Source of the DNA: Malacoraja senta
Taxonomy: Eukaryota
Assembly (NCBI GenBank): GCA_038087875.1
Contig: CM075994.1
Location: 7,752,001-7,816,000, forward strand
DNA: 64,000 bases
Direction of reading: 5' to 3'
The notes under the pieces were generated by a model that made no database searches, was not told the origin of the DNA, and saw only the letters and a program-made list of their open reading frames with translations. Positions 1 through 64,000 of this stretch are shown piece after piece; within the stretch, counting starts at the first letter, position 1; each line of letters starts with the position of its first letter. Position numbers and translations under genes: made by a program.

Positions 1-385
1 CTATGCTGTGGCAAGAGATTGAGCAAACTGGGACTTTATTCCTTGGAGTGCAGGAGGCTGAGGGGTGATCTCATAGAGATGTATAAAAATGTGAGGGGAA
101 TTGAGAGAACGGAGACGAGGAAACATTTTTTCTCACAGAGAGTTGTGAGTCTGTGGAATTCTCTGCCTCAGAGGGCGGTGGAGCCTGGTTCTCTGGAGGC
201 CGGTTCTTTCAAGAGAGAGCTAGATAGGGCTCTTAAAGATAGCGGAGTCAGGGGATATGGGGAGAAGGAAGGAACGGGGCACTGATTGGGGATGATCAGC
301 CATGATCACATTGAATGGCGATGCTGGCTCGAAGGGCCGAATTGCCTACTCCTGCACCTATTGTCTTTTGTCTATTGTCTATTGA
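1..385 (+). mobile_element. CR1 LINE 3' fragment
   Basis: ORF2 C-terminus (LGLYSLE.RRLRGDLIE), conserved 3' UTR and (CTATTGT)n tail. Confidence 0.85.
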
Positions 386-729
386 ATTGATAGGATGAAT
401 GCACGGTCTTTTAACCTGCGTAGAGGAATCAAGAACCACAGGATATGTTTAAGATAAGAGGGGAAGATGTAATAGGAGACGAGAGGCAACGTTTTCACTC
501 AGCATGGTGGGTATATGGAGTGAACTGCCAGAGGAGGCAGTTGAGGCAGATACAATAACAACATTTAAAAGACATTTGAATAGCTGCAGGTATAGGAAAG
601 GATAAGAGGGAAATGTGGGTAAATGGGACTTGCTTAATGGGGCATCTTAGCGTGCATAGATGTATTCGACTGAAGGGCCTGTTTCTGTGCTGTATGAATA
701 GCACCTGTGCTGTATGAATAGCATGAACA

Positions 730-1962
730 GCATGGATTTACGAAAGGTAAATCATGTCTGACGAATCTTATAGAATTTTTCGAGGATGTAACTAGTAGAG
801 TGGATAGGGGAGAACCAGTGGATGTGTTGTATCTGGACTTTCAGAAGGCTTTCGACAAGGTCCCACATAAGAGATTAGTATACAAACTTAAAGCACACGG
901 TATTGGGGGTTCAGTATTGATGTGGATAGAGAACTGGCTGGCAAACAGGAAGCAAAGAGTAGGAGTAAACGGGTCCTTTTCACAATGGCAGGCAGTGACT
1001 AGTGGGGTACCGCAAGGCTCAGTGCTGGGAACCCAGCTATTTACAATTTATATTAATGATCTGGATGAGGGAATTGAAGGCAACATCTCCAAGTTTGTGG
1101 ATGACACTAAGCTGGGGGGCAGTGTTAGCTGTGAGGAGGATGCTAGGAGACTGCAAGGTGATTTGGATAGGCTGGGTGAGTGGGCAAATGTTTGGCAGAT
1201 GCAGTATAATGTGGATAAATGTAAAGGGGAGATGCAGCGAGACCTGGGTGTCATGGTACACCAGTCATTGAAAGTAGGCATGCAGGTGCAGCAGGCAGTG
1301 AAGAAAACGAATGGTATGTTAGCTTTCATAGCAAAAGGATTTGAGTATAGGAGCAGGGAGGTTCTACTGCAGTTGTACAGGGTCTTGGTGAGACCACACC
1401 TGGAGTATTGCGTACAGTTTTGGTCTCCAAATCTGAGGAAGGACATTATAGCCATAGAGGGAGTGCAGAGAAGGTTCACCAGACTGATTCCTGGAATGTC
1501 AGGACTTTCATATGAAGAAAGACTGGATAGACTTGGCTTATACTCGCTAGAATGTACGAGATTGAGAGGGGATCTTATAGAAATGTACAAAATTCTTATG
1601 GGGTTGGACAGGCTAGATGCAGGAAGATTGTTCCCGATGTTGGGGAAGTACAGGACAAGGGGTCACAGTTTAAGGATAAGGGGGAAATCCTTTAAGACCG
1701 AGATGAGAAAAAACGTTTTCACACAGAGTGGTGAATCTCTGGAACGCTCTGCCACAGAGGGTAGTTGAGGCCAGTTCATTGGCTATATTTAAGAGGGAGT
1801 TAGATGTGGCCCTTGTGGCTAAAGGGATCAGGGGGTATGGAGAGAAGGCAGGTACGGGATACTGAGTTGGATGATCAGCCATGATCATATTGAATGGCGG
1901 TGCAGGCTCGAAGGGCCGAATGGCCTACTCCTGCACCTATTTTCTATGTATCTATGTATCTA
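730..1962 (+). mobile_element. 5'-truncated CR1 LINE (RT domain)
   Basis: YLDFQKAFDKVPH, GVPQGSVLG and KFVDDTKL motifs; internal deletion near 1222; 3' UTR and (CTATGTAT)n tail. Confidence 0.95.
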
Positions 1963-2428
1963 ATAGGACTCTATAGCTTTCAAGAAGCTCAATGCCATGC
2001 ACACCAAAACCGCCCCACTTGATGGGCATCCCATTCACTCTAAACATTTATTCCTGCCACTATATACAGTGGCTGCAGATATATCATTTACGAGATGGAG
2101 TTAATGGTACAGACGTTTCCGATTGCAATGTCAGACATCACAACTCCACCGGCAAGAAAGAAAAGGGCAGGAGGTACGCCAGCACCTGCAGTTTCATCTG
2201 CCTGGTTGTGTACAATCACGGGAGTTAGAGATAGCCAATAAATACCAGCCTTGACTACAATACCAAAATCTTTGAAAATTCTTTTTTTTTTTAAATGCGC
2301 AGTGTGTTCAGATTATCTAGAAGAAACTTGAATTTATTTTACCAGCAGCTTAATGTTTATTTTGTTCTCCACACAGTTTTTATTACGTTAATTTATTTAA
2401 CATTTTCAGCATATTTTTTGTATTACAG

Positions 2429-2485
2429 AGAGGTTTCACATAAATGGAGTCCAAAACAAATTGTTGGTCATCTGGTACTCAAAGG
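2429..2485 (+). CDS. SLC25A46: SLC25A46 internal coding exon (third from last)
   Basis: Pyrimidine-rich tract and ttacag acceptor, 57-bp exon encoding (R)EVSHKWSPKQIVGHLVLK(G), gtaag donor. Peptide resembles remembered SLC25A46 'REVLHKWSPKQIGEHLLLK'; phase joins the next exon. Confidence 0.92.
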
Positions 2486-5194
2486 GTAAGCATTAAGCAC
2501 TATTTATCTTTTTAAACAAGCCTTTTAATTCATTATATTATTGGTATCTACTATTTTGGTCGTTGTCAGCATTTGCTTAAATTAATTCCACCTAGAAGGC
2601 AAAAGAAACTGCAAATCCTGGAATCTGGAACACAAAGAATGCTGAAAGGATTCAGTCCTTTTATTTTACGTTGTACCTTGGCTGCGCCAATAGACAATAG
2701 GTGCAGGAGTAGGCCATTCAGCCCTTCGAGCCAGCACCGCCATTCAATGTGATCATGGCTGATCATCCACAATCAGTACCCCGTTCCTGCCTTCTCCCCA
2801 TATCCCCTGACTCCGCTATCTTTAAGAGCCCTATCTAGCTCTCTCTTGAAAGTATCCAAAGAACCGGCCTCCACCGCACTCTGAGGTAGAGAATTCCACA
2901 GACTCACAACTCTCTGTGAGAAAAAGTGTTTCCTCGTCTCCGTTCTAAATGGCTTACCCCTTATTCTTAATTTGTGGCCCCTGGTTCTGGAGTCCCCAAA
3001 CTTCGGGAACATGTTTCCTGCCTCTAGCGTGTCCAAACCCTTAACAATCTTATATGTTTCAACAAGATGCCCTCTCATCCTTCTAAACTCCAGAGTGTAC
3101 AAGCCCAGCCGCTCCATTCTCTCAGCATATGACAGTTCCACCATCCTGGGAATTAACCTTGTAAACCTATGCGGCACTCCCTCAATAGCAAGAATGTCAT
3201 TCCTCAAATTTGGACACCAAAACTGCACACAATACTCCAGGTGTGGTCTCACTAGGGCCCTGTACAACTGCAGAAGGACCTTTTTGCTCCTATACTCGAC
3301 TCTTGTTATAAAGGCCAACATGCCATTCGCTTTCTTCACTGCCAGCTGTACCTGCATGCTTACTTTCATAGACTGATGAACAAGGACCCTCAGATCTGGT
3401 TGTACTTCCCCTTTTCCCAACTTGATGCCATTTAGATAGTAATCTGCCTTCCTGTTTTTCATACCAAAGTGGATAACCTCACATTTATGCACATTAAACT
3501 TCATCTGCCATGCATCTGCCCACTCCCCCAACCTGTCCAAGTCACCCTGCATTCTCATAGCATCCTCCTCACAGTTCACACTGCCACCAAGTTTTGTGTC
3601 ATCTCCAAATTTGCTAATGTTACTTTGAATCCCTTCATCCAAATCATTGATGTATATTGTAAATAGCTGCGGTCCCACCACCGAGCCTTGCGGTACCCCA
3701 CTAGTCACTGCCTGCCATTCTGAAAGGGACCTGTTAATCCCTACTTTTTGTTTCCTGTCTGCCAACCAATTTTCTATCCATGTCAGCACTTTACCCCCAA
3801 TATCATGTGCCCTAATTTTGCCCACTAATCTCCTATGTGGGACCTTATCAAATGCTTTCTGAAAGTCCAGGTACACTACATCCACTGACTCTCCCTTGTC
3901 CATTTTCCTAGTTACATCCTCAAAAAATTCCAGAAGATTAGTCGAGCATGATTTCCCCTTCGTAAATCCATGCTGAATCTGACCGATCCTGTTACTGCTA
4001 TCCAAATATGCGGCTATTTCAACTTTTATAATTGACTCCAGCATCTTCCCCACCACCGATGTCAGGCTAACTGGTCGATAATTTCCTGTTTTCTCTCTCC
4101 TGCCTTTCTTAAAGTGGGATAACATTAGCTACCCTCCAATCCACAGGAACTGATCCTGAGTCTATAGAACATTGGAAAATTATCACCAATGCATCCACGA
4201 TTTCTAGAGCCACTTCGTTAAGTACCCTGGGATGCAGACCATCAGGCCCTGGGGATTTATCAGCCTTCAGTCCCATCAGTCTACCCAACACCATTTCCTG
4301 CCTAATGTGGATTTCCTTCAGTTCCTCCGTCACCCCAGACCCTCTGGCCACTTCTATATCAGGAAGATTGTTTGTGTCCTCCTTAGTGAAGACGGATCCA
4401 AAGTACCTGTTCAACTCATCTGCCATTTCCTTGTTCCCCGTAATGAATTCACCTTTTTCGGTCTTCAAAGGTCCAACTTCGGTCTTAATTAATTTTTTCC
4501 ACTTCACATACCTAAAGAAGCTTACTGTCCTCCTTTATATTCTTGGCTAGCTTACCTTCGTACCTCATCTTTTCTCACCGTATTGTCTTTTTAGTTATCT
4601 TCTGTTGCTCTTTAAACATTACCCAATCCTCTTGCTTCCTGCTCATCCTTGCCTCGTTGTACTTCTTCTTTTTTATTTTTATACTGTCCCTGACATCCCT
4701 TGTCAGCCACGGTCGCCCCTTACTCCCCTTAGAATCTTTCTTCCTGCTAGGAATGAACTGATCCTGCACCTTCTGTATTATTCCTAGAAATACCTGCCAT
4801 TGTTGTTCCACTGTCATCCCTGCTAAGGTATCTTTCCAATCAACTTTGGCCAGCTCCTCGCTCATGACCCCATAGTCCCCTTTATACAACTGTAACACTG
4901 ACACCTTCGATCTACCCTTCTACCTCTCCAATTGTAGATTAAACCTGACCATATTATGGTCACTACCTCCTAATGGCTCATTAACCTCAAGTTCCTTTAT
5001 CAAATCTGGTTCATTACATAACACTAAATCCAGAATTGCCTTCTCCCTGGTAGGCTCCAATACAAGCTGCTCTAAGAATCCATCACAAAGGCACTCTACA
5101 AAGTCCCTTTCTTGGGGTCCAGTACCAACCTGATTTTCCTAGTCTACCTGCATGTTGAAATCTCCCATAACAACCATAGCATTACCTTTGCTAC

Positions 5195-5248
5195 GGGGTG
5201 GAAGATTGCAACCTTCACGTGGTCCGCCCTGTTTCGACGAATGCAATC
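5195..5248 (+). ncRNA. Putative minimal HDV-like self-cleaving ribozyme, copy 1
   Basis: P1 GGGGTGG/CCGCCCT, P2 GATTGCA/TGCAATC, P3 ACC/GGT, L3 TTCACGT, rudimentary P4 GTTTCGA, J4/2 CGAA; elements occur in canonical order. Confidence 0.8.
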
Positions 5249-5335
5249 AACCTGGCGTGCACAATCAAGAAAGATCAAATAGAACAAGTTGTCCTACAAC
5301 GTTAGGCTGTGCACGCCATACGCAAGAAGAAGAAG
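5195..5335 (+). mobile_element. Short non-autonomous retroposon with (GAA)n tail and 5' HDV-like ribozyme, copy 1
   Basis: Interrupts the CR1 EN region; 11-bp TSD ACCTTTGCTAC at 5184-5194 and 5336-5346; near-identical copy at 54092-54230 (-). Confidence 0.9.
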
Positions 5336-6030
5336 ACCTTTGCTACATGCCAATTTTAACTCCTGATTCAACTTGCACCATATGTCCAGGCTACTGTTTG
5401 GGGGCCTGTAGATAAGTCCCATTAGGATCTTTTTACCCTTACAATTCCTTAGTTCTATCCATACTGACTCCACATCTCCTGTTTCAATGTCACCCCTTGC
5501 AAGGGACTGAATTTCATTCCTCACCAACAGTGCTACCCCACCCCCTCTGCCCACCTGTCTGTCTTCTCGATAGGAGGTATACCCTTGAATATTCAGTTCC
5601 CAGCCCTGGCCCTCTTGCAGCCATGTCTCTGCAATTCCCACAACAACATACTTGCCAATTTCTAACTGAGCCTCAAGCTCGTCCACTTTATTTCTTATAC
5701 TTTGCGCATTCATATACAACACTTTGACCTCCGTATTCACGTCCCCCCTCACACCCGCTTGCAATTGGCCCTGACCTTACTCTTTTAACCCTTCTCGAAC
5801 TTTCCGTCCCATTAATTTGAGAATCTTTTGTAATTTTTCCTGTACTCACTTCCCCTTCAACTCCATCTTTATTCTCCCAATTTGTCAATCACTCCCCCCC
5901 ACTATTTAGTTTAAACCCACAAGTGTAGCCCTAGCAAACCTGCCTGCCAGAATGTCAGTCCCCCTCCAGTTAAGGTGTAACCTGTCCCTACAGAGCACCC
6001 CTACCCCAATTCGACTAGTTTTGATATATA

Positions 6031-9000
6031 CAGTGCCCTCCATTACGTTTGGGACAAAGACCCATCATTTATTTATTTGTCTCTGTACTCCACAATTTCA
6101 GATTTGTAATAGGAAAAAATCACGTGGTTAAAGTGCACATTGTCAGATTTTAATAAAGGCTATTTTTACACATTTTGGTTTCACCATGTAGAAATTACAG
6201 CAGTGTTTATACATAGCCACCCATTTCAGGGCACCATAATGTTTAGGACACATGTAATTGCTCTGGTGTGTTTAAATGCCTCCTTAATGCAGGTAGAAGA
6301 GAGCTTTCCTCCAATCTTTCCATCTCCTTTGGAAACGTTTATTGCTGTTTATCAACGTGAGGACCAAAGTTGTGCCAATGAAAGTCAAAGAAGCCATTAT
6401 GAGACTGAGAAACAAGAATAACAGTTAGAGACATCAGCCAAACCTTAGGTTTACCAAAATTAACTGTTTGGAACATCATTAAGAACAAAGAGAGCAATGG
6501 TGAACTTACTCATCGCAAAGGGACTGGCAGGCCAAGGAACACTTCCACAGCTGATGACAGAAGAATTCTCTATAGTAAAGAAAAATCCCCAAACACCTAT
6601 CTGACAGATCAGAAACATTCTTCAGGAGTCGGGTGTGGATTTGTCAATGACCACTGTCCACAGAAGATTTCATGAACAGAAATACAGAGGTTACACTGCA
6701 AGATGCAAACCACTGGTTAGCTGTAAAAAGATAGGATGGCCAGGTTACAGTTTGCCAAGAAGTACTTAAAAGAGCAATCACGGTTCTGAACAAAGGTCTT
6801 GTGGACAGATGAGACGAAGATTCACTCGTATCAGAGTGATGGCAAGAGCAAAGTATGGAGGAGAGAAGGAACTGCCCAAGGTCCAAAGCATACCACCTTA
6901 TCTATGAAACACGGTGGTGGGGGTATTATGGCCTGGGCATGTATGGCTGCTGAAGGTACTCTCTCACTTATCCTCATTGATGATACATAGAAACATAGAA
7001 AATAGGTGCAGGAGGAGGCCATTCGGCCCTTTGAGCCTGCACCGCCATTCAATATGATCATGGCTGATCATCCAACCCAGCCACAAGGGCCACATCTAAC
7101 TCCCTCTTAAATATAGCCAATGAACTGGCCTCAACTACCTTCTGTGGCAGAGAATTCCAGAGATTCACCACTCTCTGTGTGAAAAATGTTTTTTTCATCT
7201 CGGTCCTAAAGGATTTCCCCCTAATCCTTAAACCGACCCCTTGTTCTGGACTTCCCCAACATCGGGAACAATCTTCCTGCATCTAGCCTGTCCAACCCGT
7301 TAAGAATTTTGTAAGTTTCTATAAGATCCCCCCTCAATCTTCTAAATTCTAGCGAGTACAAGCCGAGTCTATCCAGTCTTTCTTCATATGAAAGTCCTGA
7401 CATCCCAGGAATCAGTCTGGTGAACCTTCTCTGTACTCCCTCTATGGCAAGAATGTCTTTCCTCAGATTTGGAGACCAAAACTGTACGCAATACTCCAGG
7501 TGTGGTCTCACCAAGACCCTGTACAACTGCAGTAGAACCTCCCTGCTCCTAAACCCAAATCCTTTTGCTATGAATGCTAACATACCATTTGCTTTCTTCA
7601 CTGCCTGCTGCACCTGCATGCCTACTTTCATTGACTGGTGTACCCAGGTCTCGTTGCATCTCCCCTTTTCCTAATCGGCCACCATTCAGATAATAGTCTA
7701 CTTTCCTGTTTTCGCCACCAAAATGGATAACCTCACATTTATCCACATTATACTGCATCTGCCATGCATTTGCCCACTCACCCAGCCTATCCAAGGTCAC
7801 CTTGCAGCCTCCTAGCATCCTCCTCACAGCTAACACTGCCCCCCAGCTTTGTGTCATCTGCAAACTTGGAGATGTTGCATTCAATTCCCTCGTCCAAATC
7901 ATTAATATATATCGTAAATAGCTGGGGTCCCAGCACTGAGCCTTGCTGTACCCCACTAGTCACTGCCTGCCATTCTGAAAAGGACCCGTTTACTCCTACT
8001 CTTTGCTTCCTGTCTGCCAGCCAGTTCTCTATCCAAATCAATACTGAACCCCTAATACTGTGTGCTTTAAGTTTGTATATTAATCTCTTATGTGGGACCT
8101 TGTCAGAAGCCTTCTGAAAGTCCAGATATAACACATCCACTGGTTCTCCCTTATCCACTCTACTGGTTACATCCTCGAAAAATTCTATAAGATTCGTCAG
8201 ACATGATTTACCTTTCAGAAATCCATGCTGACTTTGTCCAATGATTTCACCACTTTCCAAATGTGCTGCTATCCCATCTTTAATAACTGACTCTTTAATA
8301 GCAGTTTTCCCATTACCGATGTTAGACTAACTGGTCTGTAATTCCCCGATTTCTCTCCCTCCCTTTTTAAAAAGTGGGGTTACATTAGCTTCCCTCCAAT
8401 CCTCAGGAACTACTCCAGAATCTAAAGAGTTTTGAAAAATTATCACTAATGCATCCACTATTTCTGGGGCTACTTCCTTAAGTACTCTGGGATGCAGCCT
8501 ATCTGGCCCTGGGGATTTATCGGCCTTTAATCCATTCAATTTACCTAACACCACTTCCCGGCTAACCTGCATTTCACTTAGTTCCTCCATCTCATTTGAT
8601 CCCCGGTCCCCTGCTATTTCCGGCAGATTATTTATGTCTTCCTTAGTGAAGACAGAACCAAAGTAGTTATTCAATTGGTCTGCCATGTCCTTGTTCCCCA
8701 TGATCAATTCACTTGTTTCTGGCTGCAAGGGACCTATATTTGTTTTAACTAATCTTTTTCTCTTCACATATCTATAAAAACTTTTGCAGTCAGTTTTTAT
8801 GTTCCCTGCCAATTTTCTTTCATAATCTATTTTCCCTTTCCTAATTAAGCCCTTTGTCCTCCTCTGCTGGACTCTGAATTTCTCCCAGTCCTCTGGTAGG
8901 CTGCTTTTTCTGGCTAATTTGTACGCTTCATCTTTTGTTGATAGTAATAGCATAATGAATTCTGAAGTGTATGGACACATCCTATCTGCTCAAGTTCAAA

Positions 9001-9587
9001 CAAATACCTCAAAACTCATTGGCCGGCCGTTCATTCTACAGCAATACAATGATCGCAAACATACTGCTGAAGCAACAAAGGAGTTTTTCAAAGCTAAAAA
9101 ATCATCAATTCTTGAGTGGCCAAGTCAATCACCTGATCTGAATCCAATTGAGCATGCCTTTTATATGCTGAAGAGAAAACTGAAGGGGACTAGTCCCCAA
9201 AACAAGCATAAGCTAGAGATGGCTGCCATACAGGCCTGGTAGAGCATCACCAGAGAAGACACCCAGCAACTGGTGACGTCCATAAATCGCAGACTTCAAG
9301 CAGTCATTGCATGCAAAGAATATGCAACAAAATACTAAACGTGACTACTTTCATTTACATGACATTGCTGTGTCCTAAACATTATGGTGCCCTGAAATGG
9401 GGGGACTATGTATAAACATTGCTGTAATTTCTACATGGTGAAACCAAAATGTATAAAAATGCCCTTTATTAAAATCTGACAATGTGCACTTTAACCACAT
9501 GTGATTTTTTTTCTATTACAAATTGTGGAGTACAGAGGCAAATAAATGAATGATGGGTCTTTGTCCCAAACATTATGGAGCGCACTG
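6031..9587 (+). mobile_element. Tc1/mariner DNA transposon with long IR/DR-type TIRs, decayed and split by a CR1
   Basis: TA|CAGTGC...GCACTG|TA ends; ~220-bp TIRs; transposase remnants WTDETKI, KHGGGGIMAWACM, WPSQSPDLNPIEH. Confidence 0.95.
6985..8942 (-). mobile_element. 5'-truncated CR1 LINE nested in the Tc1 transposase gene
   Basis: RT fragments in ORFs 8327-8980, 7787-8260 and 7221-7631; tail at ~6985; Tc1 sequence resumes at ~8943. Confidence 0.93.
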
Positions 9588-9642
9588 TATCTTCATGCAG
9601 AGGTTGGTGAATCGTTTGAAATTATTTTGCCAACATAGGCTG

Positions 9643-10680
9643 TAGGTATGTTACAAAACTTACCTTCAGCCGCGCTGTAATTCTGCCACTGGCCGTGTGC
9701 GTGATTTTGGCGCCTTTAAGGGGGGGCAGGGTTAAAACGCGGGTTTCTCCTTCCTTGTCCTAGATAATATTTTGTTGGAGTACAAGCGCTGGCTGATGAA
9801 TCGTTCCTAGTGGCGATTTGTGTGTTTTTTATTTTTATTAAATCGTCAATGTCAGCGCTAGAGTTATTTTAAAATCAGCTCCTAAAGCGTCAACGCCGAT
9901 AACGGGGACGGATTTCACACACAGGAAAGGTAAACTAAAGTGCTTTCTTTAAATGTATAAAAGTGCTTCTTAAGAAGCCTTTAATTCACATTTTTTCGTG
10001 CGACACGGTGATTTTATTCCCCGAATTAACGGCAGAATTTTTCATGCCAATACGGGGTTAAATTCACCGCAAATGAACGTTCCAAAAGATCGCGTTCCAG
10101 AAATTCTCACTCACAAGATGAATTAAATCCCCATTAATTTACAGGTATTAAACATTCAATTCTTTCCATTTGGCCTGTAAATTCATGAAAATTAGATTTA
10201 AAAATTATGTTATATTGTGAATTATTGTGTGAATGTTATTTGGACACTTAGGCTATTTAAAAATGTTAATCTATTAAGAAATTGATAGATGTTTAGATCT
10301 AGTAATTGAATTTTGTAATTAGCTACAATTAGGTAACTAACTAATTAAATGCTTTACTTTCATGTCTTCTAAGTAAGATTGTTTCATATTTGTTTCAGAA
10401 TGCTTCAATCTATAATAACTGAAAATGTCTTTCAGTTATCTTAATTTTTAAGAAAGTTATGGGCTTTTGACTGTCCTCGATCACAGCTTTTGTGTTAAGT
10501 CAATGGAAAAGCAATATGGAACAAGATGCTAATTTCCGAGTATGAAAATGGCCATAACTTCTTTAATACTGAAGATATGAAAGTGAATTAGGTGTCAAAT
10601 TAAACTTCTTTTTATGCTTTATCTGATGGGATAAATTGCAGACTTTATTTTTTAAATCTCAAAATTTTGTAACATTGCTA
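9643..10680 (+). mobile_element. ~1 kb non-autonomous DNA transposon, copy 1
   Basis: Imperfect 16-bp TIRs TAGGTATGTTACAAAA / TTTTGTAACATTGCTA; flanking direct repeat TAGGCTG; inverted diverged copy at 25323-26275. Confidence 0.85.
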
Positions 10681-10980
10681 TAGGCTGTGAAGGTTCTAAC
10701 AATGACATTTTAGTTATTTAAGGAAATCAAGGGATTTGAGATAGTTTGGAGAAATGTAATTGAGGTAGAGGAGAGCCATAATGAATGACACTTGTGTTTG
10801 TTGATGAACATGAGAGGAAATCAAAACTCTCCTATTGTCCCCTTTATCAGAAAAAAATTAACTTTGATAGATGGTTTAATGTTAATAAATTTTGTGTCGA
10901 TTTGAACATATTCATGAGCATTTTATCATTTTGCTTTAACTAAAATTGATTCTTTTTTAAAATAATATTATTTCCTGCAG

Positions 10981-11038
10981 GTTGACATGTGCTGTGGCAA
11001 TGCCTTTTTACTCAGCTAGTTTAATCGAAACTGTGCAG
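10981..11038 (+). CDS. SLC25A46: SLC25A46 penultimate coding exon
   Basis: tttcctgcag acceptor, 58-bp exon encoding (G)LTCAVAMPFYSASLIETVQ, gtaaat donor; phase-compatible with both neighbours. Too short for the ORF track. Confidence 0.95.
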
Positions 11039-13034
11039 GTAAATTTTCAGTGTTTTAACTTGTTTCATATTGATGGGCATTAAGTGTTTTATTTGCAAGT
11101 AATTTCCCAGTGATCAATGCTAAGTAACATTTGGAAACTTAAATGTTTATTGCTCACTGTTGGGTAGAGCATTGGAAAGGCACCAAAAGATTGCAGTACA
11201 AATTATCTAGATTTACTTCATTAATAATCAAACAAAAGCACATGATTAATTTTTTGATTGAATGATTCGTAGCAGTGTAAATTCTATTTTAATCTCGGGT
11301 TTTTATTGTAATTTTCATGTTTTCCAGTGGTAATTTTTTAACGCGTTTCAGAATCTAAGCTAAAATTGGAAAATTGCATTAATTGATCAGATGGATTTTT
11401 GCAGGAAAGAGCCATGATGTCTCTGAATAAGATAAATTAGAGAAGCAGTTGACTCTTCGCTTATTCGTAAAATGTTGTTTTTCAGTAACAATGTGCCTGA
11501 ACTTTTGAACTGGTGTGGGCTTTTAAATTTTCCCAGTGTGGTATCAATTTTCCTTTATCTCGAAATCTATACATGCATTTGCTGAGCACTCTTGAAGGTG
11601 TTATAAGTTAACTAAACGATTTTTTCTTTTGGTTGATCTGTTTCTTGTTGATATATCTTGTTCCAACATTCTTATGCCTGTACCGTGCCAATTTTATTTC
11701 TGTTCCACATTCACTCCAAAACCATCTTTGCGTCAGTTGTTTGTTCTTATCTATTGTGGATTGCCTTGCATTTACGTTATGAGTCAAGCTTTGCAATAGG
11801 TAATTTTGTCTCTCCCGGTAAACTTGGCACCTTGTTTCATCTCTCTTTCATCCAGGAGCCCCTACTCCCAAATTATAAATTCCATACCACAACAGTATTG
11901 GTCCAGGTTTCTCCTACCTTGGAATTGTCACAGATATGTAAAGCCTGCATTCCGAGCCATTTATTCATTCCCTTTGTTAACTCCCTAAGTTTATTCATAT
12001 ACACATACATTTTGATGTCCCATTCTTTAATTTCCTCCTTAGCTCCTGAAACTAACTGCATGACGCACATCTTTCCTTTCTTTGCCTAAGGCTGCCCCTC
12101 CCGACACATTGATATTTACACCCATTAAATAACAACTTTCACCTTGTCACAAAGGTGATGCCTAAATTTATGGATCATTTCCAAATTGCTCTCCCAAGTT
12201 GTCATTACCATGGCTATTATTCAGCTTTAAATATGACTGACTGCAACTTGTTAGATTTCTGACTTCCTTACAGATTCTAGAAACCTGAAATAAAATAAAA
12301 AAATGCTGGAGACACACGGCAGTTCTGGCCCATCCGTAGAAAGATAAATCAAATCTGTTTTAGATCAAAGACCTTTTGTCAGAATGAAGTATTTGACAAA
12401 TAATTTTTAACCTGCAACGTTGATTCGGTTTCTGCTTCTACAGTTGCCGCTCATCCTGACTGTTTCCAACAATTTGTATTTTTATATATTTTTTAGCTGC
12501 ACCAAAACTTCTCAGCCACCAGTGTGGCCTGGTGTGACTTTATTGCCGATCTTAAACTTAAATTTGAGTAACTGGAAGCATTCCCTTCATGCATGCTGAT
12601 CCAAGCCATGTAGAGCGTACTGGAGATTGCACTTGATTCTAAATTGAAACGGGAGTCTCAGATATAGTCATTTTTCAACTTATTTCACTGTGACATCGAT
12701 TCCATGATTCCATTGTGTACTGTTCTTATCAAATAACAGATGTTCTTCTGCTATAATGCAGCGGTTGTGTTCCTAATAAACCTTCCATTATGGAAAATTG
12801 AGATAAAAACAATTGTATCAGGGGGCTAGGGGCTAGAGAATTTCAGACCCATAACATCAAAGTAATTTTTTCCACTAGATTTTCAAAAGTCTTTTTAATA
12901 GCAATGTTTATTTTTGTTAATGCAAGCTAAAAATAGTAAAGACTGTCTGTTACGTTGTTCAATAGAGTATCATTGCACAGGAGTCAATGGAAACAATTGC
13001 TTGCCAATTTCAATGCCTACTTACAGTGAAACTA

Positions 13035-13425
13035 ATTAACTTAGTCAATGTTATTCGTCATATGCACCCGAAGGTGCAGTGAAATAAATTTGCCAGCAGC
13101 GATAAACTTAAAAAGAACACACAATACACAATAAAATTTAACAGGAACAACCACCACTGCATTCTTCACTGTGGTGGAAGGCAACAAAGTTCAGCCAGCC
13201 CTCCTCCTTTGGGGCCATAAACCATCCGTAGTCACCGTTACGGACGGCCCGATGTACAGGCCTCTCGTCGGGATGATCGAAACTCCGACGTCGGGACGGT
13301 CGAACACACTTGGAGGTCCCGAATCAACACTTTCCTACCGGAGTCCGCGGCTTCAGGATGTTATAGGTCGCAGGCCAGCAGTCGGAGCTCTTCTCCGGCG
13401 ATCCGCAGCGAGGGAACAGCCTGGA
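13035..13425 (-). mobile_element. Non-coding retroposon fragment with Rex1-like 3' tail
   Basis: Tail resembles the Rex1 3' ends in this window; body resembles part of 61575-62432. Confidence 0.45.
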
Positions 13426-13707
13426 TACTTTTTTTTCCCTCAGGCCAACTGTTTTTCTAGTTAATTTCCAAAGTACCTTTTATGTGGCACGTTAGATCCC
13501 AATTAAAATTGTGTTACATCCAATTCGGCCTGTGAATTCCAAATAGTGTTCCCTAATTCATCTCTCGGGTTATGTCCAATTTGTGTTATGGAAACATGCG
13601 ATATTGCAGAACTACGCGTATATCAGTCCATTGTGAATTTTCATGGAAGGTACAATGTTAAGAAATTAATGAATCACTTCGTTACTTCTCCAAGGTACAA
13701 GACCCCA

Positions 13708-13930
13708 ACGGAGGGGTTTGGAGGGGAGGGGACCCGGGTGGAGCTGTTTGAAGGTGCATGGGTGTTTGTGGAAGGGTTTGGAGGGGAGGGGACTGGAGTG
13801 GAGGAGATCGGGGTGGAGGGGTTTAGAGGTGAGGGGACCGGAGTAGAGGGATTTGGAGATATAGAGACTGGCGTGGATGGGTTTGGAGGGAAGGAGACCA
13901 TCACAAAGGGGTTTGGAAGGGAGTGAACCA
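13708..13930. repeat. 30-bp G-rich minisatellite
   Basis: About 7 diverged units like GAGGGGTTTGGAGGGGAGGGGACCGGAGTG. Confidence 0.8.
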
Positions 13931-14164
13931 TGATGGACGGGTCGGGGCCCTCATGGAGTGGGTCTAGTGGGTGTTTGGGACGGGCGGTGGGACGGCCGGC
14001 CTGCCCTTGACGGGCGAAGTGGCCTCAGGCCTGGGACACACTGGGCTCGTCCACCCCACTAAGTCACCCCCCCCCCTCCCCCAGCCTCATCTGTCGCCTC
14101 TTCCGGCTTTTCCTTGAAGCCCTGTTTGAAGAATCTGACCTGCAGTGGGGTGGGGGAGGGAGAT

Positions 14165-14855
14165 TAGACTCCTTAGGGGGCAACACAGTCCCTCCCGGCC
14201 TGTAGGTGGCAGCACTGACCCTCCTAGCCAGTATGGGGCAGCATCGTCCCTCCCAGCCTGCAGTGGGCAGCATTGTCCCTCCTCCAGGCCTGTAGGGGAC
14301 AGCGCTCTCCCTCCTCCTCATGGCCTGTAGGGGGCAGCACAGTCCCTCCCAGCCTGTAAGGGGCAGCACTTCCCCTCCTGGTCTCTAGGTGGCAGCACTG
14401 CCCCCCCTCCTCCCAGCCTGTAGGTGGCAGCACTGTCCCTCCTCCCGGGCTGTAGGGGGCAGCACTGTCCCTCCTCCCGGCCTCTGGGGGGCAGCATTGT
14501 CCCTCTTCTACCCAATCTGCAGGTGGCAGCACTGCACCTCCTCCTCCCGGCCTTTAGTGGGCAGCACTGTCCCTCATCTCGGCCTGTAGGAGGCAGCACT
14601 AACCCTCCCAGCCTGTAGGGGGCAGCTCTGTTCATCCTCCTCCTGGCCTGCTGGGGGCAGCTCTGTTCCTCCTCCCGGCCTGCGGGGGCAGCACTGTTCC
14701 TCCTCCCAGATTGTAGGGGGCAGCTCTGTTCCTCCTAGCTCGTAGGGGGCAATACTGTCCCTCCCAGCCTCTAGGTGGCAGCACTGTTCCTCCTCCCAGC
14801 CAGTAGGGGGCAGTACTGTCCCTCCTGGCCATTAGGTGGCAGTCCAGTCCCTCCT
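14165..14855. repeat. ~32-bp GC-rich minisatellite
   Basis: About 20 diverged units like TGTAGGGGGCAGCACTGTCCCTCCTCCCGGCC. Confidence 0.92.
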
Positions 14856-14870
14856 TTTCAGGAGAGTTAA

Positions 14871-15161
14871 GCCCCTGTCCCACTTTCCCGAGTTACGAAT
14901 TCTCCCGAGTTTTCCCCTTGACTTAAACTCGGAGAATTACGGTAATAGCCAGCTGTATGTACTCGGGGCTATTTTTTTTACTCGTGGACATTTTTCAACA
15001 TGCTGAAAAAACGTCCCGACTTACCTGATGCCCCGAGTACCTACAGCTGGCATTACGAGCCGCTACGAAATATCTACGGACTCGCTACGGACATTCTCCG
15101 AATTTGAAGCAAGGGGAAAACTTGGGAGAATTTGTGAGTAACTCGGGAAAGTGGGACGGGC
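14871..15161. mobile_element. Foldback MITE flanked by TTAA (PIF/Harbinger-like ends)
   Basis: ~65-bp TIRs GCCCCTGTCCCACTTTCCCGAGTTAC... / ...GTAACTCGGGAAAGTGGGACGGGC; TTAA on both sides. Confidence 0.85.
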
Positions 15162-15327
15162 TTAAGATTTAGTTTTTTGGGCTAAGGGATTCGAGGGATA
15201 TGGGGATGAAGCCGGAACGGGAGCACTGATTGTGGATGATCAGCCATGATCATATTGAAGGGCCGAATAGCCTACTGCTGCATCTATTTTCTATGTTTCT
15301 ATGTTTATTGTCACATGTAACTCGGTA

Positions 15328-16320
15328 CAGGCACTCCCCGGCTTGCATGATAGGTGAATTATGCAAACTCTCACTTAAGTAAACAATTTACAATGGATGA
15401 ATGACCTGAATAACCTGTGTTATTGCAATAGGAAGATGGCGAGGGCTTCCCTTCAGCTTCATAGATTAAAAAAAGCGGCCACTGTGGGTACGATACTGGG
15501 AAGACGAGCGAGAACGAGGGAGGGGGTGGGTGGCAATTCCCAGCCGTCAATAACTTGTTCCATAAGTTGCACCAGTGAGCCTTTCACCAGCTGCCACACT
15601 GTTTTGTTAACTGAGCTGGTGTTGCGGCTCACATTGTAGCCCCTGGTTAACAGTGCCAGGCCACCAACACTGACAGGATATGCTCGTTCACCATGGGGCC
15701 TCTCTCCCCTCTCACCAATTGCCACTCCTTCCTGTTGGCCGTCACTTTGTTTGCTCCTTCCTCCACAACCGCCACCACCTCTTTTTCCCCCAGTCACCGA
15801 CATCTTCCTCCTTGGAGAAGGAGGTGACTGTGGGCGGGAGAGCGGACAAAGCGACAGTCGACAGGGCGAAGCAGCAGCTGGTGAAATGGGAAGGAGCCCT
15901 GGTAACCGATGCACCCTGTCAGTGGCCACAGCCTGAATAAAATGCTGTCAGCCTGGGGCTACAACGCTAGCCGCAACAACAGCCACGTAAACCGCATGGT
16001 GTGGCAGCTGGATAAGAAGGGCTCACTGGTGCAGACCAGCAGCTTCAGCGCTTAGTTTTAAGATGAAGCAACACAAAGTACTGCAGTAACTCAGCAGACT
16101 GATCAGTCTGAAGAAGGACCTGACCAGAAACCTCACCTGTCCATGTTCTCCAGAGATGCTGCATGACCTGTTGAGTTACGCCAGCAATTTGTGTTTTATG
16201 TATTAACCGGCATCTGCAGTTCTTTGTTTCTACCTAGTTTTAATGTGATTCCGACGTCTAAAATCTGACTTGCGTAAGGGTTTTTGGAACGTAACCTTGG
16301 CGTAAGTGGGGGAGTGTCTG
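15328..16320. mobile_element. Tigger/pogo-like non-autonomous element
   Basis: TA|CAGGCACTCCCC ... GGGGAGTGTCTG|TA; splits a Rex1-like tail (TTTATTGTCACATGTAACTCGGTA|CAGTGAAAT); internal inverted repeats. Confidence 0.75.
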
Positions 16321-16849
16321 TACAGTGAAATCCTCCTTTTGCACATAGTTCATTGATAATCCTGTTACATTAGACATAATCATTCTACGTATAAGAGTGT
16401 AAGACAGTCCGATTGCAGTGAGTCCATAAACAAGTCACCATGTTTTAGGCACCATCTTGCACCCTTCAAGTACAAAATTTTGGGGGGGAAATTAGTATTA
16501 GTTTGGTCATAAATGTAATCAATTGAAAATAAATGTTACTTTGAAATAATTTTAAAACATTGTACCCTCATTTTATAGCAGTTTGGGTAACAGAAATTCA
16601 CCCTTTTGGAATTCACAAATCACTACCAAAAATTTAAGATACAACATAAAAATTTGCTATCAGAACTTGTGAGAAAAAAAATCAACGAAATAAACACAAA
16701 ACACCCCCAAAAAAGTGTCAATTTTTGTCAGTTCGAATCATTGATAATTACAACGTGGACGGTTTTCTTGGAGCACAGCTCCTTCATAACACAGGTATAC
16801 TGTATGGTACATTAAAAAAAACTGATAACATTGTCTATTATATTTCCAG

Positions 16850-17428
16850 AGCGAGATCATTAGAGACAATCCAGGAATATTTGATTGTGTGAAGGAAGGT
16901 GTATGCAGACTGGTGGGAATGGGTGTCCCACACAGCAAGCGCCTGCTTCCTCTTGGAGTCTTAATCTTTCCAACTGTCTTGCATGGAGTGTTCCATTACA
17001 TCATCAGTGCCATCATTCAGAAGTTAATTCTATTTTTTCTACGGAGGAAGGCATCACATGAGTGCCCAGCTGATGCTTCCAGTTCCATACAGACTGTGCT
17101 GGATGCTTATTTCCCTGAACTGATTGCTGCTTTTGTTGCTAATCTTTGTGCTGATGTTTTAGTTTATCCATTGGAAACTGTACTTCACCGCCTTCACATT
17201 CAAGGAACACGCACCATCATTGATAACACAGACCATGGATATGAAGTTCTTCCTATTAACACTCAGTATGAAGGAATGAAAGACTGCATTAATGTAATCA
17301 AGAAAGAAGAAGGCATATTTGGCTTCTATAAGGGTTTTGGGGCCGTTCTTGTCCAGTACACATTGCATGCTGCTGTATTGCAGATTACTAGAATAATATA
17401 TTCTACATGGTTGCAAAATACCACTTAA
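16850..17428 (+). CDS. SLC25A46: SLC25A46 last coding exon (mitochondrial outer-membrane carrier-family protein, C-terminus)
   Basis: tttccag acceptor then [17 protein letters not shown]...[23 protein letters not shown]...FYKGFGAV...stop TAA at 17426-17428; contains the carrier signature PxE(T)xxxR. Confidence 0.97.
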
Positions 17429-17514
17429 TCCAGGAGTTTAAGATGTCATTGGTAAATAACCAATAGTCATGAAGAACAAGTTATTAATTTCCTATGGTGC
17501 ATGTTAGAAGCACT

Positions 17515-17520
17515 AATAAA
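17515..17520 (+). promoter_or_regulatory. Candidate polyadenylation signal of SLC25A46
   Basis: First AATAAA after the stop codon; another lies at 18774-18779. The true site cannot be determined without transcript data. Confidence 0.3.
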
Positions 17521-18244
17521 ATGCACTCTGTAACTATTTAAACTATTGAGTTGTTAAATCTAGTTTTAATAATAAGTATTTGTAAAATTGTAAAGCTGCC
17601 CATGATTTGTCTTTTAATGTCCTTTTAATTTAAAGTGATTCCTGCCATTCCCCATGATTCTCTTTTTGTAGTATCATTTTCTCCCACAATGCAGTATCCA
17701 TCCAAATCAGAATAAGCCAAAAGGAATTATAAACTTATTCTATCTCTATTACTTAACATGAAAATAACTTATAGAGCTGTTTTCTTTGTAATTTTTGATC
17801 AGCATTTTTACTTTTATTGGCACACCTTCTGCATGAAATAGATTTTTCATGCCTCCTTGCCTCATTTTTTTCATCGAAGAATGTGTCACAATGTGAACAA
17901 ACCGAATTCTTCATCCCTAGTGAATTTATCTGCTGAAAACTATTAAATGGTAAGAAAAGGAGAATCATAATTTGGCTTAATGTTTAGTTAAAGTTAGAGT
18001 GCTTTATTACTGCAGTTGTAATTTACTAATTTTGACTGGCTGCCTTATTGAATTTCTTTATTTCCAGGTATCAAGATTGTGGCTTTTGTATATAATAATT
18101 ATCTTTATCATTGTACAAACTATAATATGATGAATGAAAGTTAACACATTCTTTGAGTTCCATTTGTGATCTGGATACAAATGTACATATTTCCTATTTT
18201 TCCATGGTGAATGCTTGCCAGTTTAGTCAACTAAGTATCAATTT

Positions 18245-18645
18245 AAAAAAAGATAGTGCTGGAGTAATTCAACAGATCAGGCAGCATCTCTGGAGAACAT
18301 AGATAGGTGATGTTTTGGCTGGAGACACTTCTTCAGACTGATGGTGATTGGGGGAGGGGAGGACAGAGCCTACCCAGTAACAGGTAGATACAGATGAGGA
18401 AGGGGGGGTTGATAGCCAGATGGTTGGACAAAGTCCAGAGATGCAAAGACAGAAGGATTGGGGAGTTGTACATTGTGAAGCTCGTGGAAGAATGTAGGGA
18501 AGGGGGAGGGGGGAAATAGGTGCTAGTCCAGGTGGGGGGGGGGGGGGGGTTGGAGGCTTTGATTGTTACCTAAAATTGGAAAATTCAATGTTCATACCAT
18601 TGGGTTGTAGCCCACCCACAAGGAGTATGGGGTGTTCCTCCAATC
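18245..18645 (-). mobile_element. Penelope-like element fragment
   Basis: Similar to 38390-38930: end of the GIY-YIG coding region plus terminal repeat. Confidence 0.65.
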
Positions 18646-20139
18646 AGATAAATTGTCAGGGGAAGAAGAAACTTGACGGTAAAATTCATGCCCACATCTG
18701 AGCTTTGTTTTTAATCACTATAAATGATGATTATTGAAATCTGTCAATCTCATTTCCTAGTTTAGTTTCACTGAATAAATACAATCAAATGGTACAATAG
18801 TTGTTTTTCCCCCAAATTTTCTCTAGATTTCAGGATTTAAATATTTCTAAAGATACTAAACTTTTTTGCTATCATGGAATTAAAGTGTACATCTGAAATG
18901 AGAGGTGTAAAACATTCTCTGTCAGCCCTTAATCTTTTAAAAAAATGTTTAGATCCACTCTTTAAAGCTTCCTCCATTGTCAATGTGCAGGTTTGTCTCA
19001 AAGCCAAAAATTGAAATTGTAATGGTTCTTTTGGATTTTATTTTGGGGGGGGGGGGGGGGGGTAGGGTAATAGAAAAAGCGTTCAGGCAGGATAGGATGG
19101 GAAAAGTAGAAAGCAAATACTATTAATTCACGACTGCCCGATAGATGCCAGAGCATAATTTCCATAATAGGATTTGAATGTTCAAACTGAATTGTTTAGT
19201 ATCAAAAGAGAGAGAATTTAATTGTAGTAATCCAAGTAGTTTACAGATTGCCAAATGATGGGAAGGAAATTCTTGGGTTCGGGTTTAATTCATAGCAACT
19301 TTCATTCAATGTAAATTGTACATTGATCAATATCCAATGTATATCACTACGCTGTTTCATAAATGACCTTGCAATTCACTGTTTCAAGAATGAGAAATAG
19401 GGTAATTCTTTATAGATTGTGATTTGTGCAATACTTATCCTGTTATTGATTGCAAGCAATTTCATGGGAAAGATGCTGAAAATATTCAGGCATATCTCAA
19501 AGTATGTTACATTGTCTCTATCTGAAATTATTAGAAAAGTACAGATGGAATACCTATTATCTGCAGACCTTGCCTACACAGTAAGTAAAATATTATCCAA
19601 ATCATCTAAGAATAATATAGACATTGACCAACAAAAATGCTTGGATACAGTGGAGGAAAAGATATGACCTAAAAAAAGGGGGATAACCTTGTGTCTTCCC
19701 AATGCTTTTGGCGGGAGAGTGTATTAAACTTCACTCATCCAAGGTGGGCATCAAGCTGACAAAAACCATGAAAAGTGCTGATTTGAGTACAAGAGCACGG
19801 TGAGTGATTGTGAGCTAATATATGTCTTTAAAGGAATGATAGTATTTGTAAGGTAAAGATTTAAAATATGAATCTTTTTCAAAGTTTAAAAGGAAAGCAT
19901 TTTACTTCAAATTGTAAATTGTATTCTGCTGCCTTCAGTAAATGACTAGCTGTAACTGGTTGACTTAGTTTCCTCTTCTCGGTTATACGTTTTCTTAGCT
20001 CATCAATGCCGTAGTAGGTATTGGGTTTAATGACAGTACATTAATAGTACACACTTCAGTAAATGCAGAACATTTATCATGGTAATCCTCCAGCTGACCA
20101 TATCATAAGCAATGTCAACTTTAATTTGGGTTCTTGATC

Positions 20140-22455
20140 AATGGGCTGAGGAATGAGCTGCACGCCGTGGTCAACAAGCACCAGACAGCTTATCCCAAGG
20201 CGTTTACCACTATAGCCGGGGACTTCAACAAAGCCAACCTGAAAAAAATCACTCCCAAACTACCATCAACATGTCTTCTGCAGCATCAGAGGATTAAACA
20301 CCCTTGACGACTGCTATACGACGATCAAGGATGCCTATCGCTCTATCTATCACCCTCACTTTGGAAAATCTGACCATACAGCAGTGCTGCTTCTTCCTGC
20401 ATACAGGCAACAACTGACGAGCGCACCCCCAGAGGTGAGGACTGCACAGAGCTGGGCTGGGGAGGCAGAGGAACAACTCCAGGTCTGCTTAGAGTCGGTA
20501 GACTGGACAATGTTCAAGGACTCGGCAACGGACCTGAATGAATACGCCACAGTGGTTACAGACTTCATAAGGATATATTCCTACAAAAACCTTCTGAGTG
20601 TTTCCTAACTAGAAGCCTTGGATTAACCATGAGATCCGCATTCTTCTGAAGACCAGATCCCGGCCATTCAGGACTGGTGACGCAGAGGTCTATAAGAAGT
20701 CCAGATATGATCTTGATAAGGCCATCAAAAAGGTCAAAAGGGACTTCCGTTCAAAGCTGGAGGTTGGGGCGGATGTTCAGCAACTGTGGTAGGGCCATCA
20801 CCTCCAAGGCAAAATCAAGAGGCAGCTCAAGTGACAGCGAAGCATCACCCGATGAGCTCTGTGTTCTACGCACGCTTTGATAGGGAGAACACTGATGTGC
20901 CTTCCCGAGCCCCCATACGCCCTGACGGTATCACAGTCACAGAGCCGACGTCAGCAGATCCTTCAAGGGTTGAACCCTCTGAAAACGTCGACTTGATGGT
21001 ATTCCCGGTCGAGTTCCCAAAACCTGTGCAGACCAACTGGCTGGGTTTTTACAGACATTTTCAACTTCTCACTACTGAGGTCTGAGGTTCCCACCTGCTT
21101 TAAGAGGGCATCAACAATACCAAGAAGAGTAAGGTGATGTGCCTCAACGACTATCGACCAGTGGCACAAACGTCTGTGGTGATGAAGTGCTTGAGAGGTT
21201 GGTTATGAGGCATATCAGCTCCTACCTCAAGAACCTTGACCCACTACAATTTGCTTACCGTCACAATGGGTCCACGAGCATGCAATCTCACTGTCTCTCC
21301 ACTCCGCACTGGACCTCTTGGACAATAAAAACACTTACGTCGGGCTGTTGTTTATAGACAACAGCTTGGCATTCAATTAAAAAAAAAAACTGGTTACCAA
21401 GCTCACGGATCTGGGTCTCTGCACATCCCTCTGCAATTGGATCCTCGACTTCCTCATTCATAGACCACAGTCTGTTCGAATTGGCAGAAATACTTCACCC
21501 TCAGTAACAATCAGTATGGGAGCACCTCAAGGCTGTGTGCTCAGACCCCTGCTCTACTCGCTCTATACTCATGACTATGAACTCCATCTTCAAGTTTGCC
21601 GACGACACCACCGTTGTGTGACGAATTACAGATGGTGACGAGTCAGAGTATAGAAGTGAGATCGACCGACTGACCAAATGGTGCCAGCACAACAACCTGG
21701 CTCTCAATATCAGTAAAACCAATGTGGACTTTGGAAGAGGAGGGATGAGGACCCACAATCCTGTTTATATCAATGGGACGATGGTGGAGAGAGTCAAAAA
21801 ACTTCAAATTCCTGGGACGTGCATATTTCCGAAGATCTTTCCTGGACCAGCACACTGATGCAATTATAAAGTAAGCACATCAGCGCCTCTACTTCCTGGG
21901 AAGTTAAGGAGAATCAGTATGTCTGTGAGGATTCTCTTGAACTTCTACAGATGCACAGTAGCGAGCATATTGTCTGGTTGCATCATGGCCTTGTTCTGCA
22001 ACTTGAACATCCAGGAGCGGAAAAGACCGCAAAATGTTGGAACACTGCCAGTCCATCACCGGCTCTGACCTCCCCACCATCGAAGGGACTTTATCGGAGT
22101 CGCTGCCTCAAAAAGGGAGCCAACATCATCAGAGACTAACACCATCCTGGCCAAACACTCATCGCACCACTGCCATTGGGAAGAAGGTGCAGGAGCCTGA
22201 AAACTGTAATGTCCAGGTTCAGGAACAGCTACTTCCCTACAGCCTTCAGGCTACTAAACACTACAACCTCATATAAGCTCTGAACTACAAAAGGCTATTA
22301 TTATTATTGCACTATTATTGTTTGTTTTTTGTGTGTGTGAACTTTTTTTTTCCTCTCGTTTTATCATTATTTACAGTGTACTATATTCTGTTGTGCTGCA
22401 GCAAGAATTTCATTGTTCTATCTGGGACATATGACGATAAAATACTCTTGACTTG
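20140..22455 (+). mobile_element. Rex1/Babar-type LINE, decayed
   Basis: EN remnant (IAGDFNKANL, SDH), RT remnants ([24 protein letters not shown]) and 3' UTR. Confidence 0.88.
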
Positions 22456-25322
22456 ATGGAGTTTATTTCGATAATATGAGGTGTTTCTTCTGGAAACACA
22501 ATGAATTAAGTCGCATGGCAAGTGGGACTGGCTTGTTTTAGCAATTTGGTCAGCATGGTTGAGTTGGGTCAAAGGCCCCGTTTCCATGCTAAATAGCTCT
22601 ATGTCTATGTCCTTACCACTTTAATCTCTAATCCAAGAAATGAATTATCTTCACCCCACCCCACCCTCTCCAATTATTTGAATTTAAGAACCAGGAATCA
22701 GCTCTGTGCAGTTTTCATTTACTCCAGATAGAATAGCAAAATGATTAAATTGCCAGAATAAATAGTCAGGAGTTCAGAACCATTGATAAGTTCAAAATCC
22801 ATTATGGCAAGTTGGAATTTAAATCTGAATCATCGATAAAGTCTAAAATCTTTTTTAAATGCTGATGTCTGTCACAGCAACTGAAGAACGACCAAATTTC
22901 TGATTAAACACATTGAGTTCACTGACGTCATTCAGAGAAAGAAATTTGCCATCGATACCCAATCTGTTCAGCAGGTAGCTCTCAACTGTCTCATCAATTC
23001 AAGTTCAATTAGGAATGGGCAATAAATTCAGCATTGCTATCTGCTGAATACATGAATGCCAAAAGACTCCCTCACCTTGATCTTTTATGTCCTTGTCCTC
23101 AAGATTGTCTGATCCACTTGGATGCCCCCCCCCCCCCCCCCCCTCAGCTCCCTCACCTTGATCTTTTATGTCCTTGTCCTTTTTGGTCTTGAACTATAAC
23201 TGCTGTAGAAATTACCAACATTTCTGGTTGAGATTCTGTGTCAGGATCAGGTCTCAACCACAAAATAGTTCCTACCACTCCCCCCAACCCATATGCTGCC
23301 TCAGCCATTGAATTCCCACAGCATTTTGTATCTTGCTCCAGATTTCAGTATTTCTTGTGTCTGCCTTCTGATCTGACTGCTGTAGTTATTCCAATGAAAC
23401 ATCCTTTGTGATTTGCAGTTTTGATGTTTTATCTCTTTAAATGCTAGTTTTGATCGTGATCAACCACATTATGTCTTCAAATGCCATATACTATCAACTT
23501 TGGTGGGACTGTTCATATTGGTTCCATTATTACTCAAAGAATGCCTCTGATCACTCTTCCAGCCCCACCACCCTGGCTTCAATTTTCTGAAAGTCTATTC
23601 ATAGCTGCCGCTTCCATTATCTGTTTGGTGTCCAACAATGACTGCTGATATACAAGATTAGAATTCCCCTGTGATGCCAACCTCCACCCTTTAAGCCTTA
23701 TCGTGGTACTGCATTATTTCTAATCACTACTTTCATTTTCAAAAATGATACCTTGTTCCATCTTTAATGTTGCTCCATTTAACACTACTTTATTGTCAAA
23801 ACTTGCTTTGCCTGCTGCCTCCAACATTGCCTATTACCAACCTGTGCCCTCTGTGGAATCAACCCGTCCAACATTCTGCTGCACATTTTCTGTTTTGTAC
23901 AATAATCAGTCCCCTCCTTACCAAGTTCGTATAGATTATAGCTCGCAAAAACAGAAATTTAAAGTTCTAATCTTTTTTATTTCAATTTGATACCGCTATT
24001 TCTCTTCCCATCTCCATATATGCACCCATGCAAAAAACAAAAATTTTCCTATATTAATATGTAATGCATTTTTAAGTTATTTTGTGCTAAGAAATATCAA
24101 AGGCACCATATAAATGCACTTCCTGCCATTTTAACCAAGATTTTTTAATCCATATTTTTTCCCTATTGCTTGGTATCTATATGATCCTTTCATCTGTGCC
24201 CGGCCAATTAAAAGGTCCTTGAAGAACATCATTCTGCTCTGGGTTGTATGAAGTCCAAATGCAACACGTTTTAAAGCAGTGGTATGTTCCTGAACTATTT
24301 TCTAGCTAATGATGTAGCATTCAAGTTATGTTCCATTTCAGTTTTTATAAGCCACCAATCAAGCCCTTCTCAGCCACTTTTAACGTAGATAGAACAGTGC
24401 AGCACAGGAAAGGTTCTTCATTCAACAATGTGTGCTCTGTCAATTCTCTGCCCGTACCTGATCCATATCCCCCCCAGACCCTGCATATCCATCTATAAAC
24501 CTCATAAATGCCACTGGCCCCTGTTGCATTCACCACCATCCTTGGCAGCAGTTTCAAGGCAAGTACTACTCAGTTTACAAACAACATTCATTGCACATCT
24601 TCAACATTTCTCACTCTGACCCTAAAACTATGCCCACTAGTCTTAGATTTTTCTACCCTGGGAAAAACATTCTGAGTCATTTAATATACTTCTACCAGAT
24701 TCTATCATAATTTAATATACTTCTACCAGATTACCCCATAATCTCTGAATCTCCAGAAGAAACAATCCAAGTTTGTCCAACCTTTCCTTGTAGCTAATAT
24801 CCTCTAATTCAGGCAGCATTCTAGTAAACCATTTCTACACCCAATCATTCAAAGATACTTTATTGTCACATGTACAATGCTTTGTAAGTGCAATGCTTTG
24901 TTTTACATAAAACCGGTAAAATCATACAGCAGTCCTCACCTTGGCAGTACACAAGAACCACCATGTTTCTGGCACCAACAAAGTTACGAAGGTTCACCAA
25001 ATAGTCCTATCTTCTCCCCACAAGGTTCACCCTTCATTCTTGGCGGCCTCCTGCCGGGTGGCTCGGCAACCCTCCTCGCTCTCCCCTCTGCACTCGATGG
25101 TCAACCCTTGTCCACAGTGGGCGCGCTGGACCTATCGGGTGGGGTCCTTGGTCGAGCGGTGGACGAGCCGGTCCTGCTGGTGGTTTTGGCCACGGCTCAC
25201 CAGAATACTCCCGCCACATGGCTTCCAGGATACTCCATATCCATACCGTAATGGGGTGACTAGACTGCACACAATACTCCAAATGTGGCCGAACCAAAGT
25301 TGTATAAAGCTACAACATGACT

Positions 25323-26275
25323 TAGGAATGTTACAACATTTTGAGATTTTAAATATCAAGTCTGTAATTTATCCCATCAGATAAAGCATAAAAAGAAGTT
25401 TAATTTGACACCTAATTCACTTTCATATCTTCAGTATTAAAAAAGTTATGGCCATTTTCATACTTGGAAATTAGCATCTTGTTCCCTATTGCTTTTTCCA
25501 TTGACTTAACACAAATGCTGTGATCGAGGACAGTCAAAAGCCCATAACTTTCTTAAAAATTAAGAGAACTGAAAGAAATTTTCAGTTATTATAGATTGTT
25601 TCATATTTGTTTCAGAATACTTCAATCTTACTTGGATGACCTGAAATTAAAGCTTATAATTAGTTAGTTACCCAATTGTAGCTAATTTCAAAATTCAATT
25701 ACTAGATCTAAACATCTATCCATTTCTTAAGAAAAGATTAACATTTTTAAATAGCCTAAGTGTCCAAATAACATTCACACAAGAATTCACAATATAACAT
25801 GATTTTTAAATCCCATTGTCATGAATTTATAGGCCAAATGGAAGGAATTAAGTGTTTAATTCCTGTAAATTAATGGCCATTTAAATCATCTTGCGAGTGG
25901 GATTTTGTGGAACGCGATCAATTGGAACGTTGCGGTTGCGGTGAATTTAAACCCCATATCGGCTGGAAAAATACTGCCGGTTCGTATATTTACATAATCA
26001 CCTTTTCGCAACGTAACATTTAGCTGCTTTTTAGTTTACTCCAGCGCTGAAATTGTCCAGCGATTTATTAAAAAAATTGTTAAAAATTCACAGAACGGCC
26101 GTCGAACAAATCTTCAGCAAAAGCTCGCACCCCGAGAAAATATATGCAGGACAGGTAGGAGAAAAACGGCATTTTAACCCTGCCCCCCCCCCCCCCTCAC
26201 AAAGGCGCCAAATTTGCGCACAGAGACAGTGACAGAACTGCAGCGCTGCTGAAGGTAAGTTTTATAACATACCTA
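25323..26275 (-). mobile_element. ~1 kb non-autonomous DNA transposon, copy 2
   Basis: TIRs TAGGAATGTTACAA / TTATAACATACCTA; direct repeat CATGACT; empty site CAACATGACTTCC in duplicate unit B (~31391-31403). Confidence 0.9.
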
Positions 26276-27059
26276 CATGACTTCCTGGTTCTAATAGTCA
26301 ATGCCTCGGCCGATGAAGGCAAGCATACCATATGCATTCTTTACCACTCTTATCTACTAGTGTTGCCACTTCCAGGGCGCTATGATCCCAAGATCATAGC
26401 TCCAAGATCCCTCTGTACATAAATGCTGTTAAGGGTCTTGTGTGCTTTCCCCTTACATTCAACCTCCCAAAGAGTAATACGTCACTCTTGCTCAGTGTAA
26501 CCTCCATTTGTCTGCTCATAATTAAATGATCTAAATCCTGCTGTATCCTTTGACAACCTTCCTCACTGTTCGCAACCACCAATTTTGGTGTCATCTGCAA
26601 ACTTTCTAACCATCTATATTTATGTCCAAGTCATTTATATATTACAAAATGTTTCTGAAATGGCTATAATATCCCAGTCCCCTGAACCAATCTATGCCCA
26701 GAGTTTGTCCACCTTACTTGTTAAGCCTCTGGAATTGAAATAAATTCAGTTGAAATCACTTCTTTCCTCCCATTGCCATACGATTCTCTATTTATTTGAT
26801 CAATCTTGCCCTCTTTCAATATAGTATTTGCCCCAATGTCTCATCTGAGGGAAGCCATTAAGTTAATGTTACAGGAAAAAATGGGAAAGGGTAACTTTAG
26901 AGGTAACTGGATTGCATACTATTTCTTTTCTGTGGATATCAATTGGCTTGGATTCCAATCTGAATCTGCTCTTGTGTACCTTGTGTCAGCTCTATCAATC
27001 TCACTTGTACTACTATCCTGTCTTCGCCTGAGCACTGCATTTTTTTCCTTACCAGTACT

Positions 27060-27545
27060 TAGAAACATAGAAAATAGGTGCAGGAGGAGGCCATTCGGCT
27101 CTTCGAGCCATTCATTGTGATCATGGCTGATCGTCCCCAATCAATAATCCGTGCCTGCCTTTTCCCCATATCCCTTGATTCCACTAGCCCCTAGAGCTCT
27201 ATCTAACTCTCTCTTAAATCCATCCAGCGATTTGGCCTCCACTGCCCTCTGTGGCAGGGAATTCCACAAATTCACAACTCTGGGTGAAAACGTTTTTTCT
27301 CACCTCAGTCTTAAATGGCCTCCCCTTTATTCTAAGACTGTGGCCCTTGGTTCTGGACTCGCCCAACATTGGGAACATTTTTCCTGCACCTAGCTTGTCC
27401 AGTCCTTTTATCGTTTTATATGTTTCTATAAGATACCCCCTCATCCTTGTAAACTCCAGTGAATACAAGCCTAGTCTTTTCAATCTTTCCTCATATGACA
27501 GTCCCGCCATCCCAGGGATCAATCTCGTGAACTTATGCTGCACTG
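27060..27545 (-). mobile_element. CR1 3' end cut off at the duplication junction
   Basis: Same insertion site and sequence as 33714-34206. Confidence 0.88.
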
Positions 27546-27558
27546 TCACAGAAATACA

Positions 27559-28560
27559 TCGAATTGGCAAAAATACTTCATCCTCAGTAACAATCAGTAC
27601 GGGAGCATCTCAAGGCTGTGTGCTCAGACCCCTGCTCTACTAACTCTATACTCATGACTGTAGCCGGACACAGTGCGAACTCCATCTTCAAGTTGGCCGA
27701 CGACACCACTGTTGTGGGAGGAATTACAGATGGTGACGAGTCAGAGTATAGAAGTGAGATCGACCGACTGACCAAATGGTGCCAGCACAACAACCTGGCT
27801 CTCAATATCAGTAAAACCAATGTGGACTTTGGAAGAGGAAGGATGAGGACCCACAATCCTGTTTATATCAATGGGACGATGGTGGAGAGTCAAAAACTTC
27901 AGATTCCTTGGCGCGCATATTTCCAAAGATCTTTCCTGGACCCAGCACACTGATGCAATTATAAAGAAAGCACAGCAGCGCCTTACTTCCTGGGAAGATT
28001 AAGGAGAATCAGAGGATTCTTTTGAACTTCCACAGATGCACAGTAGCGAGCATATTGTCTGGTTGCATCATGGCCTTGTTCGGCAACTTGAACATCCAGG
28101 AGCGGAAAAATCTGCAAAAAGTTGGGAACACTGCCAAGTCCATCACCGGCTCTGACCTCCCCACCATCGAAGGGATTTATCGGAGTTGCTGCCTCAAAAA
28201 GGGAGCCAACATCATCAGAGACTCACACCATCCTGGCCACACACTCATCGCACCACTGCCATTGGGAAGAAGGTACAGGAGCCTGAAAACTAACGTCCAG
28301 GAACAGCTTCTTCCCTACAGCCTTCAGGCTACTAAACACTACAACCTGATATAAGCTCTGAACTACAATAGACTATTATTATTATTATTGCACTATTATT
28401 GTTTGTTTTTGGAGTGTGTGTGTGTGCATATACACACTGAACTTTTTTTCCTCTCGTTTATCATTATTTACAGTGTACTATATTCTGTTGTGCTGCAGCA
28501 AGTAAGAATTTCATTGTTCCATCTGGGACATATGACAATAAAATACTCTTGACTCTTGAT
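27559..28560 (+). mobile_element. Duplicated 3' half of the Rex1/Babar LINE
   Basis: Paralogous to 21476-22455; [10 protein letters not shown] motif. Confidence 0.88.
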
Positions 28561-31500
28561 GGAGTTTATCTCCGATAAATATGAGGTGTTTCATTCCGGA
28601 AACACAATGAATTAAGTCGCATGGCAAGTGGGACTGGCTTGTTTTGGCAATTTGGTCAGCATGATTGAGTTGGGTCAAAGGCCCCGATTCCATGCTAAAT
28701 AGCTCTATGTCTATGTCCTTACTACTTTAATCTCTAATCCAAGAAAGGAATTCTCTTCACCCCACCCACCCCTCTCGAATTATTTGAACTTAAGAACAAG
28801 GAATCAGCTCTGTGCAGTTTTGATTTACTCCAGGATAGAATAGCAAAATGAATAAATTGCCAGAATATTAGCCAGGAGTTCAGAACCATTGATAAGTTCA
28901 AAATCCATTATGGCAAGTTGGAATTTAAATCTGAATCTTTTTTTAAATGCTGATGTCTGTCACAGCAACTGAAGAACGACCAAATTTCTGCTAGAACACC
29001 GAGTTCACTGACGTCCTTCAGAGAAAGAAATTTGCCATCCATACCCAACCTGTTCCGCAGGTAGCTCTCAACTGTCTCATCAATTCAAGTTCAATTAGGA
29101 ATGGGCAATAAATGTCAGCATTGCTATCTGCTGAATACATGAATGCCAAAAGACTCCCTCACCTTGATCTTTTATGTCCTCAAGATTGTGTGATCCACTT
29201 GGATGCCCCCCCCCCTCAGGCTCCCTCACCTTGATCTTTTATGTCCTTGTCCTTTTTGATCTTGTGCTAAAAAAACTGCTGTAGAAATTACCAACATTTC
29301 TGGTTGAGATTCTGTATCAGGATCAGGTCTCAACCACAAAATAGTTCCTACCACTCCCCAACCATACACAAACACACACATGCTGCCTCAGTATTTCAAT
29401 ATTTCTTGTGTCTGCCTTCTGATCTGACTGCTGTAGTTATTCCGATGAAACATCCTTTGTGATTTGCAATTTTGATGTTTTATCTCTTTTAAACGCTAGT
29501 TTTTGATGTGATCCAACCACATTATATCTTCAAATGCTATATACTATCAACTTTGGTGGGACTGTCCATATTGGTTCCATTATTACTCAAAGAATGCCTC
29601 TGATCACTCTTCCAGCCCCACCACCCTGGCTTCAATTTTCTGAAAGTCTATTCATAGCTGCCGCTTCCATTATCTGTTTGGTGTCCAACAATGACTGCTG
29701 ATATACAAGATTAGGATTCCCCTGTGATGCCAACCTCCACCCTTCAAGCCTTATCATGGTACTGCATTATTTCTAATCACTACTTTCATTTTCAAAAATG
29801 ATACCTTGTTCCATCTTTAATGTTGCTCCATTTAACACTACTTTATTGTCAAAACTTGCTTTGCCTGCTGCCTCCAACATTGCCTATTACCAACCTGTGC
29901 CCTCTGTGGAAACAACCCATCCAACATTCTGCTGCACATTTTCTGTTTTGTACAATAATCAGTCCCCTCCTTACCAAGTTCGTATAGATTATAACTCGCA
30001 AAAACAGAATTTTAAAGTTCTAATTTTTTTTATTTCAATTTGATACCGCTATTTCTCTTCCCATCTCCATATATGCACCATGCAAATAACACAATTTTTC
30101 CTATATTAATATTTAATGCACTTTTTAAGTTACTTTTGCTAAGAAATATCAAAGGCACCATATAAATGCACTTCCTGCCATTTTAACCAAGATTTTTTTA
30201 TCCATATTTTTTCCCTATGGCTTGGTATCTATATGATCCTTTCATCTGTGCCCGGCCAATTAAAAGGTCTTTGAAGAACATCATTCTGCCCTGGGTTGTA
30301 TGAAGTCCAAATGCAGCACCTTTTAAAGCAGTGGTATGTTCCTGAACTATTGTGTAGCTAATGATGCAGCATTTAAGTTATGTTCCATTTCAGTTTTTAT
30401 AAGCCACCAATCAAGCCCTTCTCAGCCACTTTTAACATAGATAGAACAGTGCAGCACAGGAAAGGTTTTTCATCCAACAATGTGTGCTCTGTCAATTCTC
30501 TGCCCGCACGTGATCCATATCCCCCCCAGACCCTGCATATCCATCTATAAACCTCATAAATGCCACTGGCCCCTGTCGCATTCACCACCATCCTTGGCAG
30601 CAGATTCAAGGCATGTACTACTCTGTGTACAAACAAAACATTCATTGCACATCTTTAAAATTTCTCACTCTGACCCTGAAGCTATGCCCACTAGTCTTAG
30701 ATTTTTCTACCCTGGGAAAAATATTCTGAGTCATTTAATATACTTCTACCAGATTCTATCATAATTTAATATACTTCTACCAGAATTCCCCATAATCTCT
30801 GAAACTCCAGAAGAAACAATCCAAGTTTGTCCAACCTTTCCTTGTAGCTAATATCCACTAATTCGGGCAGCATTCTAGTAAACCTTTTCTACACCCAATC
30901 ATTCAAAGATATTTTATTGTCACATGTACAATGCTTTGTAAGTGCAATGCTTTGTTTTACATAAAACCGGTAAAATCATACAGCAGTCCTCACCTAGGCA
31001 GTACTCAAGAACCGCCATGTTTCTGGCACCAACAAAGTTACAAAAGTTCACCAAATAGTCCTATCTTCTCCCCGCAAGGTTCCCCCTTCATTCTTGGCGG
31101 CCTCCTGCCGGGTGGCTCGGTCACCCTCCTCGCTCTCTCTCGCCTCTGCACTTGATGGTCTCCCGCGGCATCAACCCCTGTCCACAGTGGGCACGCTGGG
31201 CCTATCGGATGGGTCCTTGGTCGAGCGGTGGACGAGCCGGTCCTGCTGGTGGTTTTGGCCACGGCTCACCGGAATACTCCCGGCACATGGCTTCCAGGAT
31301 ACTCCAGATCCTCCATATCCATACTGTAAAGGGGTGACTAGACTGCACACAATACTCCAAATGTGGCCGAACCAAAGTTGTATAAAGCTACAACATGACT
31401 TCCTGGTTCTAATAGTCAATGCCTCGGCCGATGAAGGCAAGCATACCATATACATTCTTTACCACTCTTATCTACCAGTGTTGCCACTTCCAGGGAGCTA

Positions 31501-32098
31501 TAAATTAAAGCCCCAAGATCCCTCTGTACATAAATGCTGTTAAGGGTCTTCTCATTAACTGTGTACTTTCCCCTTACATTCAACCTCCCAAAGAGTAATA
31601 CGTCACTCTTGCTCAGTGTAACCTCCATTTGTCTGCTCATAATTAAATGATCTAAATCCTGCTGTATCCTTTGACAACCTTCCTCACTGTTCGCAACAAC
31701 CAATTTTGGTGTCATCTGCAAACTTTCTAACCATCTATATTTATGTCCAAGTCATTTATATATTACAAAATGTTTCTGAAATGGCTATAATATCCCAGTC
31801 CCCTGAACCAATCCATGCGCTGGATTTGTCCACCTTACTTGTTAAGCCTCTGGAATTGAAATAAATTCAGTTGAAATCACTTCTTTCCTCCCTTTGCCAT
31901 ACAATTCTCTATTTATTTGATCAATCTTGCCATCTTTCAATATAGTATTTGCCCCAATGTCTCATCTGAGGAAAGCCATTGTTAATGTTGCAGGAAAAAA
32001 TGGGAAAAGGGTAACTTTAGAGGTAACTGGATTGCGTACTATTTCTTTTCTGTGGATATCAATTGGCTTGGATTCCAATCTGAATCTGCTCTTGTGTA

Positions 32099-33145
32099 AA
32101 GAGTAGGAGTAAACGGGTCCTTTTCAGAATGGCAGGCAGTGACTAGTGGGGTACCGGAAGGCTCAGTGCAGGGACCCCAGCTATTTACAATATATATTAA
32201 TGATTTGGACGAGGGAATTGAATGCAACATCTCCAAGTTTGCGGATGACACGAAGCTGGGGGGCAGTGTTAGCTGTGAGGAGGGTGCTAGGAGGCTGCAA
32301 GATGACTTGGATAGGCTGGGTGAGTGGGCAAATGCATGGCAGATGCAGTATAATGTGGATAAATGTGAGGTTATCCACTTTGGTGGCAAAAACAGGAAAG
32401 TGGACTATTACCTGAATGGTGGCCGATTAGGAAAAGGGGAGATGCAACGAGACCTGGGTGTCATGGTACACTAGTCATTGAAAGTAGGCATGGAGGTGCA
32501 GCAGGCAGTGAAGAAAGCGAATGGTATGTTAGCATTCATAGCAAAAGGATTTCAGTATCGGAGCAGGAAGGTTCTACTGCAGTTGTACAGGGTCTTTGTG
32601 AGGCGACACCTGGAGTATTGCGTACAGTTTTGGTCTCCTAATCTGAGGAAGGACATTCTTGCCATTGAGGGAGTACAGAGAAGGCTCACCAGACTGATTC
32701 CTGGGATGTCAGGACTTTCATATGAAGAAAGACTGGATAGACTCGGCTTGTACTCGCTAGAATTTAGAAGATTGAGGGGGGATCTTATAGAAACTTACAA
32801 AATTATTAAGGGGTTGGACAGGCTAGATGCAGGAAGATTGTTCCCGATGTTGGGGAAGTCCAGAACAAGGGGTCACAATGAGAAAAACATGTTTTACACA
32901 GAGAGTGATGAATCTCTGGAATTCTCTGTCACAGAATGTAGTTGTGGCCAGTTCATTGGCTATATTTAAGAGGGAGTTAGATGTAGCCCTTGTGGCTAAA
33001 GGGATCAGGGGGTATGGAGAGAAAGCAGGTACAGGATACTGAGTTGGATGATCAGCCATGATCATATTGAATGGCGGTGCAGGCTCGAAGGGCCGAATGG
33101 CCTACTCCTGCACCTATTTTCTATGTTTCTATGTCTATGTTTCTA
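32099..33145 (+). mobile_element. 5'-truncated CR1 LINE specific to unit B
   Basis: RT motifs; TGTGTA on both sides; empty site CTCTTGTGTACCTTGT at ~26969-26984 in unit A. Confidence 0.93.
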
Positions 33146-33713
33146 TGTGTACCTTGTACTGCTATTAAGTTGAAATGAATGGGACCCTCCTCTTCACATG
33201 TGAATAAAGATAACTACTTCTGATATTAGTCTCTGTAATACTTTATTGGAATAGACGCACAGAGTCTTTTGCCCAGAGTAGGGGAATTGAGAATCTAAAG
33301 ACATTGGTTTGAGATGAGGGGGGAAAGGGTTAAAGAAAAGTCAGCCAGAAAGGCCAAAGGAGGAGAAGGACTTGGGTTAGGAAAGACTGCACTTTAACTT
33401 TCTTCAGCCTGTACTTTAACTAACCTATGTACAGCTTCTGTCACAGAAATACTTGTATCAATTTGGCTGATAAAGGTGTGTGGATCTTTAAGATGCCTCC
33501 ATGTTATTCCAGGAACGGCAGTGTCATAATTTGTAGGCCATTGTTGCATGGTAAAGCAATTTAACCTTTTTGAATTTTGAGAGCAAAAGACAATGTGATC
33601 TTACAGATTTCATAGTCTTGTTTAGCCCATTGTGTGTCAGCTCTGTCAATCTCACTTGTCCTACTATCCTGTCTTCGCCTTAGCACTGCAATGTTGTTTC
33701 CTTTCCAGTACTT

Positions 33714-36700
33714 AGAAACATAGAAAATAGGTGCAGGCGGAGGCCATTCGGCCCTTTGAGCCAGCACCACCATTTATTGTGATCATGGCTGATCGTCCCC
33801 AATCAATAACCCGTGCCTGCCTTTTCCCCATATCCCTTGATTCCACTAGCCCCTAGAGCTCTATCTAACCCTCTCTTAAATCGATCCAGTGATTTGGCCT
33901 CCACTGCCCTCTGTGGCAGGGAATTCCACAAATTCACAACCCTCTGGGTGAAAACGTTTTTCTCACCTCAGTCTTAAATGGCCTCCCCTTTAGTCTAACA
34001 CTGTGGCCCCTGGTTCTGGACTCGCCCAACATTGGGAACATTTTTCCTGCATCTAGCTTGTCCAGTCCTTTAATAATTTTATATGTTTCTATAAGATCCC
34101 CTCATCCTTCTAAACTCCAGTGAATATAAGCCTAGTCTTTTCAATCTTTCCTCGTATGACAGTCCCGCCATCCCAGGGATCAATCTCGTGAACCTACGAT
34201 GCACTGCCTCAATCACAAGGATGTCCTTCCTCAAATTCGGAGACCAAAACTGTAAGCAATACTCCAGATGTGGTCTCACCAGAGCCCTATACAACTGCAG
34301 AAGATCCTCTCTACTCCTATACTGAAATCTTCTTGTTATGAAGGCCAACATTCCATTAGCTTTCTTCACTGCCTGCTGCACCTACACGCCAACTTTCAGT
34401 GACCGATGCACAAGGACTCCCAGGTCTCGCTGTGCCTCCCCCTTACCTAACCTAACCCCATTGAGATAATAATCTGTCCCCTTGTTTTTGCCACCAAAGT
34501 GGATAACCTCACATTTATCTATATTATACTGCATCTGCCCACTCAACCTGTCCAGGTCACCCTGCAACCTCCTAACATCCTCTTCACAGTTCACACTGCC
34601 ACCCAGCTTTGTGTCATCCGCAAACTTGCTAGTGTTGCTCCTAATTCCCTCTTCCAAATCATTAATATATATGGTAAACAGTTGCGGCCCCAACACCGAG
34701 CCTTGCGGCACTCCACTCGCCACTGCCTGCCATTCTGAAAAGGACCTGTTCACTCCTACTCTTTGCTTCCTGTCTGTCAACCAATTTTCTATCCATGTCA
34801 ACACCCTACCCCCAATACCATGTGCTCTAATTTTAGACACCAGTCTCCTGTGCGGGACCTTATCAAAGGCTTTCTGAAAGTCTAGATACACTACATCCAC
34901 TGGTTCCCTTTCATCCATTTTACTTGTCACATCCTCAAAAAATTCCAGAAGATTAATCAAGCATGATTTTCCTTTAATAAATCCATGCTGACTTGGACTA
35001 ATCCTTTTACTGCTATCCAAATGCCCCATTATTACCTCTTTAATAATTGACTCCAGCATCTTTCCCACCACCGAAGTCAGGCTAACTGGTCAGTAATTCC
35101 CTGTTTTCTCTCTCGCTCCTTTCTTGAAAAGTGGTATAACATTAGTTATCCTCCAATTCACAGGAACTGATCCTGAATCTATTGAACATTGGAAAATGAT
35201 CACCAATGCGTCCACTATTTCTAGAGCCACCTCCCTGAGGACCCTGGGATGCAGACCATCAGGCCCTGGGGATTTATCATCCTCCATTAGCCTACCCAAT
35301 ACTATCTCTAGCCTAATGAAAATCTCTTTCAGTTCCTCGACCCCCCCTTAGATCCTCTGTCCTCCAGTACATCTGGGAGATTGTTTGTGTCTTCCTCAGT
35401 GAGGACAGATCCGAAGTACCTGTTCAACTCTTCTGCCATTTCCTTGTTCCCCATAATAATTTCACCCGTTTCTGCCTTCAAGGGAGCCACATTTGACTTT
35501 GCTATTCTTTTTCCCTTAACATATCTAAAGAACCTTTTACTGTCCTTCTTTAAATTCCTGGCCAGCTTCCCTTCGTACTTCATCTTTTCAGCCCGTATTG
35601 CCCGTTTTGTTTCCTTCTGTTGTCCTATGAAAGTTTCCCAATCGTCTGGCTTCTGGCTACTCTTTGCTGTGTTATACATCTTTTCTTTTAGTTTTATTCT
35701 ATCCCTAACTTCTCTTGTCAGCCACGGTTGCCTCCTACTCCCCTTAGAATCTTTCTTCCTTTTTGGAATGAAATGATCCTGTGTCTTCCGGATTATGCCC
35801 AGAAATTCCTGCCATTGCTGTTCCACCGTCATTCCTGCTAGTATCCCTTTCCAGTCTACCTTGGCCAGCTCCTCTCTCATGCCTTCATAATCCCCTTTGT
35901 TCAACTGCATCAGTGCCACTTCCGATTTAACCTTCTCCTTCTCAAATTGCAGATTAAAACTAATCATTTTATGATCACTACCTCCAAGCGGTTCCTTTAC
36001 CTTGAGTTCTCTTATCAAATTTGGTTCATTGGACAACACTAAATCCAGAATTGCCTTTTCTCTGTTCGGCTCCATTACAAGCTGCTCTAAGAATCCATCT
36101 CGGAGGCACTCTACAAACTCTCTTTCTTGGGGTCCTGAAACAACCTGATTTTCCCAGTCTACCTGCATATTGAAATCCCCCATCACAACAGTGGCATTAC
36201 CTTTGTTACATGCCAGTTTTAACTCCTGCTGCAACTTACACCCTACATCTGGGCTACTATTTGGGGGTCTGTAGATAACACCAATTAGTGTCTTCTTGCC
36301 TTTGCAATTCCTCAACTCAATCCACAGTGACTCTACCTTGTCAGTCCCTATGTCTTCCCTCGCAAGGGACTGAATTCCATTCCTCACCAGAAGAGCTACC
36401 CCCTCCTCTGCCCACCTGCCTGTCCTTTCCATAGGATGTATAGCCCTGAATATTGTTCCCAGACCCGATCCTGCTGCAGCCACGTCTCGGTAATCCCTAC
36501 AGTGTCATATGTACCAACCTCTATCTGAGCATCAAGCTCATCTACTTTACTTATACTTCGCGCATTCAAATACTGTACTTTTAATTCCTTACGCATCTCA
36601 CCATTCACATCGATCCCTATTACACTTGGCCATACTCTCCTATCCCTCTGTGAGCTTTCTTTCCCGTTAATTCTGGGGTCATTAACTATCCCTTTACTCC

Positions 36701-37560
36701 CTTTCCCATTAACTCCGTCCTTGACTATCCCATTTGACACCCCCCCCCCCCCCTTATTTAGTTTAAAACCACCTGTGTAGCAGTGGCAAACCTGCCTGTC
36801 AGAATGCTGGTCCCCCACCTGTTAAGGTGCAATCTGTCCCTTTTGTACAGTTCCCCCTTACTCCAAAACAGATCCCAGTGGTCTAAGAATCTAAATTCCT
36901 TCCCCCTTGCACCAGTTTCCCAGCCACACATTCAGGTCTTGTATCTCCCTGTTCCTGCTCTCGCCAGCATGAGGAACTGGAAGCAAACCGGAGATAACAA
37001 CCCTGGAGGTCCTGCTTTTCAGCACTTTTCCGAGCTCTCTAAAGTCACGCTTCAGACTATTCATCCCCTTCTTTCCGACATCGTTTGTGCCAACATGCAC
37101 TACCACTTCCGGCTGTTCACCTACGCCCTTGAGGATTTTCTGCACTCTGTCCGTGACATCCTGGATCCTGGCACCAGGGAGGCAGCACACCATCCTCGAA
37201 TCCTGTCTGTTGCCGCAGAAACCTTAGCAAACCAGTGCGCCGCTCAGTGTATCAACGTCTTCTGTCCCGACTGCTTTTAAGTGGGCAAACCTGTTCACAA
37301 GAGGTACAACATCCGGGGACCTGTGCATTCCATGTTTACTTCCCTTTCGCACTGTCACCCACCTTCTCTCTTCCAGTACCTTAGGTGTAACAATCTTGCT
37401 GTAGGACTCGTCGAGGAACGACTCAGCCTCTCGGACGAACCTGAGGTCATCCACTTGCTTCTCCAGTTCCCCAACTCAGTCCTTCAGGAGCCGTACCTGG
37501 ATGCACTTCTCACACTTGCAGCAGCCAGAGGCACCAGCGGTGTCCTTGACCCACTTCTCT
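33714..37560 (-). mobile_element. Near full-length CR1 LINE (ORF1 Cys-rich/coiled-coil + SGNH esterase; ORF2 EN-RT), frameshifted
   Basis: ORF1 pieces 37224-37454 and 36891-37193 (CLPGARIQDV, VVVHVGTND); ORF2 pieces 36396-36818, 35329-36483, 34382-35071, 34079-34381. Confidence 0.95.
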
Positions 37561-38389
37561 AGTTCCCTCTGAAGTTCCCCAGGAACTTCTCTAGTTCCCT
37601 TTGAATACTGTTTGAAGCTGCCACCAATCTGAGATAGCAATGCATTCTACGTAGTAATCACTTGCTCAGACATCTTTTTGAAAGAAATGTTGCCATTGTA
37701 TCACTGATAGTTTTGCCAATCATCTTAATTCTTTCTCCTGTGGGGTGATCTTTTTGTCATAGTCCATTATGTTATTGCTGTCGGCTCTATCTGGACTTCA
37801 TGATTTTAAATATCAGATCTCTCCTAAATCTCCTCCGTTCCAAGGATAACTGCTACGTATGGTCACAGCAAGGAGGTGGCCATTGCACCCATCAAATAAT
37901 TACTGGCTTATGTAGGAGTGATTCAGTTTGTCTCACTTCCATTTGTCCTGCAAATTCTTTCAGATAATGTCGGCTCCCTTTTGAACACTACAGTTAAATC
38001 TGCCTTCCAAAGCAGACCGTGACCAGTTGCTCCAAACAAGGGAAAATAAACCATTTTTGGGTCTCTTGGAGGATTAGCCACTGGGCATTTGAGGAACTGA
38101 CTATTTCTATTGTTCTTAATTGCAGTAGCTGTTAATTACTAAATAGAAGATAGAAACATAGAAAATAGGTGCAGTAGTAGGCCATTCGGCCCTTTGAGCC
38201 AGCACTGCTATTCAATATGATCATGGCTGATCGTCCAAAATCAGTATCCCGTTCCTTCTTTCTCCCCATATCCATTGATTCCGTTAGCCCTCAGAGCCCT
38301 CGGATCTCTTGAAAACATAGAGTGAATTAGCCTCCACTGCCTTGTGTGGCAGAGAATTCTACAGGTTCACAACTCTGGGCGAAAAGATT

Positions 38390-39000
38390 GACAAAAAATG
38401 TTGGAGTAATAACTCAGTGGGACAGGCAGCATCTCTGGAGAGAAGGAATGGGTGATGTTTTGGGTCGAGACCGTACTTCAGATTGATGTCAGGGGAGAGG
38501 GAGACATAGATAAGGAAGTGTGAAAATAGGACAAAGGGAATGGAGATCAAGGAAAATGTGGAAAAGATCATTGTTAGTTGGGAGAAGATAACAACAAAGC
38601 AAACAGAGATAAAATGTAGTCAGAGACATTAAGACTGGTCGGAGAACTGGGAAGGGAGAGGGATGGTGAAAGGAAACGCAAGGGTTACTTGAAGTTAGAG
38701 AAGTCGATGTTCATACCGCTAGGATGTAAGCTGCCCAAGCAAAATATGAGGTGCTGTTCCTCCAATTTGTACTGGGCCTCACTGACAATGGAGGAGGTCC
38801 AGGACAGAAAAGTCAGATTGGGAATGGGAGGGTGAGTTAAAGTGCTGAACAACCGGGAGATCAGGTAGGTTTAGGCGGACCGAGCGGAGTTATTCAGCGA
38901 AACGATCGCCAAGCCTGCGCTTGGTCGCTGAATATCTCTGCTCAGTCCGCCTAAACCTACCTGATCTCCCGTTTGCTAAACACTTTAACTCCCCCTCCCA
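38390..39000 (-). mobile_element. Penelope-like element 3' fragment (GIY-YIG C-terminus + terminal repeat) with short inversion
   Basis: Minus strand reads TKRRLGDRFAE*LRSVRLNLPDLPVVQHFNSPSH; 38928-39000 is an inverted copy of ~38820-38900. Confidence 0.85.
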
Positions 39001-39183
39001 TTTTTATGATACAATGTAATTTATTAGGGAACAGTTTAAAAACCAGTAGGAGCCAGATGAGTTTGATCACATATGATGCTGGGCATGGTTTAGAGAAAAA
39101 GTGGTTATTCCTGATGAGGATGAAGCGATACCAGAACAATGGAATCAGATTGAGCTTCTATGGTGCTGAAAGATCCTAGCTGC

Positions 39184-39792
39184 TGTTGATAGTTTAAAGA
39201 TTTAGAAGTCACAAAATGGATTCTGCAGTAGATTTAGAAGCAATAACATGAATGCTTAACCTTTCTCCTGCGACACTAGCAAGAGTACAGCACAATAACA
39301 TGATTTTTTCGCCTTTCTTCTACAACACTAGCGAGATTACAGCACAATAACATGAATGTTTTTGCTCTGATGTTAACGATCAGAAAGATGTTCAGACAAC
39401 TCGTTCCTACCCTTTACTCTACAAATTGTAATGTACAAAAAATAAATCAACAAGGTAAAAAAACGAGTGCTTGAATCTGCAAAAAATAGCTCCTTCAGCA
39501 TAACTACATATGGGCTAACCTTTCCTCTCTAGGAAGAACCTGTCAATCCTTTGATTATAACAGGCAAGAGGCTGTACAATGCCCTGTAAGATAAAGAATA
39601 GCTGAATTGCTGATTATTAGGGTATAAATATATCTGATTGAACATTACCTCTGTGTGTGGAGAAAGAGAGACTGTAGTCTGTATTTTACATACTGTGAGA
39701 CTTGACTGCCACACCCGCCTGGCAAAATAAAGACGTTACTGTATTACTAACTTTTGTGTTGTTATCTGTTTGAAGCAAATTGGACCATAACA
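39184..39792 (+). mobile_element. Solo LTR
   Basis: TGTT...AACA ends, flanks CTGC/CTGT, internal ~52-bp tandem repeats, TATAAA at ~39623 and AATAAA at ~39726 in U3-R-U5 order. Confidence 0.65.
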
Positions 39793-40382
39793 CTGTGATT
39801 ATGCATGGTTATACATGGTTCGAGTTTATTTGGTGTTGCACTCTCTCAAGGAAGCCGGGTGTCAAATAAACCCCTTCACCAAACCATGTGTGTTCCAATC
39901 TACAAAAAAAGTGGCATATCATAAATATTGTTGTAGTTATTCAGGGAAGTATTCAACAAAACCGAAGTTGTAGGAACAATGACCAAGGTGACCACTCGAG
40001 TTGAATTTGGCCAAACAACTTAAGCTTTGTGGCGATGAAGGTATTTGGCCACTAGCCTATATCAGTCAGGATATTGAGTAAAGGATTTGTAACTTTAAGT
40101 TGCAGTTGTATAAGCATAGGAGAATGTGGGGTGAACTTGTAATGGTGTGTAAAATTAAAGGCCAGAGATAAGATGAACATATTGTTGTTTTTCCCAAGGA
40201 TAGGGAATCAAAAGTTGGAGGGCACAGGTTTAAGATGAGAGGGGAAAGATTTAAAGGGTTCTGCGGGGCAACCAGTCCACACAGCGTGATGTGTATATAC
40301 TATAGAACAAGCTGCTGGACAAATTGGTTGAGCCAGGTACAATAACATTTCAAAAACATTTGGCAAGATACATGGATAGGTC

Positions 40383-41385
40383 ATAAGTGACGGGAGTAGA
40401 GTTAGGCCATTCGGCCCATCAAGTCTTGTCTGCCATTCAATCATTGATGATCTCCCTCCTAACCCCGTTCTCCTGCCTTCTCCCCATAACCTCTGACACC
40501 TGTACTAATCAACAATCTATCTCTGCCTTAAAAATATCCACTGACTTGGTCTCCACAGCCTTCTGTGGCAAAAAAAATCCACAGATTCACCACCCTCTGA
40601 CTGAAGAAATTTCTCCCCATCTCCTTCCTAAAAGAACATCCGTTAATTCTGAGGCTATGACCTCTAGTCCTAGACTCCCACTGGTGGAAATGTACTCTCC
40701 ACATCCTCTCTAACCAAGCCTTTCACTATTCTGTACGTTTCAATGAGAGGTCCCCCCTCATTCTTCTAAACTCCAGCGAGTACAGGCCCAGTGCGACAGA
40801 CACTCATCATAGGTTAATCTATTCATTCCTGGGATCATTTTTGTAAACCTCCTCTGGACCCTCTCCAGAGCCAGCACATCCTTCCTCAGATATGGTGCCC
40901 AAAATTGCTCAATATTACAGATGTGGCCTTAAATGTAATGCAGAGGCCTTATAGAGACTGCATTACATCCCTGTATTTGTATACAAGCCTTCTTGAAATA
41001 AATGCTCGCATTGAGTTTGCTCTCTTTTCTACCGATTCAACTTGCAGATTAAATTTTGGGGAATTCTGCATCAGCACTCCCAAGTCCCTAACAACCTCTG
41101 ATTTCTGATTTTTCTCCCCATTTAAAAAAATAGTTTACACCTTTATTCCTACTACCAAAATGCATTACGCCACACTTTGCTCCACTATATTGCATCTACC
41201 ACTTCCCTGCCCACTCTCCCGACCTATCCAAGTCCCTCTGCAGAGTCCCTGCTTTCTCTACACTACCTGCCCCTCCACCTACTTTCGTATCATCCGCAAA
41301 CATGGCCACAAAGCCTTCAATCCCCTCGTCCAAATCATTAATGTACAAAGTGAAGAGTAGCGGCCCCAGCACCAATCCCTGTGGA
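40383..41385 (-). mobile_element. Diverged 5'-truncated CR1 LINE
   Basis: RT C-terminal remnants and 3' UTR on the minus strand, nested in an older CR1 3' end. Confidence 0.8.
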
Positions 41386-41438
41386 ATAGGAAAGGTTGAG
41401 GAATGAACTAAGGCAAATGGAACTATCTAAGATAGGCA

Positions 41439-41528
41439 GAAAACAAAATGCTGGAGTAACTCAGCGGGACAGACAGCATCTCTGGAGAGAAGGAATGGGT
41501 GAAGTTTCGGGTCGAGACCCTTCTTCAG
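41439..41528 (-). mobile_element. 90-bp Penelope-repeat fragment with hammerhead-like core
   Basis: Flanked by 17-bp direct repeat ACTATCTAAGATAGGCA; minus strand begins CTGAAGAAGGGTCTCGACCCGAAACTTC. Confidence 0.7.
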
Positions 41529-41809
41529 ACTATCTAAGATAGGCATTTTGGTCAGCATGGATGAGTTGGACTGAAGGGCTTGTTTCCATGTTGTATTCCT
41601 CAACGACAATAACTTAATAGAAGCGTATAATCTCTGTCACCTTCCACTATGTTAAATGCTATGCCTTACGCTGGTACTATCAAAGAAAAAATCCGATAAG
41701 TAAAGAAAGTCTTCATCAGAATACAGAAAATTCAAATAGTACATTGACTTAGATAGTGCATTGCCAAATGAAAACAGGTACACCCTTTTGGGAGCTATTG
41801 GTGCAGACG

Positions 41810-44800
41810 AACACTTCCAGTCAGAGCGGCGGGCAGGTCGGTGGCTCCAATCCCAGCGATGAGACTCGACTGGCGAGACCGACGTCGGGCAGAGCTATAG
41901 TGGTGGGTGACTCCATTGTCCGAGGTGCGGACTGGAGATTCTGTGGCGGCAGTCGAGACTCGAGGATGGTCTGTTGCCTCCGTGGAGCCAGGGTTCAAGA
42001 TGTCACAAACTGACTTCAGAACATCCTCGAGAGGGAAGGTGAACAGCCGGAAGTAGTTGTGCACGTGGACACAAACGACGTTGGGAAGTAGAAGAAGGAG
42101 GGTCTGCAACGCGAATTTAGTGAGTTAGGAAGAAGACTGAAAAGCAGGACTTCTAGGGTGGTTATCTCTGGATTGCTTCCAGTACCTCGTGCTAGTGAGG
42201 ACAGGAACAGGGAGACGGGATTTGAATGTGTGGCTGGGGGGCTGGTGCAGGGAGCAAGGATTTAGATTTATAGACCACTGGGATCTCTTCTGGGTACGGG
42301 TGACCTGTACAAAAGGGACAGGTTACACCTTAACTGTAGGGGGACCGACGTTCTGGCAGGCAGGTTTGATAGTGCTACACGTGTGGGTTTAAACTAAATA
42401 GTGGGGGGGAGGGGTTGACAAATTGGGAGTATAAAGATGGAGTTAAAGGGGAAGTGAGGACAGGAAAAGTTACAAAAGACTCGAATTAATGGGAAGGAAA
42501 GTTCGAGAAGGGATAAAAGAGGAAGGTCAGCGCCAATAGTGACCAGTGTGAGAGAGGAGGTGAATACCGAAGTTAAAGTGTTGTATATGAATGCGCAAAG
42601 TATAAGAAATAAAGTAAATGAGCTTGAGGTTCAGTTAGAAATTGGCAAGTATGATGTTGTGGGAATTACAGAGACATGGCTACTGAATATTCAAGGGTAT
42701 ACGTCCTATCGAAAAGACAGGTGGGCAGAGGGGGTGGGGTAGCTCTGTTGGTGAGGAATGAAATTCAGTCCCTTGCGAGGGGTGACATAGAATCAGGAGA
42801 TCTAGAGTCAGTATGGATAGAACTAAGGAATTGTAAGGGTAAAAATACCCAAATGGGAGTTAACTACAGGCTCCCAAACAGTAGCCTGGATATAAGTTGA
42901 ATCAAGAATTAAAATTGGCATGTCGCAAAGGTAATGCAACGGTTGTTATGGGAGATTTCAACATGCAGGTAGACTGGGAAAATCAGGTTGGTACTGGACC
43001 CCCAAGAAAGGGAGTTTGTGGAGTGCCTCCGTGATGGATTCTTAGAGCAGCTTATACTGGAGCCTAACAGGGTGAAGGCAATTCTGGATTTAGTGTTGTG
43101 TAATGAACCGGATTTCATAAGGGAACTCGAGGTAAAGGAGCCATTAGGAGTTAGTGACCATAATATGTTTTAATCTAAAATTTGAGAGGGAGAGGGAGAA
43201 GGGAAAATCAGAAGTGTCAGTATTACAATTGAACAAAGGGGACTATGGAGCCATGAGGGAGGAACTGGCCAAAGTTGACTGGAAAGATACCCCAGCAGGG
43301 ATGACAGTGGAACAAAAATGGCAGGTATTTCTAGGAATAATACAGAAGGTACAGGATCAATTCATTCCAAAGTGGAAGAAAGATTCCAAGGGGAGTAACA
43401 TACCTGCCAACATTTGAAAATGAAAAATCTTACTCTGAGTGCGCGGGTTGACGGAGGCGCTCACCCATTACGGGTCATACCTATGTAAAAGTATAAGAAT
43501 GCATAACTTATTTATTGTGTATTTGTAATGCAGTTTATTGTGTATTATATGTCATAGCTGCTTTCTTGCATTTGTCCAGAAGTTTATCATTGCAAGTCAT
43601 TTGGTAGCAGTTTCCCCATGGCCTGTGGAAACGTTAAGAGGCTGGAATATCTCTCTCCCTCCCTCTCCCCCTCTCCCCCTCTCCCTTCTCCCCCTCTCCC
43701 CCTCTCCCCCTCTCCCCCTTTCTTTCTCTTTCTTTCTCCCCCCCCCCCAATATAATAATAAAAGAGACGTAGCAAAGATGAACAGGAAGCCAGAGGATTG
43801 GGAAACTTTTAAAGAGCAACAGAAGATAACTAAAAAGGCAATATGGGGCGAAAAATGAGGTACGATGTAAGCTAGCCAGGAATATAAAGGAGGATAGTAA
43901 AAGCTTCTTTAGGTATGTGATGAGGAAAAAATTAGTTAAGACCAAAGTTGGACCCTTGAAGACTGAAACAGGTGAATTTATTATGGGGAACAAGGAAATG
44001 GCAGATGAGTTGAACACGAACTTTGGATCCATCTTCACTAAGGAAGACACAAATAATCTTCCTGATGTACTAGTGGCCAGAGGATCTAGGGTGACGGAGG
44101 AACTGAAGGAAATTTACATTAGGCAGGAAATGGTGTTTAGACTGATGGGACTGAAGGCTGATAAATCCACAGGGCCTGATGGTCTGCATCCCAGGGTACT
44201 TAAGGAAGTGGCTCTAAAAATCGTGGACGCATTGGTGATCATTTTCCAATATTCTATAGATTCAGGATCAGTTCCTGTGGATTGGAGGGTAGCTAATGTT
44301 ATCCCACTTTTTAAGAAAGGCGGGAGTGAGCCTGACATCGGTGGTGGGGAAGATGCTGGAGTCAATTATAAAATATGAAATAGCGGCACATTTGGATAGC
44401 AGTAACAGGATCGGTCCGAGTCAGCATGGATTTACGAAGGGGAAATCATGCTTAACTGATCTTCTGGAATTTTCTGAAGATGTAACTAGGAAAATGGACA
44501 AGAGGGAGCCAGTGGATGTAGTGTACCTGGACTTTCAGAAAGCATTTGATAAGGTCCCACATAGGAGATTAATGGGCAAAATTAGGGCACATGGTATTGG
44601 GGGTAGAGTGCTGACATGGATAGAGAAGTGGTTGGCAGACAGGAAACAAAGAGTAGGGATGAATGGGTTCCTTTCAGAATGGCAGGCAGTGACTAGTGGG
44701 GTACCGTAAGGCTCGGTGCTGGGACCGCAGCTATTTACAATATACATCAATGATTTAGATGATGGGATTAAAAGTAACATTAGCAAATTTGCAGATGACA

Positions 44801-45715
44801 CAAAGCTGGATGGCAGTGTGAACTGTGAGGAGGATGCTATGAGGATGCAGGGTGACTTGGATAGGTTGGGTGAGTGGACAAATGCATGGCAGATGCAGTT
44901 TTATGTGGAAAATGTGAGGTTATCCACTTTGGTCTCAAAAACAGGCAGATTATTATCTGAATGGTGTCAAATTGGGAAAAGGGGCAGTATTACGAGATCT
45001 GGGAGTCCCTGTTCATCAGTCACTGAAAGTATGCATGCAGGTACAGCAGGCAGTGAAGAAAGCAAATGGCATATTGGCCTTCATAACAAGAGGAGTTGTG
45101 TATAGGAGCAACAAGGTCCTTCTGCAGTTGTACAGGGCCCTAGTGAGACCACACCTGGAGTAGTGTGTGCAGTTTTGGTGTCCAAATTTAAGGACTGACA
45201 TTCTTGCTATTGAGGGAGTGCAGCGTAGGTTCACGAGGTTAATTCCTGGGATGACAGGACTGTCATATGTTGATAGAATGGAGCGGCTTGTATACTCTGG
45301 AATTTAGAAGGATGAGAGGGAATCTTATTGAAACATATAAGATTATTAAGGGTTTGGACACGCTAGAGGCAGGAAACATGTTCTCGATGTTGGGGGAGTC
45401 CAGAACCAGGGGCCACAGTTTAAGCCATTTAGGGCTAAGCCATTTAGAACGGAGATGAGGAAAAACTTTTTCACACAGAGGGTTGTGAATCTGTGGAATT
45501 CTCTGCCTCAGAAGGTAGTGGAGGCCAATTATCTGGATGCTTTTGAGATAGTGTTAGATAGAGCTCTTAACGATAGCGGAGTGAGGGGATATGGGGAGAA
45601 GGCAGGAACGGGGTATTGATTGTAGATGATCAGTCGTGATCATATTGAATGGCGGTGCTGGCCCGAAGGGCCGAATGGTCTACTCCTGCACCTATTGCTT
45701 ATTGTCTATTGTCTC
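41810..45715 (+). mobile_element. Near full-length CR1 LINE (ORF1 esterase + ORF2), decayed, interrupted at ~43398-43760
   Basis: AIVVGDSIVRG esterase motif, EN and RT fragments, (CTATTGT)n tail. Confidence 0.93.
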
Positions 45716-48445
45716 AATACTGTGAAGTGGGAAAAGAAGCTGCAAAATGCAACTGAAGGCAATGGCAGGAGCAATTCCCCCAGGACACCCATGGACAGGT
45801 TTAACCACAGCTCAGGCTATTGTAAGCTACAGATCTGTAGCCAATAGTTATGGATGAATAACCCCATAGAGTACTACATATATGTGGGAGACAGTCTGCA
45901 CAACATCAGTTGTCGGTTTGGAAGATAACGGTAGTAAAATTATTATTTTGACTGCATTTTAGCATTTTCAAAGCAACTTTTGTTTTATTATGTTTAATCA
46001 GTGGAGAAACCCACAAGATGTGATAATTACTGTATGAATTGATCTGCAGATAGATAATGTAGACAGTAGAAGAGTTGCAGTACATTAAACTGCACAAGGT
46101 CCCCAAGAAAGTCCCAGGACATTTGAGAATCAGAAATGTAATCCATAACACAAGGGGAAACCCCAATGAGACTGTTTTTCAGAGAAAGAAAAAAGTTGAA
46201 TTTTTAAAGAATGCAGCCGTCATTGTAGACTGTCCCACACCTACCATTACTCATCATACGTTAATCTATGTAAATAATCAAAAGTAGTAGTTCTCACAAA
46301 GGGAAATCCAATCCAAAAATAACCCAATCCCCTACTGCACCATTCCTTAAGAATATGTTTTAGTCATAAGTCTGGAAACATTGTCAAAAAAACATAGGGC
46401 AAAGTTTTTTTTAAATCTCTGTTCTGTCATGGATGCTTGGAAATGAGAATGTTTGGAAATTGCTGGAGTTTTGGCTGAAGTGGGGATATTTGGACATTTT
46501 GCCTGATCAATACCTTTTGTTTGAATTTCTTGAAGATTTAAAGATCTCCTTGATTGTGTTTTAAGCTGCGTTTCCTGGTTAAATTTTGAATGACTTCAAA
46601 GTGGGTGAATGCTCCGAGGTTTATAATATTACATGAGGTGTGGCAATAAAAACGAAAGAGTGTATGATTGTGGATGTGAACGGGTTGCCACTCGTTACTT
46701 TAATTTCATGTTTCATGTATCTTGTGTTCTCTGTCTTTCGGCAGACCAATTTCCCTCCTGTGAAAAATAAAGTTCTATTGCATTATTTTGTAAAGGGAAT
46801 TAAAGTTGCAAGATCTCATATTTCAACAGGCATTGTCCCACCTGGGAAGCTATGGATGGTGCAGCCATGTGTGGTTCCATGTACTTTCTCTTTAACTATC
46901 ATGTTTTAGCTACAACATGAGCCACAACAACAGTCGTGTCACCTGACCGAGCGGTAGCTGGTGAAGAAGGGCTCGTTGGTGCAGAACCAGCGGCATCGGA
47001 CACCAGTTTTAAGGTGAAAAGACAAAGTGCTGGAGTAACTCAGGAGACTGAATCTGTCTGAAGAAGGATCTCAACATCACCTATCCATGTTCTCCAGAGA
47101 TGTTGCCTGACCCAGAGTTACTCCAGCACTTTGTGTCCTTGTGTATTAATCACCATCTGCACTTCTTTGTTTCAACTCCATTCAGTGATAATACCTTACT
47201 CGTTTATAACGGAAAATCGGCAATGATGAACGACATTCCCCGTCGCCCATCATAACGATGGTTTACTGTTCTTCAGTAAGGTTATCCCTCAGCCTCTTGC
47301 GTTCCAAAGCCTCTCCTTATAATTCAAGCGTGCAAGTCAAAGTAACATCCTGGTGAATCTATTCTATACCTTTCAACATAATGACATCCTTGTAATAGAC
47401 TGGCAACTAGAGCTACACACAGTACCCCAAGTATCCTTTCACCAACAACTTGTACAGCTGTATCATAATGTCTTAACCTTTCCACTCAATATCCATCCCT
47501 ATGAGGGAATGTGTGCCAAACACCACCTTAAGCTCCCTGTCCCTTAACCGCCACTTTAAGGGAACCACATGTCTGTACCTCTAAAAATCTTTGTTCCACA
47601 AGACACTCCAGGGCTCTACCATTTAATGTATATATCCTACCCAGTTTTGACCTACCAAAGTGCAACACCTCACACTTGTCAGAGTTAAATTCCATTTGCC
47701 ATTCCGTGGCCCACCTTTCCAATTGATCTCGACTTGGATATCCTTCCCCGTTTTTCCTCTGTTAGATTTGAATTGAATTGAATACATTTTATTAGCCAAG
47801 TATGTATACATACAAGCAATTTGCCTTGGTGCTTTTCTCGTAAGGATAACAACACGATATACAGTAGACAATTACAAATAAAACGTAATTTAAACATGTG
47901 AAGAATAAAATAAAATACCAGAGCATAAGGAGGCTACAAACTTTTGGTTATTGAGTAGAGCTACAGCTCGTGGAAAAATGTTGTTTTTATGTCTGGCTGT
48001 GGCGGCTTTGACAGTCTGGAGTCACCTCCCAGAGGGAAGTACTGTGGCCAGGGTGAGAGGGGTCAGAGATGATCTTACCCACTTGCTTCCTGGACCTTGC
48101 AGTGTACACTTCGTCAATGGGGGGAAGATTGCAGCCAACAATCTTCTCGGTTGATCGAACGATTCGCTGCAGCCTCCGGGTGTCATGCTTGGTGGCTGAG
48201 CCAAACCAGACCATGATGGAGAAGGTGAGGACAGACTCTATGATGGCAGTATAAAACTGGACCATCATTGCCTGTGGCAGATTGTGTTTTCTCAGCTACT
48301 GCAAGAAGTACATCCTCTGTTGGGCCTTTTTGACTGTGGAGTCGATGGTGGCCTCCCATTTAAGGTCCCTGGATTCCCTGCATGATGGTTCCAAGGAACT
48401 TAAATGACTCCACATATGTGACTGTGGTGTTGTTGAAGTGAGTGG

Positions 48446-50432
48446 GGGGAAACTTTGAGGGTATGAGACGTGAATTGGCCAAGATAGACTGGCAAGTGAT
48501 TCTTAAAGGGTTGATGGTGGATATGCAATGGAAGGCATTTAAAGACTGCATGGATGAACTACAACAATTGTTCATCCCAATTTGGCAAAATAATAAATCA
48601 GGGAAGGTAGCGCATCCGTGGATAACAAGGGAAATCAGGGATAGTATCAAAACAAAATATGAAGCATACAAATTAGCCAGAAAAAGCAGCCTACCAGAGG
48701 ACTGGGAGAAATTCAGTCCAGCAGAGGAGGACAAAGGGCTTAATTAGGAAAGGAAAAATAGATTATGAAAAAAAACTGGCAGGGAACATATAAAAACCGA
48801 CTGCAAACATTTTTATAGATATGTGAAGAGAAAAAGATTAGTTAAAACAAATGTAGGTCCCTTGCAGTCAGAAACTGGTGAATTGATCATGGGGAACAAG
48901 GATATGGCAGACCAATTGAATAACTACTTTGGTTCTGTCTTCACTAAGGAAGACATAAATAATCTGCCGGAAATAGCAGGGGACCGGGGGTCAAATGAAA
49001 CTAAGTGAAATCCCGGTTAGCCGGGAAGTGGTGTTAGGTAAATTGAATGGATTAAAGGCCGATAAATCCCCAGGGCCAGACAGGCTGCATCCCAGAGTAC
49101 TTAAGGAAGTAGCCCCAGAAATAGTGGATGCATTAGTGATAATTTTTCAGCATGGATTTATGAAAGGTAAATCATGTCTGACGAATCTTATAGAATTTTT
49201 CGAGGATGTAACTAGTAGAGTGGATAAGGGAGAACCAGTGGATGTGTTATATCTGGACTTTCAGAAAGCTTTCGACAAGGTCCCACATAAGAGATTAGTT
49301 TGCAAACTTAAAGCACACGGTATTGGGGGTTCAGTATGGATGTGGATAGAGAATTGTCTGGCAGACAGGAAGCAAAGAGTAGGAGTAAACGGGTCCTTTT
49401 CAGAATGGCAGGCAGTGACTAGTGGGGTACCGCAAGGCTCAGTGCTGGGACCCCAGCTATTTACAATTTATATTAATGACCTGGATGAGGGAATTGAATG
49501 CAACACCTCCATGTTTGCGGATGACACGAAGCTGGGGGGCAGTGTTAGCTGTGAGGAGGATGCTAGGAGGCTGCAAGGTGACTTGGATAGGTTGGGTGAG
49601 TGGGCAAATGCATGGCAGATGCAGTATAATGTGGATAAATGTGAGGTTATCCACTTTGGTGGCAAAAACAGGAAAGTAGACTATTATCTGAATGGTGGCC
49701 GATTAGGAAAAGGGGAGATGCAATGAGATCTGGGTGTCATGGTACAACAGTCATTGAAAGTAGGCATGCAGGTGCAGCAGGCAGTGAAGAAAGCGAATGG
49801 TATGTTAGCATTCATAGCAAAAGGATTTGAGTATAAGAGCAGGAAGGTTCTACTGCAGTTGTACAGGGTCTTGGTGAGGCCACACCTGGAGTATTGCGTA
49901 CAGTTTTGGTCACCGAATCTGAGGAAAGACATTCTTGCCATAGAGGGAGTACAGAGAAGGTTCACCAGACTGATTCCTGGGATGGCAGGACTTTCATATG
50001 AAGAAAGACTGGATAGACTTGGCTTGTACTCGCTAGAATTTAGAAGATTGAGGGGGGATCTTATAGAAACTTACAAGATTCTTAAGGGGTTGGACAGGCT
50101 AGATGCAGGAAGATTGTTCCCGATGTTGGGGAAGTCCAGAACAAGGGGTCACAGTTTAAGGATAAGGGGGAAGTCTTTTAGGACCGAGATGAGAAAATCA
50201 TTTTTCACACAGAGAATGGTGAATCTGTGGAATTCTCTGCCACAGAAGGTAGTTGAGGCCAGTTCATGGGCTATATTTAAGAGGGAGTTAGATGTGGCCC
50301 TTGTGGCTAAAGGGATCAGGGGGTATGGAGAGAAGGCAGGTACGGGATACTGAGTTGGATGATCAGCCATGATCATATTGACAGGTCGAAGGGCCGAATG
50401 GCCTACTCCTGCACCTATATTCTATGTATCTA
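48446..50432 (+). mobile_element. 5'-truncated CR1 LINE nested in Rex1
   Basis: RT ORFs 48995-49726 and 49739-50353; internal deletion near 49148; CTATGTAT tail. Confidence 0.93.
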
Positions 50433-50583
50433 TGAAAGGGGGTGAGGGGGAGCTCTCCGAAAGTCTACAATCAATTCCACTGTCTTAAGAGCATTCAGCT
50501 CCAGGTTGTTGCGATGGCACCAGGAAGCCAGCTGTGTCACTTCTTGTCCATAGGCAGATTCCTCCCCATCCTGGATCAGTCCC

Positions 50584-51795
50584 ACACCCCAACATTACTG
50601 ATGCCCCATCAGACGTAAACATCACCATTTTATGGAGGTCAAGATTTTTCTCTTCATAAAACTGCTTGATTGCAGAAACAAATGAAGAAGCATCACACGC
50701 CTGCAACTGAATTATTCCGCCAAAACATGTTTGATACACAGTACAATCTTTAGATCTGAATTTGATTTGAAATACAGAATGAGACATTTGTTGACAGATA
50801 TGTCTGTGGTTTCATCAACTGTTAATGTATGAAAATCTGCTGATGCTATTTTTTCAAACATGTTTTTCTGGACAATATAGTTGATAGTTTCCAGAAATTC
50901 AAATGCATAATTTTTGCTTCGCCAGCTGTCTGGTTGAACATACTTTTCCATATGCTCATTAATGTGTTGAACTAAATGTAAAGAGTTATTCATTTTAACA
51001 ACTAACAACACATTATCGATAAGAACTTTGATCTGCTCTGTGTTTGATCGTTTTCGCTCTCGATCATCCGCACTCTCAAGTAGTATGCGTAGCACTCCAG
51101 TAACAGGTAATGATGGGTTTTGTCGCCTGAGCTTTTGTACAGCATCCAAATGCAATTTACTCACCAAATGCCTCTTCATAAAGTCAAGCTTCCAATTATC
51201 ATCCCACTTCTTTCCATTAGCTAATCCTTTGAATTTGACATGGTGGATCACAATTTCTTTCAATGAAAACTCAATAAGCTAGCTACAGAATTTGAAATGG
51301 ATCTTTGTAAACTGTACAATAAAGTCAATATGATTATGAGATATTTACAAATGTATAGATTATATACTGTATAATACTGTATAATTATTGATTACTACAT
51401 TTTAGATAACATTGTAGTGTCTATGGCATACAGACTCTTGAATGCTTGAATGAAAGTGGCCCTGGCCCTCCCCCGCGTGAAGTGCGGACCGCATGCGGCG
51501 CCCGCGGACTGGATGCGGCCCGCGAAAGGGTCCAATTGATGATTTCCCCGATGCCAGAGCGGGGCTGCAGCTATCCCCAGTGTCGGATCGGCCCGCGGAT
51601 TTTGAAATTCGGAAAAACAAAAAAATTCTCAGCTATAAAATTTCTCCGCTATCATTTATAGCAGAGAAATTTTATAGCGGAGATTTTATTTTCCGAATTT
51701 CAAAATCCGCGGAAATCCTTTTGTGCGCACATAAATTTTCTTTGTGCGCTGGTTGCAAAACATGTGTGCACGCACACAGCTTAGAGGGAACATTG
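50584..51795 (-). mobile_element. hAT transposon 5' part with transposase pseudogene
   Basis: Terminus CAATGTTCCCTCTAAG at 51795; ORFs 50712-51263 and 50485-50787 carry TLTVDETTDIS and FTSDGASVMLG, the first two catalytic-Asp motifs of hAT transposases. Confidence 0.85.
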
Positions 51796-51967
51796 CTTGC
51801 CAAAGGATGACATAAGCCCTGTAAACATCACGAGATTTTGCTAACACAAAAATGACTCAAAAATGCATTTACATATGATTAGCTTATTTATCACTATTTC
51901 TCTCGGAACCCCTAGCGACCTCTCATGGAACCCTAGTGTTCCGGGGAACCCTGGTTGAGAAACATTG
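51796..51967 (-). mobile_element. hAT/Charlie-like terminal fragment
   Basis: Minus-strand terminus CAATGTTTCTCAACCAGGGTTCCCCGGAAC with GGAACCC subterminal repeats. Confidence 0.65.
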
Positions 51968-54091
51968 GTGTAGAGAGTAAAGGAGAGGGGAGAGTACGCA
52001 GCCTTGTGGTGCTCCTGTGTTTGCGGGTCTGAGATGTGCTTTCCCAGCCTCACATGCTGCTTTCTGCCTGTCAGGAAGTTGGTGATCCACTGACAGAGGG
52101 GTTCAGGCACAGTCAACTGGGAGAGTTTGGAGTGTAGTAGCTCTGGCACAGTGGTGTTGAATGCAGAGCTAAAATCCACAAACAAAATCCTTGCATAGGT
52201 CCACTGGCGGTCTAGGTGCTGGAGGATGAAGTGCAGGCCTAGGTTGACTGCGTCATCCATAGATCTATTGGCCCGGTATGCCAACTGCAGGGGGTCCAGC
52301 AGGGGGTTTGTGATATTTTTCAGGTGGGCCAGCACAAGTCTTTCAAGGGTTTTCATGATTACAGTGCGACAGGCTTGTAGTCATTAAGACCAGTAATCCT
52401 TGGCTTTTTGGCTACAGGAACAATAGTGGAGACTTTGAAACAGGCAGGGACAGTGCAGGTTTGCAGGGATTGATTAAAAAAGTCTGTGTAGACTGGTGCC
52501 AGTATTTCGGCACCGAGCTTGAGGGTAGAGAGGGAAACGTTGTCTGGTCCTGGAGATTTCCGGCTTTTCTCTCTCCTGAATAGCTTTTCCTCCTGCTCAA
52601 TTTGATGGAGAAATGGCCAGACTGATGTTGGGCAGCAAGGAGGGGGTGGGTAGTGGACGAGGGTCCAGTCTTTGCAGACTGGAGTCAGGCTGTTAGTAGG
52701 TGTGAAGTGGTGATTGGGGTTATGTTTCTGTCTATCAAACCTGTAGTAGAACTCGTTCAGGTCGTTGGTCAGCTGACGATTGTCCAAGGAGCGAGGGAGA
52801 GGTGGTTATCCTCTTTGAGCTGACGATTGCTTGCAAGCCCTTCCACACTGAAGATGAGTCATTAGCTGAGAACTTGTTCCTCAACTTCTCAGATTACCTT
52901 TCCTTCGCAGCTCTGATTCCTCTTCTCAGCTTGTACTTGGCCTGCCTGTAGAGGTCTGCATCCTTGCTCCAGTAGGCCTCGTCTTTAGACTGGCAGAGCT
53001 GTGCGAGTTCTGCTGTAAACCAGGGCTTGTCGTTGTTGAACCAGATTCGGGTTCTAGTGGGAATGCAATTGTCCTCACAAAAGCTGACATATGATGTCAT
53101 GATGTCTGTATATTAATCAAGGCTTGTGGTTGCTTCCCTGAACACATTCCAATCAGTGCAGTCAAAGCAGGACTGTAGGTTTCGAATGCCCTTGCTTGTC
53201 CACTTTTTCCATTGTTCTGACCACAGGCTTAGCAGATTTTAGTTTCTGCCTGTAGGTTGGAATAAGGTGAACTAAACAATGATCAGAGAGACCCAGAGCC
53301 GCATGGGGAACAGAGCGATATGCGTTCTTAATTGAAGTATAACAATGATGGAGTGTTCTCTCCCCTCTGGTGGGGCAGGTAATGTGATGTCTGTATTTTG
53401 GAAGCTCTCGGCTGAGGTTAGCCTTGTTAAAATCCCCCAAAACGATGACCATCGACTCCACAATCATGGACCATGGACCATATACTTCGACCTTCATCCA
53501 AAGAAAACAATCCAAGTATATCTAATCCCCTTTCAGCTAGTATTCTCTAATCCAGGCAGCATCCTGCTAAACCTCTTCTGCACCCACTTCAAACCTTCCA
53601 CATCCTGCAATGCAGTGATCAGAACTGCATATAGTACCCCAATGTGGCCTCAGCAAGGCTTATACATTTGCAACACAACATCCTAACTTTTATACACCAT
53701 GCTCTGACCAAGAACCCCTAGATCCCTCTGTACTTCAATGCTGCTAAGGGATATACCATTTACTGTATAATTTCACCTTACATTTAACCTCCCATTGTGT
53801 AACAACACACATTAGTTTGGATTAAACTCCATTATTTATCTGTTCATATCTCCAACCAAATCTACATCCTGCTGTTTCTTTTGTGAATCTTCCTCACTAA
53901 CCACAACTCCATTATTTTATCATGTAAACCAGTCAATCCATCTACATTTTCATTGTTTTATTCCCTCTTTTACCTCCCCTTCTTCCACCCATATCACTTC
54001 CTCTGGCTTTAGCCTTTGGAGATACAGCGTGGATACAGGCCCTTCAGCCCACCTCATCTGCACACACCAGCTGTAACTAACTCTGTAAACT

Positions 54092-54230
54092 TCTTCTTCT
54101 TGCGTATGGCGTGCACAGCCTAAAGTTGTAGGACAACTTGTTCTATTTGATCTTACTTGATTGTGCACGCCAGGTTGATTGCATTCGTCGAAACAGGGTG
54201 GACCACATGAAGGTTGCAATCTCCCACCCC
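54092..54230 (-). mobile_element. Short non-autonomous retroposon with (GAA)n tail and 5' HDV-like ribozyme, copy 2
   Basis: TSD ACTCTGTAAACT at 54080-54091 and 54231-54242; inserted in the V-SINE; near-identical to 5195-5335. Confidence 0.9.
54177..54230 (-). ncRNA. Putative minimal HDV-like self-cleaving ribozyme, copy 2
   Basis: P1 GGGGTGG/CCACCCT (G1-U wobble, otherwise Watson-Crick), P2 GATTGCA/TGCAATC, P3 ACC/GGT, L3 TTCATGT, J4/2 CGAA. Confidence 0.8.
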
Positions 54231-54824
54231 ACTCTGTAAACTAACACTATCCTACACACTAGGGGCAATTTTTTTTACAACTTACCAAAGTAAATTAGCG
54301 TATAACCCTGTACGCCTTTGGAATATGGGAGGACACCGGAGCACCCGGATCAACGCACACGGTCACAGGGAGAACAAATAAACTGCGTGCAGATAGCACC
54401 TGGGTCAAGATCGAACCTGGGTCTCTGACTCTGCAGCAACTCTACCGCTGAGCCAACATTTCACTTTTTTTTCCTTATCTGATACTCTTTGTCTCCTTTT
54501 CACCTCCAGCCTTTGTCACTTGTCACCCATCTGCTAATCATGCTACCATCACTTGTATCCACCTATAATTTGCTCGGCTTTTCCCATCTCCACCCCTCTT
54601 TTCCAGTTTTGTTATTCCGAGTATCTTGCTGTCTGTCCATTTCCTCCACAGATGCTGCCTGGCCCATTGAGTTCCTCTAGCACTTTGTGATTTGCATAAG
54701 ATTCCAGCATCTGCAGTTTCTTGTGTCTCAATATTATTATTACTCTACTTCTTCCTTACATATTTATTCCCATTTTACATGTGCCAAGGCACTGTAGTTT
54801 ATTAACTTCAATCAAATAGATTGA

Positions 54825-56912
54825 ACTGCACGTGGAAACCTTCACTGCACGTGGAAACGAAAAGCTATGGATGACAGCAGAGGTGCGCTCGCTGCTGAGG
54901 GCTCGTGATGCAGCCTACAGAGCCGGTAACACAGCCGCTCTTCGATCTACCAGGACTGCACTGGAAAAAGGAATCAGGGCAGCGAAACGTGCCTATGCGG
55001 GGGAAATCCAGGGACACCTCTGTGACACAGGAGACACCAGGAGGATGTGGAAGGGAATCCAAACACTGACGGGGTACAGGGCAAGGCAGCAGGTAACTGA
55101 CATGGATTCTTCTCTCCCAGATGAACTGAACAACTTCTTCGCTCGTTTTGATGCAGCAAACACCACACCCAAGGGGAGAGCCAGCCCCTGCTTACAAACC
55201 GACCAGCCAGTCCTGACCATAGACCCGATGGACACACGGAGAATCCTGTCTAAGGTCAACCCGTGGAAAGCAGTCGGACCCGATAACATCCCAGGATGTG
55301 TGCTTAAGGAATGTGCTAAGGAGTTAGCATATGTGCTAACAGATCTATAACATCTCCCTCAGTCAAGCCATTGTCCCCACATGCCTCAAAACATCTACAA
55401 TAATCCCCATAGCGAAGAAACCAGTTGTTGCCTGCCTAAATGACTACCGCCCTGTCGCCCTGACCCCAATAATAATGAAGTGTTTTGAACGCCTGGTGAA
55501 ACCCCACATTACTGCCAGCCTCCCCTCATCGTTAGACCCCCTCCAGTTTGCCTATCGCCCCAACCGTTCTACAGAGGATGCCATCTCTACCACGCTGCAC
55601 ACAGTGCTCACGCATCTGGAAAACCGAAACACATAGCCAGAATCCTGTACATTGACTTCAGCTCAGCGTTCAACACCATCATCCCACAGAGACTTGTGGA
55701 GAAACTAACCCTGCTGGGCCTCAACACCACCCTGTGTCACTGGATCTTGGACTTTCCGACAGAGAGACCGCAGTCAGTCCGTGTTGGCAAGAACACTTCA
55801 GGCTCGATCACGCTGAGCACCGGCTCCCCTCAAGGCTGTGTGCTCAGCCCGCTGTTGCTCACATTGCTCACACATGACTGTGCTGCCAGATTCAGGGACA
55901 ATAAGATCATAAAATTCGCGGATGACACAACAGTGGTGGGACTCATCAGCGGAGATGATGAATCAATGTACAGGGAGGAAGTAAAACAACTAGTGGACTG
56001 GTGCGGCAAAAATAATCTAGAATTAAATGTCGACAAAACAAAGGAGATGGTTGTCGACTTCAGGAGGGCGCAGCCAAAGCATGCACCCCTTAACATCAGT
56101 GGCGCCACAGTGGTGAGAGTGGAGAGCATAAAGTTCCTCGGGGTGCAAATTACAGACAGCCTCACCTGGTCCAGGAACATCACTGGGACCGTCAAACGGG
56201 CCCATCAGCGACTGCACTTCCTGAGGAAACTAAAACAGGCCTCACTCCCCACCAACATCCTCAGGACTTTTTACAGGGGTACGGTGGAGTCTGTACTCAC
56301 GTACTGCATAAATACGTGGTACTCCACCTGCAACTGCTCGGACAGGAAGGCTCTGCAGAGGGTAGTGAAGGGAGCAGAGAAGATCATTGGCGTCTCCCTA
56401 CCCTCGGTACAAGAACTGTTCCAGAGCCGCTGTCGGAAAAAAGCTCAGAGAATTGCTAAGGACAAACTGCACCCCCTCCACATACACCTGGATCTCTTGC
56501 CATCAGGCAAGAGATATTGCAGCATCAAAGCCCGGACTACAAGACTGCTAAACAGCTTCCTGCCATATGCTGTGAGGCTGCTAAACAGCCACTCTGTACT
56601 CACAGTCACCTGATTCTGCGGCTTGGCACGGACACTTTAATAACTGGCACTGGCCACTTCAATAACTGGCACTGGCCACTCAAATCAGCCACCCCGGACA
56701 TGTTTATGATTGGTTTTACTGTATTTTAACATTGTTTTTACCTACTTTTTAACTATTTATACTGTTCCATCAGGGACTGGATTGTTTTTAGTGTTATTAT
56801 GTGTGAAATGTTTTAAATTTCATGTGCGATGCTCCGGTATTCCCTGGGAAACGTCTTTTCATTTTGCACTGTACAACTGTTGCTTGCAAGATGACAATAA
56901 AGGTTGATTTGA
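54825..56912 (+). mobile_element. 5'-truncated Rex1/Babar LINE, relatively intact RT
   Basis: ORFs 54832-55350 and 55696-56613 ([24 protein letters not shown]); 3' end CAATAAAGGTTGATTTGAT. Confidence 0.93.
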
Positions 56913-59399
56913 TAGCCTGGACTGCTCCAGGGCAGCTACTCCATTTCTTAAATATTCTTGTTAATCAGTATAGCCACACCACCCAGTGCACACTTGTTTT
57001 TCTTCCCTACCTTTTGTTGCACACTTTAATATCCAGGAATATTTAATACTCCATCTTCCGCGTTTTTAAAGCCAGATCTCCGCTATTGATAAATGGTTAA
57101 AATAACAGCAAAAAAACAAACTGCTGGAGGAACACAGTGAGTGAAGCAACATTTGTACAGGGAAAGGAAGGATTGTGTTTTGGGTCGAGACACTGCATCA
57201 GGACTAGCAGCATAGAGAGAGGATAGCCAAAATAAAGGGGAGAGGGAGAGGAATGAGGCAGGGTTTGGTAAGTGTAAATTGCACCTGGAAGTGATGGGCT
57301 GATAGAGCCAACTGGGTAGGGGGTTGGAGTTGGATTGTATTCCAGACTGCAGCAATTGCATTCTCTTGTGTCTGCCAACATTACAGGCTGTCACAGCTCT
57401 TAGAAATTGAAACTGACCATTACTATCATTACAGGATCCAAATAGCAGTCACTGTGTTTTCTAAATAATAACACTCCCTTCATGTACAATTAATCTGCAA
57501 TCACCAATACAAACTGATAATGATAAATGTAATGCTTAAAGGGAGCTTGCATGATTCTTTTATTTAGCATATTACAACCACCATGTTGGACTAATAGCTG
57601 ACCTTTGATCACAGTTAGTCGCCCCTTAATTTTCCTGAAACTGGTCAAGTTACTGATTAATTCCGAGAGCTTAAGAACCATGGTAACAATAGTTGGGAAA
57701 CCTAAACAAATGTTCACAGTCTGAAGATGGGTCTCGACTTCACGTTTTCCTTTTCTCCAGAGATGCTGTCTGACCTGCTGAGTTACTCCAGCTTTTTGTG
57801 CCCATCTTCAGTTTAAACCAGCATCTGCAGTTCCTTCCTATACAAATGCTCACATGACCGGGCTTGCTTTGTGGGGTGGGGAGGGAGTGGAGAACACTAA
57901 TTCTAGGAGTGTGATCAGGCCCGGAAGCAACAATGAAAGAACCTATAGAGAAGTGCTTTTAAGATATGGTTAACTGCTTCTGAATTCTGCAGAAGTGACA
58001 ATATTATCTTTGCTCAAAGATAATGGCAGACAATGCCAGCACGCAGAAATATCTGAAGAACTTTCAGACCAGGGTTAAAAATTGCATTCACAAGTACGAG
58101 TCCAGTTAGGAAATTACATTTTAAAGGTATCGCATTGTTAAATTCCCTGCCAATATCTTGATATTGCTATTGATCAGATAGGGACACTTACTTACTGTGC
58201 AAAAACACAGTGCAAGAGTAACTCAGCGCGTCAGGCTGCATCCCAGGAAAACTTGGATAGATGATATTTTGAGTCAGGAGAGTCCCGACCAGAAACCTTG
58301 CCCATCCATGTTCTCCAGAGATGCAATTTGATCCACTGAGTTACTCTACTCCAGCACTGTATTTTTTGCTCAAGATTCCAGCATCCGCAATTTCTTCTCT
58401 ACATATTTTCTGTGCATACAAGAGCACATCAGAAATTGGAAAATAATTCAATTTGTGACTATAAAGCCTTTTCATCGGTTATGATGCACTATTCAGGGTT
58501 GCCAGGGAATTTTCTTCTATCTTGATGAATGCACTTCCAACCATGTTGAAGAAATTAAACTTCATCCAGGAGAAAATAACCTTGACTGGAACCTGTATCT
58601 TTTTGACTTACTAAATGCTATTCCATTTACAAAACGGGCAACAAGAGCCTGCTAGAGATTCTTCAAAAAGACCTGGCCGTTTTGTCATTAGAAACACTGG
58701 GTAGCTAATGCATGGGACTGCACCAACTATAAAGGCACCTCTAAATTACACGCAACCTTAACATTGATAAACAACTTTTCTTCAATACTCTATCTTAAAG
58801 TTCAAGTAGTCTTTATTTGAGCAACACTGTAGAAGTACCTTTATGACAACCGCTAATGAGATAGGAAGGGCAATGCTCCATCGACAAGGGTAATTGGGGA
58901 TGATCATTTATTATTATTGAACAGCTGGTGAAACCAGATTCTGAATCATTAAAAATAAAGAAAAATACACATTATGTAACAGTTCACAAATTACTTTCCC
59001 TCTATTGCTGACCATTCCAGTATCATCTTGAATATATTGTGAATGTAACCCAATCAAATCATAATTTCCAGCCATTTTTTATACCCAATCAAGAGGAAAC
59101 TCTACTAAATCAGCTAATCAGCCTTTGCTTGTCCTACTTCTCCAGTACAGTGTTCTCGAATATCTTTGGCCAAGTTTTTTTGAAGGCTGCATCCCTGTTT
59201 TTGAGGAGGCTGTCGATAACCCTAAAGGATGATCTCTTGCAGTTCTGACCCCAAGTGGCTTTGTGTCTAATTTCATCACCTGGCCATAAATTTCCTGAGA
59301 TAGTTAACTGGTGGAGAGGAGTTGTGGGTTACAAGTGCTTTCATCCTCAGAGAGAGCAAATGATTTGTGATCCATAAAGCTACTGCAGTTCACCTGGGC

Positions 59400-60300
59400 A
59401 TTAGCAGATGGTGTAGTCAAGCAATCTTATACCTGGAATGGGTAGATTGTCTTGTCAGAAAAAGTTTGACAGGCTACACTGTATCTGCTGGTTTTTAAAA
59501 GAGCGAATGGTACCTTGATTGAAATAAAAAAGATCCTGAGGGGCTTTGATGTGGTGGACGTAGAAGGGATATTTCCTCTTGGGGATGAATGTAGAACTAG
59601 TGGCCACTCTAAAAATAAAAGCTATCTACAAGACAGAAGTGAGATAAATTTACTTTTCCCCTCAGAGTCGAGTCTATGGAAGTCTCTTCCACAAAGAAAG
59701 GTGAAAGCGGAGTCTTTGGGTTTTGTTAAGAACAAGGTAGATTAATGATAAGCAAAGGAGTGAAATTCTGCTGTGGGTAAACATGAAGTTGAGGTTCAGA
59801 TCAGCCATGATCTTTTTGAGCTGGTTTAAGGGGCAGTGTGGCCACTGTTGCTCTGAATTCATACATTTTTATAAGTGAATGCTTCAAATATGTGGGGAAA
59901 GTGTGCCATGAGGTTGAATAGTTGGCAGTGTGCATAAATAGAACGGAATAGATCGAGTAGTAGACACACAGCGTCCCTTGCCCAGAGTAGGGGAATCAAG
60001 AACCAGAGGACATAGGTTTAAGGAGAGGGGGGAAAGATTTAATAGGAACCTGGAAGGCAATTTTTTTACACAAAAGGTGATGGGTATATAGAACAAGCTG
60101 CCGGAGGAGGTATTTGAGGCAGATACTATCACAACGTTTAAGAAACAGTTAGACAGGTACATGGATAGGACAGGTTTAGAGCGATATGGGCCAAACGCAG
60201 GCAGATGGGAATAGTGTCAATGGGACATGTTGGTTGCTGTGGGCAATTTGGGCTGAAGGGCCTGTTTCCACGCTGTAAGACTCTACAACTGCATGACTCT
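59400..60300 (+). mobile_element. Two old CR1 3' fragments in tandem
   Basis: Degenerate ORF2 C-termini (IFPL...RT.GH) and CR1-type 3' UTRs. Confidence 0.65.
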
Positions 60301-60883
60301 AAATAGATGTGAGTATGAACCTTTGGGGAAATGGGAAGTATGTCAAGTTGTGTTAACATATGAGTCATGACTGATAGAGATTATTATTGATGAGTTATGG
60401 GGGTGTCCAAAATGGATCAGCATGTGAGTCAAACTGACTAACATCTGCTATCAGCTGTAGTGTGTTCTAATCCTCCCACACTGTGAAACGATTTCCAGCA
60501 GTAGTTGGAGGCAACTTGCTCTTGACCCAAAATGTCACCCATTCTTTCTCTCCAGAGATGCTGCCTGTCCAGTTGAGTTACTCCAGCTTTTTGTGTCTAT
60601 CATCTGTTGCTGATGCTAGCAACAACCAAAGATGCACACCATGCAACAGTGTATTTGGTGCTGACTGAGCACTGCAATTGTTATAATAGTAAAATTCCCA
60701 GGAGCCAAGAAGACAGCAAAAAGTGGTGAACACGGCCCAGTCCATCACGGGTTCTGACCTCCCCACCATCGAAGGAATTGACAGGAATGCTGCCACAAAA
60801 AGCCAGCCAGCATCACCAGAGACCCTGGTCACACACTCATTTCACCCCTGCCATCGCGAAGAAGGTACAGGGGCCTGAAAACT

Positions 60884-61006
<123 letters not shown>

Positions 61007-61064
61007 TAGAATGTGGGACCCGTTGGGTCCCAGGTTCACACGGGAGGTTACAAGTTACATCAGG

Positions 61065-64000
61065 AGATACAATTGGCATGTAAGAAATGTAAAGCTACGG
61101 TGATCACAGGAGATTTCAATATTCAGGTAGACTGGGAAAATCAGGTTGGTACTGGACCACAAAAAAGGGAATTTGTAGAGTGCCTCCGAGATGGATTTTT
61201 AGAGCAGCTTGTAATGGAACCTACCAGGGAAAAGGCAATTCTGGATTTAGTGTTATGTAATGAACCAGATTTGATAAAGGGAACTCAAGGTAAAGGAACC
61301 ACTAGGAGGTAGTGACCATAAGTTTTAATCTGCAATTTGAGAGCGAGAAGTTGAAATGGGATGTGTCAGCATTGCAGCTGAGCAAAGGGATGAGGGAGGA
61401 GCTGGCCAAAGTTGACTGGAAAGAGACCCTAGCAGGAATGACGGTGGAACAGCAATGGCAGGAATTTCTGGGAATAATTCAGAAGATGCAGGACCTTTTC
61501 ATTCAAAAGAGGAAGAAAGATTCTAGGGGGAGAAAAAGGTGACCATAGCTAACAAGAAAAGTCAAGGACAGCACTGCAGGAGTGGGGTGCCGTTGTGTAT
61601 GGCTGCTCTGCCTGCAGTCCGTCCTTTCACCCTTTTTAATTTTTATTTTTAGTCCTGTTAAAAAAAAAATGTTTGTTGGAGGTCTTCTTATATGTGGTGG
61701 GTGGGGGGAGGGGAAGGGGGAAACTTTATTTCCTTGTCCCTGCCTGGTCGGAGAGGTGGCTTCCCTCCGAGCTGCTTCTTTGCCCCTTCCTCACGGCCTA
61801 CCATCCAGACTGGAGCGGCGTCTCCTGTCGGGACCGGCCAGAACCCCAGCTTCGGCGGCGGCGCAGCACTGAAACATCGTCACAGAGTGGGCGATGCCTT
61901 ACCGGGTCGCCGTGCGGTAAGCTCCGGAGTGCTGTGACCACCGACTCCAACATCGAGGAGCTGCGGTCTGCTGAGCGTCCAGCGGCACTGAATTTAAAAC
62001 ACTGCGGAGCCTGGGATCTCTCGCCGAGGTCGCCAGAGTCGGAGCTCCAACCAGCACGGCCTGTTGACATCGGGAGCCGCGGTCTCCGGGGAGGAAGCGG
62101 CCGTTCCAGACACTCCAAGTCGCTGAGGAGTGTTTCTCCCGACGCCGGAGCTCCATCATCCGGCAAGAGGGCCTGAAAACATCGTGCTGCCGTTGCGGCA
62201 ACTGGCTGCGGAGGCCACAAATAGGCCCCGACCTCGGGTGATCACAGAGGAAGAGGACTGAACTTTCTGGTGCCTTTCCACACAGTAGAAAATGTTGATT
62301 CTGCTGTGGGGGGACGTTTTTCTATGGATGTACAGAAACCTAATTATTTCTTCTATGTAAAGCACTTTGGTTTCAACACGAGTTGATATTAAATGTGCTA
62401 TATAAATAAAATGTACTTACTTACTTACTTACTGGTACCAACTAAAAGAGAAAGCATATAACATTGCAAAGATTAATGGGATTGGGAAGCTTTTAAAGAA
62501 CAACAGAAGGTAACTAATAAGGCAATACAGGGAGAAAAGATGAAATACGAAGGTAAGCTAGTTAATAATATAAAAGAAGCAAGAGTTTCTTCAGTTATAT
62601 AAAGATTAAGAAAGAGGCAAGAGTGTACGTTGGACCGCTGGAAAATAATGCAGGAGAAGTGATAATGGGGAATAAAGAAATGGCGGAGGAGTTGAATAAC
62701 CTTTTTGCATCAGTTTTCATAGTGGAAGACACCAGCAACGTGCCTGAAATTCAAGAGAGTCAGGGGGTGGAAGTTAGTGAATTGGCTATTACTAGGGAGA
62801 AGGTGCTTGGGAAGCTGAAAGGGCTGAAGGCGGATAAGTCACCTGGACGAGATCAACTGCACCCTAAGGTTCTGAAAGAGATGGCTTTAGAGATTGTGGA
62901 GGCATTGATAGTGATATTTCAAGAATCACTAGAGTCAGGAGTGGTTCCAGATGATTGGATAATTGCCAGTATTATCCCGCTGCACAAGAAGGGAGCGAAG
63001 CCGAATAGTGGGAACTCTAGGCTGACTTCGGTGGTTGGTAAAATTTTGGAGTACATTATAAAGGATGAGGTTATGGAGTACTTAGAATTTCACAATAAAA
63101 TGGGCTGAATTCAGCATGGCTTTGTGAAGGGGAGGTCTTGCTTAACAAATTTGGTGGAATTCTTTGAAGAATTAAATTATTGGACAGACAAAGGTAGATG
63201 TTGCAAACCTAGATTTTCAGAAAGCCTTTGATAAGGTGCCACATGGGAGGCTGCTAAGGATGATGAGAGCCCATGGTATCAAACGGCAGATACTAGCATG
63301 GACAGCAGGTTGGCCGGATGGCAAAAGGCAAAGAGTGGCAATAAAGGGGGCCTTTTCTGGTTGGCTGCCAGTGGCTGGCAGATTTCCGCAGGGCTCAGTG
63401 TTGGGGCCACTGGTCTCCACGTTTTTTATTAATGGGGATTGAAGGCTTTGTGGCCAAGTTTGCGGATGATAAGAAAATAGGTGGAGGGGCAGGTAGAGTA
63501 GAGAAAGCAGGGACTCTGCGGAAGGACTTGGATAGGTCGGGAGAGAGGGCAGAGAAGTGGCAGATGGAATATAGTGTGGCAAAGTGTGGAGTCATGCATT
63601 TTGGTAGTAGGAATAAAGGTGTAGATCATTTTTTAAATGAATCCAGAAATTGGTGGTGGAAAGGGACTTGGGAGTGCTGGCGCAGGATTCCCAAAAGGCG
63701 AATCTGCAAATCAAATCAGTAGTAAAGAAAGCAAACGCAAGCATTTATTTCGAGAGGGTTTATTTACAAAAACAGGGATGTAATGCTAAAGCTCTATAAG
63801 GCACTGGTCAGGCCACATTTGGAATATTGTGAGCAATTTTGGGCACCATATCTGAAGAAGGATGTGCTGCCTCAGGAGAGGGTCTAGAGGAGGTTTACAA
63901 GAATGAGGGGGGACATTGAAACGTATGGAATAGTGAAAGGCTTGGATAGAATGGATGTGGAGAGGATGTTTCCACTAGTGGGAGAGTCTCGGACTAGAGG
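61065..64000 (+). mobile_element. Diverged CR1 LINE ORF2 (EN to RT), interrupted at 61575-62432, running off the window
   Basis: ITGDFN, ILDLVLCNE, KSPG.D.LHP, DFQKAFDKVPH and KFADD motifs. Confidence 0.88.
61575..62432 (+). mobile_element. GC-rich non-coding retroposon with AATAAA and (TACT)n tail
   Basis: Interrupts CR1 between GACAGCA and AACTAAAAGAG; L2-like 3' end ATGTAAAGCACTTTG...TGCTATATAAATAAA. Confidence 0.65.

What the first reader, a model, noticed from the sequence alone, without database searches (positions are those of the whole stretch)
5195..5248. Minimal 54-nt HDV-like ribozyme forming the exact 5' end of a ~140-bp SINE-like retroposon
Seen: all HDV-fold elements occur in order: P1 5195-5201 GGGGTGG pairing 5224-5230 CCGCCCT (G1-U wobble), P2 5204-5210 GATTGCA pairing 5242-5248 TGCAATC, P3 ACC/GGT closing a 7-nt L3 TTCACGT, and J4/2 CGAA with C5238 at the catalytic C75-equivalent position. 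P4 is reduced to GTTTCGA and only one P1.1 C-G pair is possible. The predicted scissile bond is exactly the TSD/element boundary. Established: HDV-like ribozymes process 5' ends of R2, RTE and Ingi/L1Tc retrotransposons; CPEB3 has a single P1.1 pair; P4 is dispensable. Inference: a retroposon with no tRNA-derived head that is released from host transcripts by self-cleavage and mobilised in trans. I cannot tell whether this family is already catalogued.
Basis: partly seen in the sequence, partly recalled or inferred. Interest (0 to 1): 0.92.

Follow-up and report, generated by a model that had tools for sequence, protein, structure and literature searches.

The report
Ribozyme-headed short retroposon family
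A 142-base mobile element present in thousands of copies begins exactly with a very small hepatitis-delta-type self-cutting RNA fold, which it shares with a larger autonomous element in the same genome; this kind of arrangement is known elsewhere, but this version is unusually small.

Summary
Window 5195-5336 (+) is a 142-bp retroposon with a 10-bp target-site duplication and an (AAG)n tail. A second copy lies at 54091-54230 (-). The genome holds about 8,400-8,800 close copies, and nearly all sampled copies start at the same G.

The first 54 nt fit every element of the HDV-like fold. A simple descriptor hits only the two copy heads in the window, against 0.23 chance hits per simulated window.

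The decisive evidence is a relative. The same genome has an (AAG)n-tailed endonuclease/reverse-transcriptase LINE. That LINE, and its roughly 215-bp internally deleted derivatives, start with a 67-nt ribozyme with a full P4. This ribozyme matches Rfam RF02682 at E=6.6e-4, below the gathering score. Between the two ribozymes the core is conserved, and 7 base pairs in P1 and P2 changed on both sides yet stay paired. A model built only from the LINE type finds the SINE heads.

Self-cleavage and trans-mobilisation are inferred, not shown, because no raw RNA reads were available. Ribozyme-headed LINEs and non-autonomous derivatives are already known (R2 SIDEs, L1Tc/NARTc). I rate this a new variant: a P4-less head, a body not derived from the LINE, and very high copy number.

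The parts
5185..5194 (+). left target-site duplication CCTTTGCTAC
   Evidence: identical 10-mer at 5337-5346
5195..5336 (+). whole 142-bp non-autonomous retroposon (copy 1)
   Evidence: 40 of 40 scored genome matches are 97-100% identical, and most span 1-142
5195..5248 (+). 54-nt HDV-like ribozyme head; predicted cleavage 5' of G5195
5195..5201 (+). P1 5' strand GGGGTGG (pairs with 5224-5230)
   Evidence: covariation with the LINE-type GGGGCTC/GAGCCCT
5204..5210 (+). P2 5' strand GATTGCA (pairs with 5242-5248)
   Evidence: 4 of 7 pairs changed on both sides relative to the LINE type
5211..5223 (+). P3 ACC/GGT closing L3 TTCACGT; C5216 is the P1.1 partner of G5231
   Evidence: the C and G columns are invariant in 13 of 13 rows
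5224..5230 (+). P1 3' strand CCGCCCT
   Evidence: common variants G5226A (U-A) and C5225U (G.U) keep pairing
5231..5237 (+). G5231 (P1.1) plus UUUCGA, the remnant in place of P4
   Evidence: 13 alignment columns, the LINE-type P4 (CTGAC CTCA GTCAG) and its flanks, are absent here
5238..5241 (+). J4/2 CGAA with C5238 at the catalytic-C position
   Evidence: aligned to the C of the J4/2 in RF02682 and in model R1
5242..5248 (+). P2 3' strand TGCAATC
5249..5323 (+). body: long hairpin (5253-5262 GGCGTGCACA with 5309-5318 TGTGCACGCC, plus an inner GTTGT/ACAAC hairpin) ending in ACGC
   Evidence: MFE -22.2 kcal/mol, z -3.6, 0 of 200 shuffles as stable. No similarity to the LINE 3' end beyond ACGC(AAG)n
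5324..5336 (+). (AAG)n tail
5337..5346 (+). right target-site duplication CCTTTGCTAC
54091..54230 (-). second copy of the retroposon (ribozyme 54177-54230), flanked by GTTTACAGAGT at 54231-54241 and 54080-54090

Best explanation
Window 5195-5336 is one copy of a young, high-copy, non-autonomous non-LTR retroposon. Its head is a minimal, P4-less HDV-like self-cleaving ribozyme. I take the element to have no promoter of its own. When a copy is read through by host transcription, the 54-nt head folds into the nested double pseudoknot (P1, P2, P3, one P1.1 pair). C5238 then catalyses cleavage immediately 5' of G5195. This gives an RNA whose first base is the first base of every genomic copy. The RNA is then copied into new sites by target-primed reverse transcription, using the endonuclease/reverse transcriptase of an (AAG)n-tailed LINE in the same genome. 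That LINE starts with a homologous, fuller ribozyme and ends in the same ACGC(AAG)n. Shown: family structure, fixed 5' end, fit to the fold, homology and covariation with the LINE ribozyme, and the existence of the LINE and its internally deleted derivatives. Inferred: catalytic activity, read-through transcription, and which LINE supplies the enzyme.
For: 1. Family. All 40 scored genome matches are 97-100% identical. By eye, all 30 fetched copies have target-site duplications, and 28 of 30 start GGGG at position 1 (the other two start AGGG and GAGG). The ribozyme 35-mer has 8,359 genome matches and a 3' 35-mer has 8,786, each at <=3 mismatches, so most copies are full length.
2. Same boundary elsewhere. 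In four public runs of other coded organisms, unrelated flanks begin exactly at 5195 in 313, 123, 71 and 8 contigs.
3. Fold. The descriptor hits only the two copy heads in the window, against 0.23 chance hits per simulated window.
4. Relative. The LINE-type ribozyme 30-mer has 422 genome matches at <=1 mismatch. Of 20 fetched, 18 are short elements made of the ribozyme, the LINE 5' UTR and ORF start, and the LINE 3' end with (AAG)n. A g precedes GGGCTC in 17 of 20, giving the head GGGGCTC. RF02682 aligns to it end to end from that G, at 32.8 bits and E=6.6e-4. L087 and L108 show ribozyme, 5' UTR, an APE endonuclease ORF, RT and the ACGC(AAG)n end in one element.
5. Covariation. On 6 SINE-type and 7 LINE-type ribozymes, 97.4% of cells are paired. 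Seven pairs changed on both sides (3 in P1, 4 in P2). Controls with the partner slid by 1-3 columns give 30-41% paired and 0-1 such pairs.
6. Independent model. A covariance model built only from 12 LINE-type ribozymes finds 5195-5248 as the only hit in 64 kb (24.8 bits, E 2.7e-5). With filters off it finds 54177-54230 at 20.5 bits.
7. Tolerated variants. Variants at >=10% of contig depth inside the ribozyme fall only at 5226 (U.G to U-A), 5236 (loop remnant) and 5239 (J4/2 G to A or U). None falls in P2, P3, L3 or at C5238.
Against: No cleavage was observed. All public runs found were assembled contigs, which cannot show RNA 5' ends.
Both ribozymes score below Rfam's gathering score of 44 bits: 14.4 for the SINE type and 32.8 for the LINE type.
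The covariation rests on only two lineages, that is one divergence, and I derived the structure from these sequences.
Within the SINE family there is almost no informative variation, and most recurrent changes are at CpG sites.
The density of common variants is about the same in the ribozyme (3 places in 54 nt) as in the body.
P4 is reduced to 6 nt and P1.1 to one pair, so activity could be weak.
The SINE body shares nothing with the LINE 3' end beyond ACGC(AAG)n. No LINE carrying the SINE's own 3' sequence or its own ribozyme variant was found. The partner is therefore assigned on thin grounds.
About 5% fewer 5' than 3' matches, and 12 sampled copies with their own duplications starting near position 89-91, show that 5'-truncated copies exist.
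Confidence: 0.72

Rival explanations
1. The head is a decayed relic of the LINE ribozyme that no longer cleaves. The fixed 5' end would come from a transcription start, either an internal RNA polymerase II or III promoter overlapping the head (as Pr77 overlaps L1TcRz in trypanosomes) or from the fold acting only as a protein-binding or stabilising structure.
For: P4 is lost and P1.1 is a single pair. The Rfam score is only 14.4 bits. No RNA data exist. The L1Tc/NARTc abstract (PMC3383444) reports one 77-nt sequence that is both promoter and ribozyme. A weak B-box-like string GTTTCGACGAA is present; the B-box consensus is recalled and was not tested.
Against: After diverging from the LINE type, P1 and P2 kept full pairing through 7 two-sided changes. 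The core (P3, L3 C, the G after P1, CGAA) stayed the same, which a relic would not need. Amplifying subfamilies changed G5239 but not C5238 in the same CpG. Minimal P4-less HDV-like ribozymes are described as a class (PMC10879173, introduction passage). No tRNA, 5S or 7SL similarity was found.
Confidence: 0.17
2. The element is an ordinary RNA polymerase III SINE whose head derives from a tRNA or another small RNA. The HDV-like fit would then be incidental.
For: It has SINE-like size, copy number and target-site duplications.
Against: Rfam at E<=10 over 5100-5450 gave only RF02682 and one weak snoRNA match outside the head. ARAGORN found no tRNA. The head is homologous to the 5' end of a LINE.
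Confidence: 0.04
3. The fit to the HDV fold is a chance resemblance in a repeat.
For: The lax descriptor has a non-zero false-positive rate: 19 hits in 84 simulated windows.
Against: The chance rate is about 2e-6 per position, yet the hit sits exactly on the element's first base in both window copies. Covariation with a second ribozyme also argues against chance, and that second ribozyme independently matches RF02682 at E=6.6e-4.
Confidence: 0.01

Closest known systems
R2 SIDEs (short internally deleted elements) of Drosophila (Eickbush & Eickbush 2012, PMC3414825, abstract read)
   Same: Both are non-autonomous non-LTR elements made of a 5' HDV-like ribozyme joined to a 3' end that a LINE's reverse transcriptase can use. 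In both, the 5' end is set by self-cleavage of a co-transcript. The roughly 215-bp family found here (L088-L107) is a direct analogue.
   Different: R2 SIDEs insert site-specifically in rDNA and are rare. The element here is dispersed, with about 8,400-8,800 close copies. Its body is not derived from the LINE, and its ribozyme has diverged and lost P4.
L1Tc / NARTc and SIDER elements of trypanosomatids (PMC3185411, PMC3383444, PMC4035085; abstracts read)
   Same: An autonomous LINE and its short non-autonomous companions share an HDV-like ribozyme in their first ~77 nt, and the elements are dispersed in the genome.
   Different: The host lineage and LINE family are different. There the same sequence is also an internal promoter, and nothing of that kind has been tested here. 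Here the SINE and LINE ribozymes differ by compensated changes rather than being identical.
HDV-like ribozymes of RTE and baggins LINEs (Ruminski et al. 2011, known to me only through passages of the review PMC6765202; the paper itself is not held)
   Same: These are promoter-less LINEs released from read-through transcripts by a 5' HDV-like ribozyme. The LINE here has an RTE-like build: a single ORF with N-terminal APE endonuclease and RT, about 25 nt of 3' UTR, a trinucleotide-repeat tail, and relatives of about 1,000 aa on 3.3-3.5-kb contigs.
   Different: Clade membership of the LINE was not tested by phylogeny.
Minimal (P4-less) HDV-like ribozymes and theta ribozymes (Riccitelli 2014 as cited in, and Kienbeck 2024, PMC10879173, introduction passage read)
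   Same: The double-pseudoknot core is kept with P4 missing, and the overall size is in the 50-60-nt range.
   Different: Those come from metagenomes and gut phages, next to tRNAs. This one heads a eukaryotic retroposon and can be traced to a P4-bearing relative in the same genome.
Rfam RF02682, HDV-like ribozyme of Faecalibacterium prausnitzii
   Same: It is the best-matching curated model. P3 and L3 are nearly the same: ACCUUCACGUGGU here against consensus aCCUCUaCGUGGu.
   Different: Both ribozymes score below the gathering score, and the bacterial context is unrelated. This is similarity of fold class, not membership of that family.
Hammerhead-bearing SINE-like elements of Schistosoma (review passage, PMC6765202)
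   Same: A short non-autonomous retroposon carries a self-cleaving ribozyme.
   Different: The ribozyme class is different. Those elements are reported as RNA polymerase III transcribed and often tandem.

Membership tests
HDV-like (delta) self-cleaving ribozymes | Nested double pseudoknot with strands in the order P1-P2-P3-L3-P3'-P1'-(P4)-J4/2-P2' | tested here: met
   Read directly. The descriptor hit only at 5195(+) and 54230(-), with a chance rate of 0.23 per window.
HDV-like (delta) self-cleaving ribozymes | 7-bp P1 starting at the cleavage-site G, with a G.U first pair (feature recalled from the HDV literature) | tested here: met
   G5195.U5230 followed by 6 more pairs. The same G.U first pair occurs in the LINE type.
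HDV-like (delta) self-cleaving ribozymes | Helices supported by compensatory change | tested here: met
   Seven pairs changed on both sides (3 in P1, 4 in P2) and 97.4% of cells paired, against 30-41% in slid controls. Only two lineages are involved.
HDV-like (delta) self-cleaving ribozymes | 3-bp P3 with a ~7-nt L3, and a P1.1 pair between L3 and the base after P1 | tested here: met
   ACC/GGT with L3 TTCACGT. C5216-G5231 is the only possible P1.1 pair, and both columns are invariant in 13 of 13 rows.
HDV-like (delta) self-cleaving ribozymes | Catalytic cytosine at the start of J4/2 | tested here: inconclusive
   C5238 aligns to the J4/2 C of RF02682 and of model R1. No variant at >=10% of depth occurs there, while its CpG partner G5239 varies. 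Its chemical role was not tested.
HDV-like (delta) self-cleaving ribozymes | Score at or above a curated Rfam gathering threshold | tested here: not met
   There were no hits at gathering thresholds. RF02682 scored 14.4 bits (E=3) for the SINE head and 32.8 bits (E=6.6e-4) for the LINE type, against a cut-off of 44. Rfam models do not score the P2 pseudoknot.
HDV-like (delta) self-cleaving ribozymes | Site-specific self-cleavage giving a 5'-OH product | not testable with these tools
   Only assembled contigs of public runs were available.
Minimal (P4-less) HDV-like ribozymes | P4 domain absent while the core is kept | tested here: met
   Six nt (UUUCGA) lie between G5231 and C5238. The P4-region columns of the LINE type are gaps in all 6 SINE rows.
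SIDE-type internally deleted LINE derivatives | 5' ribozyme of an autonomous LINE joined to that LINE's own 3' end | tested here: not met
   The head is homologous to the LINE ribozyme. The body has no similarity to the LINE 3' 160 nt beyond ACGC(AAG)n: local score 7 against 8.4 +/- 1.5 in shuffles. The separate ~215-bp family (L088-L107) does meet this test.
LINE-dependent non-autonomous retroposons (SINE in the broad sense) | Short, non-coding, dispersed, with target-site duplications and a LINE-type 3' tail | tested here: met
   The tail and the preceding ACGC are shared with the LINE.
Classical RNA polymerase III SINEs (tRNA-, 5S- or 7SL-derived head) | Head derived from a small RNA with an internal polymerase III promoter | tested here: not met
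   There was no tRNA, 5S or 7SL match at E<=10, and ARAGORN found none.
RTE clade (for the partner LINE) | Phylogenetic placement of the RT within RTE | not tested
   Only the architecture was seen. The named relatives were uninformative.

The most novel reading that the evidence does not exclude
This would be a class of SINE whose only head is a 54-nt active ribozyme. It would have no promoter and no small-RNA ancestry, and would rely wholly on host read-through transcription plus self-cleavage. Even so it reached about 10^4 copies and spread across several species. Its head would be the smallest natural eukaryotic HDV-like ribozyme, caught next to its P4-bearing ancestor, and would give a eukaryotic retroposon origin for at least some minimal HDV-like ribozymes. 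The family may also be uncatalogued.
Probability: 0.45. Interest if true: 0.65.

Novelty: new variant of a known kind. Interest (0 to 1): 0.55.

Why it matters
If the head cleaves, the family shows three things.
- A promoter-less retroposon can reach thousands of copies with nothing but a 54-nt ribozyme and a LINE-compatible tail.
- The genome offers a natural before-and-after pair, a 67-nt ribozyme with P4 and a 54-nt one without it. Seven compensated pairs separate them, which makes the pair useful for studying what the HDV fold minimally needs.
- A recent paper states that the origin and function of minimal P4-less HDV-like ribozymes remain to be determined (PMC10879173, introduction). This family gives them one concrete biological setting.

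Thousands of self-cleaving sites scattered through transcribed regions could also cut host transcripts. That can be tested with RNA data.

Tried and rejected
1. Looking for a LINE that carries the SINE's own ribozyme or its own 3' end, using three patterns:
- Ribozyme end followed by non-SINE sequence gave 31 hits, all SINE copies with indels in positions 55-85.
- The 3' hairpin preceded by non-SINE sequence gave 25 hits, either variant copies or 5'-truncated copies with their own duplications.
- The last 21 nt preceded by non-SINE sequence gave 16 hits, all small variants.
None was a LINE.

2. A probe for a third ribozyme lineage (A or T at the first P1' position) gave 8 hits, all mutated copies of the two known kinds. 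This is a narrow probe and does not exclude other lineages.

3. RNA evidence. All 23 listed runs were Logan contigs and none was raw reads. The four runs laid give presence and boundaries only. Contigs that start at 5195 are repeat-boundary breaks and say nothing about RNA ends.

4. The LINE 5' end in L087 could not be defined. That locus belongs to a larger unit repeated on many small contigs: 40 of 40 scored hits span all 261 nt, including non-LINE flank, and two copies on one contig lie 9,640 bp apart.

5. The clade and host taxon of the LINE were not resolved. The 141 homologues were mostly unnamed and the Atlas clusters were uninformative.

6. Earlier notes of this scan returned nothing.

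7. Literature.
- The full texts of Ruminski 2011, Webb 2009 and Webb & Luptak 2011 are not held. Their content is cited only through review passages.
- A search combining HDV-like ribozyme with cartilaginous-fish terms was badly framed and showed nothing relevant in its 15 listed rows.
- No held paper prints either ribozyme core sequence.
- Dfam and Repbase could not be consulted, so I cannot say whether the family is catalogued.

8. The single-strand MFE of the ribozymes is not better than shuffles. This is uninformative for a pseudoknot.

Full report
**What is at the coordinates**

- P1 is GGGGTGG (5195-5201) with CCGCCCT (5224-5230). It has seven pairs, with G1.U first.
- J1/2 is AA.
- P2 is GATTGCA (5204-5210) with TGCAATC (5242-5248).
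- P3 is ACC/GGT around the 7-nt L3 TTCACGT.
- After P1 comes G5231, which can pair only with C5216 (a single P1.1 pair).
- Six nt, UUUCGA, stand in place of P4.
- J4/2 is CGAA and begins with C5238.

The element runs from 5195 to 5336 and ends in (AAG)n. It is flanked by CCTTTGCTAC at 5185-5194 and 5337-5346, so the predicted scissile bond is the boundary of the insertion. A second copy with 3 mismatches in the head lies at 54091-54230 on the minus strand. It has its own 11-bp duplication, GTTTACAGAGT.

**Is it more than chance?**

Rfam at gathering thresholds finds nothing in the window. At E<=10 the only ribozyme match is RF02682, the HDV-like ribozyme of F. prausnitzii. It aligns end to end to exactly 5195-5248, but at only 14.4 bits and E=3. 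The plain MFE of the 54 nt is no better than shuffles, which is expected for a pseudoknot.

I wrote a descriptor requiring the following:
- a 7-bp P1 starting with G;
- a 6-8-bp P2;
- a 3-bp Watson-Crick P3 and a 6-9-nt L3 containing a C;
- a G after P1;
- a C two or three nt before the P2 3' strand.

It hits the window twice, at 5195(+) and 54230(-), and not at all in the reversed sequence. In 84 simulated windows it gave 19 hits, about 0.23 per window or 2e-6 per position. A hit on the very first base of a retroposon, twice, is not chance.

**The family**

The window belongs to a 1.94-Gb eukaryotic assembly.
- All 40 scored matches to the 142 bp are 97-100% identical, and most cover positions 1-142.
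- In 30 fetched loci, every copy has a recognisable target-site duplication of roughly 8-13 bp (judged by eye). Twenty-eight of 30 begin GGGG at position 1.
- A 35-mer of the ribozyme has 8,359 matches and a 35-mer of the 3' part has 8,786, each at <=3 mismatches. There are therefore thousands of copies, most of them full length.
- 5'-truncated copies with their own duplications also exist. Twelve of 25 loci picked by a 3' pattern start near position 89-91.
- Older copies differ mainly by indels in positions 55-85.
- Across 76 ribozyme-bearing copies the head is nearly invariant. The recurrent changes are at CpG sites and keep pairing: C5225U gives G.U and G5226A gives U-A. About 30 of these 76 were selected by an exact match to the ribozyme's 3' end, so this sample is biased.

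**Other organisms**

Twenty public runs from 11 studies hold the stretch, including coded organisms A to D. All are assembled contigs. I laid four runs at >=85% likeness. They gave 16,183, 3,968, 1,240 and 133 contig pieces on the element. Unrelated flanks begin exactly at 5195 in 313, 123, 71 and 8 contigs. The element boundary is therefore the same elsewhere.

Variants reaching 10% of contig depth inside the ribozyme are G5226A, G5236A and G5239A/U. None lies in P2, P3, L3, the P1 5' strand or at C5238. In the body both members of the CpG at 5256/5257 vary, whereas in the CpG at 5238/5239 only the G does. This is consistent with source genes tolerating changes only at permissive positions. 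It is not a strong test, because depth is not copy number and the density of variable places is about the same in head and body.

**The relative that decides the matter**

A stray (AAG)n-ended fragment in one locus led to a repeat ending in ...AACCTCTGCTGCCTCAAACGC(AAG)n. It has 314 genome matches to a 27-mer at <=2 mismatches. Upstream of that end lies the C-terminal part of a reverse transcriptase, with the stop codon about 25 nt before the tail.

The 5' region of this LINE, just upstream of an APE-type endonuclease ORF, reads as a complete HDV-like ribozyme. A 30-mer of it has 422 matches at <=1 mismatch. I fetched 20 of these:
- Eighteen are short elements made of the ribozyme, the LINE 5' UTR, the first codons of the ORF, and the LINE 3' end with (AAG)n. 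Target-site duplications were recognisable by eye in the copies I examined.
- Fourteen of the 18 share one deletion junction. Four have other junctions.
- Two of the 20 (L096, L098) do not reach a tail within the stretch fetched.
- These elements are the counterpart of R2 SIDEs.
- In 17 of 20 a g precedes GGGCTC, so the head is GGGGCTC.

The ribozyme layout is GGGGCTC-AT-GTTGTCG-ACC-TCCCCGT-GGT-GAGCCCT-G-TCAA-CTGAC-CTCA-GTCAG-G-CGAA-CGACAAC. RF02682 aligns to it end to end from that first G, at 32.8 bits and E=6.6e-4. This is still below the gathering score of 44.

One locus (L108) holds ribozyme, endonuclease, RT and the ACGC(AAG)n end in a single copy. That copy is interrupted by insertions and has no clear duplication.

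**Comparison of the two ribozymes**

An alignment of 6 SINE-type and 7 LINE-type ribozymes needs one gap, covering the LINE-type P4 region. The conserved parts are P3, the L3 frame T-C-CGT, the G after P1, CCCTGT and CGAA.

Counting the pseudoknotted structure on this alignment gives 97.4% of cells paired and 7 pairs changed on both sides:
- in P1: G-C to U-A, G-C to C-G, and U.G/U-A to C-G;
- in P2: A-U to U-A, U-A to G-C, G-C to U-A, and A-U to G-C.

Sliding the 3' partners by 1-3 columns gives 30-41% paired and 0-1 such pairs. Two caveats apply. There are only two lineages, and I derived the structure from these sequences.

As an independent check I built a covariance model from 12 LINE-type ribozymes only, using nested helices only. 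It finds 5195-5248 as the only hit in the 64-kb window (24.8 bits, E 2.7e-5, whole model). With filters off it finds 54177-54230 at 20.5 bits.

**What is not shared**

The SINE body (5249-5323) folds into a long hairpin that is more stable than all 200 shuffles. It has no similarity to the last 160 nt of the LINE apart from ACGC(AAG)n. I found no LINE with the SINE's own 3' end or its own ribozyme variant. The 142-bp element is therefore not a simple internal deletion of this LINE. It is a ribozyme head related to the LINE's, joined to an unrelated hairpin body and the LINE's terminal motif. Assigning this LINE as the enzyme donor is an inference from the tail, the head and the similar duplications.

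**Mechanism**

The best reading has three steps:
- read-through transcription;
- self-cleavage 5' of G1 by the minimal ribozyme;
- target-primed reverse transcription in trans by the (AAG)n LINE.

The first and third steps and the catalysis itself are inferred. No raw RNA reads were available to look for 5' ends at G1.

The main rival is that the head is a non-cleaving relic and the 5' end is set by a promoter, as in the dual Pr77/L1TcRz case. It is weakened by the maintained pairing through seven compensated changes, but it is not excluded. A small-RNA-derived RNA polymerase III head is not supported.

**Comparison with what is known**

HDV-like ribozymes at the 5' ends of R2, L1Tc, baggins and RTE elements are established, as are non-autonomous derivatives (R2 SIDEs, NARTc). 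So is the observation of hundreds of intergenic HDV-like ribozymes with conserved downstream and varying upstream sequence. My sources are passages of the review PMC6765202 and the abstracts of PMC3414825, PMC3383444 and PMC4035085. The primary papers by Ruminski and Webb are not held.

Minimal P4-less HDV-like ribozymes are known from metagenomes and gut phages, with origin and function described as undetermined (PMC10879173, introduction).

Twelve held papers contain all three terms 'HDV-like ribozyme', 'SINE' and 'retrotransposon'. By title and abstract start, none describes this family. No held paper prints either core sequence. I could not consult Dfam or Repbase.

**Verdict**

The kind is known. 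This case is a new variant: a P4-less 54-nt head, a body not derived from the LINE, and about 8,400-8,800 close copies shared among several organisms. It sits beside its fuller LINE-borne relative and a second, SIDE-like family. Interest 0.55.

Noticed in passing
L088-L107 (own genome, e.g. L100:80-300): A second non-autonomous family of about 215 bp. It consists of a 67-nt HDV-like ribozyme with full P4, the LINE 5' UTR and first codons, and the LINE 3' end with (AAG)n; target-site duplications were recognisable by eye in the copies I examined. At least five different internal-deletion junctions occur among 18 copies.
   Followed up: partly
L086:5356-6508, L087 (minus strand) 3521-660, L108 (minus strand): An autonomous LINE with a 5' HDV-like ribozyme, an N-terminal APE endonuclease, an RT, a Cys/His motif near the C-terminus, about 25 nt of 3' UTR and an (AAG)n tail. 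The RT search gave 4,031 first-look candidates. The build is RTE-like, but the clade was not tested.
   Followed up: partly
L087 and many small contigs: The LINE 5' region in L087 sits in a larger unit repeated at 96-100% identity on many small contigs. Two copies lie 9,640 bp apart on one contig, which suggests a tandem or segmental array containing LINE fragments.
   Followed up: no
window 2773-5764 (-): The retroposon at 5195 is inserted, in opposite orientation, into another LINE. That LINE has an RT ORF at 2773-4125 and an endonuclease ORF at 5294-5764. The window holds at least six further RT-bearing ORFs.
   Followed up: partly
window 1943-1962, 6985-7005, 15283-15306, 33114-33148: Short arrays of an 8-nt unit (TCTATGTT or its complement) lie near LINE ORFs. 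They look like the 3' tails of a different, 8-mer-tailed LINE family; the likeness to CR1-type tails is recalled and was not tested.
   Followed up: no
window 14174-14855: A tandem array of about 21 copies of a 29-32-nt GC-rich unit (70-72% matches). Related 30-nt repeats lie at 13710-13899.
   Followed up: no
window 55696-56613 (+): The C-terminal part of a LINE RT ORF matches Pfam PF09004 (ALKBH8_N) at E 1e-14.
   Followed up: no
L040, L052, L076 and others: Some copies of the 142-bp element carry runs of extra G in front of G1, and a few start with A. This may reflect untemplated additions at the RNA 5' end during reverse transcription.
   Followed up: no
window 18534-18549, 19045-19062, 23125-23143: Homopolymer runs of 16-19 G or C.
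   Followed up: no
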